Virus record (IMG/VR): IMGVR_UViG_3300001199_000002
Location: 112,062 to 176,061 of that record
Strand: one strand, 5' to 3'
DNA length: 64,000 bases
From: a virus
Taxonomy: Duplodnaviria > Heunggongvirae > Uroviricota > Caudoviricetes
Shown: in pieces, positions 1 through 64,000 of the stretch
Position numbering within the stretch: the stretch's first letter is position 1
Layout: every line of letters begins with the position of its first letter
The notes under the pieces: generated by a model
Seen by the model: only the letters and a program-made list of their open reading frames with translations
Told to the model about the DNA's origin: nothing
Database searches by the model: none
Program-made: the position numbers and the translations under genes

Positions 1-9
1 GTAAGGTAT

Positions 10-558
10 ATGCCATTTGGTATCCCAACTATCTGTGATCGTCTAGATGTGGATAAGAAATACGATGTCTCATTTGTTGGTCAGAAGCACGGTATTCGCG
101 GTGAAGTTGTTGACGCTTTTCTTAGGGCTGGTATTCGGGTCCATCTTTTTGGTCACTACTGGGACGGGTATCCTGACTGGCATGGTCGCCCGTCTCCTAC
201 TGAGATGGTCAGGATTTTCAACGAAACCAAAGTCAACCTCAACTTCCGATGGACCTCAAGAAATCCAGAAAGAGGACTTGTCAACGGAAGATCGTTCGAA
301 CTCATGGGATGCGGAGCCTTTATGCTTGCCACCCAACACAAAGAGTCAGACGAGTTCAGAGAACTTTACGAGAGAGATTGGGACTTCTCCGAGTGCCACT
401 TCGTAAATGAGATGATTCAAAATACTATGTATTACACCGATCCTGACCATGATCATCTAAGGTATGGAATGGCGAATCGCGCATACCTCAAACGTGATCA
501 ACATCTTTGGACAGTGCGACTTAAGCGATTCTTGGAGAATGAACTGTGGAAGAAATAA
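10..558 (+). CDS. Glycosyltransferase, C-terminal domain of a GT1/CgeB-like protein; 5' end lies outside the window
   Basis: ORF runs to the window edge; ELMGCGAFMLA motif resembles the CgeB/GT1 C-terminal region; sits in the sugar cluster. Confidence 0.45.
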   Translation: MPFGIPTICDRLDVDKKYDVSFVGQKHGIRGEVVDAFLRAGIRVHLFGHYWDGYPDWHGRPSPTEMVRIFNETKVNLNFRWTSRNPERGLVNGRSFELMGCGAFMLATQHKESDEFRELYERDWDFSECHFVNEMIQNTMYYTDPDHDHLRYGMANRAYLKRDQHLWTVRLKRFLENELWKK

Positions 559-1016
559 CATCCTGGGCTACGTTCAGTCCATGTAGAACACATAGATTTG
601 TGCTTGGTCGCAAATGGAGTGACAAGTCGCTTGTTATGTTTATTGGCTTGAATCCAAGTACGGCCGACGAAACTAAAAACGATCCAACGATCAGACGATG
701 TATTGGATACGCCAAAGACTGGGGATATGGCGGCTTATTGATGACAAACATCTTTGCATATCGATCTACTGATCCCAAACATCTTCTAGAATGTCAGGAT
801 CCTATTGGTTCGGGGAATGACGAGGCGTTGCTTCAATGCTATACAGAAGCTGATATGGCAATCGCCGCCTGGGGAACACACGGAACTTTGATGGATAGAC
901 ACTTGGCAGTTCGTAAGTTGCTACCCAATTTGCACTATCTAAAGCTTACTAAAGATGGACATCCTGGCCATCCATTGTATCTGCCTAAGTTATTGAGGCC
1001 AACTCTATGGCAATAG
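546..1016 (+). CDS. DUF1643-like protein
   Basis: GLNPSTAD...DPT motif pattern typical of the DUF1643 family. Confidence 0.4.
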   Translation: MEEITSWATFSPCRTHRFVLGRKWSDKSLVMFIGLNPSTADETKNDPTIRRCIGYAKDWGYGGLLMTNIFAYRSTDPKHLLECQDPIGSGNDEALLQCYTEADMAIAAWGTHGTLMDRHLAVRKLLPNLHYLKLTKDGHPGHPLYLPKLLRPTLWQ

Positions 1017-1708
1017 ACATTCATCTAGGTGATTCTATTGATGGACTAGATAAACAACACTCAGAGTCTATCGACTGTATGGTGACCAGCCCGCCGTATA
1101 AGGACTCCGATGGATATACAGAGTCTTTGATTCGTCATGTATTTGAAGCAGCCTTCTATACAATGAAGAAGAACTCATTGCTCTTTGTAAACTTTGGGCA
1201 TCTTGCAGAAGATAAGATGCGACCATTCAAGGTTGCAATGATTATTCAGGAGTGCGGCTTTACTTTACAAGAAACCTTTGTATGGATTAAGAATCACTAT
1301 CGACCCATTCAGGGTAAGCGGCGCGTCAACAATCTCACTGAGTTCATTTTCATGTTTTCAAAGGGCGACATGCCAGAGCTAGATAGACTAGCAGTAGGAA
1401 TACCATATGCGGATAAGAGCAACATCGGACGATACGCAGTATCGGATCTTAAGTGCGCAGGCAACGTTTGGAACATTGCTTACGACACTATTCAGTCGAG
1501 TGAAGACAAGCTTCACAACGATCGCTTTCCACTTGACCTACCGCTCAGGTGTCTCAAGCTTGCTGGCATCAAACCCGGACAGCTTGTATGTGATCCTTTT
1601 ACTGGGAGTGGCACTACAGCCCTTGCTTGCAAGCAACTAGGACTGAACTACGTCGGGTGGGAGATCAATCAGACGCACTATGAGACAGCGCTAAAGAGGC
1701 TTACATGA
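1007..1708 (+). CDS. DNA methyltransferase (N6-adenine/N4-cytosine class)
   Basis: TSPPY catalytic motif; C-terminal DPFTGSGTT AdoMet-binding motif. Confidence 0.75.
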   Translation: MAIDIHLGDSIDGLDKQHSESIDCMVTSPPYKDSDGYTESLIRHVFEAAFYTMKKNSLLFVNFGHLAEDKMRPFKVAMIIQECGFTLQETFVWIKNHYRPIQGKRRVNNLTEFIFMFSKGDMPELDRLAVGIPYADKSNIGRYAVSDLKCAGNVWNIAYDTIQSSEDKLHNDRFPLDLPLRCLKLAGIKPGQLVCDPFTGSGTTALACKQLGLNYVGWEINQTHYETALKRLT

Positions 1709-2124
1709 AGATCATCGTAGCTAGTGGATACTTCAACCCTCTACACAAAGGGCACGTCGAGTATCTTGAGCGTGCTCGAACGTTGGGTGATATGTTGATT
1801 GTAATTGTCAACACAGATTTGCAACGAGCTATCAAGGGATCAAAAGAGTTTATGGATCAATATGAACGTATCATGATCGTGAACGCCCTGCGATGCGTAG
1901 ACCAGTCAGTCCTCGCTATTGATATAGACGGCACAGTATGCAAAACACTAGAGATGCTAAGATCGAATATGCTTAGTACAGATCATCTTACCTTTGCTAA
2001 GGGTGGAGATCGGTTTGCCTCTGAAATTCCAGAGGCTGAAGTTTGCCATAGACTAGGAATCGATATGGTAGATGGATTGGGAAACAAGATTCAGAGTTCA
2101 TCATGGCTCCTAAGATCACAGTAG
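1705..2124 (+). CDS. Cytidylyltransferase-like nucleotidyltransferase (RfaE domain II / TagD-like)
   Basis: GYFNPLHKGH HxGH nucleotidyltransferase motif; start overlaps upstream stop (ATGA). Confidence 0.65.
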   Translation: MKIIVASGYFNPLHKGHVEYLERARTLGDMLIVIVNTDLQRAIKGSKEFMDQYERIMIVNALRCVDQSVLAIDIDGTVCKTLEMLRSNMLSTDHLTFAKGGDRFASEIPEAEVCHRLGIDMVDGLGNKIQSSSWLLRSQ

Positions 2125-2855
2125 TTACATACTGCCACGAGAAGCACAAGAAGTGGATCCCATTCTGGATCTCACAACTAGAGAAGCAGACATTTCGTGA
2201 CTTCAATATTCTCTTCATTGCGCATAACTGGAAGTTTGATTTCACAGAATACCAATGCTGGCTAGATGGCCATACCAAGAACGAAGACGGAACGCTAACG
2301 CTGCATACTGGTACTTATCTTGGTGAAGATTTGTGGGATAACTTCGCTAGCTTAGAGCATAGCGGACCTCCAGTTATTGGAGATGTCATCAACTTTGCCC
2401 TTAAGCATGTCGATACCGAATACTTTGCACACTGGGACGTGGATGACTGGATTCATCCAGATCGTCTCAAGTTACAGGCAGAGTATCTAGAAGCACATCC
2501 AGAAGTAGACTTCCTTGGCACGCGCATGGTTGGTTTTAGAGGAGAGCCTACTGACGAAATGATGAAGCTCGACTATTACGAGCCTAACGAACCTAACGCC
2601 AACGTAACAGAACATAAAGACATCTATCAGTGCATGTGGCACAGGGGTCAGAACTGCTTGGGCCATACGACTATGATCTATAAGGTTCAGGCAATGAAGG
2701 ATCTAGGTGGCTTCTCTATGTCAGACGTTAAGCTAGATGGTAGAAGTCCAGACTTTGAAACGTGGAAGAAGGCACTAATAGCCGGATACGAGTTTCATCG
2801 CCTTCCGCAACTATGCGCACTATGGCGACTTGATAGTAGCAGCATAAGATTGTAA
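2103..2855 (+). CDS. Glycosyltransferase family 2-like
   Basis: WDVDDW DxD-type motif; GT-A-like N-terminal region. Confidence 0.5.
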   Translation: MAPKITVVTYCHEKHKKWIPFWISQLEKQTFRDFNILFIAHNWKFDFTEYQCWLDGHTKNEDGTLTLHTGTYLGEDLWDNFASLEHSGPPVIGDVINFALKHVDTEYFAHWDVDDWIHPDRLKLQAEYLEAHPEVDFLGTRMVGFRGEPTDEMMKLDYYEPNEPNANVTEHKDIYQCMWHRGQNCLGHTTMIYKVQAMKDLGGFSMSDVKLDGRSPDFETWKKALIAGYEFHRLPQLCALWRLDSSSIRL

Positions 2856-2887
2856 ACAAAAATCATTTACAGACACATACTATTAAG

Positions 2888-3442
2888 ATGACCCATCAAT
2901 CTGGTATCTATCAAATACGTAACTTAAAGAATGGGAAGCGCTATATTGGTAGTGCTGTGACTATCAGAACTCGATGGAACGAACATCGTCATGAGTTGCG
3001 ACACCAATGCCATCATTCTCCAAAGTTGCAAAATTCTTGGAATAAGAATGGAGAAGACATTTTCGCCTTTGAGGTTCTGCTCTACTGCGATTCCGAGCAC
3101 TGCTTGATGTATGAACAGATCGCTCTCGATCATTTCAAACCAGCATATAACATTCAGCAAATAGCAAAAAGTCCTCTTGGAACAAAACGCACCCATGCTC
3201 AAAAACGTCGTATGAGCAAAGCTCATTTTGGTATAAAGCATAAAGATCAAGCTAAGAAGAAACTTATGGATCAACGTATTGGAGAACTAAATCCAAGCGC
3301 CAGGATAACAAAACAGATAGTCGTTCAAATTCGACAAATGTATAGAAATGGCATTACACAAACCGCCATAGCTCCTGTCGTTGGTTTAAGTCGTCAACAA
3401 GTTAACAGAATCTGTAATAGTAAAAGATGGAGTCATGTATGA
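2888..3442 (+). CDS. GIY-YIG homing endonuclease
   Basis: GIYQIRN...RYIGSA...RWNEH GIY-YIG core; C-terminal HTH-like tail. Confidence 0.8.
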   Translation: MTHQSGIYQIRNLKNGKRYIGSAVTIRTRWNEHRHELRHQCHHSPKLQNSWNKNGEDIFAFEVLLYCDSEHCLMYEQIALDHFKPAYNIQQIAKSPLGTKRTHAQKRRMSKAHFGIKHKDQAKKKLMDQRIGELNPSARITKQIVVQIRQMYRNGITQTAIAPVVGLSRQQVNRICNSKRWSHV

Positions 3443-4326
3443 CGCTAAAGATCGGAGTGATAGCATGGGGAGCAATGGCAGACATTCTGTATGCTACTCC
3501 TATCGTAAGATACGTGCGAAGCGAAAATCCAGACGCTGAAATCTCGTGGCTTGTGCGCGACAAGTTCGCAGAAGTCATTGAGACCAATCCAGATATCGAT
3601 CACGTAGTTAACTTCGTCCTACCAGATGGTCACAATAGTAGGCAAGAAGCTGAGTATGTAATGGATCGAGAAATTCTTACTTACGCAAAGACGAATTTCG
3701 ACAAGGTGATTGACCTACAGTATTGGCCACGCTACGCTAACTTTTATGAGCGTCCAAACGAGGACTTTATTTCTCTCAGAGCGCGTAACGCTGGGCTAGA
3801 ACCAACCGCTATCAAAGATCGTTCGATAGTTCTTGAGCCCACCGAAGATGACATTAAGCAAGCTCGTGACTTTCTAGGTAAATATAACCTAAGAGGTAAT
3901 TGGTTCATAACCGTAAATCATATTAGTTATGCTGCTGCACCAGTTTGCAACTTTGAATACTACCAACAGCTAGTCAATATCCTTAAGGGAGATGACGTAT
4001 CGGTTGTATTCACTGGAGCAACAAACGAACCAATCCCAGAGGGTGGTATCGATGCTCGTGGCATGCCATACCGCGTATGGTACTGCCTCATATCAATGAG
4101 CGACTTCTATCTTGGATTGGATAGTGGCGCTAAAACTCTTGCCTGCGCAACGGAAGTTCCAATGGCAATTCTACACTCGCGCGATTTTCCGCTCAAGAAG
4201 ACGGGCTGCGCATCAATGGGAATCCGTAGTTCCGACATCATGGAGCTAACAACGATTCCTTCAGTAACTAGTCTAGTTGACATAATCATGTCACATATCC
4301 CACCATGGAACAAGCAGACAAACTAA
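3427..4326 (+). CDS. Glycosyltransferase family 9 (heptosyltransferase-like)
   Basis: N-terminal IGVIAWGAMADILYATP resembles the ADP-heptose:LPS heptosyltransferase fold. Confidence 0.45.
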   Translation: MESCMTLKIGVIAWGAMADILYATPIVRYVRSENPDAEISWLVRDKFAEVIETNPDIDHVVNFVLPDGHNSRQEAEYVMDREILTYAKTNFDKVIDLQYWPRYANFYERPNEDFISLRARNAGLEPTAIKDRSIVLEPTEDDIKQARDFLGKYNLRGNWFITVNHISYAAAPVCNFEYYQQLVNILKGDDVSVVFTGATNEPIPEGGIDARGMPYRVWYCLISMSDFYLGLDSGAKTLACATEVPMAILHSRDFPLKKTGCASMGIRSSDIMELTTIPSVTSLVDIIMSHIPPWNKQTN

Positions 4327-4655
4327 TTCACGACTTCCTAAGATCAGATGTATGTAAGGAAGCGCTGGCATGCGACGATTTTCATATCAACACATCGCCA
4401 ATCACACTCACCTATCTAATTGAACGGCTTGTCATCACGCACGTAAAGCTCTTCATGATGGAGGATCAGGTAAGAGATCCTAAACTAACAGATGCAGAAG
4501 TTGGAGCTATCAAGCGAAAGATTGACTATTGGAATGGAGTGCAGAGACCAAGGTTGGTTGAAGGCATCGGAGAAATTATGGCTAAGGCAGTTAAGACAGG
4601 AAATGAAGAATTGGTTAGGGAACCAAACCTGAAGGACTACAAGGCAAGAGAATGA
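4305..4655 (+). CDS. Hypothetical protein
   Basis: ORF in operon context. Confidence 0.4.
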   Translation: MEQADKLIHDFLRSDVCKEALACDDFHINTSPITLTYLIERLVITHVKLFMMEDQVRDPKLTDAEVGAIKRKIDYWNGVQRPRLVEGIGEIMAKAVKTGNEELVREPNLKDYKARE

Positions 4656-5047
4656 ACACAATTGACAAGATCAGAAGTCACGCAAAGTTTCTACAACGCT
4701 CTCCTAGCACTAACTTTATTCTAGCAACCTCTCTACTAGACCTAAGTGACAGGATGGAAGAGATTGAACAAGAGATTGCAGACAACGAGCCAGAGATAGA
4801 TACGGAAACTCTTGCGTATACCACACGACTCCGTAATGGAGTCTTCAGTCACGAGAAGGGCCAGATCACTTGGCTCAAGAAGGCACGTAGACTATTCAAG
4901 CAAGGAATGCTTGAGCTTCGCACTTCGGTTTCAAAATCCTTTATCTCAAATATGGCGGTGAGCAATATGAGAAAGGCTCTGTTAACTCTAGATGACATCG
5001 AATTCTTGACAGCACTTACATCGCCAGAATGGATCAGCAACCGATGA
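4652..5047 (+). CDS. Hypothetical protein
   Basis: ORF in operon context. Confidence 0.4.
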   Translation: MNTIDKIRSHAKFLQRSPSTNFILATSLLDLSDRMEEIEQEIADNEPEIDTETLAYTTRLRNGVFSHEKGQITWLKKARRLFKQGMLELRTSVSKSFISNMAVSNMRKALLTLDDIEFLTALTSPEWISNR

Positions 5048-6201
5048 AGAGACAAATCACACTAGGCTCTGTATCGATCACTCCAGTTGAGAGACGTTAC
5101 GTTGAGCGAGTTCTAGAAACAACTCTAGTTGGTCCATTCGAGTTTAGCAAGCAGGTTGCTGCTAGGGTGGCTGAGTTACACGGATACAAATATGGTCGTT
5201 ACCTCAATAGTGGCCAATCCGCCTTGACTATCTCGCTGCGCGCCATCATCCAGCAAAAAGGTTGGACGCATCGCCCATTAGTTGCCACACCAGCATGCAC
5301 ATACATCTCGACCCAGGGATCATGCATCTTCGCTGGCTGTGACTTTGTTCTAGTTGATGTTGGAGTTGACGACATTAACATGGATCCAAAGGCGTTGCGA
5401 GATACGCTAGAACATCAGAAGTTGATGGGTCGTCCAGTAGATATTGTAATGCCTGTCCATCTGTGTGGCAAGCCAGTCAAGCGCGAGATTAAAGATATCT
5501 GCGATCTATACAATCTACCTACGGTAGTTGATAGTTGCGAAACAATCTTTGCACCCAAAGACCTAGATTGGGGAACGATCGTATGCTTCTCTACATTCAG
5601 TAACCACACACTCGGCGCTGGCGCTGGTGGTATTACGGTAACGAATGATAAGCAACTCGACTTCTTCCTATTCCAACAGATTTCGCACGGACGTGAAAAT
5701 GAGAGTGGCGGAACCGATCCTCATACAATGGGTGAACGCTTTCGATTTAGCGAATGGGGCGAGTCACTAAAACCATCAGACCTATATGCAGCAGTGGCTC
5801 TTGGTGGTATTGAACGTAGATACGAGATCATCAATGCACAACGATTCAACGCCCTAAGGCTACGAGAACTACTGGAAGGGTTGCCACTTGGATTGCCGTC
5901 CATGGATAATCACACCTTTATGTTCTATCCAATTGTGGCAAATGAATCAGTAGACGTTACTAAACTACTAAAGCACCTACATGACAATGGTGTCTTTACA
6001 CGTAGATTGATGCCGATCACCAATCAACCAGTCGTATTGAAGTATACTGGAATGACACAAGATCAGCTTGACGCGCTATGTCCAAATGCGGCGTTTATCA
6101 ATCGCCAAGGATTCTATGTTGGCTCTCATCCAGGTTTGATGACTGACGACATCCAGTATCTTGGCAAGAAGATCCGCGAGGGAGTTGAACTAGCATCATG
6201 A
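5029..6201 (+). CDS. DegT/DnrJ/EryC1/StrS-family PLP-dependent sugar aminotransferase (perosamine-synthase-like)
   Basis: Length and conserved blocks of sugar aminotransferases; adjacent to GDP-sugar genes. Confidence 0.75.
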   Translation: MDQQPMKRQITLGSVSITPVERRYVERVLETTLVGPFEFSKQVAARVAELHGYKYGRYLNSGQSALTISLRAIIQQKGWTHRPLVATPACTYISTQGSCIFAGCDFVLVDVGVDDINMDPKALRDTLEHQKLMGRPVDIVMPVHLCGKPVKREIKDICDLYNLPTVVDSCETIFAPKDLDWGTIVCFSTFSNHTLGAGAGGITVTNDKQLDFFLFQQISHGRENESGGTDPHTMGERFRFSEWGESLKPSDLYAAVALGGIERRYEIINAQRFNALRLRELLEGLPLGLPSMDNHTFMFYPIVANESVDVTKLLKHLHDNGVFTRRLMPITNQPVVLKYTGMTQDQLDALCPNAAFINRQGFYVGSHPGLMTDDIQYLGKKIREGVELAS

Positions 6202-7124
6202 AGATACTGATCACTGGTGCTCATGGCTTTCTAGGAAAGCACGTTGTTAATCTCCTTAGTAAGAGATCAGACCTTGCGTTGCTTACGCCAACTAGAGCAG
6301 AGCTTAACTTGATGCATAGACCTAGCATCGAGGATTATCTACAAGAACACTGGCCACATGTCGTTATTCATCTAGCTGCACAATGTGGTGGTATTGGAAT
6401 CAATCGCGAAAAGCCCGGCGAGTTCCTATACAATAACATGACAATGACGACAAATCTAATTGATGAAGTTCGTCTATACAACAAACAGTGTAAGTTCGTA
6501 GGAATAGGAACAGTATGTAGCTATCCAAAGCATACACCAGTTCCATTCAGGGAAGACGATCTTTACAATGGATATCCAGAAGAGACTAATGCGCCCTATG
6601 GATTGGCTAAGCGAATGCAGCTTGAAATGCTGCGCGCTTATCGCACTCAATACGGTCTGCGTGGAATCTTCCTTATCCCAGTCAATATGATTGGCGAGCA
6701 TGACAACTTCGATGATGACAGTAGTCACGTAGTGCCAGCTATGCTAAAGAAATTCCATCGCGCAAAGCTTAATGGTGACAAAAGCGTAACCCTATGGGGC
6801 GACGGTTCTGCATCAAGAGAGTTTTTGTATGCCGGTGATTGCGCTGAGGCAATTCTGCTAGCGACGATGTTTTGCGACTCTAGCGAACCAATCAATATTG
6901 GCACAGGAAAAGAGATCACGATTCGCGCTCTCGCAGAGAAGATCAAGAGCGTTGTCGGATTCGAAGGCGAGATTGTATGGGATACGTCTAAGCCTAATGG
7001 ACAGCCGCGTCGCTGTCTAGATGTCAGCAGGGCGAAGAAAGAGTTTGGTTTTACAGCCAAGTCGGACTTTGATAAAGTCCTAAGAGATACATACGAATGG
7101 GCACAACAGAACGGAGTACTATGA
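6198..7124 (+). CDS. fcl: NAD(P)-dependent GDP-sugar epimerase/reductase (GDP-L-fucose synthase-like)
   Basis: ILITGAHGFLGKHV Rossmann motif; SDR-extended YxxxK; lies next to gmd. Confidence 0.7.
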   Translation: MKILITGAHGFLGKHVVNLLSKRSDLALLTPTRAELNLMHRPSIEDYLQEHWPHVVIHLAAQCGGIGINREKPGEFLYNNMTMTTNLIDEVRLYNKQCKFVGIGTVCSYPKHTPVPFREDDLYNGYPEETNAPYGLAKRMQLEMLRAYRTQYGLRGIFLIPVNMIGEHDNFDDDSSHVVPAMLKKFHRAKLNGDKSVTLWGDGSASREFLYAGDCAEAILLATMFCDSSEPINIGTGKEITIRALAEKIKSVVGFEGEIVWDTSKPNGQPRRCLDVSRAKKEFGFTAKSDFDKVLRDTYEWAQQNGVL

Positions 7125-8194
7125 AGACAGCAATTGTAACTGGGATCAACGGACAGGATGGCTATTACCTGACCAAGCTTCTGCTCGAAAAGGGCTATCG
7201 AGTAGTTGGCGTCCAGCGCCGCACTAGTTCATCAACATCGTGGCGTCTTATAGACCTTCCGACTTATGAAGCGGCAGTAAAAGCCAATCGCCTTATCTTT
7301 GAGGCTGGCGACATTACCGACTTCTCTTCGATCTCGCGTATCGTAATGGCATACAAACCAGATGAGTTCTATAACCTAGCGGCTCAGTCCCAGGTATGGC
7401 ACTCATTCAAGTCGCCTCTGTCTACATTAGAGATTACTGGTCTAGGTGCCGCTGTATGTCTTGAAGCTGTAAGACAATTCGCACCTACATGTAAATTCTA
7501 CCAAGCAGGCTCGTCAGAGCAATATGGAAACTCGGCGATCCTTGGAAAGTTACAGCCTAAGAAGGGCGTAATCTATGAACGTGTTCTAGATGAGTCTTCT
7601 CCAATGATCCCAAGATCACCATATGGCGTAGCCAAGCTCATGGCCCACACGTTGGTCAGAAATTACCGCGAAGCTTACGACATGTTTGCTGTTGGTGGAA
7701 TCTTGTTTAATCATGAAAGTCCATATCGCGGTGTTGAATTCGTTACGCGAAAGATTACTAAGGGCATCGCAGACATCCTAGCTGGACAAGCTAAGTCGAT
7801 CGAACTAGGTAATCTAGATTCGTGGCGCGACTGGGGTCACGCGGAAGACTACATGCACGCAGCGTGGCTAATGCTTCAACAACCGTCGCCAGTCGATTAC
7901 GTGATTGCTACCGGAGAGACACACCAGATTAGTGAATTCTTAGATGAGGCTTTTGGTGTAGTAAACATCAAGGACTGGTCTCAGTATGTAACTGTCAATC
8001 AAGAGTTTGTGAGACCGTCAGAGGTTGACGTATTGATCGGTGACGCGAGCAAGGCCAGAGAGGAGCTTGGCTGGGAACCGAAGCACTCGTTCAGAGACCT
8101 TGTATATCAAATGGTATCTGCTGATTGCCTCCGCAAGGGTGTTGCACAACATCTTAATAGTCACGTAGAATTTCTCAAGAAGGATAGACAATGA
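7097..8194 (+). CDS. gmd: GDP-mannose 4,6-dehydratase
   Basis: KTAIVTGINGQDGYYLTKLLLEKGYRV is the canonical GMD N-terminus; full length. Confidence 0.9.
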   Translation: MGTTERSTMKTAIVTGINGQDGYYLTKLLLEKGYRVVGVQRRTSSSTSWRLIDLPTYEAAVKANRLIFEAGDITDFSSISRIVMAYKPDEFYNLAAQSQVWHSFKSPLSTLEITGLGAAVCLEAVRQFAPTCKFYQAGSSEQYGNSAILGKLQPKKGVIYERVLDESSPMIPRSPYGVAKLMAHTLVRNYREAYDMFAVGGILFNHESPYRGVEFVTRKITKGIADILAGQAKSIELGNLDSWRDWGHAEDYMHAAWLMLQQPSPVDYVIATGETHQISEFLDEAFGVVNIKDWSQYVTVNQEFVRPSEVDVLIGDASKAREELGWEPKHSFRDLVYQMVSADCLRKGVAQHLNSHVEFLKKDRQ

Positions 8195-8883
8195 ACGATA
8201 AAAAGAGACTTAACGCCGAGGGTAAGCATACGATTACTCAGGGCGAGAAAGACGCTTGGAAACGAGGACAGAAAGACTCAGCTAAGAATAGCAAGCTCGC
8301 CGAAATCAGAGGCGTAACGCCAGACAAGGCGATTAAGGTAGTTAGACTTTTTGCGGATGGTATGAGCGAACAACATATCATGCAGAAGACTGAACTGACT
8401 GCGGATAACGTAAAGAAGGTGCTGGCCAAGTTTAGCATCAACTCAATCGAAGACGCTCGTCGGGTAGTTAAGCGTGGCATCATAGCTGAGCTAGATGATG
8501 CAAAGCTTCAGGCGCAAGAAGACGCAACTAGTCAACAGAGAGTGGTGGAAGCAGAACAGTCAAGTCGGCTTGCCGACCATAAGAAGGACTTTGGCGAAAA
8601 GCCCAAGCTCTCAAATGAGGAGAAGGATATCAAGTTGCGCGATCGGCGCGACGAGGCTCAGGAGAAGAATAAGCTGGATAAGTTGCGAAGCCTGATTGAT
8701 CAGGGTATCAAGACTATCCATACTGGATTTCAGATTAGGCTTGTAGATACAGCCGCATTCAAGTCAATGATTCCACATGGAGTTAGCGCGCTACAACGAC
8801 GCTTCGGTGGATCTAAAAAGGACATCGTTGCTGAGATCCGGCGTCTATCGCCTGGAACAGACACCGATATGTTGAGACCATAA
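8191..8883 (+). CDS. Hypothetical protein, charged and coiled-coil-rich
   Basis: ORF. Confidence 0.4.
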   Translation: MNDKKRLNAEGKHTITQGEKDAWKRGQKDSAKNSKLAEIRGVTPDKAIKVVRLFADGMSEQHIMQKTELTADNVKKVLAKFSINSIEDARRVVKRGIIAELDDAKLQAQEDATSQQRVVEAEQSSRLADHKKDFGEKPKLSNEEKDIKLRDRRDEAQEKNKLDKLRSLIDQGIKTIHTGFQIRLVDTAAFKSMIPHGVSALQRRFGGSKKDIVAEIRRLSPGTDTDMLRP

Positions 8884-8884
8884 C

Positions 8885-9643
8885 ATGGCAGAAATCAACG
8901 AAGAAGAAGCCCGCCGTCTTTATCAAGATGAGGGGCTTAGTATGAGACAGGTGGCAACGAAGATGGGCGTTCCACTAGCAACTCTCTCGCGCTTTATGAA
9001 GAAGCACGGTATCTCGTCACGAGATAAGGCAGATGCTCAAAAGAACTATCTCAAAGACCACGAACATCAAATGAAGGGTAAGAAGCATTCAGACTCTACC
9101 AAGCAGAAGATTTCAAAAGGACTTGGAGAATTCTGGGATAAGTTGTCTGAAGAAGACAAGGAAGAGTTGAAGAAGAAGATTGGAAGTGCTTGGCGTCGTA
9201 AGTGGCAACAGATGTCTGACAGCGATCGTCGTTCGATGATGGAATCGCTATCTAACAAAGCCAAGGAAATGCAGGGCAACGGCTCTAGATTGGAAAGGTT
9301 CGTAGCTGAAGAATTGCGTCAGCGTGGTTATACAGTAGAGGAACGGTCTACTCACTACACCGCAGGCAAGCAGTTCGAAGTAGATATTGCACTCCCTAAG
9401 GAAAGAATTGCAATCGAAATTGATGGACCGACACACTTCTTACCCATACACGGTGAGGATCACCTGAAAGAGCAACAAGAGCGTGACGCTCGCAAAGACG
9501 AATTGATCACTAGTGCTGGCATGAATATGTTGCGCATTAGAGACAACAATGGACCGCTAAGTAAGGTCCGCATTGACAGAATCGAACAAGCAATCAAGGA
9601 GATCAAAGCAGATGGTAGAACATCAGTCTGGTACGTTGAGTGA
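8885..9643 (+). CDS. HTH-containing putative endonuclease (DUF559/Vsr-like C-terminal domain)
   Basis: N-terminal HTH (LSMRQVATKMGV); C-terminal FEVDIALPKERIAIEIDGPTHF restriction-endonuclease-like motif. Confidence 0.5.
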   Translation: MAEINEEEARRLYQDEGLSMRQVATKMGVPLATLSRFMKKHGISSRDKADAQKNYLKDHEHQMKGKKHSDSTKQKISKGLGEFWDKLSEEDKEELKKKIGSAWRRKWQQMSDSDRRSMMESLSNKAKEMQGNGSRLERFVAEELRQRGYTVEERSTHYTAGKQFEVDIALPKERIAIEIDGPTHFLPIHGEDHLKEQQERDARKDELITSAGMNMLRIRDNNGPLSKVRIDRIEQAIKEIKADGRTSVWYVE

Positions 9644-10397
9644 ACTAGCAGTTGAACAGCCAGTTCTTCCAAATGGTGTTGAGGCACAAAGCGCAGTCGC
9701 GCCACCAACAGAAGCACCAATTGTTACGCCAGACCTCGACACCGAGGATTGGTATTCGAAACTTAAGGAAGATGAGTTGTTTAATGGACCGGAAGGTCCG
9801 GCTCCTCGCCTACATGGTTTGCGCCGACTAGCACGTCCGTTCGTCAAGTGCGAACGCAGCCAAGTTAATGCGCTAATTGTAGTTCCTCGCCAAGTTAAGC
9901 AGACGCTTGAACATAAGAATGGCGATGGCAACCTTATGTCAACTAACGAAGTCATCTGTAATCAGAACTTCCCAATGGCGTCCGTAACGTTCTATATTGA
10001 ACTTAAGGATGGTCGCGTATTCTCTGATAGTGCAGACGCATACTACCTTAGTTGCAACGAGTTGGGATTGTTCCCAACGGCTGTAGCTTCCGCAAGAGCA
10101 GAGGCACGAGCCCTGCGAAAGGTTCTCGGTATCCGTCAGCACGCCGCTGAAGAGATTACTGAGAAGGATGCTGGCGAAGAACTAGCACCAGATGACAATA
10201 GTCCAATCAAGCCTGAGCAAGCGAAGTTGATCGAGCGAATGCTTGGTCAAGAAATTACGCTTAAGGATGCATTGGCCAATGTAACGACTAGAGAAGTCTT
10301 TACGATAGAAGACCTAACAACCGGCGAAGCTCGCAAGACGCTACGCGCTCTGAACGATTTGAAGAAGAAGAAGCCTAAGAAGGAGGCAAAGAAGTGA
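9573..10397 (+). CDS. Hypothetical protein (true start probably internal)
   Basis: ORF overlaps the upstream gene by 70 nt. Confidence 0.4.
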   Translation: MTESNKQSRRSKQMVEHQSGTLSELAVEQPVLPNGVEAQSAVAPPTEAPIVTPDLDTEDWYSKLKEDELFNGPEGPAPRLHGLRRLARPFVKCERSQVNALIVVPRQVKQTLEHKNGDGNLMSTNEVICNQNFPMASVTFYIELKDGRVFSDSADAYYLSCNELGLFPTAVASARAEARALRKVLGIRQHAAEEITEKDAGEELAPDDNSPIKPEQAKLIERMLGQEITLKDALANVTTREVFTIEDLTTGEARKTLRALNDLKKKKPKKEAKK

Positions 10398-10900
10398 ACT
10401 CTCAAGATACCAAGAAGCAATTCAAAAGCAAGCCATACTACAATATCTACAAGCCTCTCACTAAGGAAGGCGCTGGCGCTGCGCTACAGTTCTCTTACGA
10501 TGCAACCAAGCAGTCCGTATATCTCGAAGCCGCTCGCCAGAAGGGAGCGAAGCTTGAGATCGGAAGCAAGGAACAGTTTGACTGGGAGAATAAGATTGTA
10601 TTCAAGCTAGGTGTAACTGATGTTGGACAACTATCACTGTTGTTCACCGGCAAGAAGCTTGAAGTCAAATGTATCCACAAGCCACCGGATGGTAAGCATA
10701 CATCTGTTCTTGAGATTCGCAAGCAGACTGGTGAGTATGATAACTACGGTCTAAAGCTGAGCAAGACAGAAAAGGGCGAAGAGGGTAACGTTACAAACAG
10801 CGTTGCGCTCTATGTAGACCATCACGAGCTACAGATCCTATCTCACTTCTTTCGCGAAGCACTAACGCGGATGTTGGGATTCAATGATCTGGCCTCTTAA
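10394..10900 (+). CDS. Hypothetical protein
   Basis: ORF. Confidence 0.45.
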   Translation: MNSQDTKKQFKSKPYYNIYKPLTKEGAGAALQFSYDATKQSVYLEAARQKGAKLEIGSKEQFDWENKIVFKLGVTDVGQLSLLFTGKKLEVKCIHKPPDGKHTSVLEIRKQTGEYDNYGLKLSKTEKGEEGNVTNSVALYVDHHELQILSHFFREALTRMLGFNDLAS

Positions 10901-11336
10901 GCCAAAACTGATCTGGCATCTGCCAGAGGATAAGAAGGAACTACTCCCTACGAAAGGAACGCCTGATGCAATGGCTTACGACCTAAAGTCGCCAAGTCAT
11001 GAAACGATTCCTCCGCGTAGTTCTATCCTCATCAATACGCTAGTTGCGGTTACGATCCCAAAAGGATATGCTATCATTTTTGGATCAAGATCGGGTATGG
11101 CCGCAAATAGCAGGGTGACAGTTGAGGCTGGTTGGATCGATAGTGATTACCGAGGACTGCTTAAAGTCCTTCTATACAATCACGACGACAAGCCAGTAGA
11201 AATTCTGGCTGGACAGCGAGTTGCACAAGCCATGCTTGTCAAAACGCATACAGTAAGAGAACAAACGTCTTTCGCATATCCAGACACCAATGCTACCAAG
11301 CGTGGTGCTGGAGGATTTGGATCAACAGGAAAGTGA
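10884..11336 (+). CDS. dut: dUTP diphosphatase (dUTPase)
   Basis: GWIDSDYRGLL and FGSRSG motifs of trimeric dUTPase. Confidence 0.75.
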   Translation: MIWPLKPKLIWHLPEDKKELLPTKGTPDAMAYDLKSPSHETIPPRSSILINTLVAVTIPKGYAIIFGSRSGMAANSRVTVEAGWIDSDYRGLLKVLLYNHDDKPVEILAGQRVAQAMLVKTHTVREQTSFAYPDTNATKRGAGGFGSTGK

Positions 11337-11799
11337 GGAAGTTATGAGTCACGATGTTAAGCTACCGAATGATGCCTTCGATGCCATGAAGGGATGCGCA
11401 TCAGAACTACCACCAAGTCAGATTCGTCCCGCTGGGATGACTCGTCAGGAGTGGCGTCGTAAGCAACGAGAGGAAGTTAGTGTTGCTCTCGCCACCGCAC
11501 CAACACGCACTGGTGTCCGTAAGGATCCAATTCCAACGATCAAATTGGTAAAGTGTCCTAACTGTCAGAAGGATCGCCTCGGTAAGTATCTAGGTGAAGA
11601 TGGCCAGCCATTCCCAGTCTCTAGCGAGAAGGTGGATGTTCGTGGTAAGGAACGCTTCCTGGATATTTGTGGAACGTGCGCAATGAGATTCCGCGAAGAG
11701 GATACACGCTTCGTAATGGCAAACCTTAAGAAGATCCAAGAAGCTATGCGCGCTCGTAAGGACGGCACTAGCAACAAGGACTTCTCAATTGATCTCTAA
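11290..11799 (+). CDS. Hypothetical zinc-finger protein
   Basis: CPNCQ...CGTC Cys pairs. Confidence 0.4.
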   Translation: MLPSVVLEDLDQQESEEVMSHDVKLPNDAFDAMKGCASELPPSQIRPAGMTRQEWRRKQREEVSVALATAPTRTGVRKDPIPTIKLVKCPNCQKDRLGKYLGEDGQPFPVSSEKVDVRGKERFLDICGTCAMRFREEDTRFVMANLKKIQEAMRARKDGTSNKDFSIDL

Positions 11800-13039
11800 A
11801 CGTCATTCGTTCTGGTGGGACCAGACGGCTCCCGACTTCTGCTATCAATCACAACTACCAGGATATGCCGATGTTGTAATCATCGGCGCTGGTATTGCTG
11901 GACTTTCGACTGCCTATTGGCTTGCTCGATCAGTTAAGAAAGCAAAGAAGACGTTCCGTGTTCTGGTTCTTGAACAGGCACCACATCCAGCCTTTAAGGC
12001 TAGTGGAAGACATGGAGGCGCTGTCTATCTTGGCAGCAACAAGTCGCCAATCACGATTGCTCAAACTATTGGTGACGATAAGGCAGCCGCGCTGTATCGC
12101 TTTAGCAAAGAGAACAATAACATGCTCTTCAATTTGCTAGGTGGTGGATTGCAGTGTGGGCTAGAGGATAACGGTGGATTGCGAATGGCAACTACCGCTA
12201 AAGAAGTTGTTGAGCTAGATGATAGCCAAGAGTTCTTACGAACTAGAGTCGGCATTACTAGCACGCGCTTTGATCAGAAACAAACACAACATCTTGTCAC
12301 AGCACCATTAGTTAATGGATCTCTATTCGTGCCTTTTGAGGGCATGATGGATCCATTTGCGTTTTGTAACAATCTATCACGACTGTTAAGAAATGCTGGT
12401 GGTGTCTCAGTTGTGTATGGTGCTTCGGTGTGTGACTCTGGATTGAATGAAGATGGAACTTACGTTAGACTAAGCAATGGTCACGTTATCCATGCCGGTG
12501 CTATTGTTCACGCAACAACAAAAACTTGTCAATGGAAAGAACTCTTCAAACACATAGTGTATAAGAGAGAACATGTTATTCGAACAACTCCATTCGGAGA
12601 AGACCTTGATGACATGGCGCTGCCACTCATGCCAATTGAAATTGGCACATCTAACGACTCAGCGAGACTTACGGGAAGATCGCTGATGATAACCGGAGGA
12701 AAATCTGGTCTAAAGAAGGATGTAGAAATGGGTGTGCTAGATGATAGCGACTACAACAAACGTATTTTCGACAACCTGAATGCGGAGATGCTATCGCAAC
12801 TTCCATTTACTAATCTTCTCGAACTTACTCACGTCTGGACTTACATCGAAACTAGTGCGAAAGACTTGCTACCAGTAATGGGACCACTCAAAGAGCTTCC
12901 CGGTCATTACCTAAACGTAGCTCATGGACGCAACAAGCTAGGCTTGGCGTTCCTCGGCGGAAAGAATATCGCAGAGTCTATCCTTGGTTCAAAAGTCAGC
13001 AACGAGGAGTTCGAAATTTTCTCACCAAATAGACTCTAA
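11789..13039 (+). CDS. FAD-dependent oxidoreductase (DAO family)
   Basis: VVIIGAGIAGLSTAYWLA dinucleotide-binding motif. Confidence 0.6.
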   Translation: MISKRHSFWWDQTAPDFCYQSQLPGYADVVIIGAGIAGLSTAYWLARSVKKAKKTFRVLVLEQAPHPAFKASGRHGGAVYLGSNKSPITIAQTIGDDKAAALYRFSKENNNMLFNLLGGGLQCGLEDNGGLRMATTAKEVVELDDSQEFLRTRVGITSTRFDQKQTQHLVTAPLVNGSLFVPFEGMMDPFAFCNNLSRLLRNAGGVSVVYGASVCDSGLNEDGTYVRLSNGHVIHAGAIVHATTKTCQWKELFKHIVYKREHVIRTTPFGEDLDDMALPLMPIEIGTSNDSARLTGRSLMITGGKSGLKKDVEMGVLDDSDYNKRIFDNLNAEMLSQLPFTNLLELTHVWTYIETSAKDLLPVMGPLKELPGHYLNVAHGRNKLGLAFLGGKNIAESILGSKVSNEEFEIFSPNRL

Positions 13040-13048
13040 GAGGCACGA

Positions 13049-15103
13049 ATGTTCCGACTGTCTGAAGGATTCCTTGCTCAGTTCAAGGGCAAACAACCAG
13101 CGTGGGGTTTTGGCGACCTAAGTTACGTTGTGTATAAGCGAAGTTACGCACGTCAGAAAGAAGACGGCAATCAAGAAGAGTTCTGGGAAACGGCTCAAAG
13201 AGTCGTAGAAGGAGTCTTCAACATTCAACTCAAGCACTGCCAACAGGTTGGCTTGCCTTGGAATGCTATGAAGGCACAGACATCTGCTCAAAAGATGTTT
13301 GCCAAGATTTGGGAGATGAAGTTCCTTCCACCTGGACGCGGATTATGGCTAATGGGCACGCCAGTCATCGAAAAGATTGGAAGTGCTGGCCTTAACAACT
13401 GTGGCTTCATCTCGACTAAAGAGATCCATAAGGATTTCTCTTATCCATTCTGCTGGTCGGCAGATATGCTTATGCTAGGTGTCGGTATTGGATTCGATAC
13501 TAAGGGTGCTGGAAAACTAACTATTCATGCACCAACCAAAGAAGAGACCACATTCGTCGTTCCCGACTCTCGCGAGGGTTGGGTTGACGCTATTCGCCAG
13601 CTATTAGAGTCGTACGCGAAGACGGGTCGGCACACCGTCCGGTTCGACTTTAGCCTAGTAAGAGGCCCTGGGCTGCCAATCAAGGGCTTCGGTGGCACGT
13701 CAAGTGGACCTGAGCCACTGCGCTCTGGCCTAGAATCGATTCGTTTACTGCTCGACGAAAACGCTGGCAAGCCGATTACGTCAGTAGTTATTACCGACAT
13801 CATGAATTTCATTGGCAAACTAGTTGTCAGTGGTAACGTTAGACGATCAGCCGAGATCGCTATTGGCGAAGTAGAAGACGTTGACTTCCTTCAAATGAAG
13901 GATTGGCGTCTGTTCCCCAATGAACTGAACGATCGGCGCTGGGCATCTAACAACTCAGTGTTTGTGAAATCCACAACGAACTTCGAAGAAGTCGTAAAGC
14001 GCACCATTGTAAATGGCGAGCCAGGATTTATCTTCCTTGAGAACGCGCGCCACTATGGCAGAGTTAAGGATGGTTGGAACGATGTCTCTAGCGACAAGTA
14101 TGATGATGTAGATGGCTTTAATCCCTGTGCGGAGCAAGGCTTGCGTCACGGTGAACTATGTTGTCTAGTTGAAACATTTCCCGCCAACCACGAAAGCGCA
14201 GAAGAATACTTGGATACACTCAAGTATGCATTTCTATACGCGAAGACTGTAACACTTGTGGCAACACATAGTCCGCTCACCAATCAGGTGATGTTGCAGA
14301 ATCGTCGTATCGGACTTAGCATGTCTGGTATTCAGCAGGCGATCAAGAAGTTTACCTTCGGCAAGTTTTTCACAGAGTTCTGTGATCAGGGTTATGAGAA
14401 GGTGCGTCACTGGGACAAAATCTATTCTAGATGGCTCGGTATCCCAACCTCTATCAAGGTTACTACTGTTAAGCCAAGCGGAAGTGTTTCGCTACTTGCT
14501 GGTGCTACGCCAGGAGTTCACTGCACACACGCACCATTCTATCTAAGAACGGTTCGTATGCCAGCGCTTGATCCTATGGTAGTCAAGCTACTGAACGCGG
14601 GATACCGCATCGAGGTAGAGTTGCGCGAAGTGGATAGACGAAAGGCAAGTGATATCGAAAATCACCTATTGCTTACGGCTGCGCTTCATGCGTCGGAAGG
14701 CTATCAGAAGTTTGGCGATCTAGGTGGTTCTGTTGTTGTCTACTTCCCAGTCAAGGAAGAGAACTTCACCAAGTCCAAGTTTGAGATTTCCCTATGGGAA
14801 CAGCTTTGCCTTGCGCGCGAACTACAAGATAAGTGGTCAGACAATTCGGTAAGTGTTACCGTAACCTTCAAGCCAGAAGAGGCTAAGGATCTGAAGAGCG
14901 CCATCGAATACATGGCACCTTACGTAAAGACACTCAGCTTCCTTCCACTAGAAGATCACAACTATGCACAGGCTCCATATCAGACGTGTTCGGAAAGTGA
15001 ACATAATGAATATGCACGTAGCTTGAAGAAGATCCGCCTTGGTTCTGTAAAGGGCAAGGAAGGTGGTAGTAAGTTCTGTACCAATGATTCGTGTGAAATA
15101 TGA
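13049..15103 (+). CDS. nrdJ: Ribonucleotide reductase, class II (monomeric, adenosylcobalamin-dependent, RTPR-like)
   Basis: NPCAEQ active-site Cys motif; LNNCGF; 684 aa; no separate small subunit seen. Confidence 0.65.
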   Translation: MFRLSEGFLAQFKGKQPAWGFGDLSYVVYKRSYARQKEDGNQEEFWETAQRVVEGVFNIQLKHCQQVGLPWNAMKAQTSAQKMFAKIWEMKFLPPGRGLWLMGTPVIEKIGSAGLNNCGFISTKEIHKDFSYPFCWSADMLMLGVGIGFDTKGAGKLTIHAPTKEETTFVVPDSREGWVDAIRQLLESYAKTGRHTVRFDFSLVRGPGLPIKGFGGTSSGPEPLRSGLESIRLLLDENAGKPITSVVITDIMNFIGKLVVSGNVRRSAEIAIGEVEDVDFLQMKDWRLFPNELNDRRWASNNSVFVKSTTNFEEVVKRTIVNGEPGFIFLENARHYGRVKDGWNDVSSDKYDDVDGFNPCAEQGLRHGELCCLVETFPANHESAEEYLDTLKYAFLYAKTVTLVATHSPLTNQVMLQNRRIGLSMSGIQQAIKKFTFGKFFTEFCDQGYEKVRHWDKIYSRWLGIPTSIKVTTVKPSGSVSLLAGATPGVHCTHAPFYLRTVRMPALDPMVVKLLNAGYRIEVELREVDRRKASDIENHLLLTAALHASEGYQKFGDLGGSVVVYFPVKEENFTKSKFEISLWEQLCLARELQDKWSDNSVSVTVTFKPEEAKDLKSAIEYMAPYVKTLSFLPLEDHNYAQAPYQTCSESEHNEYARSLKKIRLGSVKGKEGGSKFCTNDSCEI

Positions 15104-15549
15104 AACCTAATTGGGACCAGTATTTCATCTCGATCGCTAAAGTTGTATCAACTAGGTCTGAGTGTCTAAGGGCTAAGCATGGTGCCGTAATCGTAAGTGC
15201 TAGCAATAGGATACTCAGTACGGGATATAACAATCCTCCAGCAGGATTACCTGGATGTGAAGAGCTAGGTAAGTGTATAATTGTAGATAGACCTGGATAT
15301 GGTCCAAGTTGTCGCAATACAGTTCATGCCGAAATGAATGCTCTGTTTCACCTAGGTGGTAGGGCTGATGAAGCACACAAGCTGTATGTAACCGGCACTA
15401 CTTGCACAACTTGCCTAGAGCATATCTTGAAATTTGGCATTAAACACATCACCTGTGGACAACACTACAACAGCGATAAAGGGGCAGAAGAACGCGATAG
15501 TCTTCTAAAGACATTTGGCGCTACACTGACCTTCATGCAGGAGAATTGA
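15100..15549 (+). CDS. dCMP deaminase
   Basis: HAEMNAL ... CTTCLEHI zinc-binding CDA motifs. Confidence 0.8.
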   Translation: MKPNWDQYFISIAKVVSTRSECLRAKHGAVIVSASNRILSTGYNNPPAGLPGCEELGKCIIVDRPGYGPSCRNTVHAEMNALFHLGGRADEAHKLYVTGTTCTTCLEHILKFGIKHITCGQHYNSDKGAEERDSLLKTFGATLTFMQEN

Positions 15550-15550
15550 C

Positions 15551-17587
15551 ATGGTTAACGTTAACGTTCGGTTTCCCAACCTTTCACAAGCACCAAGAAC
15601 AGAGATAGCATATGCCGCTCTTCCTTTTGCACAAGGAGAGTGGAATGGTATAACTCCTCTTGTTCTAAGAGATGCGCAGGAACAGCTTGTTGATTCTCAT
15701 ATTGAACCACTTGGTGTTAGATGGCCCGATGGCTCTGTGAGATACGGAAAGCTACTAGCAAGAGTAAGTCTTGGTCCTAATGAAACCAAGCAAATGGTTG
15801 TAACTGAAGGAACGCCTCAGACTACTCCATTCATTGTACACGAAAGCCTTTTGGCTTCTGCTGGCAACATTGCAATGGCGCTACGCATTAAGGTAGATGG
15901 TCAGTGGACATCAACCAACCTTGTCAATAACCTACGTGTTCTAGAAGACAATCGTCTTCGAAAAGTAATTCGTTCGCGTGAGCGTATCGGCAACTTCGTT
16001 GTAGATGTCAAAGTATATCTGATGTCACAGCAACAACTTGTCAAGTTTGAATTGTCAGTAACTGGATCCAATCCAGCTAATACTCTCCTGATGTATCCAT
16101 TCGAGGAGATTCAACTTGTTGTAGATGGCAACTGCTATGCTAATATTAGAGGCGCGGCTCGCCGTGGTGTTACATCAATTGTGCCATACAAACAATTCAG
16201 ATTGATGGCTAACGATTATTTTGGCAATGGTCAAAAGCAGTCTTGGTATGGGGAAATTTTCCCACAACTTGATTTCAATAACATGGATCAGGTTTCAAAT
16301 GCAGTTTCTTCTGTCCAATACGTTCTTTATGGAATGTCTCCAGACTGGAAGAACAAGGATGCCTATGCTTCTCTAGGTGTAGTACAGCAACCAGATAATC
16401 CTAACGTCAATAATCATTGGACTCAACTAGTCCAAGAGTTCCATCAATACTACAACTTTGTAAACTCTCAAGGTGGACCATGGGATGATTACATGTTGGG
16501 TGTTACTGCCACTCCAGGACAAACCGGAGCCCAGGCAGACTTCGGCAATCTTGAAGCTGGTGCCGTTCTTCATATGGGCGCGGCAGAACTTCTAGATATG
16601 CTTTACTTCATGGCGACAGAAGAGACGAAGCGTCCTGGTCACTACTTTGAAGTTGATGGAAGAGAGGTAACATCAGCCGCACACCCAAACTGGGTAGCTT
16701 GGGCTGGTCAGACACACTGGCACACGGTGGTATCACCTGATCGTCTAGGAAAAACAGGACCAAACCTTGGTGGAAATCATCATGGTTGGTTTGGCAAAGA
16801 CGCAGAGCACTGGTCAAGCAACCTACTATCACTAGCATCTTTGATGACTGGTTCATATCTATTGCTAGATGAAGTAAATACAGAGATAGAACTCTATCTT
16901 GCCGAGCACACAATTCCAAGCATGAAGCCTGGATGGTCAACAAACGGTCGTGGAGCACCAAGAGCTTTTGGTAGAACTCATCATGCAATGTGTAACCACT
17001 ATCTACTTACTGGTCGTCAGGATCTAGTAACTAGAATGCTTGCTAGATTTACTGAATGTGTCCTGCCTAATTGGGATGGCGCTACACGCTCACCAGTTAG
17101 AAACTGGTCAAATCTAAGAGACGATCGTGTTCTTGGATCTACGACTGATGCGTGGGTTCCATGGAATGAATCTCTGGGATTCGTTGGTGCTGTTGCTCTA
17201 TACAACGTTACTCGAAACGTTGCAGTTAAAGAGATGCTTACAGCCTGGGGAAATACTATCCTAAACTATGGATGGCATGCTGACTTCGATGGATCTAGTA
17301 TCGTAAGTCTAAGCCATGGTGGTGGGGTTAGATGGTTTAATGATGGACATGCTCTAGTAGAGTCAGAGTATCACAATCCATCATATTATGTTCCTGCTGG
17401 TGGCGGTTTGATCCTATGGGGAGTCCAGGTGCTTGAGGTTATTAGAAACAACCCACAAGTCTTTGGAGAAGAAAACGCGAACAAAGCATCTATGTATGCA
17501 CAATACATGAGAGCACAGTATACTCCACAACCCAACGTTCCATTCTCGGAGTTCGGACAATGGCTAGCAATTAAGCTCATGCCATAA
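15551..17587 (+). CDS. Large hypothetical protein (678 aa)
   Basis: Long uninterrupted ORF; no motif I recognise. Confidence 0.5.
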   Translation: MVNVNVRFPNLSQAPRTEIAYAALPFAQGEWNGITPLVLRDAQEQLVDSHIEPLGVRWPDGSVRYGKLLARVSLGPNETKQMVVTEGTPQTTPFIVHESLLASAGNIAMALRIKVDGQWTSTNLVNNLRVLEDNRLRKVIRSRERIGNFVVDVKVYLMSQQQLVKFELSVTGSNPANTLLMYPFEEIQLVVDGNCYANIRGAARRGVTSIVPYKQFRLMANDYFGNGQKQSWYGEIFPQLDFNNMDQVSNAVSSVQYVLYGMSPDWKNKDAYASLGVVQQPDNPNVNNHWTQLVQEFHQYYNFVNSQGGPWDDYMLGVTATPGQTGAQADFGNLEAGAVLHMGAAELLDMLYFMATEETKRPGHYFEVDGREVTSAAHPNWVAWAGQTHWHTVVSPDRLGKTGPNLGGNHHGWFGKDAEHWSSNLLSLASLMTGSYLLLDEVNTEIELYLAEHTIPSMKPGWSTNGRGAPRAFGRTHHAMCNHYLLTGRQDLVTRMLARFTECVLPNWDGATRSPVRNWSNLRDDRVLGSTTDAWVPWNESLGFVGAVALYNVTRNVAVKEMLTAWGNTILNYGWHADFDGSSIVSLSHGGGVRWFNDGHALVESEYHNPSYYVPAGGGLILWGVQVLEVIRNNPQVFGEENANKASMYAQYMRAQYTPQPNVPFSEFGQWLAIKLMP

Positions 17588-17614
17588 GAATGGACGTGAA
17601 ACATCTAACAAGAC

Positions 17615-18451
17615 ATGATCGAAGCAAAGATTATCGCTGACTCAATCAGTCAAACAAACGCACGTCTCACCACCTTTCAACTTATCTATCCGCGAATGGT
17701 CCACGCGGAATTGATGACGCACCGTGTGTTCAGCAGGAACGCATCGAGTTCGCGCGCAATTCCCGTGGCCAAGATCATTCAGCAGGTAATCGATAATCCA
17801 GCCATGCCCGTTTACTGGGGAAAAAACCAGAAGGGCATGCAGGCTAGAGAGGAACTTACAGGTGAGGCGCTAGAAAAAGCCAAGCAAATTTGGCTAGCCG
17901 CACGAGATGCGGCGGTTGTGGAGGCTCGGAAGTTGGTTGAGATTGATCTGCATAAGCAGATCGCCAATCGTATCCTAGAGCCATGGCACCATATTCACGT
18001 CGTTGTAACCGCAACAGACTTTGACAACTTCTTTGCCCTCCGTTGTCACCCGGACGCGCAACCAGAAATCAAGATTCTTGCCGAACAGATGCGTGATTTG
18101 TTCTATACTAACAAACCAAAAGTAGCAGAGATCGGAATGTGGCACCTACCATATGTAGGATATGCGCCAATTCTTGTTCCACAAAATCAGGGTGAGATTA
18201 AGGCTTCTGTTGCTAGATGTGCTCGTGTATCTTATATGACTCACGACAATCAGAATCCTACCCTTGAAAAGGACATTGAGCTACACGATCAGTTGCTAGC
18301 GTCTGTTCATATGTCGCCCTTCGAACATCCTGCGACTCCAATGGTTGATCCTAGTCAGTACAGTGGAAACTTCCGTGGCTGGATTCAGTATCGCAAAACC
18401 ATTAAGGGTGAGTGTTACACAAACTATGTTAGACCAACCCAAAAGTCATGA
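17615..18451 (+). CDS. thyX: FAD-dependent thymidylate synthase ThyX
   Basis: RHRVFSRNASSSRAIP matches the RHRxxSxxxxSxR signature. Confidence 0.9.
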   Translation: MIEAKIIADSISQTNARLTTFQLIYPRMVHAELMTHRVFSRNASSSRAIPVAKIIQQVIDNPAMPVYWGKNQKGMQAREELTGEALEKAKQIWLAARDAAVVEARKLVEIDLHKQIANRILEPWHHIHVVVTATDFDNFFALRCHPDAQPEIKILAEQMRDLFYTNKPKVAEIGMWHLPYVGYAPILVPQNQGEIKASVARCARVSYMTHDNQNPTLEKDIELHDQLLASVHMSPFEHPATPMVDPSQYSGNFRGWIQYRKTIKGECYTNYVRPTQKS

Positions 18452-18914
18452 AGAAGTCCTAGCAGAATATCGCAGGGCTTTACATCGTGGAGAGGATGTT
18501 TTCGTAGATAAGATTCCTGTCTACGCGCTTGGAACGGCACAACCAGTTGCGCATGCAACAGTATCACTGCCAGTAGCTCCTCAGACAATTCCAATTGTCT
18601 CTGGTATGATCTCTGGTGTCTTTCTAAGTGGCCTCATGCCTATGAATGGATCACTATGGAATGAAGCAGCCGAAGACCAAGAACAAAGAAAAGAGAGGAT
18701 GTTGAAGATGGGAAACAAAGTTCTACGACATGTGAATGCGCACGAGACTGCTAGACTCGGAGAACTCTCTGATATCATTCGTAAAAGAATGCAATACCTT
18801 AGAGACTCTGCATCATTTACAAATGCACAATGGAAGGATTTCGCTGTACTTTCCGAGGCGCTCAACGAGATGATTGGAGATCCATATGATACAGAATCTA
18901 CTGAATCTGACTGA
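18426..18914 (+). CDS. Hypothetical protein
   Basis: ORF with in-frame ATG at 18426 (MLDQPKSHEE). Confidence 0.4.
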   Translation: MLDQPKSHEEVLAEYRRALHRGEDVFVDKIPVYALGTAQPVAHATVSLPVAPQTIPIVSGMISGVFLSGLMPMNGSLWNEAAEDQEQRKERMLKMGNKVLRHVNAHETARLGELSDIIRKRMQYLRDSASFTNAQWKDFAVLSEALNEMIGDPYDTESTESD

Positions 18915-19224
18915 AGTAGCAGCGTTGGAGATCAAAAGACTCGCTTCTCAAGCGAGCCAACTACCCAAAGTTAGATTGGCTTGTAGGGGCGGTGGATGTG
19001 CTGGCTATACTATCCACATGGACCTTACGTCTAACCCGCCCGATCCTGAGATGGATCTCCTCTACGAGAATCAGGGTGTGACGTTCGTAGTTGATTACAA
19101 GAGCGCTACGTTCTTTGACGGCGCTACACTTGACTTTGGTGGCACTATGCTAGACCGTGGTTTCAAGTGGACTTTTCCGCAAGCTCGCGGAGGGTGTGGC
19201 TGCGGTACGAGCTTTACCTTCTAG
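18886..19224 (+). CDS. IscA/HesB-family iron-sulfur cluster insertion protein
   Basis: C-terminal GGCGCGTSF motif; VRLACRGGGCAGY. Confidence 0.7.
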   Translation: MIQNLLNLTEVAALEIKRLASQASQLPKVRLACRGGGCAGYTIHMDLTSNPPDPEMDLLYENQGVTFVVDYKSATFFDGATLDFGGTMLDRGFKWTFPQARGGCGCGTSFTF

Positions 19225-19391
19225 GTAGCCTGTCCTTCTGAATCAGCCCTCTTTGGCTCTTCTTCATCGATTATCTCACATAGAGTTTCGATGCACTTAC
19301 TGAGCTTTTTGCCAGACTTTCCGTTGAGATTTTTGATCTCTTGGGCTAGGCGGGGCACTTCTGGCTTCTGATCTTTAGTTGGCTTGTTCAT
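19221..19391 (-). CDS. Small charged protein (56 aa), hypothetical
   Basis: ATG at 19389-19391; below the ORF-track cutoff. Confidence 0.25.
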   Translation of the reverse strand: MNKPTKDQKPEVPRLAQEIKNLNGKSGKKLSKCIETLCEIIDEEEPKRADSEGQAT

Positions 19392-19392
19392 A

Positions 19393-19638
19393 CTACAGTT
19401 CTCTTAGCTGCGAGATAAGCAAATTGATAAATGCAATCTCGCCTGCTGTAAGTGGTTGATTGACATTTGGTTGATCAATAGATAAACTAATTCTAGCTGT
19501 CAATGTTGTGATTAGAAGCTCAATGTCATTCCATCGAGGATCCTGTTGTGCTGCCTCAAGCGATCCGCTCACCCTTATCAACCTTTCTTTCATGCGAACA
19601 AGTCGCTCAAGTCTTCTTAGCCTTACATCTAGGTTCAT
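19393..19638 (-). CDS. Hypothetical protein
   Basis: ORF. Confidence 0.4.
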   Translation of the reverse strand: MNLDVRLRRLERLVRMKERLIRVSGSLEAAQQDPRWNDIELLITTLTARISLSIDQPNVNQPLTAGEIAFINLLISQLREL

Positions 19639-19901
19639 GATCGTTTGTCCTTGATGGTTTCCTTTAGTTGACGAAGCTGTTCTGCCAACTTATTGACAGC
19701 CTGAGACATCTTCTCATCTGTATGGTTTTTGCTAACTAGTGCGGAAGTAACCTCTGTTACCAACTCGATCAACGATTCGTTATACTCTTTTTCACGAGCA
19801 TAAGATTTGCTATCCTTTTTGATATAGGACTTCCATAGCATAACTAGAATTGGTACCGTAATACCAAGCTGTGCTAGTTGCATTATTTCTGTTGCGCCCA
19901 T
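19635..19901 (-). CDS. Hypothetical small protein, N-terminal hydrophobic segment
   Basis: ORF. Confidence 0.4.
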   Translation of the reverse strand: MGATEIMQLAQLGITVPILVMLWKSYIKKDSKSYAREKEYNESLIELVTEVTSALVSKNHTDEKMSQAVNKLAEQLRQLKETIKDKRS

Positions 19902-19902
19902 A

Positions 19903-22170
19903 TTAGAGTAGGGTTGGAAAGGGTTGATGTGCTAGGATGCAGTGGAATCCACTATAACTTGCGTTAGTCGATGCGGTTCCAAGTTGTATTGATACACGAA
20001 GATTTACAGGAGTGCTGAAGTCTACAGTACCGCTTGTGGCAACACTTGACCAACTACCACCGACGTTAGCTGTACCAAAATCTCCGTTTCCAGTTATTGA
20101 TCCGGCTGTTCTAGTTGCAAGTTCTACAGATCCACGTACGCGTTGACCAGTTAGAGATCCAAGAGAACAAATATCAGCGTATAGAACAAAATCTGCTGGT
20201 CGTGGACCTTGAGCTACAGAAAGCAGGTCTCCCCAAATGGCAGTACCATTTATGTAGACGCGCGGTGTCAAGTTTACGTTTGCACCAGCCATATTTGTGA
20301 AGCTACCAACACACTCTAGATAAAGTTTTCCACTTGCACTTAATGTATTAGCAGGAATCGTGTAGTTGTAGATGTCTCGTTCTGCGCTACTATTGATGAT
20401 TGCGCCGCTATTGGCAGTGATTACAGCGTGAACGGTTGTGCGCGCATCACGGTTAGTTACAACAGGAGCACTCTTAATTGTTGCTCTAGTTGCAAATGTT
20501 CCACTTGCAGCTTGTAATTCGGCCCATCTATTGGTGCTACTTCCTAGATTGAATGCTAGGTCTCTACCGGGTAGATTATGACCATGAGTCATTAGATAGC
20601 CACCAGATGGATTTGGAATAAGTGATTCAATAAATCCACTTACCGCATAGAACTGAGACCAACGCAGTCCTTGTAGACCTAGTGGAAATGTTGCATCTGG
20701 CGATGGTGCAGCAGCATTACCGAAGAATGTTCCGCCGTTCATTATGGCTAGACCAAAAACACCGAATGAACTAAGAGCAACTAGGTTAGTTGTTGCTGTG
20801 ATATCACCAGCAGTAATCGTAGTTGAGCCAAGTGTTCCTATGGTTCCACTTGCTGCAAAGATGTTCTCCCAACGTAAAGCACTTGTGCCTAGCGAATAGA
20901 GCGCATCTCTTTCTGGAACGATACTTCCAATTGAGGTTACATAAGTTCCAGATGTTTGTGGCGATAGTGTATTGAATACACCACTTGCTGCATGCATCCG
21001 TGAATAACGGAGCGCACTGGTACCAATCGCATAAAGGCGATCTGTCTGAGGAACGATATTGCGAGTTGTTAACGTTCCAGTAATCTGTGCAGTACTTGAA
21101 ACCGTAAGTGTGTCTGCTGCAACGCCACCATTAAGTGTAGCACCAGTAGATGTAGATATGCTCTCAAAGTTTACAGCACCATTAGAGAAGTCAAGAGTTG
21201 CTGCTCCAAGATCCCAAAGTGTTTGTCCAACTTGAGATATTTGGAAGCCATCTACATTTAGTAGAAGTGAGCGATCAAGTGTTAGGTCGCGAATCGTAGC
21301 ACTAGTAGCCGACAGCGAATCGGTTACAATATCAGTACTCGACAAGGTTGCTACTGTACCACTGGTAGCAAATAGATTTGCCCAGCGCTGTCCTGTAGTT
21401 CCTAGTGAGTAGATGTTGTGTCTATTGGGAACGATGCTAGCAGCAGCATCTACACGAGTTCCAGACGCAGGAGCACCAATCGTATTGAAGATACCACTTG
21501 CGGCGTGCATACGAGCCCAGCGACGACTAAGTGCGCCGACTGATCTACGAGCATCTACAATAGGAACAAGATCACCATCTTCAACTACGATGAAAGTTCC
21601 TGAAGTTGGTGGTGCTAGGTGATTAAAGACACCACTACCAGCATACATAGCATCGTAACGTAGTCCAACTGCTCCAATAGATCCAAAGTCGTTTCCAGCA
21701 ATATCATTAGCTGGAACAACTCGTGATGATGTAAGAGTACCTGTTAGTCCACCCTGGAAATCTGCGGTACCATCTACGCTGAGGTCTGCACCACCAATAA
21801 GCTGTAACGTTCCACCGGCTATTCCAACGTCCATTTGGGTAAATAAAAACGTCTTGGTGATTGGGAAATCTCCTTGAACGCTGAAACCCTGATCGTTCCA
21901 CTCCATGGTTGGGAATGGTGATGCACTAGTTGGATCTGGTCCCAGATATCCGCTATTAGCAGCTAGATGTCCTGTATGTGTCGTAAACCATCTAAGGTCT
22001 GGACGACCCAAATCTATAACAAGGTCTCTATCTGGACGGAGCGCTACTCCGCTACCAACAATAATGGAGCGTGTGTTTGTGCTGTCAGCGCGGAGGGTGA
22101 GGTCACCACTTTGTGCCCTCACCTGCCCGCTGGTATCAACGAATACTACGTCCCCATTAAAGTTGGGCAT
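19903..22170 (-). CDS. Tail fibre / receptor-binding protein with internal repeats
   Basis: 755 aa, Gly/Ser/Thr/Ala-rich; at least 6 copies of an R(W/Y)xxxxAASGxFxTLxxxxSGT repeat. Confidence 0.65.
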   Translation of the reverse strand: MPNFNGDVVFVDTSGQVRAQSGDLTLRADSTNTRSIIVGSGVALRPDRDLVIDLGRPDLRWFTTHTGHLAANSGYLGPDPTSASPFPTMEWNDQGFSVQGDFPITKTFLFTQMDVGIAGGTLQLIGGADLSVDGTADFQGGLTGTLTSSRVVPANDIAGNDFGSIGAVGLRYDAMYAGSGVFNHLAPPTSGTFIVVEDGDLVPIVDARRSVGALSRRWARMHAASGIFNTIGAPASGTRVDAAASIVPNRHNIYSLGTTGQRWANLFATSGTVATLSSTDIVTDSLSATSATIRDLTLDRSLLLNVDGFQISQVGQTLWDLGAATLDFSNGAVNFESISTSTGATLNGGVAADTLTVSSTAQITGTLTTRNIVPQTDRLYAIGTSALRYSRMHAASGVFNTLSPQTSGTYVTSIGSIVPERDALYSLGTSALRWENIFAASGTIGTLGSTTITAGDITATTNLVALSSFGVFGLAIMNGGTFFGNAAAPSPDATFPLGLQGLRWSQFYAVSGFIESLIPNPSGGYLMTHGHNLPGRDLAFNLGSSTNRWAELQAASGTFATRATIKSAPVVTNRDARTTVHAVITANSGAIINSSAERDIYNYTIPANTLSASGKLYLECVGSFTNMAGANVNLTPRVYINGTAIWGDLLSVAQGPRPADFVLYADICSLGSLTGQRVRGSVELATRTAGSITGNGDFGTANVGGSWSSVATSGTVDFSTPVNLRVSIQLGTASTNASYSGFHCILAHQPFPTLL

Positions 22171-22171
22171 C

Positions 22172-22690
22172 TTAGCTTACTCTTGCTCTGTATCCTGTAA
22201 CGATGAAGAATCCTGAAGCCGCAGAGTCTAGTTCAACTCGCACAACGTTTGTGCTAATTGGACTGTAGTTTACGATCACTGGCTTCGCAACACCTGGGAA
22301 ACCAGATGGGTCAGCGCTGTACATATCGACCGTTACATCGTATGTTCCAAGTGCGTGAGTTAGATCGTGAACGAATGCTGCTGTGTCAACGCCACGAACA
22401 TAGCCCAATACTCTTGGTGTAGTTGCAGCGATAGCTCCAGACGTTCCGACAACGTTGTCTTTTAGCTCGTTCAAAGCGCCAACTACTGAAGATGCTACGA
22501 AACGTGCATCTAGACCAGCATGGCCAGTCTGGCAGAAGGCTAGTGGATTGGTTAGGAATGTGTCGTCGAAGAAGATCGAACTTACATTTGAAGTGATCTT
22601 TCCGCTACCGACAAAGACGATTGGTGTATTGAAAAGGACCATGGAACCTCTTGTTTGTGGTAAATGTGGGCGCGCGTACTGTTTATACAC
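22172..22690 (-). CDS. Hypothetical structural protein
   Basis: ORF adjacent to tail fibre. Confidence 0.45.
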   Translation of the reverse strand: MYKQYARPHLPQTRGSMVLFNTPIVFVGSGKITSNVSSIFFDDTFLTNPLAFCQTGHAGLDARFVASSVVGALNELKDNVVGTSGAIAATTPRVLGYVRGVDTAAFVHDLTHALGTYDVTVDMYSADPSGFPGVAKPVIVNYSPISTNVVRVELDSAASGFFIVTGYRARVS

Positions 22691-23157
22691 TAACCAACAA
22701 AGACTATACGACCTGATGTTGGAACATCTAAACTTATCACAGCGTGATTGAGTCCAGACGCATAAACGTTTGTCGGAAACATTACTGTTGGTGGACTTTC
22801 AACCGTTGACCACATTGACCATGTAAAATCCGATGTGTTTAGATGGTGAGCGAGAACAAATTCATAGCCAGAAGTTGGCGTGAAGTTCAGCGCTGCCTTG
22901 GAAAGCATTACTCCACTGAGTGTCAGTAGATCGGCTGAGTGTTGTTGTAATACCGCACCAGACGCTGGTGTGAAGATTGCATTTAGCTGAATTACTTGAC
23001 CGCTAGTTGATATCGCGATACTTCGATTTGGTGAATCTAGATCGATAATACCTGACAAACTTTCAAGTGATTGAACTCCCGCAGTGGTCGTAACTATGGC
23101 AGAGCCCGAAACTGGGGCTGCCTGTGTTCCGATAATTCCACCACGCATGATTCCCAT
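22690..23157 (-). CDS. Hypothetical structural protein
   Basis: ORF, Ser/Thr-rich. Confidence 0.45.
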   Translation of the reverse strand: MGIMRGGIIGTQAAPVSGSAIVTTTAGVQSLESLSGIIDLDSPNRSIAISTSGQVIQLNAIFTPASGAVLQQHSADLLTLSGVMLSKAALNFTPTSGYEFVLAHHLNTSDFTWSMWSTVESPPTVMFPTNVYASGLNHAVISLDVPTSGRIVFVG

Positions 23158-23561
23158 TACGATAGTTCCAAAATACGAACATCTACGTTAGATACTGCAA
23201 CGCCATAGATTTCAATCTCTGCGTTCATATCAAATGGAATCGAAGCACCAGGAGGAAGTGGCCATCCGTTATTGACAGTAAGTGATGTATCAAAGCCAAT
23301 GTAAAGAGTAACCGAAGAGCTATTGTTATAGACAGCAATCGCTCGACGATTTCGCATAGCTGATGTTGGCAGCTTGGTAGCAGTACTACCTACTGTCTTC
23401 ATTGATACCAATCCACTAGCGCCTACACTTGAGTCTTCTGGATTGATAATGACCGCATTGGTTCCTCTTAGGTGTCGTTCATGACTTACCGAGTTTTCCG
23501 GTATCACTCTTTTGAGTGGATTTAGACCACTGCCTACTACGACGCTACTTTCATTTGCCAT
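23157..23561 (-). CDS. Hypothetical protein, paralog of 23929..24333
   Basis: 134 aa; shares SVVVGSGLNP...NERHLRGT...INPED...RRAIA(I/V)YN...LYIGF...V(R/D)VRI(L/I)EL blocks with the neighbouring gene. Confidence 0.5.
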   Translation of the reverse strand: MANESSVVVGSGLNPLKRVIPENSVSHERHLRGTNAVIINPEDSSVGASGLVSMKTVGSTATKLPTSAMRNRRAIAVYNNSSSVTLYIGFDTSLTVNNGWPLPPGASIPFDMNAEIEIYGVAVSNVDVRILELS

Positions 23562-23569
23562 AGTGATAC

Positions 23570-23836
23570 CTAGTCAATGTGGAAATGCCAGACTTGATGT
23601 TTGGCAAAGAACGTAATACGATATGAACCAGATTCTAGCCTTGATTCAAGATCGACAATAAGTTGATCGTTCAGTGTTAGCTTCTTAGCATTGACCAAGC
23701 TAACCACCTGCTCTCTAGAGAGCCCCATTACAACAGATAGGGCTCTGCCAGTCACTGGCTTCAGATCATACTTACCATAGTGGTGTTCTGTGATCTTCTT
23801 CTTGCTAGAGAAGATGTTTTTGACCCATTGAAACAT
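23570..23836 (-). CDS. Hypothetical protein
   Basis: ORF between the paralogs. Confidence 0.4.
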   Translation of the reverse strand: MFQWVKNIFSSKKKITEHHYGKYDLKPVTGRALSVVMGLSREQVVSLVNAKKLTLNDQLIVDLESRLESGSYRITFFAKHQVWHFHID

Positions 23837-23928
23837 ATCATATCCTATCCTATCGGACTACTCCAATTATTGAACTGGTCAGAAGACCACCTAGCGATCC
23901 CAAGAGGGATGTGCTTGAGCCTAACATG

Positions 23929-24333
23929 TTAGGCTAGCTCAATGATGCGAACATCTACTGGAGATGCCGAGATACCCCAAACCTTGATTGCTCCATTCAC
24001 TTGGAGTGGAAGGGTTTGTCCCGATGCTAGCGGGAAACCATTGCTGGCGCTGACGTTGGAGTTGAATCCAATGTATAGCGGCGCGGCTGACGCATTATAG
24101 ATTGCAATCGCGCGTCGATAGGGAAGTGGCGTAAGTGGCAGCAGCGTTGGTACGTTGCTAGTAGTTGTTCGTTGGCTACCAGAACCGACCAGACCAGCAC
24201 TATTGTCTTCTGGATTGATAACGCACACGTCAGTTCCGCGAAGGTGCCGCTCATTAGAGCGCGCGTTAAACGGAGTTGCGTATTTTGCTGGATTGAGACC
24301 CGACCCAATGATTACTGAACTTTCTTGTGCCAT
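23929..24333 (-). CDS. Hypothetical protein, paralog of 23157..23561
   Basis: 134 aa, same length and conserved blocks as its paralog. Confidence 0.5.
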   Translation of the reverse strand: MAQESSVIIGSGLNPAKYATPFNARSNERHLRGTDVCVINPEDNSAGLVGSGSQRTTTSNVPTLLPLTPLPYRRAIAIYNASAAPLYIGFNSNVSASNGFPLASGQTLPLQVNGAIKVWGISASPVDVRIIELA

Positions 24334-24401
24334 GTTTTAACCTCTAGGGTGTGATGGTAGATGATGAGTTCTACCATCTCATACACTAAAGGTCAGAGCG
24401 A

Positions 24402-24641
24402 TCAGATCGTCTTTGGCTTGGGCATGCCAGGATTTCCACGGTGTCCGGCCTCCTGATTCACCTTATCTCCTGCTAGGCTGGCTTCTTGCGTCATGATGGT
24501 GACACCATGCTTCTTGCCAACTTGAGTTTTTGACTGCTCTACTGCGCGCATGATGTCTACATGCAGGGCGCGCTTCTGTTCTTCGGTAACGATCTTTGGA
24601 CGACTGCTGATGAGTTCCCAAACTGTTTGATTTAGATCCAT
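24402..24641 (-). CDS. Hypothetical protein
   Basis: ORF. Confidence 0.35.
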   Translation of the reverse strand: MDLNQTVWELISSRPKIVTEEQKRALHVDIMRAVEQSKTQVGKKHGVTIMTQEASLAGDKVNQEAGHRGNPGMPKPKTI

Positions 24642-24642
24642 G

Positions 24643-25518
24643 TTAGTTCTCTACTTTGGTAATGGTTGATTGCGCTTTTTCTAGAAGTTCTCTTACTGTA
24701 TGACCTTTGAGTACAACGGCTAGATTTGTCACAGGATGTCCCATGTGTGTATGCACTAGTCCATTGTAGATACCTATGACTTTTCCCTGTCTATTGAAGA
24801 CTGGACCGCCAGATGCTCCATAGAAGATACCATGGTAAACTCTAAAGAAAGCATCTTGATTGATATCCCAAGGATACTGATATGCGAACATACCAATGAA
24901 TGGTTGTGTTCCATTTGTAGATGCGATTATGCCCTCTCTTAGAAAGAGACCATCCGCATTATCTGATCCTAGACCATAGATGTGGTCGTATGGTTGGATT
25001 GATTCGAATTCCTCTTTTGTTGCTAGTTGTGCGCATGGTAGTTTCACAGCTAGTTCCATAGAGAAAATTCCCCAATCTGAACCAGGAACCATCCAATCAA
25101 AATCGATCAATGATGTATTCAGCATTGTGAGTGGAGCATGAAAACCGTCTTGATAAACGATAGTCATCTTTTTGATCTTCTCTGCTTCTTCTGGTTTCTT
25201 TGTAAGAGCATCACGAAGATCCTCAAGTACATGATACGCTGTTAGAACTCTGTATCGCCAGTTGCCATTCTCTGTCTTGGTGCGCCCAATGAGAATACCA
25301 GTTCCAACGCTGCCAACGCTATTTAGTCTAATCGTTACACCAGACTTGATTGCCTCGGTAAGTGGATCTCCTGCAACTAGGTTAGAAACGTGTGGTAAAG
25401 GAACAGGAACATTGCTGGTTGCCGCTATGTGTATTCCTGCAATTGCAGAGAATAATAGGGCAAACAACAAAACGAAAGGGCGGGCAGTGTTCATACAGAC
25501 TCCTCTACTTAATTGCAA
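24643..25518 (-). CDS. Secreted trypsin-like serine protease (S1 family)
   Basis: N-terminal signal peptide; His block (TAYHVLED); GASGGPVF Ser motif. Confidence 0.7.
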   Translation of the reverse strand: MQLSRGVCMNTARPFVLLFALLFSAIAGIHIAATSNVPVPLPHVSNLVAGDPLTEAIKSGVTIRLNSVGSVGTGILIGRTKTENGNWRYRVLTAYHVLEDLRDALTKKPEEAEKIKKMTIVYQDGFHAPLTMLNTSLIDFDWMVPGSDWGIFSMELAVKLPCAQLATKEEFESIQPYDHIYGLGSDNADGLFLREGIIASTNGTQPFIGMFAYQYPWDINQDAFFRVYHGIFYGASGGPVFNRQGKVIGIYNGLVHTHMGHPVTNLAVVLKGHTVRELLEKAQSTITKVEN

Positions 25519-25783
25519 TGGCAGCGGCTTTAGCTGCTAGTAGAATGGCACCAATTAAGCGTGCGCACGATTCTTTTGTCGCCGTAGCCCTTTTGATGTC
25601 TGCGATGGTTTCTCTAATCTTCTTCTCATCTGGTAGTGAAAACACTGGAGTATCTCTATCGAAGACACTGCCAATGTTGGATTGACCTGCAATTGCATCA
25701 GCCTTAGCTTGATCTGCAACGTTTGTTAGAAACGCGGTGAGCATCTCACGGATTTTATTCTCGTCCACGACTTGCCTCCACAA
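25505..25783 (-). CDS. Hypothetical protein
   Basis: ORF. Confidence 0.3.
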   Translation of the reverse strand: MWRQVVDENKIREMLTAFLTNVADQAKADAIAGQSNIGSVFDRDTPVFSLPDEKKIRETIADIKRATATKESCARLIGAILLAAKAAAIAIK

Positions 25784-26246
25784 TCTTTACGATCCAAAAA
25801 TCTACATTATCAACGGTAATTGGTGTTGCTGACATGTAGCTGTATACAGCTTCAATAAGCTGCTTGGTCGCAATAATGTTCTGACCAATTGGGCCAGTCA
25901 TATCTTTGCGGCGCTTCTCTATCTTCGCAAAGGTGGAGCGCAATTCTTCATCTCTTTTGCCCTCTAGCTCTGCTATTTGCTTAATCTTGTCCTCGTCGGA
26001 CATTTGCGCAAGTCTAACAGCCTGGATCTTTTCTTCGTAAACAAATGTTACGTGATACAGAACTGCCGCCTTACAATCTTCTTCGTAGGTGTTCAGGATC
26101 GTTTCTACGTTCTGCTGAATCACCAGCATTCCCTGATATGCTCCACGCTGTCCATCAATAACCTTAGATGGAGTACTGCTAAATAGCGAACAAGAGGCTA
26201 GGAGTGAAATACAAAAGCCGTATAGGAAGCTTTTTAGTATTCCCAT
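25755..26246 (-). CDS. Putative lipoprotein
   Basis: LLASCSLF lipobox-like signal. Confidence 0.4.
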   Translation of the reverse strand: MGILKSFLYGFCISLLASCSLFSSTPSKVIDGQRGAYQGMLVIQQNVETILNTYEEDCKAAVLYHVTFVYEEKIQAVRLAQMSDEDKIKQIAELEGKRDEELRSTFAKIEKRRKDMTGPIGQNIIATKQLIEAVYSYMSATPITVDNVDFWIVKIVEASRGRE

Positions 26247-26563
26247 GTTTCTCTTAGCCTTCTCTTAACATCGCGCATCTTGTTAACGATGGCATGTTCG
26301 AGTTCTGAAATAGCAGCCTCTACGAACTGCTTCTCATGATGTGGAATGTCATCATTAAGCATAGCCTGGAACATCTCTAGATGTCTTACCATTTGCTTTA
26401 GAAGCTCAACGTCTCGTATGGGATAGGGGCTCATTGAGCTTACGCTTGATAGTAGTTGGTGAACATTTCTCGACTCTGATTCGCTTAAACCTTGGTAGGT
26501 CATAGCTAATATAGTAGAGACGTGAGTCGCTTGCGAACTTGCTGTCTGTTTTGACTTCGCCAT
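26234..26563 (-). CDS. Hypothetical protein (overlaps the next ORF)
   Basis: ORF; start may be internal. Confidence 0.3.
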   Translation of the reverse strand: MAKSKQTASSQATHVSTILAMTYQGLSESESRNVHQLLSSVSSMSPYPIRDVELLKQMVRHLEMFQAMLNDDIPHHEKQFVEAAISELEHAIVNKMRDVKRRLRETWEY

Positions 26564-26792
26564 TCAACTCCTCAACCAATCTGCTATCAGTGTATAGCAA
26601 TAACTCCTCTCCAGCAGGAGGATCACCAAGCTCGCGTAATTGTTCCATGAGGTTGTTGAATACATACCACCTGAAACAATAAAGCGCCGTGGCATCATAT
26701 TCGATACCAACCGGCGCGTCGTATGTTCTGATTACTTCTCCGAGTGGGCCTTCTAATCTAAATCCCTGCTCATTGAAGTATCCTAAGATCAT
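26406..26792 (-). CDS. Hypothetical protein
   Basis: ORF. Confidence 0.35.
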   Translation of the reverse strand: MILGYFNEQGFRLEGPLGEVIRTYDAPVGIEYDATALYCFRWYVFNNLMEQLRELGDPPAGEELLLYTDSRLVEELNGEVKTDSKFASDSRLYYISYDLPRFKRIRVEKCSPTTIKRKLNEPLSHTRR

Positions 26793-26793
26793 C

Positions 26794-27252
26794 TTACTTC
26801 ATGCCCACTTCGATACCAGTTAGCACAGCTAGCAATACAGCCTTAGTGCGCTCTGATCCAATTCCTTCTACACCAAGCTGTACACCACCAAGGGCAGAGT
26901 TGGCTAGTCGAACGCAAGCACGGATAAGCGCAATGTCGTCCTCTTCTAGTCCTGCCTTTGCTAGTTGTTCTGCAAACTGGACCATCAGCGCATCTACCGA
27001 ATTAGGTAGCGAAATAGTTCCACCCTCAATAACCTGCTTGGTCTGAGTTGAAACTAGCACGAGCGCGTCGCGTATCTCTTGCTTGAGTTCCTTCTTGAGA
27101 AGGATCGCACCAATCGTTACGGCGCTTTCGGTGTCTTGGACTACTTGATTGAACTGCTGTTCAGTCATTTCGCCCATGTTTTGTCCACCAACTACGCAAC
27201 ATGGCAGAACCAGCATAAGTGCAGCCATCATACCTGTAAAAGTCTTCTTCAT
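26794..27252 (-). CDS. Secreted hypothetical protein
   Basis: Signal peptide MKKTFTGMMAALMLVLPCCV. Confidence 0.45.
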   Translation of the reverse strand: MKKTFTGMMAALMLVLPCCVVGGQNMGEMTEQQFNQVVQDTESAVTIGAILLKKELKQEIRDALVLVSTQTKQVIEGGTISLPNSVDALMVQFAEQLAKAGLEEDDIALIRACVRLANSALGGVQLGVEGIGSERTKAVLLAVLTGIEVGMK

Positions 27253-27254
27253 TG

Positions 27255-27767
27255 CTATTCTCCTCTTACTCTTGCCCGATCGGGAAGAGGTCTTTGTGTG
27301 TCTTCAAATCTGTCTTCCCACTGGCTCTTCAGCTTTTCCTGAGCAGCAGACCGTGCCTTTCCAGGAGTTAGCGCCCTAAGGGTGCCCTCTTGAAACCGAA
27401 CAGAGTCAGCGATCACGGAGTCAGCCTGGGCAGTGGTTGGTACAGGCAAACGCTCACGAGTAGAGGCGGGGATGGCAATAGGCGGAACGGAACCAGCCTG
27501 GGGCGCTGGTGTTGGCTCTAGAACGTCACCTGGGGTGGCTGGTGCCTCTTGGTTAGCCTCAACGCTAACTACGGGTGCCGCAACAGGGGTTACGATTCGA
27601 ACCGGCGTAGGGGCTTGTAGAACCTCGTCGCCTTCTAATCGTGCCTTAATCTGTGCTAGGGCTTCGTCAGAAATCTCATACTCATTACCACCTAGGATAA
27701 GCGTATGAGTCTGAGCGTCCTTCGCCAGTCTCTTCTTCGTCCAGTCACAAAGTCTGATCGTAGCCAT
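27255..27767 (-). CDS. Pro/Ala-rich hypothetical protein
   Basis: ORF with low-complexity PAPxxG segments. Confidence 0.45.
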   Translation of the reverse strand: MATIRLCDWTKKRLAKDAQTHTLILGGNEYEISDEALAQIKARLEGDEVLQAPTPVRIVTPVAAPVVSVEANQEAPATPGDVLEPTPAPQAGSVPPIAIPASTRERLPVPTTAQADSVIADSVRFQEGTLRALTPGKARSAAQEKLKSQWEDRFEDTQRPLPDRARVRGE

Positions 27768-27791
27768 ACTTCCTCCAACTCCTATGATACA

Positions 27792-28520
27792 CTAAAAGGG
27801 ATTGTCCTCTAGCTCACCGAATCGCTCCATAATATCAACTAGGGCAGGATTGCGTTGAACGTCACGATAGTCATTAAGTTCTACGATACCTACACTCTTG
27901 AGTAGCGTAGGTGTTCTTAGTTTGTCAATAGCATGCTTTAGAGCAGAGTCACCATCTTGTAGGTCTGACTGTCTCAGGTCTCCGTTAAAGACCATCCGAG
28001 AGTGAATACCAAGACGACTCATAACCATATAGACGCCATTGGCCGATTGGCGAATGTTCTGAGCCTCTTCGACGATGACGAATGCGTGGTTAAGACTTCT
28101 GCCACGTAGCAACGTAAGTGGAATGAACTCAATGAAGCCGCCAGTGACTAGCTTTTCAATTGAAGTCTTGTCAAGAAACATTCCCATATTGTCGATGACG
28201 CTTGAACCATATGGAACCATCTTCTCTAGAATGGTTCCTGGAAGTGCGCCAATTGACTCGCCAAACTTGTTACCAATGACTGGGCGAACAATAACGATCT
28301 TCTCGATCTTGTCTTTTGGATCTAGCAAAGCCTGAACAGCAGCATATGCTGCAAGTAGAGTCTTGCCAGTTCCAGCCAAGCCTACCCCAAACGTGAATGT
28401 CTTTCTGTAGATGCTTTCGAGATAGTTCTCCTGATTGGTAGAACGTGGCTCGATCATTCTACTGATGGCAATACCATCGAGAGGATTGGATCTTGGGGTC
28501 TTTGGTTGTTGATGATTCAT
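27792..28520 (-). CDS. phoH: PhoH-like P-loop ATPase
   Basis: GLAGTGKTLLA Walker A; PhoH family length. Confidence 0.9.
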   Translation of the reverse strand: MNHQQPKTPRSNPLDGIAISRMIEPRSTNQENYLESIYRKTFTFGVGLAGTGKTLLAAYAAVQALLDPKDKIEKIVIVRPVIGNKFGESIGALPGTILEKMVPYGSSVIDNMGMFLDKTSIEKLVTGGFIEFIPLTLLRGRSLNHAFVIVEEAQNIRQSANGVYMVMSRLGIHSRMVFNGDLRQSDLQDGDSALKHAIDKLRTPTLLKSVGIVELNDYRDVQRNPALVDIMERFGELEDNPF

Positions 28521-29041
28521 CAGAGTGAACTCCAGCCGTTTAGCTTGTCCTTATCGATCATGAGATTACCTTCTAGATGGTCAGTTTCGTGTTGAAAGAT
28601 ACGCGCTTCCATACCAGTCAATTGTGTACTAATACGTTCACCGATCTCATTGTCGTATTGAACAGAGATTGATTTTGAACGTGAAACAATAGCACCGACT
28701 CCTGGCATAAGCGGAATTGAAAAGCATCCTTCTGGGGACGCTGCGTATTCATCGGAACGCTCTACAATCTTTGGATTGATGACAGCAATGATTTCGTTTG
28801 TCTTTCTGCGCATGACGAAGATACGCTTCGCTATACCTAGCTGAATAGCCGACATGCCAAGCCCGTTGTGTTCTGTTACGAACGACTTGAGGTCGTCGAT
28901 TAGTTCGCCAGTAACTCTATCAAGGCATAGGTTGCCGTCGCCAAGTACGGTAAATGGAACCTCCACGCTTGGTGTGCGCAATAGAGTTAGTCCATCATCT
29001 GTGAGCACTGTTGCAACGGTACGCTTACGTGTTTCTGTCAT
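28520..29041 (-). CDS. def: Peptide deformylase
   Basis: GxGxSAxQ, EGCFS and HETDHLEG motifs. Confidence 0.9.
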   Translation of the reverse strand: MTETRKRTVATVLTDDGLTLLRTPSVEVPFTVLGDGNLCLDRVTGELIDDLKSFVTEHNGLGMSAIQLGIAKRIFVMRRKTNEIIAVINPKIVERSDEYAASPEGCFSIPLMPGVGAIVSRSKSISVQYDNEIGERISTQLTGMEARIFQHETDHLEGNLMIDKDKLNGWSSL

Positions 29042-29042
29042 A

Positions 29043-29783
29043 CTAATTGGTTAGATTAAAGATACCTACGTTAGACACAAAGATGGTGTCTTCCATATGG
29101 GCGGTTAAGCAATCAGCCGATACTACCCATCCATCATCACCATCACTCAGGACATACTTTTTCCTGAGTGCTACGACTGGTTCAACAGCATATGCCCGAC
29201 CGATTTGAAAGATGCTGTCATCGTTTGTTCTTGACGATGGAATCTGAGGAGGCTCGTGGATGTCTCGCCCAATTCCATGACCACAGAATTCTTTGATGAT
29301 GCCAGCATTACAAATCTCTTCTGCGATACGCTGGCAGAACTCTGCATAGACTCGAATCTGTAGGTTTGGCGTAATGATGCTAAGAGAGTTGGTGTGGATG
29401 GTGGTAACTTTTTCGACCATCGACTTCTTGGCATGATCGGCAGAGAACGTAAACGTTCTTGCGCTATCGGCGTGCCAGCCCTTGTGAGAGACAACTAGAT
29501 CAATAGTGATCAGGTCTTCTTTACTTAGGGCGGCGTCTTTTGGAACGCCATGGACAGCTTCCATATTGCGGGCTAAGCAAATGGTGTGTCGATAGGTTCT
29601 ATCAGAAAACGGTGGCTTATATCCCTTGAGAGAGGGCGCACAACCATTATCCTTGATGAACTCTTCTAGACGAGTGTCTAGCTGTGTGCCGGTGACTTCT
29701 TTTTCACAGAGTGTAATACCTAGCTTGATAGCGTCTCGCGCGACCCTACCAGCTATGATCTGTTCGTCACTCGGTCTTTCCAT
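29043..29783 (-). CDS. map: Methionine aminopeptidase type I (M24)
   Basis: HGIGRDIHEPPQIP and other metal-ligand blocks; start placed at internal Met (ORF extends to 29864). Confidence 0.7.
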   Translation of the reverse strand: MERPSDEQIIAGRVARDAIKLGITLCEKEVTGTQLDTRLEEFIKDNGCAPSLKGYKPPFSDRTYRHTICLARNMEAVHGVPKDAALSKEDLITIDLVVSHKGWHADSARTFTFSADHAKKSMVEKVTTIHTNSLSIITPNLQIRVYAEFCQRIAEEICNAGIIKEFCGHGIGRDIHEPPQIPSSRTNDDSIFQIGRAYAVEPVVALRKKYVLSDGDDGWVVSADCLTAHMEDTIFVSNVGIFNLTN

Positions 29784-30744
29784 CTTCCTCTTCGAACACC
29801 TTTTCTCTACCCATGTTGGTGAGAATACGGCCCTTGTTTGTGATCTTAATCCACTGCTTTTCAAGCAGGAATGGTTCGATTCTATCCACGATCTCTTCCT
29901 TGCTGATCTTTAGATATCCAGCGAGGGTGGCGAGACTGGCGATGCCGTTGGTTGCAATGTATTCGAGATAGCTGCGATCCAGGTCATTAGCTCCGTTCTC
30001 ATCAATACCAAGAATAGAGTCCATTACACCTAGACGCTCTTGTGGACTTCCTTCATATACTACACTAACGTCAATGAAAGCTTCGCACAACTCCTCGCGT
30101 AGTTGTCTAATGCTACGACAACGCTTAGCGAGTTCTTCATAGATACTGAGGTCTTGTAGAACAACACCCTGGTTGGCGAGATGATCCATAGCAATACGGA
30201 TCTTATCCTCCATCGAATATGGTTCAAGATTAATCTTACGGAGTCGATTATGAATCGTCTCCTTGAGGCACGATGCGTCTGTGGTAGCAAATACGAATGA
30301 CAAGTTAGATGGTAGTGCTTCGCGCATTACGTCACCCTTGTCGATCCATCGTGTAATGCCATCACAGCAAAGAACGTTACCTACTTCCTTAGTTGCAACA
30401 GTACAGAGCACTGCTGGTTGTTCAAGGACTGACAGTAGATTCTCTTGAACCTTATTTGGAAGCATATGACATTCGTCGATGAATACGATATACTTCGTAT
30501 GCTTATCCTTGTCCGCTTCCTTAAAGTAAGCGCGGAACGCCAGCGCGTCACGGATAGCAGTGCCGTTGATGTAGATAACCTTCGCACCAAGCTCCTTTGC
30601 CCATTCAGTTACTAGGTGCGTCTTGCCATACCCAGAAGGACCGAAGATTCCCAACGGAGGCATATGCCCGGTACGGCTAAAGGTCTGTGCGACAAGTTCG
30701 AACATTTGCTTGGCCCTGAGTTGACCGACGACGTTATCTAGCAT
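29767..30744 (-). CDS. RuvB-like AAA+ ATPase (Holliday junction branch-migration helicase-like)
   Basis: GPSGYGKTHL Walker A; FIDECHML Walker B; C-terminal winged-helix region matches the RuvB domain III pattern. Confidence 0.55.
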   Translation of the reverse strand: MLDNVVGQLRAKQMFELVAQTFSRTGHMPPLGIFGPSGYGKTHLVTEWAKELGAKVIYINGTAIRDALAFRAYFKEADKDKHTKYIVFIDECHMLPNKVQENLLSVLEQPAVLCTVATKEVGNVLCCDGITRWIDKGDVMREALPSNLSFVFATTDASCLKETIHNRLRKINLEPYSMEDKIRIAMDHLANQGVVLQDLSIYEELAKRCRSIRQLREELCEAFIDVSVVYEGSPQERLGVMDSILGIDENGANDLDRSYLEYIATNGIASLATLAGYLKISKEEIVDRIEPFLLEKQWIKITNKGRILTNMGREKVFEEEDGKTE

Positions 30745-30747
30745 GTG

Positions 30748-31287
30748 CTAAGCCTTCCACCTGTTGGTTTGGTATTGAGTAAGTAGTCTTTCGAACAATG
30801 CAGCTAGCCCCTCCCACTCTGATCGTCCACGATCTTTTAGTTGAGCAGAAGCACGAGCGAAGCTGTATTCTTCTGGATTAAGTATAGCATAGAATCTTGA
30901 GGTTGTCAAGTCCTCAACATCGAATTCCTTACCAGATTGTGCCTTAAAGGATCTGAGCGTCTTGTTTTTTAGGATCTCTGTTGCCTCTTGACCAGATGTA
31001 ACGATCAATAGTGGCTTCATTATTTCAAGGATCTCTTTGAGAATAAGTCTATTCTCTTTTTGAGACAATCCTTGAACTATCTCTCTAGGCACACGATATG
31101 TTTCGTCTAATAGACCGAATCTTTTTAGCGCACCAGTCGTCCCATCTCGTTCTGGAATCGTATGATCATGATGAACAATCACCAATTTTGCATATACATT
31201 TCCAGTTCCAACATTCACGCTGGATTCTGGATACATTGATGCTATCCGAAACTGTAGATTATCTAGGATGAACTGTCGCTGGGTCAT
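30748..31287 (-). CDS. Hypothetical protein
   Basis: ORF. Confidence 0.4.
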   Translation of the reverse strand: MTQRQFILDNLQFRIASMYPESSVNVGTGNVYAKLVIVHHDHTIPERDGTTGALKRFGLLDETYRVPREIVQGLSQKENRLILKEILEIMKPLLIVTSGQEATEILKNKTLRSFKAQSGKEFDVEDLTTSRFYAILNPEEYSFARASAQLKDRGRSEWEGLAALFERLLTQYQTNRWKA

Positions 31288-32290
31288 TGCCGGTTCCGAT
31301 GAAGAGTTGCCTATTACTAAACCTGTTACCTTCTACGAAACCATTTGCATCCACCGATGCAGCATTAGCCTTTGTGGGCTCTGCATAATTGCTAGTTGTG
31401 CTATCAGCCATATCAGCCATATGCACTACCTGTGCCTCAATGGACTTTGGCGTGACTGGCGATCCGTGCTCTAGCTTTCCGTGGTGGGCGAGAATACAGT
31501 GGTGAATGTGGTCTTTGATTTCTTGTGGAACTTGTTTATGCAACACTTCATGCTCTAGGCGGTCGAACAATAGTGTAGACATAGCGTAGCTAATTGGAAG
31601 ATGTTCCAAAAGCATACCTTGTCTGGTGACCTTTGCCATTCCATTAGCGTCAATCTCATATGCATACATCTTTCCATGATCATGCATAATAACGCCAGCA
31701 ACTACAATGTCGTAGTCAATCTTTGCTTTGATGTGACCAGCGCCCTGAGTCTTGATTAGAAACTCTGCGTTCATCATCACCTTGGCAACGTGTTCAACAA
31801 GGCCACCACGATATGCTCCACGGTTGGAGTATGATGCTGGTGCCTGACAGAATCTCTTTTTGTGATCGTCAGTAGAGAAGACGAAGTTGAGATACTCTTT
31901 GATGTATGGATTGGTTACCTTACTTTTTGCATCTAGAAGAATTTGGTAGTAGGCATCACACTCTTGATCTGTTAGCCCATTTTGATTCTGATAGGGCGAC
32001 ATATCATCTGGTGCCTTTACAACCATTGGTGGTGTAGCAGTGGCGCTCTTACTGCCCTTATAGTCTTCGATCTTCAACTTGAAGACAGCGAATACTCCTG
32101 GCTTAAGATCCGAGATGTCTGCGGCGCTGGTCTGCCAGATATTGATAGGCAAGGAACCACTATTATCCTTCACCACAACCTTGACGAATGGCTTACCAGC
32201 TTTGGTAGTCTTAGACTCGACTTGGCTGACTAGACAAATCTGTTCTAGTTGTTCGTCTACAACCATTTCTCGTATTAGCTTGTATGTCAC
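31259..32290 (-). CDS. OB-fold + HD-domain phosphohydrolase (YhaM-like 3'-5' exonuclease)
   Basis: N-terminal OB-fold-like region; HD motif H..HDHGK...D; ILAHHG. Confidence 0.6.
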   Translation of the reverse strand: MTYKLIREMVVDEQLEQICLVSQVESKTTKAGKPFVKVVVKDNSGSLPINIWQTSAADISDLKPGVFAVFKLKIEDYKGSKSATATPPMVVKAPDDMSPYQNQNGLTDQECDAYYQILLDAKSKVTNPYIKEYLNFVFSTDDHKKRFCQAPASYSNRGAYRGGLVEHVAKVMMNAEFLIKTQGAGHIKAKIDYDIVVAGVIMHDHGKMYAYEIDANGMAKVTRQGMLLEHLPISYAMSTLLFDRLEHEVLHKQVPQEIKDHIHHCILAHHGKLEHGSPVTPKSIEAQVVHMADMADSTTSNYAEPTKANAASVDANGFVEGNRFSNRQLFIGTGNDPATVHPR

Positions 32291-32490
32291 TTGATTCTCT
32301 TACCAGTTCTATTGTATGTTGGTCTGTCAATTTCTTTGGCAAAACCTTCACTACATGCTGGGCAGTGTGGCACTGTCAGCGTAATGAATTGAATCTGATC
32401 TTGAACCTTAAGCTCAACATCTTCTGCCGACCATGCCGAATTACATCTACGACATTGACGGATTTGTATTGTCTTAGTTGTGAATGCCAT
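32287..32490 (-). CDS. Small zinc-ribbon protein
   Basis: CRRC...CPAC. Confidence 0.35.
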   Translation of the reverse strand: MAFTTKTIQIRQCRRCNSAWSAEDVELKVQDQIQFITLTVPHCPACSEGFAKEIDRPTYNRTGKRIK

Positions 32491-32700
32491 TTACGACAGA
32501 ACTCTAGCGTTGGCTCCGCTCATTGGATAGCGACACTTCTCACATGCTACGACTGTATTTGCATCAATGGTGACAGGAGGAAACTCCTCGACGATATCAC
32601 CATTCGCATTCTTAATTGGAACACCACTCACAAGATCAGACTCGTTGAGTACGTTGATTGCTCCACAGTTAGAGCACTTAATCTCGATTTTCCTGTTCAT
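32491..32700 (-). CDS. Small zinc-ribbon protein
   Basis: CSNCG...CEKC. Confidence 0.35.
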   Translation of the reverse strand: MNRKIEIKCSNCGAINVLNESDLVSGVPIKNANGDIVEEFPPVTIDANTVVACEKCRYPMSGANARVLS

Positions 32701-33304
32701 AGTATGCTACCCTCTCCCTCATTCTTTTTGAAAGCCTATCGATAGTCGTATACACGCTCGACTTTGACACATTGTAATTTCTTGCGATCTCTTGCAAAGT
32801 CTTCTCTTCGAAGACATGCTCTTTGAACATCGATACTTCGAGTGGTGAAAAACCACGGAAGTAGAATTCCTCAAACTCATTCTCTCCTACTTCGACACCA
32901 GATCCTACCGGGATGTCGATTGATCTCTCCTGGTCGTCGCTAGCTCCCCTCGGTTGGTCAATACGAACGACACCAATACTAGTCATCTCTGCTAGATGAT
33001 CTCTGGACTCTTTCTCTGAAATGCTTAGTTGATGACAATTCCTTTTGCAGAAGGTCTGCATGGCATTTAGAACATACATGTATGTGTAACTTGTCCATGC
33101 GCCTTTTGCTGGATCGAAGTTCTTGTATGCATTACACGCGGCTGCCATTCCCTCAGACACTAGGTCTTGTTGAGAAACAATGGGATGTTCTCTAGCGAAT
33201 CGATAAGACGATCGCAGCGCCTTATACGATAGAGTCTCAACCATTGTCTTAAAGTTCTTGTCTTCGATTAGCGATTCTAGTGTCGGTTTGCTAGGCTGAT
33301 TCAT
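32678..33304 (-). CDS. Sigma-70-family RNA polymerase sigma factor
   Basis: Region 2-like block; C-terminal region-4 HTH (LQEIARNYNVSKSSVYTTIDRLSKRMR). Confidence 0.6.
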   Translation of the reverse strand: MNQPSKPTLESLIEDKNFKTMVETLSYKALRSSYRFAREHPIVSQQDLVSEGMAAACNAYKNFDPAKGAWTSYTYMYVLNAMQTFCKRNCHQLSISEKESRDHLAEMTSIGVVRIDQPRGASDDQERSIDIPVGSGVEVGENEFEEFYFRGFSPLEVSMFKEHVFEEKTLQEIARNYNVSKSSVYTTIDRLSKRMRERVAYYEQENRD

Positions 33305-33705
33305 ACTTCTCCGTTATCTACATATGACTGCACGGCAGAAACCATCATGTCTATCCAGGTCTGTTTCTGTTCGGCTGTCATGTTTTTGAATTCGATCACG
33401 ATACTAGCGTGACCAGATGTCGGTATACTCTCTAGTGCCTCTTCCCTCTCCGCAGCCTTTGCTGACCATAGTGGTTTATTTGACTTCGCATCTAGAACAA
33501 AGATGCCTATGAGATTGTTATCACCCTCACACTCGAACAAGAAGCTCTGTAGTTGTTCGAACTTAATCTTTGTTCTGACTGGATCAGAACCCCTATACAG
33601 GGTCATTACCAGAATTTCTGATAGGGGTTGAAAACCTTGGCGGGCGAGATGGTCTCTAAGACCTTTTACTTGAGTCCAGTTGATTCGCAGCATCATACTA
33701 CTCAC
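33301..33705 (-). CDS. Hypothetical protein
   Basis: ORF. Confidence 0.4.
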   Translation of the reverse strand: MSSMMLRINWTQVKGLRDHLARQGFQPLSEILVMTLYRGSDPVRTKIKFEQLQSFLFECEGDNNLIGIFVLDAKSNKPLWSAKAAEREEALESIPTSGHASIVIEFKNMTAEQKQTWIDMMVSAVQSYVDNGEV

Positions 33706-33883
33706 CTTTGTAGAAAGGGTCGTTCGTTACCTCACCCCAAAGGACCATTTCATCAACATCGTCGAGACGGTTGTTGACTACAAATCGTTGAGGTTGACTC
33801 CGCTGCGGACTGGTGGACAGGCACCTATGAAGGATGCCGATTAGGATGCCCACCAAAAAGACAACTACGTACCAGAGTGTCAT
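33698..33883 (-). CDS. Small membrane protein
   Basis: TM helix; promoter-like motif immediately upstream. Confidence 0.35.
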   Translation of the reverse strand: MTLWYVVVFLVGILIGILHRCLSTSPQRSQPQRFVVNNRLDDVDEMVLWGEVTNDPFYKGE

Positions 33884-33904
33884 ATGTAAGTATACACTAA
33901 GGGG

Positions 33905-34396
33905 CTAGGCGAGCAATTTTTTCACACCAAACTCGTCCACCACATAGTGACCCATACCCCAGGTTACAAATGGCGACTTGAGTTGCCACATGATCCTTGT
34001 ACGATACCTCAGTAGTTTATTACTAAGGTCTCGCAATGATGTATTGGTAGTTTCAATCTCTTCAATCTCTGGAGAGAAATAGTTAGCGCCACTTACAATT
34101 GCTATGTCGCGGATAACTCGACGCGGACAATAGCCAATAACGTAGAACGTCTTAGGATCAGGTGCGGCGGAGTTTAGATTGATATCTCTAGTTGACGAGC
34201 CAATCAACTTAGCTTCTAGTCCAAAGCCATTGCTTAGCTGTACATCAGGTGAACTTTCTACGTTACGGTAACACTTAGTGTCTTGAACCTTGGCAAGCCG
34301 ATAAATGAGCGCTTCAAAATCCTTCCAGCTTTGGATCTGGAGTTGACTAGCTCTTATGTCGTGTACCAGTTTTTGCAGACTGAACGTCTCTTCCAT
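33905..34396 (-). CDS. Hypothetical protein
   Basis: ORF. Confidence 0.4.
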   Translation of the reverse strand: MEETFSLQKLVHDIRASQLQIQSWKDFEALIYRLAKVQDTKCYRNVESSPDVQLSNGFGLEAKLIGSSTRDINLNSAAPDPKTFYVIGYCPRRVIRDIAIVSGANYFSPEIEEIETTNTSLRDLSNKLLRYRTRIMWQLKSPFVTWGMGHYVVDEFGVKKLLA

Positions 34397-34682
34397 TGGT
34401 AAGCTTTAGAGTTTCTAGCTCTTTGTTTTTGTCTTCTAGCATGCGCTCATACGTGGCACGTAAACTGGCGATTCCGTGAATATCAGATTTTAGCGCATCA
34501 ACTAGCTCTGTCATGAACTTGAGATCAAGCATGACACGACAGAGCGTAAGCTCGTCTTCCTGAGACCCAACACCTTGCTTAAGGCGTATACGTCTAGCCA
34601 TTCCCGCGACGAGATCGAGATTGGCCATCATATCACGAGGACTCAGCGTCGTGAGATATACTTCAAGCTGTTCCGGTGTCAC
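34347..34682 (-). CDS. Hypothetical protein
   Basis: ORF. Confidence 0.35.
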   Translation of the reverse strand: MTPEQLEVYLTTLSPRDMMANLDLVAGMARRIRLKQGVGSQEDELTLCRVMLDLKFMTELVDALKSDIHGIASLRATYERMLEDKNKELETLKLTNGRDVQSAKTGTRHKS

Positions 34683-34957
34683 GCGCCGAGCTTGGTAAGA
34701 AGAGCTTCTAGATGCTTAGTAAGATCAGGATGCCCGTTCTTCTGGCACTGTCGCACGGTAGCAGCCAATGCCATCAGTTCACCTAGATGATCTGGTGATG
34801 GAACGTTTGGTGCTGGTGTGCTACGACGATCTTCACCACTACGACGATCCACCTTTGGAGGACCATCCGTAAGTTCGCCACGTCTTGCTTGCTCTAGACC
34901 CTTCTGAACATCGGAATTCTCACGCGCTCTACGTTCCTTGTCTGGATCGAAAATCAT
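34679..34957 (-). CDS. Hypothetical protein
   Basis: ORF. Confidence 0.35.
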   Translation of the reverse strand: MIFDPDKERRARENSDVQKGLEQARRGELTDGPPKVDRRSGEDRRSTPAPNVPSPDHLGELMALAATVRQCQKNGHPDLTKHLEALLTKLGA

Positions 34958-35565
34958 GATTGGTTCTCCTTCTTTAGATCAGCCACAAACTCGGCGAACG
35001 CTGCATCTCTGGTAAGAGTCCCAGCCGCGATACGATTCTGTTGTTCTGTGGTCACACGAAATCTACGACCTGTAAGTGTGCGAAAGTTCTCGGTCGTCAA
35101 CTGTTCTGGCGTAACACCAGCGGGTAGATGAAAACGTGGAGCCTTCGGGCTAGTCTGAGTTTGCGACTCAGGATTCTTCTGTTGCTCTTCCATTGCAGTC
35201 TCCTTTTGCTTTAGTTCATCGACTGTATGTTTTAGTCGATAGATAAATTCTATGTCAAACTTTGCGTTAGGTGCTTCTTTAGGTAGCGCGAGTGGCCAAG
35301 CCGCTCTGCCAACAAACAAACTAGGCAGCCTATGCTTTGCTACGTCTTTGATTTGGTTTCTACTTCTGTCTCTAATTGCATCTAACACCTTCAACTTCTT
35401 CCACTCATCAGTATCGTAGACGTGGAACAAGTAGTCTCTTACAACCTGATTTAGTATCGGCGTTTGCATTGTGTTGACATTCCACTGAATACCAACAAAG
35501 CCTCCAAGAACATAGGCGTAGAACTCTACATCCTTACTTGGAAACGCAACAGGCTGTCGTACCAC
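34954..35565 (-). CDS. Hypothetical protein
   Basis: ORF. Confidence 0.4.
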   Translation of the reverse strand: MVRQPVAFPSKDVEFYAYVLGGFVGIQWNVNTMQTPILNQVVRDYLFHVYDTDEWKKLKVLDAIRDRSRNQIKDVAKHRLPSLFVGRAAWPLALPKEAPNAKFDIEFIYRLKHTVDELKQKETAMEEQQKNPESQTQTSPKAPRFHLPAGVTPEQLTTENFRTLTGRRFRVTTEQQNRIAAGTLTRDAAFAEFVADLKKENQS

Positions 35566-35566
35566 G

Positions 35567-35848
35567 TTATGGCTTTCTCACTAGTCCGTTGATGCGGCTC
35601 AGGCGATAAGTGCGCACACCGCGATCATTATCATCAACTCGATAGAGATTCACACCAGCGAATACCCACTCTCCGTCCTTGGTGCGACGAAGGCTGTTGT
35701 TAATCACTCGAACGATTGGACGTTGCTCGACATCACCACTAGCAGATTCTGGTGCGAAGTAGTCGAACACCAACACTTGCGCTCCAACGAATTTATTAAG
35801 ATTCGCAGCACGAACCTTGTTGAGATTAACGACTTTGTTGCTTGTCAT
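35567..35848 (-). CDS. Hypothetical protein
   Basis: ORF. Confidence 0.4.
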   Translation of the reverse strand: MTSNKVVNLNKVRAANLNKFVGAQVLVFDYFAPESASGDVEQRPIVRVINNSLRRTKDGEWVFAGVNLYRVDDNDRGVRTYRLSRINGLVRKP

Positions 35849-35945
35849 TGTTTTCCTTTCGTAAGTTACCTAATAGGGTTTGGGCCTGGATAGAAGTCCT
35901 GTCCAGTAAATCTCCAATGAGACACCCAGACCCTATATGGTTCGC

Positions 35946-36338
35946 TCAGTTAGAGCGTGCTCGCGCAAACACCTTACCGATGTTGTATGCGCGCTTAGCT
36001 CCCATCTCGTCAGTTGGGAACAGGGCTGCGTAAGCAGCGGCGAACTCGGCTGGAAGATCCGTAGCACCGAGATTAGGGACAAGAGTCCATGAGTGCTTCT
36101 GAGCACGACCGAAGATGCGATTACGCACCTTCATACGCCCCATTGCGCGAACGAACTGATCCTTGCGCGAGCAAGTGGAACGCGCCACAAGAAGATGGCC
36201 ATCCGCAGTAACGGCGATACCGTTAGTACGAGTGCGCTTCTTGCTGTCCTTATCATACCAGAAAAGAACCTGGGTCGCAAGACCATTGCTCTTCTCTTCA
36301 TCGCTTCGACGATCCACAAACTTGTTTACTTCAGTCAT
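35946..36338 (-). CDS. Hypothetical protein
   Basis: ORF. Confidence 0.4.
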   Translation of the reverse strand: MTEVNKFVDRRSDEEKSNGLATQVLFWYDKDSKKRTRTNGIAVTADGHLLVARSTCSRKDQFVRAMGRMKVRNRIFGRAQKHSWTLVPNLGATDLPAEFAAAYAALFPTDEMGAKRAYNIGKVFARARSN

Positions 36339-36778
36339 ACTACTACTCCTAGTGCTTTACGCACTATTTCTAAGTGATCTGCTGCAAGTGATTGCAACTC
36401 TGTTACTCGAAACCATCTGGCTTCCTCCGCATCATCGCCAGCACATACTTCCGTGTGTTCGAACCGATCAACTACGGCTGTGTAAACAACCGAGATGATT
36501 CGATCGCGGGGATCACGATTCAGTCTACCGACTGCAACTACTTGTTGCAAATCGCTAGATGGAATATCTAAGCCTGTCTCTTCATATAGTTCACGCGCGG
36601 CACCAACCTCCAGTTCCTCATCCATTTCAAGGAAGCCACCGGGGATTGCCCACATGCCTTTGAAGGGTTCATTCTTTCGTTTGATGAGCAGAACCTTTGG
36701 GATCTTGTCGTCATCATGCATATCGAAGATTACCGCATCAACTGTTACTGCCGGTCTTGGGAACTGATACTGGAACAT
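36335..36778 (-). CDS. NUDIX hydrolase (MutT-like)
   Basis: Nudix box GGFLEMDEELEVGAARELYEETGL. Confidence 0.8.
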   Translation of the reverse strand: MFQYQFPRPAVTVDAVIFDMHDDDKIPKVLLIKRKNEPFKGMWAIPGGFLEMDEELEVGAARELYEETGLDIPSSDLQQVVAVGRLNRDPRDRIISVVYTAVVDRFEHTEVCAGDDAEEARWFRVTELQSLAADHLEIVRKALGVVV

Positions 36779-36781
36779 TGT

Positions 36782-36991
36782 TTACTTTGATCCGTCTGAG
36801 GCGTTTTTACCGCCATAATCTTTTGAGTAGAAGCCAGTTCCTTTGAAGATCACACCAGCACCTGGGCCAATCAATCTCACCAGCTTTAGCTTACCACAGT
36901 TTGGGCACTTACGCTTTGGATGTTCCGACATTTTCTGAAACATCTCTAGTGCTTCACCACAAGCATTACAAATATAGTCGTATGTTGGCAT
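36782..36991 (-). CDS. FmdB-family zinc-ribbon protein
   Basis: MPTYDYICNACG...CPNCG. Confidence 0.55.
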   Translation of the reverse strand: MPTYDYICNACGEALEMFQKMSEHPKRKCPNCGKLKLVRLIGPGAGVIFKGTGFYSKDYGGKNASDGSK

Positions 36992-37527
36992 TACACACAG
37001 AGAAGAACTACGCCAGTAATCGCCGCAATCATCAGAGCGGAGAATAGCATGCCGTATCTAATACCCCTCATGAAGTTATCCTGCGCTGTTTGAGCAATCA
37101 AACGTTCGCCAAGTTCTAGCATACGGCTATATGAAGCTTCTTGTTCAGTTTTCATATTTGTGAAATCTGACTTCTCGATATTGCTAGCGGCTTCTGGCGT
37201 CAAGAAGCGAGCCCTAAATGAAGCCTCAATCTTGTCGATCATGACCCATAGATAGTTCTCTGGACTTAGTTGTTCGCCAGAGTAGTCAGCGTTAACCATT
37301 GAGCCATGGCATACGATCTTAGTATTGTCTTCTTCATCTAGAGAAACAAAGATGATGCCCTTTGTCTCACAACCCATAACTTCCCACGAGATCACTCCAT
37401 GGTTCTCTACAATCTTAGACATCAGTTCTTTGATGTCGTAGTTCATGGTCGTTGAAGTGTCAACGCTCAACTGTCCAGTATGGAGTGCGAACTTATTCAT
37501 TGTTAATTGCCACCCTCTTATTTCCAT
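36991..37527 (-). CDS. Hypothetical protein with C-terminal TM helix
   Basis: ORF. Confidence 0.4.
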   Translation of the reverse strand: MEIRGWQLTMNKFALHTGQLSVDTSTTMNYDIKELMSKIVENHGVISWEVMGCETKGIIFVSLDEEDNTKIVCHGSMVNADYSGEQLSPENYLWVMIDKIEASFRARFLTPEAASNIEKSDFTNMKTEQEASYSRMLELGERLIAQTAQDNFMRGIRYGMLFSALMIAAITGVVLLCV

Positions 37528-37825
37528 CAGATGTGGTGTTCATGTTGAAACTATTGAGTCGTGACATTCTATTCGTTTCTGCACTAAGATTGCTATAGAA
37601 CTCATATGTTGCTTCGCATAGCACTATGTGAAGCTTACTATCTACGTGATGTGCGGTATCAACCGTGAACCACGACGTGCCATAGTTAAGGTCTTCATCA
37701 TTTGTAAAGAACTGAATCTGTTTAGTTACAAAGCGGAACTTTCGCCAATTGAACTTAGTTAATTCAACTAGAATCAACCAGCCACCACTCTTGAGCTTCT
37801 GACTATCTATTAGTTTTGCTTCCAT
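37493..37825 (-). CDS. Hypothetical protein
   Basis: ORF. Confidence 0.35.
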   Translation of the reverse strand: MEAKLIDSQKLKSGGWLILVELTKFNWRKFRFVTKQIQFFTNDEDLNYGTSWFTVDTAHHVDSKLHIVLCEATYEFYSNLSAETNRMSRLNSFNMNTTSDGNKRVAINNE

Positions 37826-37828
37826 AGT

Positions 37829-38959
37829 TCACTCATGCTTTAGCAACCACTCGTTGCTGATTGCTTTGAAGCTAAGGCTTCCATCCAAAGCCTTGAATAC
37901 CAACCCTTCTCGCATGGTATTGCCATTCAACGCACTAACTCCATCGGCAAGAGTGAGAACACTATCAAGACTCATCGGAGTATCCTGATTCCAAACCATG
38001 ATAGGCACATGCTTTAGTCCGAGTTCGTGCGCAAGCTCGAAACGTTCGCGAGCACCTAGATACTTCTTTGCATCAATATCGTAGATGTCGAACACGTAGA
38101 ACTCTTGCTTGGCGAGATGGTATTTATTGCCCTGGATTGCAGGCCCGATGATCTCACCCTGAATGGCGATGTTACGTCCCAGTTCCCAAAGCTTATTGAC
38201 CAGATCGCTCTCTCTTAGAGTCTTGCTGTATACGTTATCATCGTCCTTCTGCATCTCCCAATTGCGGGATGCTACACCTACGACATCCTTCTTGAGACGT
38301 TCTACTTCTTCTGGCTTGCTGATATCATATCCCTGACCATCAAGCTTCTTGCCGAGACCCACAATCTCTTGTGTGATGAATGACCAGATGGTGCAGCTAG
38401 TTCCATCCAGCTTCTCTGTTACTTCAAAGTCCGAGATATTTCTGCCGTTCAACACATCTGTAATGTTCTGGATTCGTTCTTGATCTGTCTTTGGCACTAG
38501 GTGCGTTGGGAATGTTCCAGCCTGCTTACCACCAGTAGGAAGGGGTGGCTCGTACTTCTGAACACCTAGAACAGTAGTGAGTTCTTCGCCAGCACCTACA
38601 CGAGCGACTTCATCAGGAGTCAGACTCGTCGCCGGTATAAGAAGCCCTTGCGATAGAGTTCCTTTAAGACGGATGGTCTTGATGCGCGCGAACGGTGTGA
38701 CCTTGCCCTTAGCCAGGAATGCAAAGCGTGGATCAGTTGCGGGCAGCATCGAATCAATTTCGAAGTATACGCCCTCATCACCCACATTGAATTCGCCCTT
38801 CTTAACAACGCACTGCCAGCCATCGATACGGGCAAGTTCAATACGATCAGCCCCAGCGATAGGTGCCAGTTCGCGAACTACTCTCTTTGTTGCTAGTTGT
38901 CTCATAGTGCTAGAACTCCAAGCATTACTACTACCACGGCGATGAATCCAATTACGCAC
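37829..38959 (-). CDS. ATP-dependent RNA ligase (DraRnl/Rnl5-like: N-terminal extension + nucleotidyltransferase domain)
   Basis: Motif I KLDGTS near residue 183; motif IV EGLVFK; roughly 180-aa N-terminal domain precedes the NTase domain. Confidence 0.6.
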   Translation of the reverse strand: MRNWIHRRGSSNAWSSSTMRQLATKRVVRELAPIAGADRIELARIDGWQCVVKKGEFNVGDEGVYFEIDSMLPATDPRFAFLAKGKVTPFARIKTIRLKGTLSQGLLIPATSLTPDEVARVGAGEELTTVLGVQKYEPPLPTGGKQAGTFPTHLVPKTDQERIQNITDVLNGRNISDFEVTEKLDGTSCTIWSFITQEIVGLGKKLDGQGYDISKPEEVERLKKDVVGVASRNWEMQKDDDNVYSKTLRESDLVNKLWELGRNIAIQGEIIGPAIQGNKYHLAKQEFYVFDIYDIDAKKYLGARERFELAHELGLKHVPIMVWNQDTPMSLDSVLTLADGVSALNGNTMREGLVFKALDGSLSFKAISNEWLLKHE

Positions 38960-39285
38960 GCACCAAGATTTCTCATCATGAAATACTTTGCTGCCATATT
39001 TTGGTGACCGGCAAGAGCATCATCATATGAGGTATAGCGTTGCTGTTCAATTCCTCTGTAGCTGTTTCCACGAAACACCATTGTTTCGAACAACACCGGC
39101 TTTGGTTCGCCAGATCCGATATCGTCTGATAGAATTCCATGATCGATACCAAGGAACACCGTTGAGACGGACCATGGCCAGAATGTTTCTTGCTTTACGA
39201 TCCGACGAGGATCGTTCATCCAACCGGCACACTCCTGCATTGTGGCAGGCTTTGGTTGGTTATCGTCGTCTAGGATGTAGAACAT
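38902..39285 (-). CDS. Hypothetical protein, C-terminal TM helix
   Basis: ORF. Confidence 0.35.
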   Translation of the reverse strand: MFYILDDDNQPKPATMQECAGWMNDPRRIVKQETFWPWSVSTVFLGIDHGILSDDIGSGEPKPVLFETMVFRGNSYRGIEQQRYTSYDDALAGHQNMAAKYFMMRNLGACVIGFIAVVVVMLGVLAL

Positions 39286-39689
39286 TACTTCTTCTCAGTG
39301 AGAACAATCTCTGGAACACGAATTCGAACAGTCTCAGTACCGTCAGGACTAGTAAGCTCTACCACATAGGCGCGCATTACAACCTCTTCCCTAGTCATGC
39401 TATTGATCCAAGTGGCCATCCCCTGGACTTCTACAATCTTAGCATCATATGGAATGTCCTCAACCACAACAGCATCTCCAACCTTAAACTTAGTTGGCTG
39501 TTCTACTGGAACTTCCACGGTTGGTTCAACTGGCTTTGTGACTGGCACAACTGGTTCTGAACATGCTACAAGTGTAGCTAACAGCAGCAAAGAAACATTC
39601 TTCATACACAACTCCTTTATTGTTCGAATCTTCGTGCCATCCTCAAAATGGCATCTCGCGGCACCCCATGAGTGTTGCGCTTTGCGCAC
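39285..39689 (-). CDS. Putative lipoprotein
   Basis: LLLLATLVACSEP lipobox. Confidence 0.4.
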   Translation of the reverse strand: MRKAQHSWGAARCHFEDGTKIRTIKELCMKNVSLLLLATLVACSEPVVPVTKPVEPTVEVPVEQPTKFKVGDAVVVEDIPYDAKIVEVQGMATWINSMTREEVVMRAYVVELTSPDGTETVRIRVPEIVLTEKK

Positions 39690-40066
39690 ATGTCGATGTA
39701 ACTATCATCAAAGATAGCTTCACCCGCCACTGGTGAGATCAGCACTTCTTGAACTTCATAGCCAGCAGCTTGCGCGAAGTCCTTGTATGGCTGCATCTCT
39801 TTGTGTGTGGTATTAGTATTGTCAACGTAGATGATCTCGACACCAGCGTTCATCATCTTCTGACACTTGACTTGGTTATTACGATGGTTCACACCAAGCT
39901 TCGTAGCATCGAAGACATACTGTCCATCAGCATTCAAGAATTGGTCATCGGTCGAACAGATCGCAATACTGCGCACGCCAGCTTGCAACTGTGCGGAGAT
40001 ATCCATCTGAACCCAAGTGGACTTGCCGCCACCAGGAAGACCACGCATGATGTAGAGCTTCTTCAT
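39617..40066 (-). CDS. Polynucleotide 5'-kinase (T4 Pnk kinase-domain-like, stand-alone)
   Basis: MKKLYIMRGLPGGGKSTW parallels T4 Pnk MKKIILTIGCPGSGKSTW; DNTN and RNTHGVPRDAILRM blocks also conserved. Confidence 0.65.
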   Translation of the reverse strand: MKKLYIMRGLPGGGKSTWVQMDISAQLQAGVRSIAICSTDDQFLNADGQYVFDATKLGVNHRNNQVKCQKMMNAGVEIIYVDNTNTTHKEMQPYKDFAQAAGYEVQEVLISPVAGEAIFDDSYIDMCAKRNTHGVPRDAILRMARRFEQ

Positions 40067-40108
40067 GTCAGTATAGTATCACAACTAGATGAGTTGTCAA
40101 GTTGATTC

Positions 40109-41311
40109 TCAGAAAGATGCCTTTGCGCTTTCTCCATCCGAGGATTGAATACCCAATTCGGACAGCTTCTTGTCGAGAGTATAGCGATTGTTACCACGCT
40201 TCACATAGTCTCGCGCACCAACACTGCTCGACATTCTGAAAGCTTCACTCATCAACGATGCTTGCGTGACCTCTTTACCACTAAAGGTAGTGTCAAAAAC
40301 ATCTCCATCTAGCTTGAGCGTATTGGTCCAGAAATTTCTGGCATCATCTCGACCTAGTGCATTAAGCTTCAAGAAGTCGAAGCAACGTCCCGGACGGATA
40401 AGTGCAGAGTCAATCTCTTTTACTGCTTGATTCGTCGTGATGATGATCTTGACCTTACCCTGAGTGAAGATACCGTCACTATAGCTCAGTAGTTGAGTCA
40501 TGAACGTGCTCTCGGTATTCTTCCTACGAGGTAGCAAGTTGATATCTAGATCATCGAAAATGACAAGATCGTAGTTAGCGCCAGTCAGAGAACTCCAAAG
40601 CTCTCCGTCCTCCATCACCCTGGGATCTTTGATGTAGGCGGCGTTCTTGAAGTCACCATGCGCAATGATGTACTTTACGAAGGTGGTCTTACCAACACCC
40701 GGCTCGCCATACAACATCAGGATTGGCTCGTTTGCATTGTTGTATTGATAAACAAGCTTGCTAATGTCAATGTCTGGATAGAGGTCGGGATAGATGTCTG
40801 TAAAATCATCAAGTGCTACATACAGGTCTCTATTGGTTAGACCATGCTTAGTAGACATATAGAAGTATGCAAGGTCTAGCGACAGTGAGTCACCAACATC
40901 AGTAGTTGGAACGAGATTTAAGAACTCGATTAGGACTTTTTCGCTACTGTTCGTAGTGACAAAGAGTTGTAGCTTGCTTGTTTCATGCGCCATCTCGCGC
41001 AAGAATACGACGATCTCGTGACCCTCATAGTTGAGTTCGAAGTTAAAACAATTGTCGCTCTTTAGTTTAGTTACTTTTGCACCGCTAACCTCAACCAAAA
41101 ATTTCAAGACATCAGGCAAATGTCTCTTCCTGAATGAGATTCGATCCAAGAAGTGAAAGCCACGTTCCTTGTAGAGGTTCAGAAATGGCAAAAACGTTGC
41201 CAGATCACCAATGCCATCTAGATTAGGTGCGATGACAAAATCGCGTTGTTGTCTTTGTGTAGTCAAGTGACCTTTGTTTTTGAAGTGTTTAGGAAGTGGA
41301 AAGAGTTTCAC
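40109..41311 (-). CDS. AAA-family ATPase
   Basis: GEPGVGKTT Walker A; DLVIFDDLD Walker B; second-region-of-homology block ALIRPGRCFD. Confidence 0.6.
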   Translation of the reverse strand: MKLFPLPKHFKNKGHLTTQRQQRDFVIAPNLDGIGDLATFLPFLNLYKERGFHFLDRISFRKRHLPDVLKFLVEVSGAKVTKLKSDNCFNFELNYEGHEIVVFLREMAHETSKLQLFVTTNSSEKVLIEFLNLVPTTDVGDSLSLDLAYFYMSTKHGLTNRDLYVALDDFTDIYPDLYPDIDISKLVYQYNNANEPILMLYGEPGVGKTTFVKYIIAHGDFKNAAYIKDPRVMEDGELWSSLTGANYDLVIFDDLDINLLPRRKNTESTFMTQLLSYSDGIFTQGKVKIIITTNQAVKEIDSALIRPGRCFDFLKLNALGRDDARNFWTNTLKLDGDVFDTTFSGKEVTQASLMSEAFRMSSSVGARDYVKRGNNRYTLDKKLSELGIQSSDGESAKASF

Positions 41312-41601
41312 GCTGGCTTGGTATCTGGTCCGTCTAGGCTGTCTGGATCAATCCACACCACCTTGGTCTTTCCGTCATGTCCATGAATAGATCGAAGATT
41401 TCTTACGTTACGAAAGAATGTGATGCTTGTCTTATGTGAGAGCCATTGCATTGCGACAGCACCATCTTCGAACTCGACACCTTCCGCGACTCTACCAGTG
41501 CCACTCACACCACTCTCATCTTCGGTTCGTTGTAGATAAAATCTACGCATTGTCTTCCTCTTCTTTTGGATATCCACTCTCGATTTCAACACCAAGATCA
41601 T
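41308..41601 (-). CDS. Hypothetical protein
   Basis: ORF. Confidence 0.35.
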   Translation of the reverse strand: MILVLKSRVDIQKKRKTMRRFYLQRTEDESGVSGTGRVAEGVEFEDGAVAMQWLSHKTSITFFRNVRNLRSIHGHDGKTKVVWIDPDSLDGPDTKPA

Positions 41602-42331
41602 TTACCTCAAATACAACCGGAGGTCTAATAGTCTTGTAGTCTCTATCAAGAGACGATACGTTTGCATACAGCTTATTATCGCACAGCAGAAGTCTCTTAA
41701 ATCCACGAGCTTCATGAATATGGCCACCGATGGTGAGCTTCAACTTCTTCAATTGTTGAGTGCGCCTCAATAGATCGTTTGATCCAAGTCTTTCATCCGA
41801 GTTCGCATCGCCACCCTCGTCGGCACAGCCATATGCAGGACCGTGACAGATAAGGATATCGGTATCGTCGTCGATATGACTATAGATGTCAGCAAGTCTT
41901 GGGTTGTTGCTAAACGGAACTGTACCACCTTCGATACCATTAAATGCCCAGTCATGAAACCACGGAGTCCATGGCGTTCCATAGAACTTAATACCGTCGA
42001 TCACTACAGAGCGATTCTCTAGATATGTGATACGATCGAATGGATCGTTAGCGATGATGTCGCGCACAGAAGGATCATACTTCCTATGACCCTTGTCAAA
42101 GGTTAGTTCATGATTACCTGCGACAACAAGGATCCGCCTCGCAGGCTGTTCACGCAACCAGGAGGCGAAGTCAACAACCTCACCCCACTTGCCGGTATAA
42201 GTAAAGTCCCCTGCAACAACTAGAACATCACACTCTGGGATGACGAGTTGCTTGTGCTCGGTATGCGTATCGCTAATTGCTACGATCTTCATTTGGGCCA
42301 CACATAAGGTAGGGTTGCTGGTTCGATCCAA
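41543..42331 (-). CDS. Calcineurin-like metallophosphoesterase
   Basis: AISDTH, VVAGDF and AGNHE motifs. Confidence 0.75.
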   Translation of the reverse strand: MDRTSNPTLCVAQMKIVAISDTHTEHKQLVIPECDVLVVAGDFTYTGKWGEVVDFASWLREQPARRILVVAGNHELTFDKGHRKYDPSVRDIIANDPFDRITYLENRSVVIDGIKFYGTPWTPWFHDWAFNGIEGGTVPFSNNPRLADIYSHIDDDTDILICHGPAYGCADEGGDANSDERLGSNDLLRRTQQLKKLKLTIGGHIHEARGFKRLLLCDNKLYANVSSLDRDYKTIRPPVVFEVNDLGVEIESGYPKEEEDNA

Positions 42332-42693
42332 CCAAACTGTCCATAGTGAGTTGGATCTTTTCTGAGTAGATTACTTCTGTGAGAAGCGTGGAACATCGCG
42401 TCACCAAACCAACTAGGCATAGATGGTTGTGTGCTATGATCCAATAGCCTCATTGTGTTGTTGTAGCCTCGCTTGATCCATTCCATGATTGCGAGGTTGT
42501 GATACATCTTTAATGCATCTAGATGATCTCTCCACATCACTGCTGCTGGATGATTGATCCAGCCACGCTTTTGCGTTGTGCCAGAGTTTACGTTGATGAG
42601 TTGCATTGCTTCGACTCGCTGCTTACCAAGGCGGCGGTAGTCAAGGCACTCAATGGAACGCTGAAGGTCTGGATATGGCAAGAACGTTTGCAT
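42289..42693 (-). CDS. Pyrimidine-dimer DNA glycosylase-like (DenV/Pyr_excise family)
   Basis: LD..RLGKQRVEA..L...GW.NHPA..MWR block pattern, recalled from memory. Confidence 0.45.
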   Translation of the reverse strand: MQTFLPYPDLQRSIECLDYRRLGKQRVEAMQLINVNSGTTQKRGWINHPAAVMWRDHLDALKMYHNLAIMEWIKRGYNNTMRLLDHSTQPSMPSWFGDAMFHASHRSNLLRKDPTHYGQFGWIEPATLPYVWPK

Positions 42694-42699
42694 TACACT

Positions 42700-42727
42700 A
42701 TTATACTACTTCTTAGCTAGTTGTCAA
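42700..42727 (-). promoter_or_regulatory. Sigma70-type promoter TTGACA-N16-TATAAT
   Basis: Perfect consensus hexamers; -10 ends 7 nt before the ATG of 42289..42693. Confidence 0.6.
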
Positions 42728-42732
42728 GTCTT

Positions 42733-43026
42733 TCACAAGAATCCTTTCTTGTCGAGACATACGCCTTTCTCAGGACTTTTACATGTCATTAGAGATGGTG
42801 TCTCAACTCCTATTTCATCATCTCCATAGAAGCATGGTACTTCCAAAATGATAGATGATCGATTAATCTTCACTACCCTACCAGCGGTAGGTGGCGCACC
42901 ATAGAAATAGGCATCGCCTATCTCAATTAGGTTGCCGAAGTAGTCTACGATTGGTTTCTTTGGACGCATAGATGTTGGCGGAGAGCGTGGGAACCGAGCC
43001 CACCCTGAGAGATCAACCCCAGGCAT
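42733..43026 (-). CDS. Hypothetical protein
   Basis: ORF. Confidence 0.35.
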   Translation of the reverse strand: MPGVDLSGWARFPRSPPTSMRPKKPIVDYFGNLIEIGDAYFYGAPPTAGRVVKINRSSIILEVPCFYGDDEIGVETPSLMTCKSPEKGVCLDKKGFL

Positions 43027-43097
43027 ATCCCGTAGGATGTCCGCTTAGCTCTCCAAATCTTACTTACCACTTCTTGTTTTTGTATCCCATCGTAATG

Positions 43098-43176
43098 TGG
43101 TGACAACGGTGGGACTTGAACCCACAAGACGCCCCGTTTTGAGCGGGACAGGTTTGCCAATTTCCGTCACGTTGCC
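43098..43176 (-). tRNA. tRNA, CCA-encoded; anticodon loop read as CUCAAAA (CAA?); D-region irregular
   Basis: Acceptor GGCAACG/CGUUGUC; T-arm GUGGG-UUCAAGU-CCCAC; hand fold. Confidence 0.5.
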
Positions 43177-43370
43177 TCAGTCCAGTCCTCACGAATGAAA
43201 CAGCCGTCTGCTACTAATCGCGCACGATCTTCTTCGGCTAACTGCAAGATATGCCTTAGCCACAGATCACTTAGTTTTTCTAGTTGAGTTCTAATACCAA
43301 TGTCATCCATTGATATGGACACATACTTCATCCACCTGCGGATGATTGCCAGCTTTTGTTCTCTTGACAT
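43167..43370 (-). CDS. Hypothetical protein
   Basis: ORF. Confidence 0.3.
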   Translation of the reverse strand: MSREQKLAIIRRWMKYVSISMDDIGIRTQLEKLSDLWLRHILQLAEEDRARLVADGCFIREDWTEAT

Positions 43371-43682
43371 TTATGCCTCTTCTTTGCTTTGCAATTTCAA
43401 GATTGCATCTCTGACATCAGCATATGGCGTTACTGTATAGATCACAGCCTGTCCTACTAGTTGCATTACCGCACCACTGCTTGGAAGTTCCTCTACAGCA
43501 GACACTCTAATGCTTGGATCGGTCGATGCCTTCTCGATTGCCATAGCGCGTCCAGCGGCATACGCATCACGGTGTCGCTTTGCGATCGGCTGAAACTGAG
43601 CAATCGAATTCATGTTCAGCATGATTGTCGTATAAGGGATATCCTTATCGTTGAACTCAACTACGTCTACTTCGATGAACAT
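43371..43682 (-). CDS. Hypothetical protein
   Basis: ORF. Confidence 0.35.
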   Translation of the reverse strand: MFIEVDVVEFNDKDIPYTTIMLNMNSIAQFQPIAKRHRDAYAAGRAMAIEKASTDPSIRVSAVEELPSSGAVMQLVGQAVIYTVTPYADVRDAILKLQSKEEA

Positions 43683-43700
43683 ATCCTATCCTTTTGTAAA

Positions 43701-43777
43701 TGGTGACTCGGGTGGGATTCGAACCCACACTGTATGGCTTCTAAGACCATTGCCTCCTGCCGTTGGGCTACCGAGCC
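43701..43777 (-). tRNA. tRNA with anticodon UAG (Leu by anticodon) but short variable loop (type-I body)
   Basis: Acceptor GGCUCGG/CCGAGUC; anticodon arm AUGGU-CUUAGAA-GCCAU; T-arm GUGGG-UUCGAAU-CCCAC; CCA. Confidence 0.6.
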
Positions 43778-44247
43778 GTAATTCGTTTCTTGTTACTAAA
43801 TGTGGGTGTTTGAGAATGACAGTTCGGACAAAGGAACCGTAGATTCTCTGCTCTATTGTTTAGAGGATTGCCGTCAATGTGATCGATATGTAGGGTGATC
43901 TCTTTTGCCAGCCAAAACTCTCCAACTGCACAACCGACTCCTTCACATGCGTATCTTCTACCAATTTCAATTAGTGCTCTACGAAGCTGATGAGTCTTGG
44001 TTCTTTCAAGACTATAGATATCGTAGCATAGGATCTGTTCTGCCGTCAGCCTGTTGCTAGGTGAACATCCCTTGCTCCAATTTTTCCCAGTAAAATGTGA
44101 AGTGTCTACTCCTAGTTTGGTTGACATCTTTCTTATGTGAGAGTGCATACCGCCGCTTTGTTTTACCTTGAGGTAACGCAACATACCAGCATATGAGTTA
44201 CTGGCGTTGGCTGCTTCTTGTAAAACTTGCTTGGTATACTTACTCAT
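43768..44247 (-). CDS. HNH homing endonuclease
   Basis: C-terminal HIDHIDGNPLNNRAENLRFLCPNCH; start set at Met 44247 because the ORF's N-terminal extension runs through a tRNA gene. Confidence 0.7.
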   Translation of the reverse strand: MSKYTKQVLQEAANASNSYAGMLRYLKVKQSGGMHSHIRKMSTKLGVDTSHFTGKNWSKGCSPSNRLTAEQILCYDIYSLERTKTHQLRRALIEIGRRYACEGVGCAVGEFWLAKEITLHIDHIDGNPLNNRAENLRFLCPNCHSQTPTFSNKKRITAR

Positions 44248-44252
44248 GATAT

Positions 44253-44328
44253 TGGTGCTCACACCAGGATTCGAACCTGGAACATTTCGGCTCTCGACCG
44301 AACGCCTCTGCCATTGGGCTATGCGAGC
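44253..44328 (-). tRNA. tRNA with non-canonical anticodon loop UCGAGAG (C33)
   Basis: Perfect acceptor GCUCGCA/UGUGAGC; T-arm CCAGG-UUCGAAU-CCUGG; CCA; anticodon stem UUCGG/CCGAA. Confidence 0.5.
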
Positions 44329-44338
44329 TAGTTGTAAA

Positions 44339-44412
44339 TGGTACCCCGTGCGAGAATCGAACTCGCGCTTCAACGTTGAGAGCGTGGCGATCTACCACTA
44401 ATCTAACGGGGC
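44339..44412 (-). tRNA. tRNA-Glu(CUC)-like
   Basis: Anticodon arm CCACG-CUCUCAA-CGUUG; T-arm GCGAG-UUCGAUU-CUCGC; G1-U72; paralog of the next tRNA. Confidence 0.55.
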
Positions 44413-44415
44413 AAA

Positions 44416-44489
44416 TGGTACTCTCATCGGGTATCGATCCCGAGTTTCCACGTTGAAAGCGTGGCGATCTACCATTGATCTATGAGAGC
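44416..44489 (-). tRNA. tRNA-Glu(UUC)
   Basis: D-arm GAUC-AAUGGUA-GAUC; anticodon arm CCACG-CUUUCAA-CGUGG; T-arm UCGGG-AUCGAUA-CCCGA; CCA. Confidence 0.65.
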
Positions 44490-44669
44490 ATGTTGACTAC
44501 TTTAGTAGTCGAAGTTCTCGTTCTGGAATCTTACGTTCCTCTAGCCAATCCGTGTATTCGTTTGGCGTCCAGCCTAAGAACTCGCACAGGGATAGAGGAG
44601 CATCTGAATTGTGCCACTCCATCACTCTGCGTTCGATCGATTCTCGAATTGTCTTAAGTCGTTCGTCCA

Positions 44670-45062
44670 TTAGAATATCAAAACCCCACCAAAGTAGAAG
44701 ATTGGATTCTCGTCCTGCCAAGGATCCAGCCTAGTGTCGTCATCTCGATACCTGTCGAGCAGATCACTATCTTTGTATACACTATCTCTGATGCCTAATT
44801 CGAAGGATTTACTGTCGTTGACGTAGTATACCACACCTATTCCGAGAAGCAACTCTTCTTGGCGAATAAATTCGCCGCCCAGGTATGGCCTAATCTTACC
44901 CTGATCTGTGAAGAAAATCTTAGCCTTAGGGCCTACCCTTGGATCTAGTCCTGGCTTAGTTCTAGACCATCCAATATACTTGTCAGGCATGTTGGGTCTG
45001 GATAGGCGATACTCAATACAACTAGAAAAGACTAGTGTTATGGCGAGACAGAGTAGTTTCAC
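44670..45062 (-). CDS. Putative lipoprotein
   Basis: LVFSSC lipobox. Confidence 0.4.
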   Translation of the reverse strand: MKLLCLAITLVFSSCIEYRLSRPNMPDKYIGWSRTKPGLDPRVGPKAKIFFTDQGKIRPYLGGEFIRQEELLLGIGVVYYVNDSKSFELGIRDSVYKDSDLLDRYRDDDTRLDPWQDENPIFYFGGVLIF

Positions 45063-45763
45063 TTATCTAGTAGGTCATACAACTCTTTGTAACCATGGCT
45101 GTCTATTAGATTATGAACTCGTTGGCGCTCTTCGTTAGTCTTCTTATCCCATTCTGCAAAGACTCTTAGTAGATTTTTGTTTGCAATCTTGTAACCCTTA
45201 GCCGCATACTTCATACATCGCTGTAGTGTAGCGAGTGGATTACTTATATGGAGTATATGCATCTTTTGATTCGTTTCGCCCCACAGAAAGCCTTGACTGA
45301 CATACCCCTTGAGGGTATTTTGTGGAGTAATGACCAGCGCCGCCTGACAAATGTTCAGATCAAACTTATCTAATACATCATAGACGGTACCCATACGACC
45401 ATCATATGGCTTAATGAGTTGAACACTAATCCCAATACCAAACTCTACTGTATTTGGTTGACTAAGTGTTAAAGCATTCTTAGTTTCTAGGGCTACTACG
45501 AATCCTTCGTGACCTAGAATAAACTTAGCCTTACAAAACGAATCATCGTTCTCAAAGTAGATATCAATATCACTAGGATGTGGAGTGCTTGCATCTGGAC
45601 TAAGCACCCATCGAGCAAATCCACCAGCAATGAAACATTTGACCCCATCGTTCCGCAGCATAGTCATAAGACCAACTACAGCATCGCCACCCCGTTGAGG
45701 AACAGCAATACTGTATGGATGCCTTACGGCTTCTTTTAGATCGTTAGGGTCAACAAATGTCAC
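45059..45763 (-). CDS. Pol-beta-superfamily nucleotidyltransferase (possible tRNA nucleotidyltransferase-like)
   Basis: IAGGFARWVL...SDIDIYF, GG...DxD spacing. Confidence 0.4.
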   Translation of the reverse strand: MTFVDPNDLKEAVRHPYSIAVPQRGGDAVVGLMTMLRNDGVKCFIAGGFARWVLSPDASTPHPSDIDIYFENDDSFCKAKFILGHEGFVVALETKNALTLSQPNTVEFGIGISVQLIKPYDGRMGTVYDVLDKFDLNICQAALVITPQNTLKGYVSQGFLWGETNQKMHILHISNPLATLQRCMKYAAKGYKIANKNLLRVFAEWDKKTNEERQRVHNLIDSHGYKELYDLLDK

Positions 45764-47154
45764 TTGGTGGCTCGGCGGCGAATGTTGTCAAAGACATCTA
45801 GATGAGTAAATTCACCATTCTCAAACACGGTGCGCATCAGGTCTTCGCGACCATTCAGTTCGTCTACTCTGAAGGTGCTCACACCATAGTCAGTCTTGCC
45901 TAGAGTAATACGACCACCCTTCGAGTTCTTGGTTGGGTCGCTCTTTGGACGCTTAAACACATCGGTCCATACACCATCCTTCTGGATTGCACTGCATTTG
46001 AATGCAAATCGTTGAGTGTCGCGATTGACCTTTTGAAGGAGGCCACCACCCATACCGAATGCCACATTATCCAGCGACCAACCAGCGGTGATCATTGCGT
46101 CAATGACAGCCTTGATCGTTTCAGGTTCACAACCATCACCCTGAATGACACGAACCTTATCGTTAAGAACTCGATAGCCCTTTTCGTTTTGGTAGGTGCC
46201 AAATGCATCAGCTAGACGACGTAGGACATTCAATACAGAGGATACAATCTCTCCACTGTCAGGACGAACAACTAGCGTGCCGTTACGCTTGAGCACTTCA
46301 TCCCTTAGTTCCTCACCCCATAGATGGGTGCAGGCATTGTCGATGTCGAAACTGTCGCTAACACAGGCTACCAAGCCGTCTGGATATTGTGTCAGCATAT
46401 TGCGATAGGCATCTACCTCACCAGCCTCACCCCAAGAAGTGATAGTGCTATGTTCGCTGGCGGGGATAGAGAATCCAGCCATACCGGCATCGTAATACTC
46501 CATACCACAACCGAGAGCCGCAAGGGTGTCTGTCCCCTTGAAGTTGACAAGGTGGGCGAGCCCGCCAATGCCCGCAGATTCGACGCTGGACACGCCACGG
46601 AAGCCGAAGTCGTGCAGCTTGAAGTCCACCAGAGCTGGGTTGCCGGTCTTCTCAAGGGCAGCCAGGATCATCTCACGACAGTAGTTGCTCTGTGTTGCTA
46701 CGGTAGATGGATACCACACCTGAACAAGAAGCGTCTCAAGGTAGTTCGTCAACCAGAAACACTTAGGATCAGTGTTCTCGATGGTCATTAGAACATTTCC
46801 AGTTGGGACGCGCGTTCCTTCTGGCACCGCGCGGATGCGGATAGGAAGGAAGCCATTATACTTATCGATGATGTATTGCCAACCTTCACGGTTGAATGCA
46901 CCCTCAGCGCCACCCATATGAATGCGCGCTACGCTTGCCGCCTGCTCAAGCTTTTCCTGCGTCACCACCTGACCTTGGAGGTATCGGCGGATGAAATATT
47001 GTAGTCCAAAGAAAACAGTATATGGAAACTTGGCACCAACACGACTCTCGAAGTAAGAGAAGACGGTTTGTGTGCCCTGAGGATACTGCTTGTAGTGCGA
47101 CAGCTTGTAGCTATCCGTCAGTAGAATAATGTTGTCGTGCAGTCGAGTGTTCAT
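45760..47154 (-). CDS. nadV: Nicotinamide phosphoribosyltransferase
   Basis: N-terminal NIILLTDSYKLSHYKQYP; about 464 aa. Confidence 0.85.
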   Translation of the reverse strand: MNTRLHDNIILLTDSYKLSHYKQYPQGTQTVFSYFESRVGAKFPYTVFFGLQYFIRRYLQGQVVTQEKLEQAASVARIHMGGAEGAFNREGWQYIIDKYNGFLPIRIRAVPEGTRVPTGNVLMTIENTDPKCFWLTNYLETLLVQVWYPSTVATQSNYCREMILAALEKTGNPALVDFKLHDFGFRGVSSVESAGIGGLAHLVNFKGTDTLAALGCGMEYYDAGMAGFSIPASEHSTITSWGEAGEVDAYRNMLTQYPDGLVACVSDSFDIDNACTHLWGEELRDEVLKRNGTLVVRPDSGEIVSSVLNVLRRLADAFGTYQNEKGYRVLNDKVRVIQGDGCEPETIKAVIDAMITAGWSLDNVAFGMGGGLLQKVNRDTQRFAFKCSAIQKDGVWTDVFKRPKSDPTKNSKGGRITLGKTDYGVSTFRVDELNGREDLMRTVFENGEFTHLDVFDNIRRRATK

Positions 47155-47158
47155 GATC

Positions 47159-48085
47159 TTACTCCTTTTCTAGGTGAGAAAGAACCATCTCCATGATGGG
47201 TCTGTGTTGTGGAACCAAAAGATTGGGATTGAAGTCCTTTAGATCAAAGAGCTTCGCTTCAGCCAAATCATCCTTACCCTCTACAATGCCGTAGAGATAG
47301 TCACAGATGAATACAGTTGTCATGATCTTATCGACTTCTTTGCGATAGCGCCAGTCGTCAACGATCATTGATCCAATGTAACGCGGTGAACTAATGCCAC
47401 ATCCGATCTCCTCATTTGCTTCTCTAGATGCAGCTAGATCGAATGATGTGTCTTTAGATGGATCAACAAATCCACCAGGGAATCGCCACAGACCATTAGG
47501 ATCATTCTTCTTGCGACCCAAGATGATATGCGTAGCATTGCCTTCTGGTGTTCGCTTTACAACAGCGATATCAACAGTAGCAAAGATAGCATGATGCCGA
47601 TTGTGTGCAGCGTAGATGATACCACGCCGAAACTCTGCGTTGCCACGAACCTCGTCAGACACGGCCTTGCGGATCTCTGTGCCAGAAACATTCTTAGCCG
47701 TATCTAGTTCGATAGTTGGATACTTGCCGCCGTAGTGAGGAATGAATGCATCCCTTGATCCATATAGGATGGCAGTGCCAATACCGAGAACTTCGTTGAT
47801 ACGCTCATCGACAGACCTAGACCAATCCTTGTCGGATGGCATGTCATGAATCGGAAGAACGATCACATCTGGATATGCTTCCCGCATCATGATTGCGCGA
47901 GTAAAGTAATCCAGTGGATTGTTTCGTGTAACGAGAACACTTGGAGTGCTACCAAGAAGGATCAATACCTTCTTATGCTTTGCGCGGACACTATCGATCA
48001 ACGCGCGATGTCCCTCGTGTAGTTCTGGGACTTGAAACCTTCCAATGATGACGCCGAGTTCAGCGTCCGCAGTCTTGACATCCAT
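47159..48085 (-). CDS. natV: Bifunctional NMN adenylyltransferase / Nudix ADP-ribose pyrophosphatase
   Basis: GRFQVPELHEGH NMNAT motif; C-terminal Nudix box REANEEIG. Confidence 0.8.
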   Translation of the reverse strand: MDVKTADAELGVIIGRFQVPELHEGHRALIDSVRAKHKKVLILLGSTPSVLVTRNNPLDYFTRAIMMREAYPDVIVLPIHDMPSDKDWSRSVDERINEVLGIGTAILYGSRDAFIPHYGGKYPTIELDTAKNVSGTEIRKAVSDEVRGNAEFRRGIIYAAHNRHHAIFATVDIAVVKRTPEGNATHIILGRKKNDPNGLWRFPGGFVDPSKDTSFDLAASREANEEIGCGISSPRYIGSMIVDDWRYRKEVDKIMTTVFICDYLYGIVEGKDDLAEAKLFDLKDFNPNLLVPQHRPIMEMVLSHLEKE

Positions 48086-48116
48086 ATTTAAACCCCTTGT
48101 TTAGGTGAGTTATCTT

Positions 48117-48144
48117 AGTATACACTAAGTGTGTCGCTTGTCAA
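48117..48144 (-). promoter_or_regulatory. Sigma70-type promoter TTGACA-N16-TATACT upstream of the natV/nadV operon
   Basis: Hexamers and spacing; AAGGGG Shine-Dalgarno follows. Confidence 0.55.
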
Positions 48145-48161
48145 CTTTCTTCCGATGAAAG

Positions 48162-48863
48162 TTAACCTTTAGCTATACGCCTAACCGTTCTTTCAAACTC
48201 GGAAAAGTCTACTTCACCGATCTCCACTACTTCACCATTATCGTCGGTGTCATATACACTGGCATTATCCAGCAGTTGAAGAGACGACTTCACCAGTTCG
48301 GTACGACCAGAAATGATGTTACGCATCAACTGGTGTTTCTTGATCGACTCTCTGATGTCATCCATGGCCCTATGAGCCGTGCTGGTCTCCGATCCAAAGA
48401 TAGAGGGGAACCCTACCTTATAGACACTGACATCTAGCTGTCGATAGTGTAGCATCTTCTCCAGACGAGGCATATGCTCCTTGAGAGCGTTACGATCATA
48501 TGAGATGCTGCTGCCGGCAATGACAAAGATGGTGGGCTCTTGTGCCGCGAACATCTTGAGTCGAGCGATCAGTTGGTCTTCGACGAATCTAATCGCCTCA
48601 TCTCCATAACACGTCTGATTGTCTTGGATAGACCGGAGTTCCTCCAGTAAACCATTCTTCTCGTGCATCTCACGCGCCTTGTCGGCGATGATGGCTTCGA
48701 TCCGTTCGATCTTGTGCGGGATCAAACCCTGATCTGCACCTAGTTCGTTCAGTTCAAGGTCAGTGAAGACCACAGCAAACTCTAGCAGTTCACCGTGTCC
48801 CTTACGGACATCGAGACCCGTGGCCTCGAAGTCCAACCAGAATAGAATCGTTCGTGCAGTCAT
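48162..48863 (-). CDS. DEDDh 3'-5' exonuclease (DnaQ/oligoribonuclease-like)
   Basis: WLDFEATGLD Exo I motif; HRAMDD Exo III motif. Confidence 0.65.
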   Translation of the reverse strand: MTARTILFWLDFEATGLDVRKGHGELLEFAVVFTDLELNELGADQGLIPHKIERIEAIIADKAREMHEKNGLLEELRSIQDNQTCYGDEAIRFVEDQLIARLKMFAAQEPTIFVIAGSSISYDRNALKEHMPRLEKMLHYRQLDVSVYKVGFPSIFGSETSTAHRAMDDIRESIKKHQLMRNIISGRTELVKSSLQLLDNASVYDTDDNGEVVEIGEVDFSEFERTVRRIAKG

Positions 48864-49081
48864 TTGCTCTTCTTGGTGATACGTCGCAGTCCGATTTGTC
48901 TCAGTTCTGATGCAGACATATTCTTGACGATATCTTCAAGCTTTACGCGAGTAAGCATTACGTCAGTTGGAACTGCTTCTGGAATATCCCCTTCGTAATA
49001 GCAAGAGGAATTATCCAGTTCAATATTAACATCTACCGCAAAGTGTAGATACTCTATGCTAGTTGGTATGATCTTAGACAT
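48860..49081 (-). CDS. Hypothetical protein
   Basis: ORF. Confidence 0.35.
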   Translation of the reverse strand: MSKIIPTSIEYLHFAVDVNIELDNSSCYYEGDIPEAVPTDVMLTRVKLEDIVKNMSASELRQIGLRRITKKSK

Positions 49082-49424
49082 CTACCTCTTCCTTCTTAGC
49101 GCGCGACTTACGAGCACCACTCGCGCGATTCTGCATCTTTCGCGTGTCGGTCTTGAGACGCTTGAGCGTCGAATACCAGCACGGATCGTTCATCAGCACC
49201 CTGATAGTGCGCGCAATTGACTTCTTGTGCGCCGGAGTGTTGGCATAGAACTCAGCCTCCCACGCGCCAGCCGCCCACTTGCAGTAGGCAAACTCTTCGC
49301 GCTTCTTCTTACCTTCGCCGCGAACAACTTCCACTTCAATCTTACCGTCTTCGTTCTTAGTCATTTTAGTTTTCCTTGTTTCAGTAACCGCAGTCGTAAT
49401 CGTCTGAGTGAATCGTAAAGCCAA
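49074..49424 (-). CDS. Basic hypothetical protein
   Basis: ORF. Confidence 0.4.
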   Translation of the reverse strand: MALRFTQTITTAVTETRKTKMTKNEDGKIEVEVVRGEGKKKREEFAYCKWAAGAWEAEFYANTPAHKKSIARTIRVLMNDPCWYSTLKRLKTDTRKMQNRASGARKSRAKKEEVDV

Positions 49425-49836
49425 GCTTAGCGTCCGATCGGCTAATGCTCAACTCAAAGTTAGTATTGAACAGGATCGCAAAGTCATCATCAAGGGCTTC
49501 TACGATCTTATGTGCCTTCTCATAAGTCACATGCTCAGGATGAGCTTCATCGTTGATATCCTGTTCGTCCTTGGGCCTTTCTTCGTCTTCATCATCTTCG
49601 TCACAGTCCTCGAAGTTTCCCCACGGGTCATAATTGCCCACGGCTGCTTCTTGGTGGTGAGTGCATGGATCGCCGTCATTGAATCCTGGAGTCCAACCTC
49701 GCACACGGATCTGATCAAGACTTGGAATCTCCGCAAAGATAGCTGAAAGCGCTTCGTTAACGTTCTTCTGTGCTGCTTCCTTACGTCCAGCGCTAGCGGC
49801 AATTGCCTTGTTGTATAGTTCGTCGAGCTTATTCAT
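49381..49836 (-). CDS. Acidic hypothetical protein
   Basis: ORF with a run of D/E. Confidence 0.4.
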   Translation of the reverse strand: MNKLDELYNKAIAASAGRKEAAQKNVNEALSAIFAEIPSLDQIRVRGWTPGFNDGDPCTHHQEAAVGNYDPWGNFEDCDEDDEDEERPKDEQDINDEAHPEHVTYEKAHKIVEALDDDFAILFNTNFELSISRSDAKLGFTIHSDDYDCGY

Positions 49837-49855
49837 TTGAGTTTCCTTTGTTAAG

Positions 49856-49967
49856 TGGTGCCCGGAGAGGGAATTGAACCCCCAACCCTCCGCATATCAG
49901 GCGGTGCCAGTTTTGAGGCTGGAGCAGATCATAAATCTACCGCTCTACCTAATTGAGCTATCCGGGC
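49856..49967 (-). tRNA. 112-nt tRNA-like gene; canonical acceptor, D- and T-arms; two anticodon-arm candidates (UAU, GAU) with a 40-nt variable region
   Basis: Acceptor GCCCGGA/UCCGGGC perfect; D-arm GCUC-AAUUAGGUA-GAGC; GUAGA-UUUAUGA-UCUGC; T-arm GGGGG-UUCAAUU-CCCUC; CCA. Confidence 0.45.
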
Positions 49968-49980
49968 TCATTGCACTACT

Positions 49981-50008
49981 AGTATACACCAGCAGTGCTA
50001 GTTGTCAA
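49981..50008 (-). promoter_or_regulatory. Sigma70-type promoter TTGACA-N16-TATACT upstream of the 112-nt tRNA-like gene
   Basis: Hexamers and spacing; -10 lies about 14 nt from the tRNA 5' end. Confidence 0.55.
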
Positions 50009-50022
50009 ATTCTTTCTACAAA

Positions 50023-51048
50023 TCACTTGCTGTCGCTAACAGTCGGCAACATCAACATCGTATTCGAACCACTACCCAGCGTATAGGTTGGAAGCTTTCC
50101 ATCCCAACGCTTAAGGTATTCATTTTGAATCAGAAGTGGGCTAAGTGATTCCGACACTCGTCGATTGAAGTCAGCCTGGGCCTCGCCACGAATCTTAAGC
50201 GCCTCAGCCTCAGCCTGCGCAGCCAGCTTGACGCTCTCAGCCTCGCCTGTGGCGCGAGCGATGCTGCTATCAGCCTTGCCCTTTGCCTCGGCAGCAGCCA
50301 TTTGCGCCTCTGTAACAGTCCGATCAAGTTCATACTTCTTCTGTAGAGCCTGTTGCTCTTGAACCTGCTTTGCTTCAATCGCGCTGTCATACTTCTCGCT
50401 GAAGTCGATCTCAGCGATAGCAACCTCAAGCACATCTAGATCATACTTATTGAGCCAGACGTTGATAGAGTCCTGAACATTCTTATGGATCTCAGGACGC
50501 TTCGAGATAAGCTCCGTCACCTTATACTTCGCGACCTCTGCCTTGATCGATTCGCGCACTGCTGGCGGGATGATCTTATTCGCATAGTCAGGTCCGTAGT
50601 TCTTAAAGAGATTACCAAGAGCCGCACCACGCGGACGCCAGTTAGTAATGACCTTGACAGTCACACTCTGCGTATCGCTGGTCTCAGCCTGATGCGCCTC
50701 TTCATCCTTCTCGACTCGCGCAGACATCTGCTTTACGCTTGATAGCGGATTCACAACGTGGAAGCCTTCTTCCAAAGTCGTCTCATTCACATTTCCAAAC
50801 AGAACAACTACGCCACGATGGCCAGCATCGACCACAACAAATCCACTCACAAAAAGCAGAAGGGCACCAAGTGCAGACAAGCCAGCGCCAGCCCAACTAA
50901 TTGCGGTCACCGTAGAAGTATCTGCCGACCGACCACGACTAGAGTTAGCCTGCGCAGCCACAATCATTGCGCTACGAGCGCGACGCGCGACGACGAACGC
51001 CGCGATACCAATCAACACCATCAGCAAACCGAAAATGATCTGAGTCAT
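50023..51048 (-). CDS. SPFH/band-7 domain membrane protein (HflK/C-, prohibitin-like)
   Basis: N-terminal TM helix; SPFH-like core; coiled-coil Ala/Glu-rich C-terminus. Confidence 0.65.
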   Translation of the reverse strand: MTQIIFGLLMVLIGIAAFVVARRARSAMIVAAQANSSRGRSADTSTVTAISWAGAGLSALGALLLFVSGFVVVDAGHRGVVVLFGNVNETTLEEGFHVVNPLSSVKQMSARVEKDEEAHQAETSDTQSVTVKVITNWRPRGAALGNLFKNYGPDYANKIIPPAVRESIKAEVAKYKVTELISKRPEIHKNVQDSINVWLNKYDLDVLEVAIAEIDFSEKYDSAIEAKQVQEQQALQKKYELDRTVTEAQMAAAEAKGKADSSIARATGEAESVKLAAQAEAEALKIRGEAQADFNRRVSESLSPLLIQNEYLKRWDGKLPTYTLGSGSNTMLMLPTVSDSK

Positions 51049-51069
51049 TGCTTTCTTTTCCTTGTTTAG

Positions 51070-51564
51070 TTAGATGATCTTACGTTCTTTCAATTCTTTC
51101 AACTGCCTTGCAAACTTGTGATTTGCGCTGGGGTTGAAGATTTCACTTTCTTCCTTTGGAATGCTATCCTTAAGCATGATATCATCCCAACAGTGATCCT
51201 TGATTGTTTGACGCCAATCCAATCCAAGTTCTCGCTCCCAGTAGATACCAAGGGCGGACGCTAGCTCTTCTTCTTGTTGAGCCATCTTTCCAGTCATCCC
51301 TTTAGCTAGGGACATGCTTGGACCCAGCCTAAAAGTATCGGGCGATTCGCCAAGCCCAAACTCGGGCAGCGTCCTTCGCTCTGGTGCGGCAACAACAAAA
51401 TGTGCGATGTCGTGGATGAGATTGCTTTCCGTGCGGCGCTTGGTAAGTGCTTCGTCTTGAAATTCAGCGATAGTTTTACCATTGAAAGCATAGTCACGAC
51501 AATGGCGCTTCCAAATTCTTGTGCCCCACTTGTGAGCTAGTTGTCTGATCTTTCTCATGTGCAT
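51070..51564 (-). CDS. Hypothetical protein
   Basis: ORF; consensus promoter immediately upstream. Confidence 0.4.
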   Translation of the reverse strand: MHMRKIRQLAHKWGTRIWKRHCRDYAFNGKTIAEFQDEALTKRRTESNLIHDIAHFVVAAPERRTLPEFGLGESPDTFRLGPSMSLAKGMTGKMAQQEEELASALGIYWERELGLDWRQTIKDHCWDDIMLKDSIPKEESEIFNPSANHKFARQLKELKERKII

Positions 51565-51566
51565 CT

Positions 51567-51594
51567 AGTATAGCACGTTCTTGGTTGTTGTCAA
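51567..51594 (-). promoter_or_regulatory. Sigma70-type promoter TTGACA-N16-TATACT
   Basis: Hexamers and spacing; immediately upstream of the 51564 start. Confidence 0.55.
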
Positions 51595-51806
51595 GAAATT
51601 TTGTCGAAACAACTGCTATACAGCATAAGCTGTGATAGTTCAGGATCATCTACCTCTATCAGCACGTCGTCTGCATCATCGAGAGGTATGTATTCTGTTC
51701 TTACAATAGTCAACACTTTGTGTTTCATGTGCGAAACACCAAATGCACTGCCAAACGCTACTTCAAGTCCGTAGTTGTTGAGTCTAACCTTATCACCAAC
51801 TTTCAT
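51591..51806 (-). CDS. Hypothetical protein
   Basis: ORF. Confidence 0.3.
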   Translation of the reverse strand: MKVGDKVRLNNYGLEVAFGSAFGVSHMKHKVLTIVRTEYIPLDDADDVLIEVDDPELSQLMLYSSCFDKIS

Positions 51807-52039
51807 GGTCGTTTTGTTTTCTTGCTTTTCTTCATTGACTCTAGGCAGTCTTCGAAAGCCTTTTCGAGGCTTGTGCCTACACCAAATCCTATCCGTGAGT
51901 CAGACTTTACAACAGTCTTCATCGCCTCAATAGCCTTGTGGACACTCACCTTATAGGTAAGGGTGTCGTATGTAGCCAGCCACATACACTCGGCTTTCAC
52001 TAGCTTCGTAAGCTTTGTGTTGAAATCAGATGGTGTCAT
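51803..52039 (-). CDS. Hypothetical protein
   Basis: ORF. Confidence 0.35.
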   Translation of the reverse strand: MTPSDFNTKLTKLVKAECMWLATYDTLTYKVSVHKAIEAMKTVVKSDSRIGFGVGTSLEKAFEDCLESMKKSKKTKRP

Positions 52040-52059
52040 TGTTTTTGTCCTAGTTGAAA

Positions 52060-52133
52060 TGGTAGCCGTGGAAAGAATTGAACTTTCATCGAGCGCGTAT
52101 CAGACGCCTATTCTACCGTTGAACTACACGGCT
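52060..52133 (-). tRNA. tRNA-Ile(GAU)
   Basis: Anticodon arm GGCGU-CUGAUAC-GCGCU; T-arm GAAAG-UUCAAUU-CUUUC; CCA. Confidence 0.65.
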
Positions 52134-52134
52134 A

Positions 52135-52209
52135 TGGTCCCGGCACTCCGAGTTGAACGGAGTCTTCTTGGTTCAGAGCCAAGCGTGACTGCCCCTACAC
52201 TATACCGGA
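52135..52209 (-). tRNA. tRNA-Gln(CUG)
   Basis: Anticodon arm CUUGG-CUCUGAA-CCAAG; T-arm CUCCG-UUCAACU-CGGAG; CCA. Confidence 0.6.
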
Positions 52210-52229
52210 TTGTTTATGTTTTATGAAAT

Positions 52230-52315
52230 TGGAGCCGGTAGTAGGATTCGAACCTACGTGGGATTGCTCCGGTAGTTTACAAAACTACTCCTGTCGGCCA
52301 CTGAGGCATACCGGC
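52230..52315 (-). tRNA. 86-nt tRNA with anticodon UGU (Thr by anticodon) and a 14-nt hairpin variable arm (type-II body)
   Basis: Acceptor GCCGGUA/UACCGGC; anticodon arm GUAGU-UUUGUAA-ACUAC; variable CGGAGCAAUCCCAC; T-arm GUAGG-UUCGAAU-CCUAC; U73-CCA. Confidence 0.5.
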
Positions 52316-52321
52316 ATTATG

Positions 52322-52612
52322 TTAGATTGGAAGTTCCACAAACTCGATATGACCTTCCTTCAGAAGTCGATCATACAAAGCATCAGCATTGGATCTACGT
52401 TGCCAGCTATCATGCATAGCGCAATAAGATTCAACATGATTTCTAATTGCGTTCTTTGCATCACCTAAACGCTTCCAAACTGTCTTACCAGAGATCGTAG
52501 TAATAAACTGTCCATCGATCTTGGCACGCCATACAGTTTTTGGAACTTTGATCGCTTTGTTAGTTTCGTTGAAGCGGAATGATTTCCGTACTGATTCAAA
52601 TGTAACAGTCAT
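52322..52612 (-). CDS. Hypothetical protein
   Basis: ORF. Confidence 0.35.
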   Translation of the reverse strand: MTVTFESVRKSFRFNETNKAIKVPKTVWRAKIDGQFITTISGKTVWKRLGDAKNAIRNHVESYCAMHDSWQRRSNADALYDRLLKEGHIEFVELPI

Positions 52613-52815
52613 TTGTCTAGTTTTGATTTGTTTTGGTTTTCGTGTCGGGCAAGTAGCTCACGATAGCAAGCCCACTCATCCATATAACGCTCTACAAACT
52701 TCTGATCTCCAGAGCCACCAAGTTCACATACTAGCTCTTCTACTAGTTGCTTCATCTTGGCCTTGCACTGAGCAGCAGTGTGGTCGTTTGGTTTGAAACG
52801 TCTAAAGTATCCCAT
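52609..52815 (-). CDS. Hypothetical protein
   Basis: ORF. Confidence 0.35.
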   Translation of the reverse strand: MGYFRRFKPNDHTAAQCKAKMKQLVEELVCELGGSGDQKFVERYMDEWACYRELLARHENQNKSKLDK

Positions 52816-53390
52816 AATATTGGTCGCGCAGGATGAATTTGAATCACCACCTATAGGCTTAGGATGCCCGTGCTCTGTCTCCAGGACTTTGTTTAGGAGG
52901 TTTCTTTTAAGCTACTGCGCAGTAAATTTGATCATCTAGATAGGATTTGCACCTATAGTAGTTAGGTCTGCTCTAAGCTGCATCCTAAACCATGCTCGTT
53001 CTCGGCGTCTCTTATTCTTGCCTACACACGCGCGGTTCTGCTAGTTGAACTACTAGATGTAATGATTGGTGTACTAGACGGGATTCCCACCCGTATCTCG
53101 GCCTTGGTTGCCGGCATTGTTAGATAGTTATGCTACTAGCACAAATGGAGCTTCGGGTAGGAGTTTCACCTACATCAGTTCGCGAACATGGTAATTGAGT
53201 AGTTATACGACCGAAGCATGAATGGAGCGGGAAGTCGGTACTGCCCCGACTTATCTAGTTTGGAAGACTAGCACATTACTTTTATGCTATACCCGCATGT
53301 TGCCCAAGCTACCTAGCTTACTTGGACTGGCCACCTTAACTAGTTTCAGTGCAACTACTGGCACTTCAAGTGGTCTTCTCTATCAAGCAC
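52816..53390 (-). ncRNA. Candidate non-coding transcript downstream of the 53394-53422 promoter
   Basis: About 570 nt with no ORF over 35 codons on the minus strand; several stable hairpins (AAGUCGG/CCGACUU; GCUUCGG...CCGAAGC enclosing GUAGG-N7-CCUAC). Confidence 0.3.
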
Positions 53391-53393
53391 TAG

Positions 53394-53422
53394 ATGATAC
53401 ACTAAGACAGCCACGTTGTCAA
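53394..53422 (-). promoter_or_regulatory. Sigma70-type promoter TTGACA-N17-TATCAT with TTAGTG motif
   Basis: Hexamers and spacing; downstream region has no ORF. Confidence 0.45.
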
Positions 53423-53428
53423 GTCTTT

Positions 53429-53950
53429 TTACTGAAACTGAAACGCGAATGGTCTAGTCACAGCAAACTTATTCTGAGTCAGATCCCATAGAGCACCTTG
53501 GCAAAACAAACCAAGTCCTTGGAGCCCAGGCAGGGGTGGAAGTGTAGTCCAAAAAGTCGATTGACATCCTGGAGATACTAGGACAAAGATGTTTGTAACC
53601 AGAATCGATGTGCTAACTACCCATTGACAATTAGGAAGAACAGTTCCAGGAAACTGGAATGGTGGTGGCTGAATCAAATCGATAGAGATGATTGCCTGAT
53701 AGGTAGCGGGATCTCCAAAGTAAGTAGGAATGTTATTCCATACGAACGAGAAGTTTCCACCTGTTGCCGCCACGGGCGCGGCGTTGACAGTTAGCCATGG
53801 CACTACGCCATTGCTGATCTCATTACAGCCCTGAGATGGGATACCTACGACGCCAACCACCCCAGGAAAAGGGTGGGTCTGGCACTGTGCCGTAACGAAT
53901 CCAAGGCTAAGAAACAAACTAAGCAAGTAACGAATCATGTTATACCTCAT
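53429..53950 (-). CDS. Secreted hypothetical protein
   Basis: Signal peptide. Confidence 0.4.
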   Translation of the reverse strand: MRYNMIRYLLSLFLSLGFVTAQCQTHPFPGVVGVVGIPSQGCNEISNGVVPWLTVNAAPVAATGGNFSFVWNNIPTYFGDPATYQAIISIDLIQPPPFQFPGTVLPNCQWVVSTSILVTNIFVLVSPGCQSTFWTTLPPLPGLQGLGLFCQGALWDLTQNKFAVTRPFAFQFQ

Positions 53951-55437
53951 TGGTTGAATCCATAAATCTTGTAAGCAGTCGAACAGAATCCAAACGGACC
54001 TGCATAATCCTTACCAAACGCCATATCTCCATAGATTTGACCAAGTGTAGTCGCTGCAACTTCTGGGATTGGTCCCATCCATTGTCTAACCATTTGACAC
54101 ATAGGCCCCATCTCTCCTTCGCGATTCATTAGCTTCATCACAAGAGCCGTTCCAACCTGAGCGGGCACTACTTGTGAGATATAGCGGAAGCACCATCCAA
54201 ACGTGCTATGCGTAGGTGAATTTGGATCACCCCAAGTAGATGGGTGATTAATCAGTTGGTCACCATTGAATCCAGGACTAGTGTTAAACGCCCAACCGGC
54301 GGTCCAACCAGCACCAAACCACCAAGCTGAAGGTTGCTTCGTGAAGTAACCACGATCCTCTTGGAGGGTGTTAGGAAAGTATGCTGAAGGATGACAGAAC
54401 GCCTCTACCTTCAATAGATGTCCAGCAACGATGATGAGAGCCTTACGTCCAGCACAGTGTCCACCTAGTGGATAGAGCACTCGCCCGTCACAAACAGATC
54501 CGATCTGATCCAATCCGCGTTGAACGATAGCATACGCCAACAGTCTACGTTGTTCAAGTGGCAGTGTCGAACACATTACACATAGCGCAGTTGACACCTG
54601 ACCAGCATAGAATGTGCCATATCCTTCATGCTGAGTCAAGGGCGCATAGGATGCCACTGGCCAACCATCGATATAGTCACCATTGAAACGTCCCATCTCT
54701 TCTAGTAGTCCATTAATCGTCGGGGGTGTTGCGCCCCAACTATTTTGGTCAACAGGACCACGCGGCTGATAGATGTTAGCGAAATCAATGACAGAAGGAC
54801 ATCTATCCATATCCATCTGGGACTCAAAGATTGGTGCGTTTCTAAAGAAACGAGGAAGGAATCCATCACCGATCAACGGTCCGTGAAACATTGGGGGTTG
54901 TCCGGCAACCTCAAACGGAACAAACACAACACCCATAGCCTCATCTACAGAGGAGAACGAACCAGCGGGAGCTTGGCTAACGATGACAAGCGCATCAGTA
55001 GCATAGACTTGCTTATTTGCTGGTAGTTGCATTCCGGCAATATCCGCTCCATTAAATCCACGAACGTTTAGCGCGGCACCAGCGCCACCCTGGCTAGACG
55101 TGTAACTAACAATGCGAGTGTTTGGCCCTACCTGAACCATCCAGGTCTTATCTCGGCACTGCACTGCACCTAGATGACCAGAGATAGTAACACTGATACT
55201 GCGATCTGAGTAAGTAGTTGCTGGAAGCGGAACAGCGTCCGCACTTGCGATCTTCATACTCAGCATGGGCTTTTGCAAGGACTCTGCAAAGCTCTTAGCA
55301 ACCTGCATCTCAAGATCGCGCTTCGTCGGCGCGGATGAGCATCCCACAAGCAAACCCAAAAGGGTCAAAGTTACAGTCTTATTCATCACTTCTCCTGTTG
55401 TTAAAAATGGTAGGTCCGGTGGGGTACGATCCCACAA
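53947..55437 (-). CDS. Large putative lipoprotein (496 aa)
   Basis: LLGLLVGCSS lipobox. Confidence 0.45.
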   Translation of the reverse strand: MWDRTPPDLPFLTTGEVMNKTVTLTLLGLLVGCSSAPTKRDLEMQVAKSFAESLQKPMLSMKIASADAVPLPATTYSDRSISVTISGHLGAVQCRDKTWMVQVGPNTRIVSYTSSQGGAGAALNVRGFNGADIAGMQLPANKQVYATDALVIVSQAPAGSFSSVDEAMGVVFVPFEVAGQPPMFHGPLIGDGFLPRFFRNAPIFESQMDMDRCPSVIDFANIYQPRGPVDQNSWGATPPTINGLLEEMGRFNGDYIDGWPVASYAPLTQHEGYGTFYAGQVSTALCVMCSTLPLEQRRLLAYAIVQRGLDQIGSVCDGRVLYPLGGHCAGRKALIIVAGHLLKVEAFCHPSAYFPNTLQEDRGYFTKQPSAWWFGAGWTAGWAFNTSPGFNGDQLINHPSTWGDPNSPTHSTFGWCFRYISQVVPAQVGTALVMKLMNREGEMGPMCQMVRQWMGPIPEVAATTLGQIYGDMAFGKDYAGPFGFCSTAYKIYGFNQ

Positions 55438-55484
55438 CCTTTCGCTTAAAAGGCGATTACTCTAGCCGATTGAGTTACGGACCA
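55408..55484 (-). tRNA. tRNA-Lys(UUU)
   Basis: Anticodon loop CUUUUAA; T-arm GUGGG-AUCGUAC-CCCAC; CCA; mismatch at 1-72. Confidence 0.55.
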
Positions 55485-55489
55485 GTGTA

Positions 55490-55565
55490 TGGTGCCCTCG
55501 GTAGGACTTGCACCTACAACCTTCTCCTTAAGAGGGAGTTACTCTAGCTATTGAGTTACGAGGGC
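55490..55565 (-). tRNA. tRNA-Lys(CUU)
   Basis: D-arm ACUC/GAGU; anticodon arm ACUCC-CUCUUAA-GGAGA; T-arm GUAGG-UGCAAGU-CCUAC; CCA. Confidence 0.65.
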
Positions 55566-55572
55566 TAGTTGT

Positions 55573-55929
55573 TCAGTCTACAAACTTCACAAGAACGCCA
55601 TGCTTACGGAAGAGCTTCTTGAGCTTCTCTTCTCGCAGTCTATCACTGATGTCTTCATCATCGTTAATGACGATTGCCTTATGGGAAAGGTCATTGTTGA
55701 CGATATCTAGTTCGCAGTCTTCATTACGCTCAGCAATAGTAAGAAACGATGATGCCTTATAGACATTGCATGGTTCGCCCTCGTCGGCAAGTTGCTTCTT
55801 AGGAATGCGACTAATTTGATTCGCAGCAAACCCAAGACAACACATACAACCTTGTCGATTAAGTAGCGCAGCTTCTCCATTCTGGCCACCGCGCGCCCAC
55901 TTCTTCCGCTTCACAGTGAACTTCTTCAT
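55573..55929 (-). CDS. Hypothetical protein
   Basis: ORF. Confidence 0.35.
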   Translation of the reverse strand: MKKFTVKRKKWARGGQNGEAALLNRQGCMCCLGFAANQISRIPKKQLADEGEPCNVYKASSFLTIAERNEDCELDIVNNDLSHKAIVINDDEDISDRLREEKLKKLFRKHGVLVKFVD

Positions 55930-56156
55930 TGCTTTTCCTCGTTGTTTTCTACATTCACGTCACAAATTTCAGCTTCTCCGGTTTCACGCAGATTCTCCAA
56001 GATGTATTCCATATTGGGAGCATCTGATGCGTCTACACGAAACTGGATAGTATAGACGATTGTCTTAGTAGTTGGTTTAAGCTTTGTCTTCATTGTTGTC
56101 TCACTAGGTTTTCTAGTTGTGTCTGCATACCAAGTTCGTATCTGAAATATGGACAA
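55926..56156 (-). CDS. Hypothetical protein
   Basis: ORF. Confidence 0.3.
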   Translation of the reverse strand: MSIFQIRTWYADTTRKPSETTMKTKLKPTTKTIVYTIQFRVDASDAPNMEYILENLRETGEAEICDVNVENNEEKQ

Positions 56157-56641
56157 CCCACATTGTAATCATAGGCTGGCATGATTACTAGTCCATTTGG
56201 ATTCTTTGCTTGCCACTTATCACAATAGGAGGGCCAGTCATCTACGAGAATATCACCCTGAATGGATGACTTATCCTCAGTGACATGCACTGCCTTTACA
56301 AATGGCATACGATCTCGCGCCCATTCTATCTTCTCTGACCACGCTTGCGTGTGATTAGCTGGACCACGAGTCGCAATCTGTATTTCGTATCCTAGTTGCT
56401 GTAGGACGTTTACGATCTGATCACCTACCTGCAACATAGGAAGAGAGCGCCACCAACCCGGCTTTGATTTGATTAGTTGGCATCGATTCCAAATGAAGTC
56501 TGGAAGTGTCATGCGACCATAACGATTGCATGCTTCAAGATAGGTTAGTTCTCCAGGACCAATCAGGCGACTATACGAGGCGGACATCGCGCCATCGTAG
56601 TCAGCTACCGTTCCGTCCATATCTATCAGAGCGATCTTCAC
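56090..56641 (-). CDS. HAD-superfamily phosphatase (nucleotidase / polynucleotide 3'-phosphatase-like)
   Basis: MKIALIDMDGTVADY DxDGT motif I. Confidence 0.55.
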   Translation of the reverse strand: MKIALIDMDGTVADYDGAMSASYSRLIGPGELTYLEACNRYGRMTLPDFIWNRCQLIKSKPGWWRSLPMLQVGDQIVNVLQQLGYEIQIATRGPANHTQAWSEKIEWARDRMPFVKAVHVTEDKSSIQGDILVDDWPSYCDKWQAKNPNGLVIMPAYDYNVGCPYFRYELGMQTQLENLVRQQ

Positions 56642-56841
56642 TTATCTAGTTGAAAGCGTTCAGCACTAAAACACGTATCACGATAATTGATGTATGCATT
56701 ACCATTACCCGTCTTGATAACTACATCACACTTGGCTTGCTTCTTGATACAATCGATTGCTGCATCTAGTGTAGAGAAGACACCTAGAATCTCCATCTCT
56801 GCTGCGGGAGCATAGAAACTTGATGTTACGAACACTTCCAT
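56638..56841 (-). CDS. Hypothetical protein
   Basis: ORF. Confidence 0.3.
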   Translation of the reverse strand: MEVFVTSSFYAPAAEMEILGVFSTLDAAIDCIKKQAKCDVVIKTGNGNAYINYRDTCFSAERFQLDK

Positions 56842-56945
56842 GTTAGTTGTCCTTGTTTTGAAACTGGCGGGGCTACCGAGTGCTGCCCTCGGGCCAACCG
56901 CTCGACAGGCGGTCGTACTACTGTTATACTATAACCCCAAATGAT

Positions 56946-57034
56946 TGGCATGTCCTGGTGGAATTGAACCACACGGCTCCACCCAGTTGCTTTGACGCCT
57001 CTAGTTTAGAAGACTAGTACCAGGGACAGGACAC
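56946..57034 (-). tRNA. Atypical 89-nt tRNA-like element (no clear D-arm); candidate anticodon loop CUUCUAA (UCU)
   Basis: Acceptor GUGUCCU/AGGACAU + G73-CCA; T-arm UGUGG-UUCAAUU-CCACC; 5' part overlaps the 3' end of CDS 57001..57432. Confidence 0.35.
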
Positions 57035-57432
57035 GTAAGATGTTCTGATGCAAGTCTAGACTTCTTTGTTGCTTTGCAATCTGTTCTAAGTGTAACACCG
57101 GCTACATTAGAGAAAGCAGAGTCAGACAAAAAGTAGACAGCGTTGTTAACTGGATTGTATGCAGCAAGGATATCGTAGTCTCCTTGCTTTCTATTAACGT
57201 CATGTGATCCATTGCGATCTGCCCAAGAGGATCGCAACTTCACCACTAAGATGTTACCTTTTGGAGTCGTGTACCTTACCTGCACACGATAGCAAACTCC
57301 ATTCATTTCTGCGATGATGTCATACTTAGTATGTTCAGACAAAGGCATTGCCACACGCCATCCTTGGATGGTAAGTGCTGCAATAGTAGCAGCTACACCA
57401 ATATCTCCCTTATCTTTCTTAGTATGAACCAT
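57001..57432 (-). CDS. Hypothetical protein, possible PD-(D/E)XK-fold nuclease
   Basis: YDIIAE...YRVQVR resembles a D..E.K-type core; 3' end overlaps a tRNA-like element. Confidence 0.35.
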   Translation of the reverse strand: MVHTKKDKGDIGVAATIAALTIQGWRVAMPLSEHTKYDIIAEMNGVCYRVQVRYTTPKGNILVVKLRSSWADRNGSHDVNRKQGDYDILAAYNPVNNAVYFLSDSAFSNVAGVTLRTDCKATKKSRLASEHLTCPVPGTSLLN

Positions 57433-57478
57433 GACCCTCGATCATCGTGGTCTGATCAAGGCGCTGCCAGCCTAACAC

Positions 57479-57691
57479 CTATTTAGACTCGCTGGCACGA
57501 GTGCGACCATCGCGAGGCTTCTTCAATGCCTCAAGGACTCTCCTCTTCCCCAACTCTACATCACCATCACCGAACATAGCGAACAAATCGGCGAAAAACT
57601 CATTGCTCTCTTTCTCACACATCTCACACTCATACTCCCAAAGGAGTCCGTGTTCGCAGCGTTCGGTTTCTAGTTCGTCGTCGTCGCTCAT
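57479..57691 (-). CDS. Small Cys-rich protein
   Basis: CEHG...CEMC; start set at the ATG (ORF track began at TTG 57697). Confidence 0.35.
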   Translation of the reverse strand: MSDDDELETERCEHGLLWEYECEMCEKESNEFFADLFAMFGDGDVELGKRRVLEALKKPRDGRTRASESK

Positions 57692-57696
57692 ACCCA

Positions 57697-57724
57697 ACTA
57701 TACCACGTTATATGTGGTTGTCAA
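57697..57724 (-). promoter_or_regulatory. Sigma70-type promoter TTGACA-N16-TATAGT
   Basis: Hexamers and spacing; -10 ends about 6 nt before the ATG at 57691. Confidence 0.5.
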
Positions 57725-57920
57725 CTCGTTTTTCGAAAAGTTCCACTAGTGTTGTGAGTATCCATAGTAGAACTAAACATAGCTGTATAATTGGACATAC
57801 TATTACAGCAAAAAAGATCATGATCAATACTAAGAGACCCTTCACTCCAACGTCCTCTTCGTGCCTAGCGGCATTAAAAGCGTCAGATACAAAGACGAAA
57901 CCGTTAGGAATCTTTTTCAT
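57708..57920 (-). CDS. Small membrane protein
   Basis: Two hydrophobic segments. Confidence 0.3.
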   Translation of the reverse strand: MKKIPNGFVFVSDAFNAARHEEDVGVKGLLVLIMIFFAVIVCPIIQLCLVLLWILTTLVELFEKRVDNHI

Positions 57921-57927
57921 AGAAAAT

Positions 57928-58003
57928 TGGTGCGCACGGAAGGACTCGAACCTTCGACATCCTCCTTGTAAGGGAGGCGTTCTAGCCGCTGAACTACGCG
58001 CGC
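57928..58003 (-). tRNA. tRNA-Val(UAC)
   Basis: Acceptor GCGCGCG; D-arm GUUC/GAAC; anticodon arm CCUCC-CUUACAA-GGAGG; T-arm GAAGG-UUCGAGU-CCUUC; CCA. Confidence 0.75.
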
Positions 58004-58004
58004 A

Positions 58005-58187
58005 TTATACTTTTACCTTGCGCTTGCCGCAAGTTTTGCAAGTCTTAGTCCATCCACGATAGATACCCTGGTATCCACCAATGTCCGAATAGACTCTAAC
58101 TCCATTTGGTGATTCAATCCAGATACTCTTTGGGTAGTTGAGTGAGAGGAAGGAATGGATCATCTGGCTTATGGCTAGACTCACCAA
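58005..58187 (-). CDS. Small protein with C-terminal zinc-ribbon-like CKTCGKRK
   Basis: ORF. Confidence 0.25.
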   Translation of the reverse strand: MVSLAISQMIHSFLSLNYPKSIWIESPNGVRVYSDIGGYQGIYRGWTKTCKTCGKRKVKV

Positions 58188-58319
58188 GTAGGAATGCTCT
58201 TACTTCCTTAAGCTTGCCAATTGCAAACCGATACTTGTGATGCAGTCCCTTGTCAACGACAAAGGGCTTGCGAAGGATGTGATCAATATGTGCGAGTGTT
58301 AGTTCCATGTTCTTTCTCC

Positions 58320-58402
58320 TAATGTAAATCGGAAGTGGCCTGGATTCGAACCAGGATTTGGCGGTAAACTCTTCAAGCGTAATGTAAAGGGCACATTACT
58401 AA
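58320..58402 (-). other. Orphan tRNA T-arm hairpin plus a 7-bp hairpin, flanked by a direct repeat; tRNA remnant or unknown small RNA
   Basis: CCUGG-UUCGAAU-CCAGG with no completing acceptor, D- or anticodon arms; GUAAUGU-GCCCUUU-ACAUUAC hairpin; taatgtaaa at 58321 and 58381. Confidence 0.3.
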
Positions 58403-58547
58403 GCCCATCTATCAACTCACTACTTATACTATTAGTTACAAATATCATCCGCCTGTTTTGCCAAGGTTTCGTCTCCCCTCCTAAATTATCTATACAATTC
58501 AAAGTTGTATATCTAGGACTCGATTCTAACCTTAAACTACCACTCCC

Positions 58548-59417
58548 TTAGTCGTCATCGTCATCTTGCATATCTTCTGCAATCTGACTGTAGTTTCTCA
58601 TTCGCTTCACCATGTCTTCGACCTTCTTATCGAGCACCAAGCAAGAGATCAAAATCTCTTTGAGTGCCGCAAAAGACAGACCGCCAGTCAGTGTAACGAA
58701 CTTGCTGTTATACTTTGTTTGGAACTTCTCGCATAGGCGTCGCACGTAAGTTTCGCGAGTTTCCCTATTGGGCATACCAACCTCGATCAAAAGATCGAAA
58801 CGCGATGGACGATAGATGCGAGGTTCAAGTTGTTCTAGATGATTTGTAGTCGCCAAGAACAACATGCCTGGACGATCGTTTGCAATACCGTCTAGAAGCT
58901 GGAGGAACTCCTGCTCTTGACGGGAAATCAAACGCTCAAGGTCTTCAAGAACCACCACAAGCTTGCGGTTAGGTTCCAACTTGTTTAGGAATGGAAGGAA
59001 GCTAGTAAACGTATCAGCACGCTTCACGAGCACTACCATACCATTCTGCTTAATGAGATTCTGCCCAACAAGACGAACGATACCACTCTTGCCAGTTCCG
59101 GGTGGACCATACATCAGAATGCCACGACGATAAGGAAGACCAAGCTTCTCATATCGCTTCTCTAGTCCCCAGAACTTGCCAACTTCTTCAACGATTTGTT
59201 GGCATGGACCAGACTTGAATGGGATCAACTCTTCTTGCTTGAGATCAACCGCACACATATATGGACCAGTAAAACCCATGTGGGCTTCGTAGGCTCCTGC
59301 TGGAAGATGAGCGATTGCTGGAGCGTCCATCTGAACGCTAAACACTTCGCCATTTTGTCGCCACTTGAGTCGTGACTCCAACAGTTCATCAATGTCTACT
59401 TCTTGATCGCGTCCCAT
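58548..59417 (-). CDS. AAA-family ATPase
   Basis: GPPGTGKS Walker A; VVLEDLE Walker B; SRFDLLIEVG second-region-of-homology block. Confidence 0.7.
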   Translation of the reverse strand: MGRDQEVDIDELLESRLKWRQNGEVFSVQMDAPAIAHLPAGAYEAHMGFTGPYMCAVDLKQEELIPFKSGPCQQIVEEVGKFWGLEKRYEKLGLPYRRGILMYGPPGTGKSGIVRLVGQNLIKQNGMVVLVKRADTFTSFLPFLNKLEPNRKLVVVLEDLERLISRQEQEFLQLLDGIANDRPGMLFLATTNHLEQLEPRIYRPSRFDLLIEVGMPNRETRETYVRRLCEKFQTKYNSKFVTLTGGLSFAALKEILISCLVLDKKVEDMVKRMRNYSQIAEDMQDDDDD

Positions 59418-59434
59418 GTGCTGTCCTTGTTTGT

Positions 59435-59470
59435 AGTTCTTTGAACTACTTAGTATACCCTATTGTGCCT
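59435..59470 (-). promoter_or_regulatory. Sigma70-type promoter TTGACA-N16-TATACT upstream of the AAA ATPase gene (coordinates approximate, plus or minus a few nt)
   Basis: rc of this stretch reads GAAGTTGACAGCTAGGCACAATAGGGTATACT. Confidence 0.45.
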
Positions 59471-59487
59471 AGCTGTCAACTTCTTTT

Positions 59488-59524
59488 CGAAAAAGAATGG
59501 GTAGGTGAGATTCGAACTCACATC
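59488..59524 (-). other. Orphan tRNA 3'-half (T-arm + 3' acceptor strand) abutting an intact tRNA
   Basis: GUGAG-UUCGAAU-CUCAC then CUACCCA; no matching 5' half. Confidence 0.3.
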
Positions 59525-59597
59525 TCCATGTCGCGATACTGGGTGGACTCGAACCACCGACCCGCCGATTCTAAGTCGGCTGCTCTACCAACTGAGC
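59525..59597 (-). tRNA. tRNA with anticodon UAG (Leu by anticodon) and type-I body; CCA not encoded
   Basis: Perfect stems: GAUACUG/CAGUAUC, GCUC/GAGC, GCCGA-CUUAGAA-UCGGC, GGUGG-UUCGAGU-CCACC. Confidence 0.65.
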
Positions 59598-59639
59598 TAC
59601 AGTATCCATAGTATAGTTTCCGATTACTACGACTACCCC

Positions 59640-59731
59640 TAAGTGTATTGGCGGAAGCGGTGAGACTCGAACTCACAAGACGCTGTTTAGACGCCCTACT
59701 TGTTTTCAAGACAAGCTCCTGATCCAGCCGG
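59640..59731 (-). tRNA. tRNA-Ser(UGA), type II (92 nt)
   Basis: Acceptor GGAAGUG/CGCUUCC; anticodon arm CUUGU-CUUGAAA-ACAAG; 22-nt variable arm; T-arm GUGAG-UUCGAGU-CUCAC; G73-CCA. Confidence 0.6.
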
Positions 59732-59741
59732 ATCACTTCCA

Positions 59742-59827
59742 TTTATCATGACTCCGTAGCAGGATTTGAACCTGCGATGACGCTTACGCGATACAGATTT
59801 GCAGTCTGTTGCCTTCGACCACTCGAC
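59742..59827 (-). tRNA. 86-nt type-II tRNA (Tyr-like body) with anticodon GCA (Cys by anticodon); CCA not encoded
   Basis: Acceptor CUCCGUA/UACGGAG; anticodon arm ACAGA-CUGCAAA-UCUGU; variable AUCGCGUAAGCGUCAUC (CGC-GUAA-GCG hairpin); T-arm GCAGG-UUCAAAU-CCUGC. Confidence 0.5.
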
Positions 59828-59832
59828 CATAC

Positions 59833-59922
59833 GGAGATAATTGGCGGAAGACACAGGAGTCGAACCTGTTTGGCCCTTTCGAACCAGCCTACGATTAGCA
59901 ATCGCGCACCTTACCACTTCGG
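59833..59922 (-). tRNA. tRNA-Ser(GCU), type II (90 nt)
   Basis: Acceptor GGAAGAC/GUCUUCC; anticodon loop UUGCUAA; T-arm ACAGG-UUCGACU-CCUGU; G73-CCA. Confidence 0.55.
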
Positions 59923-60069
59923 TCAGTCTTCCCTATTCACGAACTCTTCTAACTTCTTGATTCCTTTTTCGATGTAACGCTTACGACAAACTCTTTTTAG
60001 ACGTGGAATTTCTGCGACAACTACTAGAGTAAGTAGTATCGTAGCCACGACTATAAGAAGTGTCATCAT
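59914..60069 (-). CDS. Small membrane protein (51 aa)
   Basis: MMTLLIVVATILLTLVVVAEIPRLKR...; below the ORF-track cutoff. Confidence 0.25.
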
Positions 60070-60096
60070 ACATCATAGGACTGACCGAAGTAAAAT

Positions 60097-60172
60097 TGGT
60101 GTAACCTCTTGGAATCGAACCAAGTTGTCCCGCTCTTCAGGCGGGTGCTATGACCACACTAGCTCAAGTTAC
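60097..60172 (-). tRNA. tRNA-Phe(GAA)
   Basis: D-arm GCUA/UAGC; anticodon arm CCCGC-CUGAAGA-GCGGG; T-arm CUUGG-UUCGAUU-CCAAG; A73-CCA. Confidence 0.75.
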
Positions 60173-60177
60173 AAATT

Positions 60178-60252
60178 TGGTGGAGTCACAGGGAATCGCA
60201 CCCTGAATTCCTGCTTGCAAAGCAGGTGTGTTACTATTAGCACTATGACCCC
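60178..60252 (-). tRNA. tRNA-Ala(UGC)
   Basis: G3-U70 present; anticodon arm CCUGC-UUUGCAA-GCAGG; T-arm CAGGG-UGCGAUU-CCCUG; A73-CCA. Confidence 0.7.
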
Positions 60253-60707
60253 GCATTTTCTGATACACTAAGTGTGTGGGCCTCTACTAAAGAATCCCAT
60301 TCACCCATCGCTGTCAACCACATCTTGAATCTACTATCAATAGGTTGATTGTTTAGAAACTTGGACAGTCGCTTCTGGAAGTTGCGCTTCTGACGATCTG
60401 TCATTAGCTTGTAGGATGGCACGTTCTCTTCAAACTCATTGCCCTGATACGTCTTGTTTGGATACGCTCGCATATCAAGAGACACGACCACGCCGCTATC
60501 ATCAGCAATAGCATCTACAGGAACAGAGAAATACATGTTCCACATGGCCAACTTGTGTTCTTTTGAGACGCCACTATGAAAACCACGATCTGCCCACATA
60601 CTGCATGACGGGCTCATTGTCTCTTCAAAGTCGTCGTCAAAATGACAACCGCAAGTTCTGCATTGTATCTTCATCAGAGACCTACCTGCTTGAGTATTGC
60701 TCTCCAC
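60243..60707 (-). CDS. Hypothetical protein with CRTCGCHF zinc-binding-like motif
   Basis: ORF. Confidence 0.4.
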   Translation of the reverse strand: MESNTQAGRSLMKIQCRTCGCHFDDDFEETMSPSCSMWADRGFHSGVSKEHKLAMWNMYFSVPVDAIADDSGVVVSLDMRAYPNKTYQGNEFEENVPSYKLMTDRQKRNFQKRLSKFLNNQPIDSRFKMWLTAMGEWDSLVEAHTLSVSENAGS

Positions 60708-60874
60708 TCTTTCCTAGTTGCAATGACGCCTCCAATCTCTAGAGGTTCGTCAATATCCCTAAGTGTGTCCTCATCAAAGTAGATGGTCAGTTTCTTTTCA
60801 CAGTCTGAACAACTAACAAGCAATCGTGCTGATTGTTTGCCACGAGCTTTGCGTTTCGTTACTTTTGGTTTCAT
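60674..60874 (-). CDS. Small basic zinc-ribbon-like protein
   Basis: CSDCEKK. Confidence 0.3.
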   Translation of the reverse strand: MKPKVTKRKARGKQSARLLVSCSDCEKKLTIYFDEDTLRDIDEPLEIGGVIATRKEWRAILKQVGL

Positions 60875-60960
60875 TGTAAGGTGGGGTGACTAGGCGGATC
60901 TGCCCCGCCCCCTGTTGCGTCACAAGCAACCGCGCTTCTACTACACCATAGTCACAGTGC

Positions 60961-61362
60961 TTATGCTTTATGCATATCACATCGAATTCTCATCCAACCA
61001 GATTCGCTTAGTGTTCCTGGTTGACCACACTTATCACAAGTTACTGACGACAGTTGCTCAGCCGCTGCGATAAGTTCTTGCGCTCCATCAGGATAACTTT
61101 CCAGGTAGAAACGCAACAAACCAAACTTCTCCTTTACCTGGGCGGCTACACATCCCAACTTCTCTAGTTGTTCCGATAGCTGCCACACGATAAGAAACCA
61201 TCCATCTCCACAGTCAAAGCCCCAGGACATACATGATTGTGTCATGCTAGCCCTGCGCTTGCTATAGAGAGTTGGAAAGGTCTCGCACAGGATTTTGTCT
61301 AGTTGTGGATTCATTTGTTGTATTGGTGAGTGATGAGTGAATCGAACACCCTCGGCATCCAC
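60961..61362 (-). CDS. Hypothetical Cys-rich protein
   Basis: ORF. Confidence 0.4.
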   Translation of the reverse strand: MDAEGVRFTHHSPIQQMNPQLDKILCETFPTLYSKRRASMTQSCMSWGFDCGDGWFLIVWQLSEQLEKLGCVAAQVKEKFGLLRFYLESYPDGAQELIAAAEQLSSVTCDKCGQPGTLSESGWMRIRCDMHKA

Positions 61363-61414
61363 CCCACATATTTAGAGCCAACAGATTTACAGTCTGCCGT
61401 GGGGAACACCACTC
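61324..61414 (-). tRNA. 91-nt tRNA-like with Tyr anticodon GUA; atypical short D-region and 30-nt variable region
   Basis: Acceptor GAGUGGU/AUCACUC; GCAGA-CUGUAAA-UCUGU; T-arm GGGUG-UUCGAUU-CACUC; A73-CCA; long-range CCCCAC/GUGGGG pairing. Confidence 0.4.
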
Positions 61415-61420
61415 AAATAT

Positions 61421-61495
61421 TGGTAGGCATGCTAGGAGTCGCACCTAGACTACAACTTCCGTAGAGTTGTGTGTTATCTATTACACTACACGCCC
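61421..61495 (-). tRNA. tRNA-Arg(ACG)
   Basis: D-arm GUGU/ACAC; anticodon arm CAACU-CUACGGA-AGUUG; T-arm CUAGG-UGCGACU-CCUAG; A73-CCA. Confidence 0.7.
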
Positions 61496-61500
61496 ATATT

Positions 61501-61782
61501 CTAAAAGCCTAGTGATTTTCTTTCTTCTTCAGAAAGCTTCGCCAGCGCGGTCTTCTTAATCTCTTCAAGATGTCTCTTCTCGTCTAGCTTGTCGTGCTTT
61601 CTAATCCATTCTTGAAGTTCTTTGATCTCTGCTTTCTTTACAGATGGAGAATGCATCGTAACATCTTGATAGCGAATGATTTTAACTGCATTACATAGCA
61701 ATCGTGTAACTAAGTCAAGCTCCTTCTTTAGCTCTCCATCATTCGAAGAACTGTCTAGAGGTCCATCATAAGTGCATGGCAT
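61501..61782 (-). CDS. Hypothetical protein
   Basis: ORF. Confidence 0.35.
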   Translation of the reverse strand: MPCTYDGPLDSSSNDGELKKELDLVTRLLCNAVKIIRYQDVTMHSPSVKKAEIKELQEWIRKHDKLDEKRHLEEIKKTALAKLSEEERKSLGF

Positions 61783-61784
61783 GA

Positions 61785-62105
61785 TTAGTATCCTAGTTTC
61801 TTTTTGTTTTTGTCGATGATGTTACGATACCGATGCTGGTATGTTCTTACGAACATGTCAGGCTCTCTACCTTGACTTACTGTTTCTTTTGTGTGGATAT
61901 TCTTCCACTCTGTATGCCAAGATGAATACTCATCCTGCCAAGAGATATCAATGTGGTTTGTGTAGAACCACTCTGCATATTCTAGAAGCTTTCGCTCCTT
62001 CTCTTTATCAGCCGCGTCCTTCTTGATCGCCTTATCCAGTAGAGACAATTCTTCTGGCGATAGTCGAACGTGCAGATACTTCTTCGTCTTTTTGAGTAGC
62101 TTCAT
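61785..62105 (-). CDS. Hypothetical protein
   Basis: ORF. Confidence 0.35.
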   Translation of the reverse strand: MKLLKKTKKYLHVRLSPEELSLLDKAIKKDAADKEKERKLLEYAEWFYTNHIDISWQDEYSSWHTEWKNIHTKETVSQGREPDMFVRTYQHRYRNIIDKNKKKLGY

Positions 62106-62112
62106 AGAAAAT

Positions 62113-62186
62113 TGGAGGGTCGTGATGGAATCGAACCATCATAGGCATGTTAACAGCATGCTGCTCTACCATTGAGCTAACAACCC
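62113..62186 (-). tRNA. tRNA-Asn(GUU)
   Basis: D-arm GCUC-AAUGGUA-GAGC; anticodon arm GCAUG-CUGUUAA-CAUGC; T-arm GAUGG-UUCGAUU-CCAUC; U73-CCA. Confidence 0.75.
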
Positions 62187-62191
62187 ATGAG

Positions 62192-62281
62192 TGGTCTGGA
62201 TGGTAGGATTTGAACCTACGAGATCCCTTCGGGCCTCCTGTCTCCAAAACAGGCGCTCTGACCAAGCTGAGCTACATCCAG
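62192..62281 (-). tRNA. 90-nt tRNA with anticodon UGG (Pro by anticodon) and a 17-nt hairpin variable arm (type-II body)
   Basis: All stems perfect: CUGGAUG/CAUCCAG, GCUC/GAGC, CCUGU-UUUGGAG-ACAGG, variable AGGCCCGAAGGGAUCUC, GUAGG-UUCAAAU-CCUAC; A73-CCA. Confidence 0.55.
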
Positions 62282-62579
62282 GTGAAGGGTGTTAGCTACA
62301 ATTCCGACGCGACGCTCCATAACTAAATCGATGGTATTCCCTGCCGGGATTACGGTTCGCATTGCGATCGGCTCGATAGTTGTTATGTCGTGCGTTCATG
62401 ATCCTAATCCAAAAAAAAGATGGGGTGCTAGTTGTCTCTCGCCGTAGTTCCTAACGGGTCATGGTTCCAACTAAGCCATAGGTTGCGCTACTAGTAGACT
62501 TCTGGTGGTGCGTGGTTGCCTACAGCCGGTGCTTCCTCTCTTCGTTCCCTTCATCTCAACACCCCAAGTGTTGCAAGGT

Positions 62580-62592
62580 AGTATACACTAAA
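62580..62592 (-). promoter_or_regulatory. TTTAGTG-TATACT promoter-like motif upstream of the tRNA-Pro-like/tRNA-Asn pair (no good -35)
   Basis: Same motif recurs at 24373, 27790, 33886, 48120, 53398, 60272 and 63276. Confidence 0.4.
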
Positions 62593-62628
62593 TGGGCTCT
62601 GAGGCAAGTCTTTTCCAACAAAAATCAA

Positions 62629-63204
62629 CTAGAGATCATGATGATCTACGATTCCACCCTGCTCTGTAATCGCTATTACTTCGCGCAGACTAAGGGGTTG
62701 TAGATTGGAATACTCACCGTCTACACCGACATCTAGACGCTTTGTACCTCTATTTAGATGGTCGTTACTGCCATGGGCATGACCGTGGACATTAATGCTG
62801 CCACGAGCCGACCCATCCCATGTAAGGAAAGGGAAATGCATCATGACAAACTCATACGTCTTGCCGTCAAGCGATAGATTTTCTTTGTGGTATTGCTTAA
62901 TCCACTCAAACTTGCCTTTGTTCTGTAGAGCATCGACCTTACGCAGCCACTTGTCGTGATTACCCTTTACGAGTCTAATGGTGCCGTTGAGTTGCGCCAG
63001 GATCTGGTCAATCAACTCTACTCTAGTTGTCAGAGTGAAGTCACCTAGATGATAAACGATATCGTTCTTGCCGATCTTGGCATTCCAGCCAGCGATTAGT
63101 CCGCAGTTCATATCCTCGATTGTTGCCCACTTCCGTCCTGGGCAATACTCAAGGATATTGCGATGATAGAAGTGCGAATCACTAGTGAAAAAAATGTTAC
63201 TCAT
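62629..63204 (-). CDS. Calcineurin-like metallophosphoesterase
   Basis: SDSHFYH, LGDF and GNHD motifs. Confidence 0.7.
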   Translation of the reverse strand: MSNIFFTSDSHFYHRNILEYCPGRKWATIEDMNCGLIAGWNAKIGKNDIVYHLGDFTLTTRVELIDQILAQLNGTIRLVKGNHDKWLRKVDALQNKGKFEWIKQYHKENLSLDGKTYEFVMMHFPFLTWDGSARGSINVHGHAHGSNDHLNRGTKRLDVGVDGEYSNLQPLSLREVIAITEQGGIVDHHDL

Positions 63205-63489
63205 GTTTGTGGTTACGGTTTCCCCAGGTTGGTGTCTGGGTATGACAGTTCGGGCACAAGAACCGAAGATTCTCTATACACTAAATGTAGATCGGAAGAT
63301 AATACTAGGCATCAGTCTCAAATGGGCCTTCTATCAAATTAACTTCGATGACATTTGCCCCAGTCTTAGTAAGTAAATCACTAGCCTCTTTTGGATCATT
63401 TGCAAATACTCGTAGTGAGCTTGTAATACATGGATCTTTTCTCGTAAAGAAAATTACGTTAAAGATTGACTTACTATCAGTTGGATCTT

Positions 63490-63735
63490 TCATTCGATGA
63501 TCTTTTCGATTTCAAACTCTCTAACCGTCATTGATTCCATTGTATGCTGTCCGTTAGGCCCCGTAACCATCACGTTAACATGGTACCAGTCGCCCCATGA
63601 CTTCATGACAACTACGGCTGTCAGTCCTAACTTAAGCTGCACCTTGCTTCCTTCGGGAAATTTGGGCGGTAGTTGTGGAGTTCGCTCACCACAAGCACTA
63701 AATGCAATCAGAGCAATTAGAAGAGTTTTTCTCAT
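63490..63735 (-). CDS. Putative small lipoprotein
   Basis: LIAFSACG lipobox. Confidence 0.35.
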   Translation of the reverse strand: MRKTLLIALIAFSACGERTPQLPPKFPEGSKVQLKLGLTAVVVMKSWGDWYHVNVMVTGPNGQHTMESMTVREFEIEKIIE

Positions 63736-63983
63736 TGTAGTACGGAATATCCGTTGACGTTGCTTAGATATAGTCCACCATTAGGATCAAAACGAGCCCA
63801 TTGACTCACAACTGAATATCCTAGTAGAGTCGATGGAATCTGATATCCTACGTAGTAAAACGTATTGAATGGACTATAGATAGCATGAGTCGGGGTGGCA
63901 GTAATCGGAGTGTTGGCTAGAAAAGCCTTATTGAAACCATTTACAAATGGTGCTCCCAAAATAGTTGGTGGATTCAACCACAC
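63732..63983 (-). CDS. Hypothetical protein, partial (continues past the window end)
   Basis: ORF reaches the window end. Confidence 0.3.
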   Translation of the reverse strand: MWLNPPTILGAPFVNGFNKAFLANTPITATPTHAIYSPFNTFYYVGYQIPSTLLGYSVVSQWARFDPNGGLYLSNVNGYSVLQ

Positions 63984-64000
63984 ATTAGTGCATTGTCCAA

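Follow-up and report, generated by a model that had tools for sequence, protein, structure and literature searches.

A phage-borne nucleotide-sugar and glycosyltransferase operon with a predicted ColD-type sugar 3-dehydratase

The 64,000-nucleotide stretch of viral DNA analysed here (the window) begins within a nucleotide-sugar and glycosyltransferase operon that is almost certainly borne by a phage, namely an uncultured aquatic phage of ~175 kb. Judged from its sequence, the DegT-family enzyme encoded in this operon very probably has 3-dehydratase activity. The combination of Gmd, a 3-dehydratase and an Fcl/ColC-type enzyme leads to the prediction that the sugar is GDP-L-colitose or a close 3,6-dideoxyhexose. 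The complete chain, in which a colitose-type pathway would supply glycosyltransferases acting on a virion acceptor, is put forward tentatively.

Gene content, conservation and origin of the cluster

Positions 1–8194 of the window contain a tightly packed string of genes, all on the + strand. Neighbouring genes overlap by 4–22 bp, and the lone intergenic gap, of 32 bp, lies directly 5' of the GIY-YIG gene. The genes are as follows.

1..558 (ORF listed 10–558), +, GT1_2 (CgeB-like) glycosyltransferase, C-terminal ~185 aa (PF13524, 1.1e-17); core
546..1016, +, DUF1643 protein (Pfam 4e-45; PHROG 3230); accessory
1007..1708, +, N6/N4 DNA methyltransferase (Pfam N6_N4_Mtase 8.6e-34; PHROG 67); accessory
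1705..2124, +, cytidylyltransferase-fold nucleotidyltransferase, 139 aa (Pfam CTP_transf_like 1.2e-12); accessory
2103..2855, +, GT2 (GT-A) glycosyltransferase (Pfam Glycos_transf_2 1.5e-8; DVDD motif); core
2888..3442, +, GIY-YIG homing endonuclease with C-terminal HTH (Pfam GIY-YIG 9e-9 and HTH_7; PHROG 314 2.6e-26); mobile
3427..4326, likely start 3439, +, GT9-like GT-B glycosyltransferase (NCBIfam heptosyltransferase I 1.3e-11; Foldseek); core
4305..4655, +, DUF4254 small helical protein (Pfam 2.9e-8); core
4652..5047, +, ORFan, 131 aa, without family match; variable slot
5029..6201, likely start 5044, +, DegT-family His-type predicted 3-dehydratase, ColD-like (DegT_DnrJ_EryC1 2.2e-37); core
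6198..7124, +, Fcl/ColC-type SDR, predicted GDP-4-keto-deoxyhexose epimerase / 4-reductase (Epimerase 1e-54; NCBIfam Fcl 2e-83); core
7097..8194, likely start 7121, +, Gmd, GDP-mannose 4,6-dehydratase (GDP_Man_Dehyd 6.8e-110, full length); core

Every family named in the initial annotation (Gmd, Fcl-like, DegT, GT1_2, GT2, GT9-like, cytidylyltransferase, methyltransferase and GIY-YIG) was recovered at these positions with E-values far past chance, and the best homologs, from the Pfam searches that it had proposed and from NCBIfam, were nucleotide-sugar enzymes. The likely Gmd start, at 7121, gives a 4-bp overlap with the upstream stop. At the other end of the string, the reading frame (frame 1) is already open at base 1, and in relatives the GT1_2 protein is 335–338 aa long. 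The window edge truncates this gene, and the cluster therefore continues outside the window. Indeed, the glycan-biosynthesis operon measures ~13.5 kb, of which just the 3' ~8 kb (two-thirds) falls in the window; its upstream part encodes, in relatives, a second, Lys-bearing DegT protein (an aminotransferase), an N-formyl- or N-acetyltransferase, a methyltransferase and two further glycosyltransferases.

The GT1_2, GT2, GT9-like, DUF4254, dehydratase, Fcl-like and Gmd genes occupy the same position in all six loci of the clade that carries them, a deep group of uncultured 167–183-kb phages. Core gene order and phage flanks are kept in contigs from several independent samples, and the flanking dUTPase, DAO, class II RNR, dCMP deaminase and ThyX genes are common to at least six independent contigs. 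The best explanation is that these phages, an uncultured clade of tailed phages of ~167–183 kb, have inherited the operon vertically as a core module. The family matches and phage flanks together support the original proposal of a nucleotide-sugar/glycan cluster, based on GDP-4-keto-6-deoxymannose, within a phage. A host origin for the cluster (host DNA brought in by mis-assembly, or an island captured recently as a strain-specific moron) has a negligible probability: bacterial polysaccharide loci do typically contain all these enzyme families, but the conserved order and flanks recur on independent 167–183-kb contigs, GC is uniform across the window, the dehydratase shares no more than 39% identity with its nearest cellular homologs, which are spread over many phyla, and the close GT9-like relatives (at least 41% identical) include members on dehydratase-bearing contigs of ~122–183 kb, with just 10 representative clusters reaching E<=1e-30.

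Four genes of the string are accessory or mobile: those for the methyltransferase, the DUF1643 protein, the nucleotidyltransferase and the GIY-YIG endonuclease. The initial annotation had embedded the methyltransferase and the GIY-YIG endonuclease in the same operon; they do share the gene string, but they stand outside the conserved system. The GIY-YIG gene is a free-standing mobile gene inserted between those for GT2 and the GT9-like protein: its GC content is 0.395, against ~0.45 in its neighbours, and it is missing from this slot in relatives, where ~42% identical copies are found at other positions. The methyltransferase has the motif order SPPY ... FTGSGTT and a weak CcrM-like NCBIfam match; among relatives it occurs in loci L004 and L002 only, as does the nucleotidyltransferase, while the DUF1643 gene, whose product gave no match in a PDB search, occurs in L004 only. 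The nucleotidyltransferase carries an HxGH motif and scores 65 bits against rfaE_dom_II (cutoff 181 bits) and 45 bits against TagD; its best PDB matches (ECT, 3glv and TagD) are all weak, and candidate substrates are of the heptose-1-P, glycerol-3-P or phosphoethanolamine type. All 90 DUF4254 homologs fall within the clade, and the AF2 model of this protein is a helical hairpin for which a fold search gave no significant match. The 131-aa ORFan has no match in Pfam, PHROG or NCBIfam, nor by tblastn in any related locus.

The DegT-family enzyme and the predicted sugar

The best single-sequence PDB match of the DegT-family protein is ColD (2gms), with FSTFSNH aligned to FSSFYSH(188). At the position of the catalytic Lys there is instead a His (His188), from which neither the 38 homologs nor any of the 88 viral and cellular loci departs. 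This Lys-to-His substitution is the defining difference between the 3-dehydratases E1, ColD and SpnQ and the aminotransferases, and wild-type ColD and E1 showed no aminotransferase activity (PMC8987622). The invariant His therefore argues for a PMP-dependent sugar 3-dehydratase and not an aminotransferase. Moreover, E1 and SpnQ require a four-Cys [2Fe-2S] motif that ColD does without (PMC8987622). This motif is absent from the phage DegT family, in which the single conserved Cys column sits in a D-x-C-E motif common to the DNCES of ColD; the lack of Fe-S cysteines suggests that the enzyme is ColD-type. Among 53 cellular loci with a His-type DegT gene, 25 have a Gmd gene at most 10 kb away, and in six the Gmd, His-DegT and Fcl-like genes form an adjacent triad.

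The two partner enzymes both fall below the NCBIfam equivalog cutoffs: Gmd scores 358 bits against TIGR01472 (cutoff 415 bits) and the Fcl-like protein 281 bits against NCBIfam Fcl (cutoff 500 bits). Gmd shares 42% identity with each of the two E. coli Gmd proteins and 72–86% with its orthologs in the clade. The Fcl-like protein aligns to E. coli Fcl (1bsv) with 209 bits and retains equivalents of its catalytic residues (Thr/Cys, Tyr-x3-Lys and His179). Since it is about equidistant from E. coli Fcl (36% identity) and E. coli O55 ColC (34%), it may simply make GDP-fucose.

The initial annotation had read the DegT gene as an aminotransferase gene suited to a GDP-perosamine-type sugar. The family label was correct; the activity was not, and the perosamine reading of this gene fails on the invariant His. 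In the chemistry that follows from that reading, a GDP-perosamine-type aminotransferase and an Fcl-like enzyme yielding GDP-L-fucose would form two branches from GDP-4-keto-6-deoxymannose. The best solved relative of the dehydratase family profile is indeed Caulobacter crescentus GDP-perosamine synthase (3bn1, 3dr4, 3dr7), which aligns over its full length with 228 bits, against 209 for E1 and 205 for ColD; the two share an Asn before the catalytic position, and the Fcl-like protein is marginally nearer to Fcl than to ColC. However, the Caulobacter enzyme has Lys186 (SFFGNK) where the phage family has His without exception (SFFSNH / STFSNH), so that an internal aldimine, and hence normal transaminase turnover, is not expected in the phage family. 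The Schiff-base Lys is missing from all 88 members, the characterised Lys-to-His members are dehydratases, and the relatives' cluster supplies a separate Lys-bearing aminotransferase elsewhere. Two-branch chemistry of this kind is accordingly improbable for the genes in the window. A perosamine-like branch probably exists in relatives, through the second DegT protein and a formyltransferase, upstream of the span covered by the window.

In the 3-dehydratase pathway, Gmd would turn host GDP-mannose into GDP-4-keto-6-deoxymannose. The His-type enzyme, with PMP, would then strip the C3 hydroxyl in the manner of ColD, with no Fe-S cluster and no partner reductase, and the Fcl/ColC-type enzyme would epimerise and reduce the intermediate to a GDP-3,6-dideoxyhexose, most likely GDP-L-colitose. 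On balance, sequence comparison leans towards colitose as the final product.

Glycosyltransferases and the glycan acceptor

GT1_2 orthologs (50–81% identical) and GT2 orthologs (56–84% identical) are present in all the clade loci. The GT2 and GT9-like genes follow one another in the domain order of bacterial GT2–GT9 fusion proteins. The GT9-like protein of the window has no Pfam match (no PF01075), some members of its family do reach PF01075, and the NCBIfam heptosyltransferase I model matches its N-terminus only. An AlphaFold2 model (pLDDT 93.5) gave 3tov, WaaF, WaaC and TibC as top Foldseek matches in the PDB; D19, which is invariant, aligns with the GD motif of 3tov, and G-L-D-S-G at 230–234 is also invariant. 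The family is narrow, with 103 homologs that are all at least 41% identical. Across the deepest split, to a distant subclade, the protein is 58% identical, which places it among the better-conserved core proteins, below Gmd and the Fcl-like enzyme. The narrow family and this degree of identity indicate a conserved acceptor.

The cluster proteins have no hydrophobic 19-mer above KD 1.75 and no membrane segment, and no Wzx, Wzy, WaaL, ABC transporter or phosphoglycosyl (priming) transferase was called in the relatives' 13.5-kb clusters. Working in the cytoplasm, the glycosyltransferases would assemble a short glycan straight onto a conserved acceptor that is not a lipid, most likely the phage's own virion proteins; in relatives, the two extra glycosyltransferases and the upstream N-formyl/N-acetyl amino-sugar branch would take part. 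A virion protein is slightly favoured over host LPS as the acceptor, though at less than even probability. Speaking against it, the cluster lies among nucleotide-metabolism genes and does not adjoin structural genes, and no capsid or tail-tube gene was found in the window.

Remodelling of the host envelope, which the initial annotation had proposed alongside glycosylation of virion proteins or DNA, is a substantial possibility that falls short of probable. The enzymes would work on host lipid A-core or Und-PP-linked intermediates on the cytoplasmic side of the inner membrane, and host MsbA, Wzx or ligase would export the altered glycan, changing LPS or capsule during infection so as to exclude superinfection or to keep progeny from re-adsorbing to debris. 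The GT9-like fold best matches the LPS heptosyltransferases WaaF and WaaC, and in this sublineage an RfaE-domain-II-like nucleotidyltransferase lies in the same gene string, although it is accessory and only weakly matched to any substrate type. Gmd, Fcl and GT2 genes also occur in cyanomyoviruses, where they are commonly interpreted as LPS genes. The LPS inner core is itself a conserved acceptor that would suit the GT9-like conservation, which therefore fails to separate virion from LPS. Colitose, perosamine and N-formylperosamine, moreover, are classic O-antigen sugars (PMC8987622; E. coli O55 cluster). Against this, the cluster here and in relatives has no lipid-carrier priming enzyme, flippase, polymerase, ligase or membrane protein, whereas the E. 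coli O55 colitose cluster has wzx and wzy. Conservation of three to five glycosyltransferases over a deep phage clade is hard to square with fast-changing host O-antigens, and the window showed neither an integrase nor any lysogeny gene.

Transfer of the sugars to modified bases in the phage DNA, as protection from restriction, is the least likely of the three and improbable in itself. Precedents are the glucosyl-hmC of T4 and the arabinosyl-5-hydroxycytosine of RB69 and DLP3. The location among genes of DNA and nucleotide metabolism (DNA methyltransferase, dUTPase, class II RNR, dCMP deaminase, ThyX) and the solubility of all the cluster enzymes would fit, as would the possession of a nucleotide-sugar pathway and several glycosyltransferases, both of which DNA-glycosylating phages are known to carry (PMC13326640; bioRxiv 10.1101/2023.12.21.572611). 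However, a scan with family libraries, covering the cluster, its neighbours and most ORFs of at least 150 aa in 64 of ~176 kb, found no ThyA-family hydroxymethylase/5-hydroxylase, C5-cytosine methyltransferase or TET/5mYOX dioxygenase among the scanned window ORFs. The thymidylate synthase is ThyX, the methyltransferase is of the accessory N6/N4 type, and no glycosyltransferase resembles the known DNA glycosyltransferase families among those compared.

Comparison with known systems

The GDP-L-colitose pathway of E. coli O55/O111, Y. pseudotuberculosis and V. cholerae O139 (Gmd, ColD/WbdK, ColC/WbdJ) comprises the three enzyme types found in the phage. In both systems the DegT member lacks Fe-S cysteines, carries a D-x-C-E motif and has His for the catalytic Lys; the residues for epimerisation and reduction are retained in the Fcl homolog, and 4-bp overlaps couple the genes translationally. 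The phage proteins are 22% (ColD), 34% (ColC) and 42% (Gmd) identical to those of E. coli O55 and the gene order differs; the O55 cluster has manB/manC, wzx and wzy, which the phage cluster does not, and the carrier here is a phage genome.

The GT9 heptosyltransferases (WaaC and WaaF, and the protein heptosyltransferases TibC/Aah) share with the GT9-like protein the GT-B fold, the N-terminal G-x-x-D Asp and the C-terminal D-S/T-G motif, whereas the phage proteins are shorter (292–299 aa) and form a narrow, separate subfamily. To our knowledge, the characterised bacterial GT9 enzymes outside the TibC/Aah group all act on LPS core.

The cyanomyovirus 'LPS' islands (S-SRM01, ACG-2014f, P-SSM2) also belong to large aquatic phages and include Gmd, Fcl, DegT-like and GT2 genes, at 45% (Gmd), 22% (DegT) and 24% (GT2) identity to those described here. 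In contrast to these islands, the present cluster belongs to the core of its whole clade and keeps a fixed locus; no homologs of the GT9-like or GT1_2 proteins were found in 50,697 phage records.

In chlorovirus PBCV-1 and giant viruses, virus-encoded GMD/GMER and viral glycosyltransferases glycosylate the capsid. Like the phage, these viruses combine a GDP-mannose-derived deoxy-sugar pathway with several soluble glycosyltransferases and no host-type export machinery, although we know of no 3-dehydratase or 3,6-dideoxy sugar among them. GT9-like folds occur in PBCV-1 and Bodo saltans virus, at no more than 16% sequence identity to the phage protein. Unlike the phage, both infect eukaryotes, which have no LPS, and they provide a viral precedent for the fold.

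Mycobacteriophage glycosyltransferase genes adjoin structural genes, unlike the phage cluster, which adjoins nucleotide-metabolism genes. According to PMC12619734, which cites Freeman et al. 2023, mycobacteriophage glycosyltransferases O-glycosylate capsid and tail-tube proteins. These phages, with their own soluble glycosyltransferases, are the model for the favoured virion acceptor; they draw on host nucleotide sugars, whereas the phage described here encodes a full deoxy-sugar pathway.

Gene content, extent and inheritance of the cluster

Positions 1–8194 of the window carry twelve genes on the + strand, with no sizeable rival ORFs on the − strand. The families named in the initial annotation were all recovered by Pfam, PHROG and NCBIfam searches, and the assigned genes are listed below.

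Assigned genes of window positions 1–8194 (Pfam, PHROG and NCBIfam unless stated otherwise)
10–558, +, GT1_2 glycosyltransferase
546–1016, +, DUF1643 protein
1007–1708, +, N6/N4 DNA methyltransferase
1705–2124, +, cytidylyltransferase-fold enzyme
2103–2855, +, GT2 glycosyltransferase
2888–3442, +, GIY-YIG homing endonuclease with HTH
3427–4326, +, GT9-like protein, 299 aa (NCBIfam N-terminal match; AlphaFold2/Foldseek)
4305–4655, +, DUF4254 protein
5029–6201, +, DegT-family protein (PF01041)
6198–7124, +, Fcl-type SDR
7097–8194, +, Gmd (PF16363)

Frame 1 is already open at the first base, which indicates that the first glycosyltransferase is truncated at the window edge. The junctions between cluster genes are overlaps of 4–22 bp, with the exception of a 32 bp gap 5′ of the GIY-YIG gene, which has a GC content of 0.395 compared with ∼ 0.45 in its neighbours. 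A scan for promoters and terminators gave nothing above shuffled expectation and this, together with the overlapping junctions, fits a single long transcription unit.

The 8 kb extent originally proposed proved too small. The upstream part of the cluster was read from L004, the nearest related locus with upstream sequence (its dehydratase is 88% identical to that of the window). The L004 cluster runs in the order GT1_2, an 87-aa protein, GT2, GIY-YIG, a further DegT protein (DegT#2), methyltransferase, Formyl_trans_N, DUF4326 and a 57-aa protein, followed by GT1_2, DUF1643, N6/N4 methyltransferase, nucleotidyltransferase, GT2, GT9-like, DUF4254, DegT, Fcl-like, a 104-aa protein and Gmd. The window begins at the counterpart of the second GT1_2 gene, and the earlier genes lie outside it.

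Core and accessory genes were separated by searching the related loci with the window proteins (tblastn). The GT1_2, GT2, GT9-like, DUF4254, DegT, Fcl-like and Gmd proteins are present in six of six clade loci and form the core. Among the relatives DUF1643 was found in L004 only, and the 131-aa ORF was found nowhere else. The DNA methyltransferase and GIY-YIG endonuclease previously described as embedded in the operon are indeed part of the gene string, but the former is accessory, being shared (like the nucleotidyltransferase) with L004 and L002 only, and GIY-YIG genes change position from genome to genome. A formyltransferase is encoded in L002, L004 and L007, an acetyltransferase and a Rieske oxygenase take its place in L005, and L001 has additional methyltransferases. 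The window nucleotidyltransferase (1705–2124) is 99% identical to that of L004 (7659–8075), compared with 84–94% for the flanking genes, which could reflect either recent exchange or strong constraint. For DUF4254, a homolog search gave matches within the clade only, the structural model, a helical hairpin, drew no fold match and a literature search was fruitless; DUF1643 had no PDB match and appears in the literature only in connection with mobile elements.

Beyond the cluster, the window encodes phage-typical or auxiliary proteins (dUTPase, class II RNR, dCMP deaminase, ThyX, clamp-loader-like ATPases, RNA ligase, NAMPT and NMNAT/Nudix, PhoH, peptide deformylase, Met-aminopeptidase, a sigma-70-like protein and an HNH endonuclease), one protein whose matches to tail-fibre families are short and weak, and many ORFans. 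A protein of identical sequence to the window DegT product is encoded on a 176,061 bp JGI contig, and homologs of it lie on contigs of 167,701, 173,202, 175,159, 175,863, 182,889 and 183,465 bp. Six related loci from independent samples have the core genes in identical order and a common 3′ flank (230-aa protein, MTES_1575-like, Whirly-like, dUTPase, DAO, RNR II, dCMP deaminase). No cellular homolog of the DegT protein exceeds 39% identity, and the nearest ones are spread over many phyla. Taken together, the conserved loci, the phage flanks and the distance of the cellular homologs argue that the cluster is an old module passed down vertically within an uncultured phage clade, and not the contaminating host DNA that the initial annotation had kept in view.

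Among 50,697 isolate-phage records there were no close relatives of the cluster or of the GT9-like or GT1_2 proteins, a megablast search of phage records with the 8.2 kb sequence was negative, and IMG/VR single-protein scans with the dehydratase and with the GT9-like protein returned nothing, as did searches for exact 52-mers in metagenome and IMG/VR contigs. With RNR, RNA ligase and clamp loader as queries, tblastn reached only unrelated phages, at 27–41% identity. The ‘Moraphages’ were considered as the lineage and rejected, as their genomes are 200–307 kb and a matching cluster is not described for them (PMC12619734). A further contig, recovered as both L003 and L009 (JANQNF010000016.1, 175,863 bp), is binned as ‘MAG: archaeon PL23a_bin.95’ and may be a mis-binned virus. 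Some of its genes (RNR II, ThyX, dUTPase, ClpP) are common in large phages, and its Gmd, His-bearing DegT, epimerase, UDP-glucose dehydrogenase and UDP-galactopyranose mutase genes are arranged differently.

Several neighbouring genes merit description. A DAO-type FAD oxidoreductase (11789–13039, +), with weak likeness to the MnmC C-terminal domain, glycine oxidase and pipecolate oxidase, sits between the dUTPase and RNR genes of every clade locus. The class II RNR has 684 aa in the window (13049–15103) and 1008–1037 aa in the distant subclade (L001, 18640–21179; L007/L008, 18523–21185), where it contains a LAGLIDADG intein domain. This intein, the wandering GIY-YIG genes and the HNH gene (43768–44373) suggest that homing endonucleases have been highly mobile in this lineage. 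Between dCMP deaminase (15100–15549) and ThyX is a 678-aa ORF (15551–17587, +) with no Pfam, PHROG, NCBIfam or PDB sequence match; L004 and L005 have an ORF of equal length after dCMP deaminase, cut by the locus end, the likeness being one of place and size only. ThyX (17615–18451, +) matches Thy1/thyX models over its C-terminal two-thirds alone (74 bits; cutoff 87.9) and has no PDB sequence match at 1e-5. Elsewhere, PhoH, peptide deformylase and M24 methionine aminopeptidase are contiguous (27792–29864, −), placing an N-terminal protein-processing pair beside PhoH; a YhaM-like 3′-5′ exoribonuclease is encoded at 31259–32290 and the sigma-70-like protein at 32678–33304; and NAMPT (464 aa) adjoins an NMNAT-like cytidylyltransferase–Nudix fusion (308 aa) as an NAD salvage pair (45760–48085, −).

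A histidine-bearing DegT protein and the predicted sugar

The DegT-family protein of the cluster, termed here His-DegT, aligns over its full length with PF01041 (2.2e-37), and profile matches to DegT-family structures indicate the aspartate-aminotransferase/DegT fold. In a single-sequence search its best PDB match was the GDP-4-keto-6-deoxymannose 3-dehydratase ColD (2gms), and the His-DegT segment FSTFSNH aligns with FSSFYSH188 of ColD, the numbering having been verified on the native Escherichia coli O55 protein. The histidine at the catalytic lysine position is invariant, both in 38 aligned homologs and in all 88 recovered loci, viral and cellular. Such a Lys-to-His change is the key distinction between the sugar 3-dehydratases E1, ColD and SpnQ and the aminotransferases (PMC8987622). 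E1 and SpnQ additionally depend on a reductase and on a four-Cys [2Fe-2S] motif; ColD needs neither, and its PMP is regenerated from glutamate (PMC8987622). In the His-DegT family only one Cys column is conserved, inside a D-x-C-E motif whose ColD counterpart is DNCES, and no reductase or ferredoxin gene was found in the cluster. On the basis of the catalytic His, the single Cys column and the absence of a reductase gene, a ColD-like mechanism is predicted for His-DegT.

A ColD-like mechanism does not imply that His-DegT is an ortholog of characterised ColD, and orthology was not upheld. His-DegT is 22% identical to E. coli O55 ColD, and its family profile scores the Caulobacter GDP-perosamine synthase Per (228 bits) slightly above E1 (209) and ColD (205); the catalytic segment reads SFFGNK in Per and SFFSNH in the phage family. 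As judged from these comparisons, His-DegT belongs to a large and distinct His-bearing DegT clade. Cellular members with an FSTYxAH motif, often adjoining Gmd, occur in CPR bacteria, Elusimicrobia, Omnitrophota, Nitrospirales, Acidobacteria, DPANN archaea and others (L010–L088). Viral homologs, where named in their source, are labelled transaminases or perosamine synthetase; automatic labels of this kind (‘dTDP-4-amino-4,6-dideoxygalactose transaminase’, ‘perosamine synthetase’) are probably wrong for these proteins. Across the deepest split of the phage clade (L001 and L007 versus window 5044–8194) His-DegT is 42–45% identical, compared with 72–74% for Gmd, 66–68% for the Fcl-like protein and 58% for the GT9-like protein, which suggests that His-DegT is either the fastest-evolving of these proteins or has been replaced.

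Gene context supports a GDP-sugar substrate for His-DegT. The Gmd gene lies two genes 3′ of it in the window, and among the 53 cellular loci with enough flanking sequence, 25 encode Gmd within 10 kb, often immediately adjacent; six of these loci have an adjacent Gmd/His-DegT/Fcl-like triad. This association supports GDP-4-keto-6-deoxymannose as the putative substrate. The phage Gmd matches PF16363 over its full length (368 bits; cutoff 27), scores 358 bits against the equivalog model TIGR01472 (below the 415-bit cutoff), shares 42% identity with the E. coli enzyme, and has readable SSE...YxxxK and FNHESPxRG motifs. In an alignment with 1bsv, the Fcl-like protein retains T105/C107, Y-x3-K and the equivalent of His179, that is, the SDR triad and the epimerisation Cys/His pair. 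Since these catalytic residues of E. coli Fcl are kept, the protein should both epimerise and reduce. It scores 281 bits against the NCBIfam Fcl equivalog (cutoff 500) and, in a comparison based on the colC and colD genes of E. coli O55 itself, shares 36% identity with Fcl and 34% with ColC, the latter two being 39% identical to each other. The phage protein is thus about equidistant from the two, and sequence does not separate them.

The most economical route for the in-window genes would run from Gmd through the 3-dehydratase to a ColC-type enzyme, yielding GDP-L-colitose. Alternatively, the Fcl-like enzyme may yield GDP-fucose and the 3-deoxy intermediate pass to the upstream aminotransferase. 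The original description of a nucleotide-sugar and glycan cluster is sound, but for the in-window genes the catalytic His speaks against a perosamine-type product and for a colitose-type 3,6-dideoxyhexose. The perosamine idea may nevertheless hold outside the window. In the relatives, DegT#2 retains the lysine (SFQSVK), resembles the 4-aminotransferases ArnB and TlmJ, and is followed by a sugar N-formyltransferase homolog.

Glycosyltransferases and the acceptor

The GT9-like protein has no Pfam match, PF01075 included; this family is reached only by some homologs and distant relatives. Several lines of evidence place it in the GT9 superfamily, with a predicted GT-B fold. Its N-terminus matches the N-terminal part of both the GT9 structure 3tov and the heptosyltransferase I model, and an AlphaFold2 model built from 34 homologs (pLDDT 93.5) retrieved GT9 structures first in Foldseek (3tov at 5e-16, then 1psw, 2h1h and 4rap; 3tov, WaaF, WaaC, TibC). 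The distant relatives are bona fide PF01075 proteins and include GT2–GT9 fusions with the domains in the order of the phage genes. P0334 (709 aa) has an N-terminal GT2 domain followed by GT9, the phage gene order, P0337 (910 aa) combines GT2 and GT9 with an additional GT9-like stretch close to its N-terminus, and P0342 (1102 aa) joins GT9 to weak Kdo-transferase and thioredoxin matches. These multidomain relatives hint that the phage GT2 and GT9-like enzymes act on the same glycan. Of the heptose pathway, no GmhA, HldA or GmhB gene was seen, only an ambiguous small nucleotidyltransferase.

No priming phosphoglycosyl transferase, Wzx/Wzy, ligase or ABC exporter is encoded in window 1–8194 or in the 13.5 kb clusters of L001, L002, L004, L005 and L007, and none of the cluster proteins of the window or these relatives has hydrophobic, membrane-like segments. 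By contrast, wzx and wzy are both part of the colitose cluster of E. coli O55. The absence of export and priming genes and of membrane segments argues against a lipid-linked route. Moreover, the GT9-like proteins form a narrow, separate family that is well conserved (58% identity across the deepest clade split versus 42–45% for the dehydratase), which argues for a conserved acceptor. GT9-like folds are also present in viruses of eukaryotes, which lack LPS, and the structural matches include TibC-type GT9 enzymes, which glycosylate proteins. On these grounds we lean towards phage proteins as the acceptor, glycosylated directly, although the structural genes do not adjoin the cluster.

Modification of the host LPS or envelope is an alternative that is only slightly less favoured. 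The LPS inner core is likewise a conserved acceptor, the fold of the GT9-like protein is nearest to LPS heptosyltransferases, and colitose- and perosamine-type sugars are classic O-antigen sugars; it is the missing priming, flippase, polymerase and ligase genes that weigh against it. Phage DNA is an improbable acceptor: phage-encoded sugar pathways are now known in DNA glycosylation (PMC13326640; bioRxiv 10.1101/2023.12.21.572611) and nucleotide-metabolism genes surround the cluster, but neither a ThyA-family hydroxymethylase/hydroxylase nor a C5-MT with TET/5mYOX was found among the scanned ORFs of the 64 kb window (of a ∼ 176 kb genome), the thymidylate synthase is ThyX, and the methyltransferase is accessory and of the N6/N4 type. 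A PHROG ‘thymidylate synthase’ match considered as a base hydroxymethylase was rejected, this protein being ThyX.

With protein glycosylation as the preferred reading, a fuller scheme can be put forward, speculatively and with considerable doubt that all of its parts hold. A clade of ∼ 175 kb aquatic phages would make its own GDP-colitose-type sugar (and, in the relatives, an N-formyl or N-acetyl amino sugar) using soluble enzymes only, and a GT9-type enzyme shifted from LPS to a protein acceptor would build a diversifying glycan coat on the virion.

Comparison with known viral glycan pathways

Retention of the core glycan module alongside variable tailoring genes suggests that the product is exposed at a surface and subject to diversifying selection. 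Virus-encoded glycan biosynthesis as such is already known, and the cluster is the core module of a new phage clade. Known viral sugar routes lead to fucose and rhamnose in chloroviruses and to viosamine and bacillosamine in mimiviruses; cyanophages encode Gmd/Fcl and RB69 makes UDP-arabinose. A literature search gave no report of a virus-encoded PMP-dependent 3-dehydratase or 3,6-dideoxyhexose route, and none of the 50,697 isolate-phage records has a close homolog of the 3-dehydratase. The position of the His-DegT clade, nearer to perosamine synthase than to ColD, bears on how dehydratases evolved from aminotransferases. If the proposed scheme is correct, it would represent the first case of a 3-deoxygenation pathway encoded by a virus and of a virus particle bearing a 3,6-dideoxyhexose, making this glycan the phage equivalent of the capsid glycans of chloroviruses and mimiviruses.

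What the first reader, a model, noticed from the sequence alone, without database searches (positions are those of the whole stretch)
28520..29864. Adjacent peptide deformylase and methionine aminopeptidase: a complete N-terminal processing pair
Peptide deformylase is a known phage auxiliary gene. A contiguous type I methionine aminopeptidase, the second step of N-terminal maturation, is far less common in phages. Together, downstream of PhoH, they suggest a phage drive to maximise N-terminal processing of its own proteins.
Basis: partly seen in the sequence, partly recalled or inferred. Interest (0 to 1): 0.55.

Follow-up and report, generated by a model that had tools for sequence, protein, structure and literature searches.

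The report
Phage-encoded methionine aminopeptidase–deformylase gene pair
A large uncultivated phage (about 175 kb) carries intact, back-to-back genes for both enzymes that trim the start of new proteins; the deformylase is a familiar phage gene, the aminopeptidase is rare in phages, and the pair is conserved across a whole phage lineage.

Summary
On the minus strand lie a type I methionine aminopeptidase (MAP) at 29043-29783 and a peptide deformylase (PDF) at 28520-29041. The MAP start is the ATG at 29783, not the TTG at 29864. One base separates the two genes, and both sit in a tightly packed run: RuvB-like, MAP, PDF, PhoH. All five MAP metal ligands and both catalytic histidines are present and invariant in 33 relatives down to 37% identity. 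The three PDF motifs are intact. AlphaFold models match solved MetAP and PDF structures. The window is a large tailed phage: 24 tRNA genes, a tail spike and a class II RNR. MAP belongs to a monophyletic clade seen only on metagenomic or viral contigs and at most about 34% identical to cellular MAPs. In 25 of 27 related loci PDF directly follows MAP; two divergent relatives keep MAP but lack PDF. None of 80 cellular map loci has def nearby. MAP is rare in GenBank phages and absent from phage entries in BFVD. I found no paper on a phage MAP. PhoH lies downstream of the pair. Both enzymes are new members of known kinds; interest is moderate.

The parts
29043..29783 (-). Type I methionine aminopeptidase (MAP), 246 aa, stop TAG at 29043-29045. 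Metal ligands are D95 (29499-29501), D106 (29466-29468), H169 (29277-29279), E201 (29181-29183) and E231 (29091-29093). Catalytic residues are H78 (29550-29552) and H176 (29256-29258). A 6-residue insertion, unusual among type I MAPs, sits in the S1-pocket loop (GYKPPFSDRTYRHTIC, residues 54-69).
29784..29864 (-). 5' extension of the mechanical ORF, from the TTG at 29864. It is probably not part of MAP and lies inside the 3' end of the RuvB-like gene.
28520..29041 (-). Peptide deformylase (PDF), 173 aa. Motif 1 is GLGMSAIQ (G60-Q67), motif 2 is EGCFS (E104-S108, with Cys106 at 28724-28726), and motif 3 is QHETDH (Q150-H155). It lacks the C-terminal ribosome-binding helix of type 1 PDFs. Instead it has a short tail ending in a conserved F/L-x-G-W motif, modelled as a beta strand (residues 167-172).
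29039..29045 (-). MAP-PDF junction: TAG, one base, then ATG. This spacing is compatible with translational coupling.
28518..28522 (-). PDF-PhoH junction: TGATG, with stop and start overlapping by one base.
27792..28520 (-). PhoH-like ATPase, the conserved downstream neighbour of the pair.
29767..30744 (-). RuvB-like AAA+ protein with a RuvB C-terminal winged helix, the conserved upstream neighbour. Its stop overlaps the MAP start by 17 nt.
30748..32290 (-). Two further conserved upstream genes of the syntenic block. One is a 179-aa protein of unknown function (30748-31287). The other is an OB+HD protein distantly similar to the 3'-5' exoribonuclease YhaM (31259-32290).
27255..27767 (-). Conserved 170-aa protein of unknown function just downstream of PhoH. 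It is part of the same syntenic block.

Best explanation
The window comes from a large (about 175 kb), uncultivated tailed phage. It carries catalytically intact genes for both steps of N-terminal methionine excision. PDF removes the formyl group from the fMet of nascent chains. The type I MAP then removes the exposed Met when residue 2 is small. The two genes are packed into one minus-strand run (RuvB-like, MAP, PDF, PhoH) with 17-nt, 1-nt-gap and 1-nt-overlap junctions. They are therefore most likely co-transcribed and translationally coupled, giving matched amounts of the two enzymes. The module is ancestral to a phage lineage and inherited vertically. It is not a recent capture of a host operon. 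The likely benefit (inferred, not shown) is to keep the rate-limiting deformylation step and the following Met excision from becoming limiting during infection. Infection brings heavy phage translation, which the tRNA bank also supports. A further likely benefit is independence from the host's own MetAP and PDF. Retained fMet is reported to act as a degron. Host MetAP is a documented host factor for a late step of some phage lytic cycles.
For: Shown: family matches. The five metal ligands and two catalytic His align to E. coli D97, D108, H171, E204, E235, H79 and H178. They are invariant in 33 clade members down to 37% identity. The MAP model has pLDDT 96.7 and superposes on E. coli MetAP with TM 0.90-0.91 and rmsd 1.5 A. 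PDF motifs are conserved across the clade, with invariant Cys and H-E-x-x-H. The PDF model has pLDDT 94, and its best structural matches are the T. maritima and cyanophage S-SSM7 PDFs. Junction sequences are shown, and no terminator-like signal above chance lies inside the block. The context is phage: 21 tRNAs by ARAGORN plus 3 more by Rfam, a tail-spike protein, class II RNR, ThyX, NAMPT, RNA ligase and a sigma factor. A syntenic contig is in IMG/VR. Lineage conservation: PDF directly follows MAP in 25 of 27 related loci that have downstream DNA, and also in L118 and L160. MAP and PDF pairwise distances correlate at r = 0.90, and MAP versus RuvB-like at r = 0.89. The MAP clade is monophyletic with 44 tips. 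It is absent from 185,579 species genomes, where the best match is at most 32% identical. The arrangement is not inherited from a cellular operon: 0 of 80 cellular map loci have def within 5 kb, while 37-38 have SecY or Adk. [quoted passage not shown] A host metAP point mutation blocks a late step of cos-type Streptococcus phages (PMC6761271).
Against: There is no biochemical or expression data. Both proteins score below NCBIfam's equivalog cut-offs: MAP 125.7 against 171.35, and PDF 100.5 against 103.95. They are therefore divergent. The S1-pocket loop of MAP carries a 6-residue insertion, and E. coli C59 and F177 are replaced by L and I, so substrate specificity could differ. PDF lacks the C-terminal helix that docks E. 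coli PDF on the ribosome. Second residues of predicted phage ORFs are not enriched in MAP-permissive residues. Two divergent relatives (L003, L028) keep MAP but have no PDF, so the pair is not obligatory. Host and infection physiology are unknown.
Confidence: 0.7

Rival explanations
1. Specialised rather than bulk processing. The phage MAP, with or without PDF, matures one or a few specific phage proteins, for example a virion or assembly protein whose N-terminus must be exposed. Alternatively it has altered P1' specificity because of the insertion in the S1-pocket loop.
For: A 6-residue insertion sits in the loop that lines the S1 pocket. It is conserved across the clade, with P57, Y64 and C69 invariant. 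There is no proteome-wide enrichment of small second residues. In Streptococcus phages the loss of host MetAP activity blocks a specific late step, not protein expression (PMC6761271). MAP is retained where PDF is lost.
Against: Y55, C69, H78 and W219, the equivalents of E. coli Y62, C70, H79 and W221, are kept. Insertions of the same length occur in cellular MAPs that sit in the ordinary SecY-Adk-Map operon. No candidate substrate has been identified.
Confidence: 0.15
2. Counter-resistance or host independence is the main selective reason. Carrying its own MAP and PDF lets the phage replicate in hosts whose MetAP or PDF is mutated, down-regulated, inhibited (for example by actinonin-like compounds), or shut off with host gene expression.
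For: A single metAP mutation gives strong phage resistance in S. thermophilus and S. mutans (PMC6761271). The phage enzymes are very divergent from any cellular MAP, at most about 34% identity. The pair arose independently at least once more in another large viral contig, in the opposite gene order (L146).
Against: This is purely inferential. The host is unknown, and there is no evidence that natural hosts vary in MetAP or PDF. This reading overlaps with, rather than excludes, the capacity-boost explanation.
Confidence: 0.1
3. The M24 protein is a catalytically inert or moonlighting homologue, like the eukaryotic EBP1/PA2G4 proteins, and only PDF is an enzyme.
For: The score is below the TIGR00500 equivalog cut-off.
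Against: All seven catalytic and metal-binding residues are invariant across 33 sequences at 37-97% identity. The predicted fold is nearly identical to active MetAPs.
Confidence: 0.03
4. The genes are cellular: host contamination, a mis-binned bacterial contig, or a very recent host-gene capture.
For: Many 'phage' GenBank records with MAP hits look like host contigs.
Against: The window has no cellular housekeeping context and many phage genes. The clade is absent from 185,579 species genomes. Cellular map sits next to SecY and Adk and never next to def in 80 loci. Synteny is conserved on 131-176 kb contigs, one of which is an IMG/VR viral genome.
Confidence: 0.02

Closest known systems
Bacterial type I (Ia) methionine aminopeptidase, e.g. 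E. coli MetAP (PDB 1MAT/2MAT)
   Same: Same pita-bread fold (TM 0.90-0.91, rmsd 1.5 A). The five metal ligands and both catalytic histidines are identical. There is no N-terminal extension and no type II insert. Most S1 residues are kept.
   Different: Only 24-26% identical in the structural alignments to E. coli MetAP. It scores below the TIGR00500 equivalog cut-off. It has a 6-residue insertion in the S1 loop, with E. coli C59 replaced by L and F177 by I. At 246 aa it is shorter than E. coli MetAP (264 aa). It is encoded by a phage next to def, not in the SecY-Adk-Map operon.
Phage-encoded peptide deformylases (cyanophage S-SSM7 PDF, PDB 3UWA; Vibrio phage Vp16 PDF, PDB 5MTC)
   Same: The three catalytic motifs are intact. 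It has a type 1B-like core and lacks the C-terminal alpha helix, as described for S-SSM7 and most marine viral PDFs (PMC3660681). S-SSM7 PDF is the second-best sequence and structure match.
   Different: About 32-37% identical. It carries an N-terminal extension and insert, and a clade-specific F-x-G-W C-terminal tail. The host is not known to be a cyanobacterium, so the D1 and photosystem II rationale need not apply. Here it is paired with a MAP.
Other MAP genes on viral sequences (Vibrio phage V6Aob PV454620, annotated 'type I methionyl aminopeptidase'; huge phage LR756511; at least 41 IMG/VR contigs)
   Same: These are type I MAP homologues carried on phage or viral contigs, often large ones.
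   Different: They fall outside this clade and are nearer to cellular MAPs. None has def within 4-10 kb except L146, which has the order def then map. No synteny is shared with this lineage.
Translation-related gene sets of huge phages (Al-Shayeb et al. 2020, PMC7162821)
   Same: Large phage genomes with many tRNAs and genes for late translation steps, including PDF. That paper proposes these genes sustain translation during infection.
   Different: The main text of that paper lists PDF but does not mention a methionine aminopeptidase. This genome is about 175 kb, below the 200-kb 'huge phage' threshold.

Membership tests
Type I methionine aminopeptidase (MEROPS M24A) | Pita-bread fold | tested here: met
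   AF2 model with pLDDT 96.7. The top 50 Foldseek PDB hits are methionine aminopeptidases, with one trypanosome entry titled simply 'aminopeptidase'. The match to E. coli MetAP has TM 0.90-0.91 and rmsd 1.5 A.
Type I methionine aminopeptidase (MEROPS M24A) | Five metal ligands (E. coli D97, D108, H171, E204, E235) | tested here: met
   D95, D106, H169, E201 and E231 align to them. They are invariant in 33 clade sequences. Codons were verified.
Type I methionine aminopeptidase (MEROPS M24A) | Catalytic histidines (E. coli H79, H178) | tested here: met
   H78 and H176 are invariant.
Type I methionine aminopeptidase (MEROPS M24A) | Type I rather than type II (no roughly 60-residue helical insert) | tested here: met
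   The protein is 246 aa. TIGR00500 (type I) scores 125.7 bits against 35 bits for TIGR00501 (type II). The best structural matches are type Ia enzymes.
Type I methionine aminopeptidase (MEROPS M24A) | NCBIfam TIGR00500 equivalog trusted cut-off (171.35 bits) | tested here: not met
   It scores 125.7 bits, so it is a divergent subfamily. The Pfam PF00557 gathering score is met (100 against 23).
Type I methionine aminopeptidase (MEROPS M24A) | Methionine-specific S1 pocket (E. coli C59, Y62, Y65, C70, F177, W221; residue list from my own knowledge) | tested here: inconclusive
   Y55, C69 and W219 are kept, and either Y64 or F59 may stand in for Y65. C59 is replaced by L and F177 by I. A 6-residue insertion lies between the two tyrosines. 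I could not inspect model coordinates.
Type I methionine aminopeptidase (MEROPS M24A) | Removes N-terminal Met from peptides with a small P1' residue | not testable with these tools
   Needs an enzyme assay.
Peptide deformylase (type 1B-like) | Motif 1, G-phi-G-phi-A-A-x-Q | tested here: met
   GLGMSAIQ, where the first Ala is replaced by Ser. G62 and Q67 are invariant in 30 sequences.
Peptide deformylase (type 1B-like) | Motif 2, E-G-C-L-S (metal-binding Cys) | tested here: met
   EGCFS. E104, C106 and S108 are invariant in alignment A3. Cys is invariant in all loci.
Peptide deformylase (type 1B-like) | Motif 3, Q-H-E-x-D-H (two metal-binding His and the catalytic Glu) | tested here: met
   QHETDH. 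H151, E152 and H155 are invariant.
Peptide deformylase (type 1B-like) | C-terminal alpha helix of type 1 PDFs (the ribosome-docking element in E. coli) | tested here: not met
   Only 10 residues follow the last position aligned to E. coli residue 144 of 168. The model shows a beta strand at 167-172 and no helix. The same absence is described for cyanophage and most marine viral PDFs (PMC3660681).
Peptide deformylase (type 1B-like) | Curated score cut-offs | tested here: inconclusive
   The Pfam gathering score is met (117 against 22.8). TIGR00079 is narrowly missed (100.5 against 103.95).
N-terminal methionine excision pathway as a two-enzyme system | Both enzymes are present and act in sequence on nascent chains | not testable with these tools
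   Presence and tight linkage are shown. Sequential action and ribosome association are inferred from knowledge of the bacterial pathway (PMC8185961).

The most novel reading that the evidence does not exclude
The block YhaM-like RNase, unknown protein, RuvB-like, MAP, PDF, PhoH is a phage-specific unit for handling nascent chains or ribosome-associated steps. Its MAP has a remodelled S1 loop, and its PDF has a new C-terminal tail in place of the ribosome-docking helix. Together these would give the phage an N-terminal processing route that is independent of, and possibly differs in specificity or ribosome docking from, that of the host. In the sub-lineages that lost PDF, MAP would work alone, with host PDF, or with other translation factors such as the GGQ-domain protein seen next to it in L003.
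Probability: 0.1. Interest if true: 0.65.

Novelty: new member of a known kind. Interest (0 to 1): 0.42.

Why it matters
Phage PDFs have been discussed for over a decade as auxiliary genes that sustain translation. The second enzyme of the same pathway has, as far as my searches show, not been studied in phages. Here a deep-branching, virus-only MAP clade is fixed next to PDF across a lineage of roughly 175-kb phages, recovered from many different metagenomes (JGI, ENA, NCBI, Logan and Tara). This argues that N-terminal methionine excision can itself limit phage fitness. It fits the finding that host MetAP mutations confer phage resistance. The clade offers compact, divergent MAP and PDF enzymes for biochemical work on specificity, ribosome docking and inhibitor sensitivity. 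It also adds one more step to the list of translation functions that large phages carry. It is not a new mechanism.

Tried and rejected
(1) DNA similarity of 27000-33000 to GenBank phages gave no match, so no cultured relative exists.
(2) A viral-contig scan with the single MAP protein found nothing. The alignment-based scan found only one IMG/VR contig of this clade. A scan with the RuvB-like alignment found the same single contig plus distant AAA+ proteins. I therefore could not ask whether sister phages lack the module.
(3) A promoter and terminator scan of 24000-34500 gave counts at chance level.
(4) Second-residue composition as a test of 'own proteins are MAP substrates' showed no enrichment. 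My gene starts are crude, so this is weak evidence.
(5) I tested whether the phage MAP has lost the positively charged ribosome-binding loop of E. coli MetAP. The window loop has net charge -1 against +4 in E. coli. Cellular MAPs in my set range from -5 to +4 (mean +0.6), so the comparison is uninformative.
(6) I looked for a phage initiator tRNA or an fmt gene in the window and found neither.
(7) Looking up the contig that encodes the identical PDF (P0121) failed, so the sample of origin is unknown.
(8) The 136-aa ORF that takes PDF's place in L003 has no Pfam match at E <= 1, so I treat PDF as lost there rather than degenerate.
Full report
**The observation**

Four ORFs abut on the minus strand:
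- a RuvB-like AAA+ gene at 29767-30744
- an M24 ORF at 29043-29864
- a deformylase ORF at 28520-29041
- PhoH at 27792-28520

The deformylase ORF matches Pfam PF01327 at 117 bits, the M24 ORF matches PF00557 at 100 bits, and PhoH matches PF02562 at 176 bits. In NCBIfam the M24 protein's best match is TIGR00500, type I methionyl aminopeptidase, at 125.7 bits. The type II model scores 35 bits. The deformylase scores 100.5 bits on TIGR00079. Both are under the strict equivalog cut-offs of 171.35 and 103.95, so both are divergent.

All 42 close homologue clusters are 244-263 aa and begin at the equivalent of the ATG at 29783. That ATG follows a GAGGAAG stretch and overlaps the RuvB-like stop by 17 nt. 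MAP ends with TAG, one base precedes the PDF ATG, and the PDF stop overlaps the PhoH start as TGATG. No terminator or promoter signal above chance lies inside the block. The transcription order is RuvB-like, MAP, PDF, PhoH, so PhoH is downstream of the pair.

**Are the enzymes intact?**

Aligned to E. coli MetAP, the window protein keeps all the key residues:

| Window MAP | E. coli MetAP | Role |
|---|---|---|
| D95 | D97 | metal ligand |
| D106 | D108 | metal ligand |
| H169 | H171 | metal ligand |
| E201 | E204 | metal ligand |
| E231 | E235 | metal ligand |
| H78 | H79 | catalytic |
| H176 | H178 | catalytic |

All seven are invariant in an alignment of 33 clade members that are only 37-97% identical. 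An AlphaFold model built on that alignment has pLDDT 96.7 and superposes on E. coli MetAP with TM 0.90-0.91 and rmsd 1.5 A.

One feature unusual among type I MAPs is a 6-residue insertion in the loop lining the S1 pocket (GYKPPFSxxxYxHTIC). E. coli C59 and F177 are replaced by L and I. Insertions of similar length also occur in some cellular MAPs that sit in ordinary SecY-Adk-Map operons. The insertion alone therefore does not show a change of specificity.

PDF keeps motif 1 (GLGMSAIQ), motif 2 (EGCFS) and motif 3 (QHETDH). The metal-binding Cys and the H-E-x-x-H residues are invariant across the clade. Its model has pLDDT 94, and the best structural matches are T. maritima PDF and the cyanophage S-SSM7 PDF.

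Like S-SSM7 and most marine viral PDFs (PMC3660681), it lacks the C-terminal helix that docks E. coli PDF on the ribosome. It ends instead in a conserved F-x-G-W tail, modelled as a beta strand.

**What carries the genes**

The window has 21 tRNA genes by ARAGORN and three more by Rfam. It also encodes:
- a tail-spike-like protein
- class II ribonucleotide reductase
- ThyX
- NAMPT with a NUDIX partner
- an RNA ligase
- a sigma factor
- a GIY-YIG endonuclease
- sugar-nucleotide enzymes

There are no cellular housekeeping operons. An identical PDF lies on a 176,061-bp JGI contig, and relatives lie on contigs of 173,202 and 175,159 bp. This suggests a genome of about 175 kb. GenBank phages hold no DNA relative and no real relative of the RuvB-like protein.

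**Relatives and conservation**

The protein search shows a sharp break. Forty-two clusters are 39-97% identical to the window MAP, all from metagenomic assemblies. Identity then drops to about 33% for cellular MAPs. In a neighbour-joining tree the clade is monophyletic, with 44 tips and no outsiders. A scan of one genome from each of 185,579 bacterial and archaeal species found nothing above 32% identity. There is therefore no visible donor and no prophage copy.

I collected 31 related loci, about 20 of them distinct, and two more through gene look-ups. They show the conserved order OB+HD (YhaM-like), unknown, RuvB-like, MAP, PDF, PhoH, unknown. PDF directly follows MAP in 25 of the 27 loci that have downstream DNA.

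The two exceptions are the most divergent members:
- **L003** has an unrelated 136-aa ORF in PDF's place. It also has a GGQ-domain (RF-1) protein two genes upstream of MAP.
- **L028** has MAP abutting PhoH.

Pairwise distances of MAP and PDF correlate at r = 0.90, and MAP with RuvB-like at r = 0.89. This indicates vertical co-inheritance rather than repeated capture.

**How unusual is it?**

By tblastn, 165 of 50,697 GenBank phage records carry a PDF, mainly cyanophages and Vibrio, Brevundimonas and Caulobacter phages. Only 26 carry any MAP-like sequence, all below 31% identity, and most look like host contigs deposited as phage. Three plausible cases are Vibrio phage V6Aob (annotated type I MAP), the 595-kb phage LR756511, and an unverified Pseudomonas phage. 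None of them has a PDF within 6-10 kb.

BFVD returned only giant-virus M24 proteins and no phage entry. A pattern scan of IMG/VR with a diverse MAP alignment found 41 further viral contigs with non-clade MAPs, many on contigs of 100-460 kb. Only one of these (L146) has an adjacent PDF, in the order def then map. Its MAP is canonical, at 240 bits on TIGR00500. The pairing has therefore arisen at least twice.

In cellular genomes the arrangement is not seen. None of 80 map loci has def within 5 kb, whereas 37-38 have SecY or Adk.

Literature searches found no paper on a phage-encoded MAP. The huge-phage survey lists PDF but not MAP in its main text. A review remarks in passing that MAP homologues occur on viral fragments (PMC10452541).

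**Mechanism**

Shown: two intact enzymes, tightly linked, conserved as a pair.

Inferred from the established bacterial pathway: PDF deformylates nascent fMet, a step described as the rate-limiting prerequisite for MAP, and retained fMet acts as a degron (PMC8185961). MAP then removes Met when residue 2 is small. Coupled expression would supply both steps together.

The selective reason is not shown. Two non-exclusive readings fit the evidence:
- **Capacity.** The genes keep processing capacity up during heavy phage translation.
- **Independence.** The genes free the phage from reliance on host enzymes. A single host metAP mutation blocks a late step of cos-type Streptococcus phages and confers resistance (PMC6761271).

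This neither supports nor excludes bulk processing.

**Verdict**

The enzymes are new, divergent members of known families. The new point is that a virus-only MAP clade is fixed next to PDF across a phage lineage. Interest is moderate.

Noticed in passing
window 43098-62281 (minus strand): A bank of 24 tRNA genes: 21 by ARAGORN and 3 more found only by Rfam, interspersed with small ORFs. I saw no tRNA-Met or tRNA-fMet. Several have odd lengths. Thr(tgt) is 86 nt, Cys 87 nt and Pro 90 nt, which is long for class I. The four Leu tRNAs are only 74-79 nt, which is short for class II.
   Followed up: partly
window 49859-49967 (-): A tRNA-like gene of 109 nt (Rfam 57 bits) that ARAGORN missed. By my reading the anticodon is UAU, and a 36-nt insertion follows the anticodon stem. 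Two other Rfam-only tRNAs have non-canonical T-loops: 56868-56938 (anticodon GUC) and 53226-53296 (anticodon UCC).
   Followed up: partly
window 57430-57502 (-): A Pistol self-cleaving ribozyme match (RF02679, 51.5 bits against a gathering score of 34.5), lying inside the tRNA region.
   Followed up: no
L003:5264-5692 (125,876-bp contig, MAP 39% identical): In the divergent relative that lacks PDF, a 142-aa protein lies two genes upstream of MAP. It consists only of the GGQ/RF-1 domain (92 bits), like PrfH or ArfB. This is another translation-linked gene in the same neighbourhood.
   Followed up: partly
L146:3445-4759 (IMGVR_UViG_3300037560_000207, 181 kb): An independent, overlapping def-then-map pair on an unrelated large viral contig. 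Its MAP passes the TIGR00500 cut-off, and its PDF has the longer C-terminal tail that the window PDF lacks. A BrxL (BREX Lon-like) homologue lies 1.3 kb downstream (427 bits).
   Followed up: partly
window 31259-32290 (-): The conserved 343-aa neighbour has an OB-fold plus HD domain and is distantly similar to the 3'-5' exoribonuclease YhaM (96 bits, cut-off 460). With PhoH and the RuvB-like ATPase, this gives the block an RNA- or nucleic-acid-handling flavour.
   Followed up: no
window 45760-48085 (-): NAMPT (524 bits to phrog_448) lies next to a 308-aa protein with a C-terminal NUDIX domain. This looks like the NAD+ salvage pair described in other large phages.
   Followed up: no
window 37829-42331 (-): An RNA ligase (PHA02142 OB fold plus RNA_ligase domain), an AAA ATPase and a calcineurin-like phosphoesterase lie close together, upstream of the tRNA bank. 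They may form a tRNA or RNA repair set.
   Followed up: no
window 2888-3442 (+): A GIY-YIG plus HTH homing-endonuclease-like ORF is inserted among glycosyltransferase and sugar-nucleotide genes. The region 1-10400 also encodes a DNA N6/N4 methylase, a DegT aminotransferase and two GDP-mannose-dehydratase or epimerase family enzymes.
   Followed up: no
related contigs: Three independent contigs of this lineage are 173,202, 175,159 and 176,061 bp long. This suggests near-complete genomes of about 175 kb. Only one member of the lineage is present in IMG/VR.
   Followed up: no

Follow-up and report, generated by a model that had tools for sequence, protein, structure and literature searches.

The 4.5-kb stretch at positions 37829-42331 of the window (the whole 64,000 nucleotides of phage DNA analyzed here) is interpreted, with about even confidence, as part of a co-directional, densely packed counter-defence block downstream of a tRNA island, in which the genes form two functional pairs and not one split Pnkp. 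The block belongs to a large uncultured phage, and all genes named below lie on the minus strand and adjoin tRNA genes. A sequence-only reading had described the kinase, phosphoesterase, and ligase activities of Pnkp as distributed over separate genes, with an AAA ATPase interleaved. All four genes are present on the minus strand, and Pfam matches to RNA_ligase, AAA_33, and Metallophos were all obtained. In addition, the interval contains three ORFs missing from that reading, namely an Acb5-family gene (41308-41550), a lipoprotein gene (39285-39605), and orf127 (38902-39285). Since the phosphoesterase (hereafter MPE) is paired with the overlooked Acb5, the block amounts to a counter-defence cluster of mixed composition rather than a simple split Pnkp. 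Of the split-Pnkp reading, the RNA ligase, the Pnk-like kinase, and the co-conservation stand, whereas the MPE type, the Acb5 coupling, the substrate preference of Rnl5, and the supposed HAD phosphatase speak against it.

The transcription unit likely starts at a sigma-70 consensus promoter (42700-42727, minus strand; TTGACA-16-TATAAT) directly upstream of the gene start at 42693. The match is 12/12, for which our own estimate of the chance expectation is ~0.003 in 9 kb. The gene starting there encodes an MSMEG_6728/Pyr_excise-like protein of 134 residues (42289-42693), its stop codon overlapping the start of the MPE gene (ATGA). A tblastn search for it in L004, the single relative checked, gave no match; hence, it is probably outside the conserved core. 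Start and stop codons overlap at four junctions: MSMEG_6728-like/MPE, MPE/Acb5, Acb5/AAA, and orf127/ligase. A promoter-like site (40073-40100, minus strand; TTGACA-16-TACTAT with TG, 10/12) occupies the 42-nt gap ahead of the kinase gene.

Judged from its sequence, the ligase (37829-38905) is an RNA ligase of the Rnl5 (DraRnl/NgrRnl) type and not a DNA ligase, as had been proposed. It consists of an N-terminal OB domain and a nucleotidyltransferase domain, with K165 in KLDGTS, EGLVFK at 333, and SFKAIS at 345. It matches the Pfam PHA02142 OB domain and RNA_ligase, and scores 209 bits against the equivalog model TIGR02306 RNA_lig_DRB0094 (cut-off 151). The best PDB match is NgrRnl (E 4.5e-78), compared with E 0.12 at best for DNA ligases. 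The gene begins at the ATG at 38905; an alternative GTG at 38959 would add 18 residues without support. Ligases of the Rnl5 type close nicks within duplexes and work poorly with single-stranded RNA, breaks in loops being handled by Rnl1 and Rnl4 (PMC4408790). This speaks against the claim that the module heals tRNAs cut by anticodon nucleases, since Rnl5 acts poorly on such breaks. DraRnl itself is linked to DNA repair, with a part in reassembling the irradiated genome (PMC5397189).

The stand-alone Pnk-like 5'-kinase (39617-40066) comprises 149 residues and carries the P-loop GLPGGGKS (residues 9-16), S38-T39-D40, D82-N-T-N85, and R130-N-T-H133. It matches Pfam AAA_33 with 35.6 bits. As a single sequence, it finds T4 Pnk as its best PDB match, but with E 0.022; a profile of 37 family sequences matches T4 Pnk across the full length (E 1e-13), followed by PSTK (7e-7), Pnkp1 (2e-5), CthPnkp (1e-4), and PNKP (6e-4), with adenylate kinase at ~0.05-0.1. 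T4 Pnk is also the top Foldseek match (TM 0.71-0.74). The T4 Pnk kinase domain is hence the nearest solved relative in both profile and fold comparisons, and in sequence the protein is closer to polynucleotide and tRNA kinases than to NMP kinases. To call it closely resembling T4 Pnk, as had been done, is overstated at ~20% identity. From their homologies, the ligase and the T4-Pnk-like kinase probably mend broken RNA.

The MPE (41543-42292, 249 residues) is an MPPED2-type class III metallophosphodiesterase with a Pfam Metallophos match and the motifs SDTH, GDFT, GNHE, CHGP, and GHIHE; a calcineurin-like phosphoesterase is thus indeed present. A Pnkp-like (lambda-phosphatase-type) identity was rejected, since the protein matches MPPED2 with E 2.5e-41 and did not match the phosphatase domain of CthPnkp. 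That it supplies the third activity of Pnkp, as had been assumed, is not supported, given its MPPED2 type and its coupling to Acb5. Characterized MPPED enzymes are diesterases without detectable monoesterase activity, and dMpped prefers 2',3'-cAMP over 3',5'-cNMPs as hydrolysis substrate (PMC10547211); hence, such an enzyme alone would yield no ligatable 3'-OH. The MPE also scores 207 bits against PDC-S10, a single-gene candidate defence family of PADLOC, and lone genes of the MPE family abound in viral contigs (at least 585 matches).

MPE and Acb5 are translationally coupled, the Acb5 ATG overlapping the MPE stop by 8 nt. The Acb5-family protein has 80 residues and shares 46% identity (E 7e-20) with the validated anti-CBASS cGAMP nuclease Acb5A, which cuts CBASS cyclic dinucleotides to 2',3'-cyclic NMPs (bioRxiv 10.1101/2025.07.12.664507). 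The essential R10, W38, and H61 of Acb5A are all conserved, as R8, W36, and H58. The protein is furthermore 85% identical to that of a relative bearing a Pfam Acb5 match.

Three genes of the block are regarded as variable cargo, namely those for the AAA ATPase and the lipoprotein, and orf127. The AAA ATPase (40109-41311, 400 residues; PF00004 at residues 198-311) is interleaved as described, its GTG start overlapping the Acb5 stop; its N-terminal domain has no assigned function, and its occurrence in 4/8 relatives marks it as variable. The small predicted lipoprotein (39285-39605) has a putative signal peptide ending in Cys (MKNVSLLLLATLVACS), and comparable genes fill the same slot in L004 and L056. 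The stop of orf127 (38902-39285), which has no assigned function, overlaps the ligase ATG (ATGA), and its hydrophobic C-terminal stretch looks like a membrane helix.

The tRNA island (43098-62281, minus strand) holds ~24 tRNA genes, 21 found by ARAGORN and three by Rfam only; the neighborhood is tRNA-rich as stated, with the earlier count of ~23 slightly adjusted. Interspersed are Gad2, NAMPT, NMNAT-NUDIX, RNase_T, SPFH, NT5C, PD-(D/E)XK and HNH endonucleases, and a Pistol ribozyme. The gene at 56090, formerly taken for a HAD phosphatase, encodes an NT5C-family 5'(3')-deoxyribonucleotidase instead. On the far side of the island lies a second, small metallophosphoesterase of 191 residues (62629-63204, minus strand), 35% identical to a phosphoesterase of Aeromonas phage 2L372X that has a kinase homologue and an Rnl1-type ligase as neighbors. 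The metallophosphoesterase usually adjoining this kinase family in other phages is of this small type and not of the MPPED2 type. The small enzyme is as much a candidate for 3'-end healing as the MPE.

The order MPE, Acb5, variable segment, kinase, small ORFs, and Rnl5 is kept in 8/8 relatives examined, in which kinase identity ranges from 43% to 73%; MPE, kinase, and ligase are thus co-conserved throughout. In three relatives, MPE and Acb5 are separated by variable genes, and most relatives have such insertions between Acb5 and kinase. However, synteny within the clade spans everything from RNase_T to the RuvB-like gene, so that this co-conservation amounts to no more than general synteny. 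Beyond the clade, 80 kinase-centred viral loci contain an RNA ligase within 6 kb in 14 cases and Metallophos in 22, compared with two ligases and no Metallophos at 80 kinase loci of cellular genomes. At 22 RNR-centred viral loci, 264 kb in total, none of the five families was found. Immediate neighbors of the kinase in other phage lineages include ligases of the Rnl1 or Rnl5 type as well as small metallophosphoesterases; the kinase gene is overlapped or directly abutted by one of these partners in seven loci, and phosphoesterase, Rnl1-type ligase, and kinase are consecutive in 2L372X. Acb5 abuts ApaH/CthPnkp-type metallophosphoesterases in three loci and lies one ORF from a third metallophosphoesterase type in another. 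It recurs in positions between an RNA ligase and a metallophosphoesterase, with three subfamilies of the latter represented, and adjoins metallophosphoesterases in both gene orders. Yet only 7/80 Acb5-centred loci have ligase, kinase, or Metallophos neighbors, and a single one of 80 MPE-centred loci, that of the relative itself, has Acb5. Among Rnl5 loci in viral contigs, 43/50 lack a kinase within 10 kb, and most also lack an MPE.

The best explanation, to which we would assign a probability of about one half, distinguishes a pair of kinase (39617-40066) and Rnl5 ligase (37829-38905) from a pair of MPE (41543-42292) and Acb5 (41308-41550). By homology, the kinase would phosphorylate 5'-OH ends, and the ligase would then seal the 3'-OH/5'-PO4 nick via Lys165-AMP. 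The strand bearing the 3'-OH would have to be RNA and the break located in a duplex or stem, and RNA damaged by host ribonucleases would be mended in this way. The conserved and recurrent gene neighborhoods suggest this pairing. In the other pair, Acb5 would cut CBASS cyclic dinucleotides to 2',3'-cyclic NMPs, as shown for Acb5A, and the MPE may open these, given the preference of the animal homologue for 2',3'-cAMP, or attack other cyclic nucleotides. Conversion of 2',3'-cyclic-phosphate RNA ends to 3'-OH for the kinase-ligase pair could be performed by the MPE itself or by the small metallophosphoesterase at 62629-63204. Some Acb5 neighbors in other lineages are RNA ligases, which blurs the division, and all genes could share one pathway.

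That kinase, MPPED2-type phosphoesterase, and Rnl5 together constitute a split Pnkp healing and sealing tRNAs whose anticodon loop has been cleaved by host nucleases such as PrrC or RloC is unlikely. In its favor, the three genes are co-conserved in 8/8 relatives, always adjoining a tRNA island, and the kinase is Pnk-like, with homologues that neighbor ligases and metallophosphoesterases elsewhere among phages. Moreover, enzymes of the MPPED type are able to open the 2',3'-cyclic phosphate of mononucleotides, and the combination of tRNA arrays with RNA-repair genes in phages is a familiar counter-defence theme (PMC7824862). Against this stand the duplex preference of Rnl5, with no Rnl1-type ligase detected in the window, and the MPE, which is not of the Pnkp type, would produce no 3'-OH, differs from the small companion usual for this kinase, and is coupled to Acb5.

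It is likewise doubtful that the genes form no functional module at all but are independent accessory genes sharing a region by descent, with MPE and Acb5 each acting alone and kinase and ligase serving nucleic-acid metabolism outside defence, such as the sealing of nicks where RNA meets DNA or at ribonucleotide patches while phage DNA replicates. The clade-wide synteny renders gene order uninformative, variable insertions (AAA, ORFs of 190-204 residues, lipoproteins) break up the gene set, most Rnl5 loci stand without kinase or MPE, 79/80 MPE loci lack Acb5, and the role of DraRnl after irradiation fits such a function. However, the kinase adjoins two ligase families and small metallophosphoesterases directly, often with overlap, in several unrelated lineages, the controls are nearly devoid of this adjacency, Acb5 abuts different metallophosphoesterase subfamilies in both orders, and four start/stop overlaps occur in the window. 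Very improbable is an MPE that acts as a nuclease against host DNA or as a stand-alone conflict effector unrelated to RNA ends or cyclic nucleotides. By analogy, such a role might be suggested by the metallophosphoesterase-like gp48 of a mycobacteriophage, which damages host DNA and is required to evade defence (PMC12287305), and the PDC-S10 match and the abundance of lone MPE genes are consistent with it; yet the closest characterized relatives, MPPED1/2 and dMpped, are small-molecule phosphodiesterases, and the gene is coupled to Acb5.

Compared with known systems, the block is a variant within phage RNA-repair and counter-defence clusters. Like DraRnl of Deinococcus radiodurans and NgrRnl of Naegleria gruberi, the ligase has two domains, no C-terminal module, and conserved motif I lysine, EGLVFK, and SFK motifs. 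Unlike these, it is phage-encoded, and it contains a ~30-residue insertion after motif I that is missing in NgrRnl and variable among relatives. It lies a few genes from the Pnk-like kinase, whereas in Deinococcus the nearby kinase DR_B0098 belongs to a separate operon (PMC5397189). The T4 Pnk/Rnl1 system shares the concept of healing and sealing broken RNA. The P-loop and the Asp and Arg aligned to D35 (catalytic) and R126 of T4 Pnk are all found in the phage kinase, which lacks the fused HAD 3'-phosphatase domain; its partner is Rnl5 (duplex nicks) instead of Rnl1 (anticodon loops). Bacterial Pnkp/Hen1 of Clostridium thermocellum likewise combines kinase, binuclear metallophosphoesterase, and ATP-dependent ligase in one locus, but in one polypeptide, with a lambda-phosphatase-type phosphoesterase and an Rnl4 ligase; no Hen1 turned up in the ORFs that were compared with Pfam. 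That the arrangement differs from T4 and from Pnkp/Hen1 had been noted, but split sets of stand-alone kinase, phosphoesterase, and ATP-dependent RNA ligase with large tRNA arrays have already been described (Iyer et al. 2021, PMC7824862). Those tRNA-rich phages also carry NAD+ salvage genes (NAMPT and NMNAT-Nudix) and anti-signalling enzymes, as here; this phage differs by its Rnl5 ligase and the adjacent MPPED2-type phosphoesterase. Acb5, named only in 2025 and without mention in that survey, is wedged into the cluster. The Acb5 nucleases of the preprint (10.1101/2025.07.12.664507) have the same size as the phage protein (72-80 residues), and the preprint is silent on ligase, phosphoesterase, neighboring genes, and genomic context. 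Here and in several other lineages, Acb5 abuts metallophosphoesterases and RNA ligases.

From ~42.7 kb down to 36.3 kb of the window, every gene lies on the minus strand in tight packing, and a sigma-70 promoter with a 12/12 consensus match is located at 42727-42700. In the order of transcription, an MSMEG_6728/Pyr_excise-like gene (42289-42693) overlaps with its own stop the start of the metallophosphoesterase gene MPE (ATGA). MPE (41543-42292) shares an 8-nt overlap (ATGCGTAG) with an 80-aa ORF of the Acb5 family, the anti-CBASS cGAMP nucleases (41308-41550), which in turn overlaps the gene of an AAA ATPase (40109-41311) by 4 nt (GTGA). A gap of 42 nt separates the latter from the gene of a 149-aa stand-alone kinase (mini-Pnk, 39617-40066), and a short spacer with AGGAG precedes the ATG of a small lipoprotein gene (39285-39605). 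Herein, the lipoprotein gene overlaps orf127 (38902-39285) by TAATG, and orf127 overlaps the RNA ligase gene (37829-38905), the final one of this order, by ATGA. The gap before the kinase gene (40067-40108) contains a promoter-like site with a 10/12 match and an extended -10 TG. This site ends 6 nt ahead of the ATG, and a Shine-Dalgarno sequence cannot be discerned. Judging from this arrangement, translation of the kinase may rely on a leaderless transcript or solely on read-through mRNA. The AAA ATPase carries an uncharacterized N-terminal domain of 190 aa, and its PADLOC matches are restricted to the P-loop region and uninformative.

The 80-aa ORF is 46% identical to Acb5A, the validated member of the family (E 7e-20). 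The essential residues R10, W38, and H61 of Acb5A correspond to R8, W36, and H58 of the window protein and are invariant in an alignment of seven sequences; mutating these three residues abolishes the function of Acb5A (bioRxiv 10.1101/2025.07.12.664507). The ORF is furthermore 85% identical to a protein of the relative L321 that bears a precomputed match to Pfam PF26761 (Acb5). It obtained no Pfam match itself in a release that probably predates PF26761, this entry being absent from the whole output. By homology, the ORF belongs to the Acb5 family. Acb5 is a homotetramer that converts 3'3'-cGAMP to 2',3'-cNMPs (bioRxiv 10.1101/2025.07.12.664507), and cleavage of cGAMP is predicted for the window protein.

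The homology of MPE to mammalian MPPED2 extends over the full length, with E values of 3.8e-33 for the single sequence and 2.5e-41 for the profile over residues 3-229. All five metal-binding motifs are present (SDTH, GDFT, GNHE, CHGP, and GHIHE). The second motif reads GDFTYTG, as opposed to GDxxDRG in the lambda-phosphatase/ApaH type, and in a profile search of the PDB to E 5, which matched MPPED2, aq_1665, and SbcD, no match was obtained to CthPnkp (4j6o) or the lambda-phosphatase type. A further match of MPE, with 207 bits, is to PDC-S10, a candidate family of PADLOC. The characterized MPPED enzymes (dMpped and rat MPPED1/2) are diesterases with undetectable monoesterase activity, and dMpped of the fly hydrolyzes 2',3'-cAMP better than 3',5'-cAMP or cGMP (PMC10547211). 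MPE is thus assigned by homology to the MPPED1/2-type class III metallophosphodiesterases and is predicted to be a cyclic-nucleotide diesterase. Since Acb5 yields 2',3'-cNMPs and dMpped favors 2',3'-cAMP, the product of the one enzyme would belong to the class of substrates favored by the family of the other, whose gene is coupled to it.

As a single sequence, the kinase matches T4 Pnk weakly (E 0.022). A profile of 37 aligned sequences, taken from 285 collected homologues, matches the T4 Pnk kinase domain in the PDB over its full length with an E value of 1e-13, followed by PSTK (7e-7), Capnocytophaga Pnkp1 (2e-5), CthPnkp (1e-4), and mammalian PNKP (6e-4). Nucleotide (adenylate) kinases reach only E 0.05 or worse, which rules out an NMP kinase. 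The AlphaFold model has a pLDDT of 92, and T4 Pnk fills Foldseek ranks 1-10 with TM values of 0.71-0.74. The P-loop motif is invariant and reads G9-x-x-G12-x-G14-K15-S16. Little or no variation is seen in S38-T39-D40, which is aligned with R34-D35-D36 of T4, where D35 is the catalytic Asp; further invariant motifs are DNTN and R-N-T-H, whose R130 aligns with the lid Arg R126 of T4. For R38 of T4, the alignment with T4 Pnk revealed no counterpart. The 149-aa protein consists of the kinase domain only, and the fused C-terminal HAD-type 3'-phosphatase domain is absent. Profile and model comparisons hence identify a stand-alone Pnk-like kinase domain. The sequence-only reading had described this protein as closely resembling T4 Pnk; T4 Pnk is indeed its nearest known relative, but at ~20% identity not a close one. 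A separate observation is that the mini-Pnk matches the N terminus of the PADLOC profile 'CARF4--CARF_PDDEXK_AAA' (positions 5-143 of 556, E 4e-21).

The ligase, an ORF of 376 aa, contains the PF21189 PHA02142 OB domain (residues 22-109, 97 bits) and an RNA_ligase domain, which was also matched in Pfam. It matches phrog_968 'RNA ligase' with an E value of 3.7e-89 and exceeds with 209.1 bits the cut-off of 151.15 of the curated equivalog TIGR02306 RNA_lig_DRB0094. NgrRnl of Naegleria is aligned end to end, from residue 4 on (E 4.5e-78), compared with E 0.12 for DNA ligases, and the protein is therefore, as had been proposed, an RNA ligase and not a DNA ligase. The motifs KLDGTS (motif I, K165), EGLVFK at 333, and SFKAIS at 345 are intact and identical to those of NgrRnl in the alignment. 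Because of the OB and RNA_ligase domains, the DRB0094 threshold, the NgrRnl alignment, and the intact motifs, the ligase is classified as a member of the Rnl5 family (DraRnl/NgrRnl type). Enzymes of this family seal 3'-OH/5'-PO4 nicks in duplexes with RNA as the 3'-OH strand and are feeble on single-stranded RNA, while Rnl1 and Rnl4 specialize in breaks in the loop of a stem-loop (PMC4408790). The activity predicted for the window ligase is likewise the sealing of 3'-OH/5'-PO4 duplex nicks with an RNA 3'-OH strand. The physiological role of Rnl5 has been called uncharted, and DraRnl was tied to irradiation recovery (PMC5397189). In the Pakpunavirus phage vB_Pae_Kat, all neighbors of the Rnl5 gene are, as judged by annotation only, hypothetical proteins.

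Directly upstream of the cluster lies a tRNA island with 21 tRNAs detected by ARAGORN (43098-62281), to which Rfam adds three (49859-49967, 53226-53296, and 56868-56938). Four minus-strand predictions are unusually long: 49859-49967 (109 nt, missed by ARAGORN), tRNA-Thr at 52230-52315 (86 nt), tRNA-Cys at 59750-59836 (87 nt), and tRNA-Pro at 62192-62281 (90 nt). They may contain insertions, introns, or long variable arms. An HNH endonuclease ORF (43768-44250, minus strand) lies between tRNA-Leu genes and is likely a homing-type element within the array; as called, the long ORF runs into tRNA-Leu(gag) and tRNA-Glu, so that its true start is probably further downstream. A Pistol self-cleaving ribozyme (57430-57502, minus strand; Rfam RF02679, 51.5 bits with gathering at 34.5, E 1.8e-6) adjoins the beginning of a PD-(D/E)XK endonuclease ORF (57001-57432) within the island. 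Self-cleaving ribozymes of this kind leave 2',3'-cyclic-phosphate and 5'-OH ends, which are the ends that a Pnk/ligase pair would handle. The island further includes an AAA ATPase with IetA/TRIP13-type resemblance (58548-59417, minus strand; PADLOC E 2e-16). The HAD protein at 56090, noted earlier as a phosphatase, belongs to the NT5C family and is not a 3'-phosphatase of the Pnk type. Just past the last tRNA, on the opposite side of the island, lies the one small-type metallophosphoesterase gene of the window (191 aa, 62629-63204, minus strand), whose product is 35% identical to the phosphoesterase of the Aeromonas phage 2L372X (E 1e-33).

Several surrounding minus-strand genes are of anti-defense type. 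A homologue of the Gad2 (anti-Gabija) family (45059-45763) shares 70% identity with an L321 protein for which a Pfam Gad2 match is precomputed, and also matches a PHROG nucleotidyltransferase family. Next to it lie NAMPT (464 aa) and, following NAMPT, a 308-aa NUDIX-domain protein (45760-48085), the L320 counterpart of which shows a faint CTP_transf_like (adenylyltransferase) match as well. This pair resembles the NAMPT and NMNAT-Nudix NAD+ salvage pair of large phages (PMC7824862). A further NUDIX gene is located at 36335-36778. The anti-defense character of the island is supported by the presence of the Gad2 homologue, the NAMPT and NMNAT-NUDIX pair, and this further NUDIX gene.

A megablast search of 37000-43000 against 50,697 phage records returned no match, and hence no cultured close relative. 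The comparison therefore covered eight metagenomic relatives (L004, L054, the NCBI contig from GCA_041443025.1, L056, L320, L321, L322, and L323), mostly contigs of 170-185 kb, with kinase identities of 43%-73%. All eight have the gene order Metallophos, Acb5, a variable segment, kinase, one to three small ORFs, and Rnl5, so that the proposed co-conservation among related phages holds. Downstream of Rnl5, a zinc-ribbon gene is found in five and a NUDIX gene in six of the eight. Four of the relatives have the AAA ATPase and four lack it, and in three an ORF of 190-204 aa lies between MPE and Acb5. The sole relative scanned for tRNA genes, L004, also has the tRNA island upstream. Since the whole region is syntenic, co-conservation alone is no proof of a functional link, and neighborhoods across lineages are more informative than synteny among relatives.

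These neighborhoods were scanned with HMMs for five families against six-frame ORFs of fetched loci. Among 80 kinase-centered viral loci (±6 kb), all with the kinase, an RNA ligase (Rnl5-/Rnl1-type) occurs in 14, Metallophos in 22, and Acb5 in 2; ligase and Metallophos occur together in seven. The 50 Rnl5-centered viral loci (±10 kb) gave 7 matches for the kinase, 49 for RNA ligase (Rnl5-/Rnl1-type), 9 for Metallophos, and 1 for Acb5, and the 80 MPE-centered viral loci (±8 kb) gave 5, 8, 80, and 1, respectively. The single Acb5 match in each of these two sets comes from one relative of the window, a contig that stands as both L004 and L058. The neighbors of 79 MPE loci, when clustered, gave no useful signal; one low-GC phage group dominates this set. 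For 80 kinase loci of cellular genomes (±6 kb), mainly of Shewanella and Pseudoalteromonas, the counts are 80, 2, 0, and 0; with a ligase in 2/80, an association with ligases is ruled out as a general property of the kinase family. None of the four was found in 22 RNR-centered viral control loci (264 kb). Overlapping or abutting pairs are seen in the kinase-centered loci L146, L149, L151, L152, L183, L191, and L197, and the published 2L372X encodes phosphoesterase, Rnl1-type ligase, and kinase consecutively. Elsewhere, the Metallophos found with the kinase is mostly of the small type (~190 aa), and in only ~3 lineages is it of the MPPED2 type.

The 80 Acb5-centered viral loci (±4 kb) contain the kinase in 3, RNA ligase in 5, Metallophos in 6, and Acb5 in 79. 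Neighbors of the RNA-repair type are found in 7/80, the seventh, L231, being on the contig of L004 and thus from a relative of the window. L245 (882-6886) encodes kinase, small Metallophos, a second Metallophos, Acb5, and a PF09414 ligase within 6 kb. L283 (3251-5826) and L288 carry an Rnl1-type fragment, a minimal PF09414 ligase of 224 aa, Acb5, and an overlapping Metallophos; in L296 (3995-4973), Acb5 is followed by the same Metallophos type. This metallophosphoesterase of L283/L296 is of the ApaH/lambda-phosphatase/CthPnkp type (2qjc 5.5e-32, CthPnkp 4j6o 1.5e-18, GDLIDRG motif). L278 (1-4231) has an Rnl1-type ligase, a PF09414 ligase, and Acb5, and in L290 Acb5 comes after the kinase and a small Metallophos is close by. 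A weak Macro-domain match lies downstream in L283. Hence, the metallophosphoesterases next to Acb5 fall into three subfamilies and occur in either order relative to it, and RNA ligases are neighbors of Acb5 too. With small counts, some loci interrelated, and a small control set, this recurrent placement is suggestive. The Acb5 preprint makes no mention of such genomic context (bioRxiv 10.1101/2025.07.12.664507), and the repeated placement against metallophosphoesterases and RNA ligases is without earlier report.

The sequence-only reading had combined ligase, kinase, and phosphoesterase into a single split Pnkp that heals tRNAs cut by host anticodon nucleases. The identities of the kinase and the ligase and their conserved company agree with such a model; however, Rnl5 is specific for nicks, MPPED enzymes act as diesterases only, and MPE is coupled to Acb5, all of which speaks against it, and we regard it as unlikely. 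The best reading, to which we give an even chance, is that of two functional pairs inside an anti-defense island. Herein, the kinase would heal 5'-ends and Rnl5 would then seal RNA nicks, while Acb5 and MPE would destroy a cyclic-dinucleotide signal and dispose of the 2',3'-cNMP products. For the healing of 3'-ends that must precede ligation, MPE and the small metallophosphoesterase at 62629-63204 are candidates.

More tentatively, and with some doubt on our side, Acb5-family nucleases, metallophosphoesterases capable of 2',3'-cyclic-phosphodiester cleavage, mini-Pnk kinases, and ATP-dependent RNA ligases could form a recurrent phage "supermodule" built on 2',3'-cyclic-phosphate/5'-OH chemistry. 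Several lineages show this pattern, in which non-orthologous genes replace one another: Metallophos comes from three subfamilies and the ligase from three types, and either gene order occurs. The match of the mini-Pnk to the N terminus of a CARF-family profile points the same way. Such a supermodule might destroy cyclic-oligonucleotide alarm signals, clear 2',3'-cNMP, and at the same time mend RNA that signal-activated RNases have cut; in another reading, the Acb5 fold might act at RNA ends in RNA repair, a role unrecognized so far. The repeated placement of Acb5 by metallophosphoesterases and RNA ligases suggests a two-step signal disposal from cGAMP via 2',3'-cNMP to NMP, and may also mean that the destruction of signals and the repair of RNA are functionally tied. 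If the genes are mere neighbors in an accessory island, they represent an ordinary case of phage counter-defense clustering. A phage clade with Rnl5 fixed beside a Pnk-like kinase, tRNAs, and anti-defense genes (Acb5, Gad2, and NAD+ salvage) provides a setting for finding the repair targets of Rnl5.

Compared with known systems, bacterial Pnkp is one polypeptide, whereas the window has three separate ORFs with four other genes between them. The phosphoesterase of Pnkp belongs to the lambda-phosphatase/ApaH type (GDxxDRG), in contrast to MPE with GDFTYTG and no 4j6o match, and the Pnkp/Hen1 ligase is of the Rnl4 type instead of Rnl5. A methyltransferase, as the Hen1 partner would be, was not found among the Pfam-scanned ORFs of at least 90 aa at 36-64 kb. 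T4 Pnk carries a fused HAD-type 3'-phosphatase, whereas the window has the kinase domain alone. Split RNA-repair sets, tRNA arrays, NAD+ salvage, and anti-signal phosphodiesterases of large phages were surveyed by Iyer et al. 2021 (PMC7824862); hence, this kind of cluster is already known. New here are the composition of Rnl5, mini-Pnk, an MPPED2-type enzyme, and Acb5, and the linkage of Acb5.
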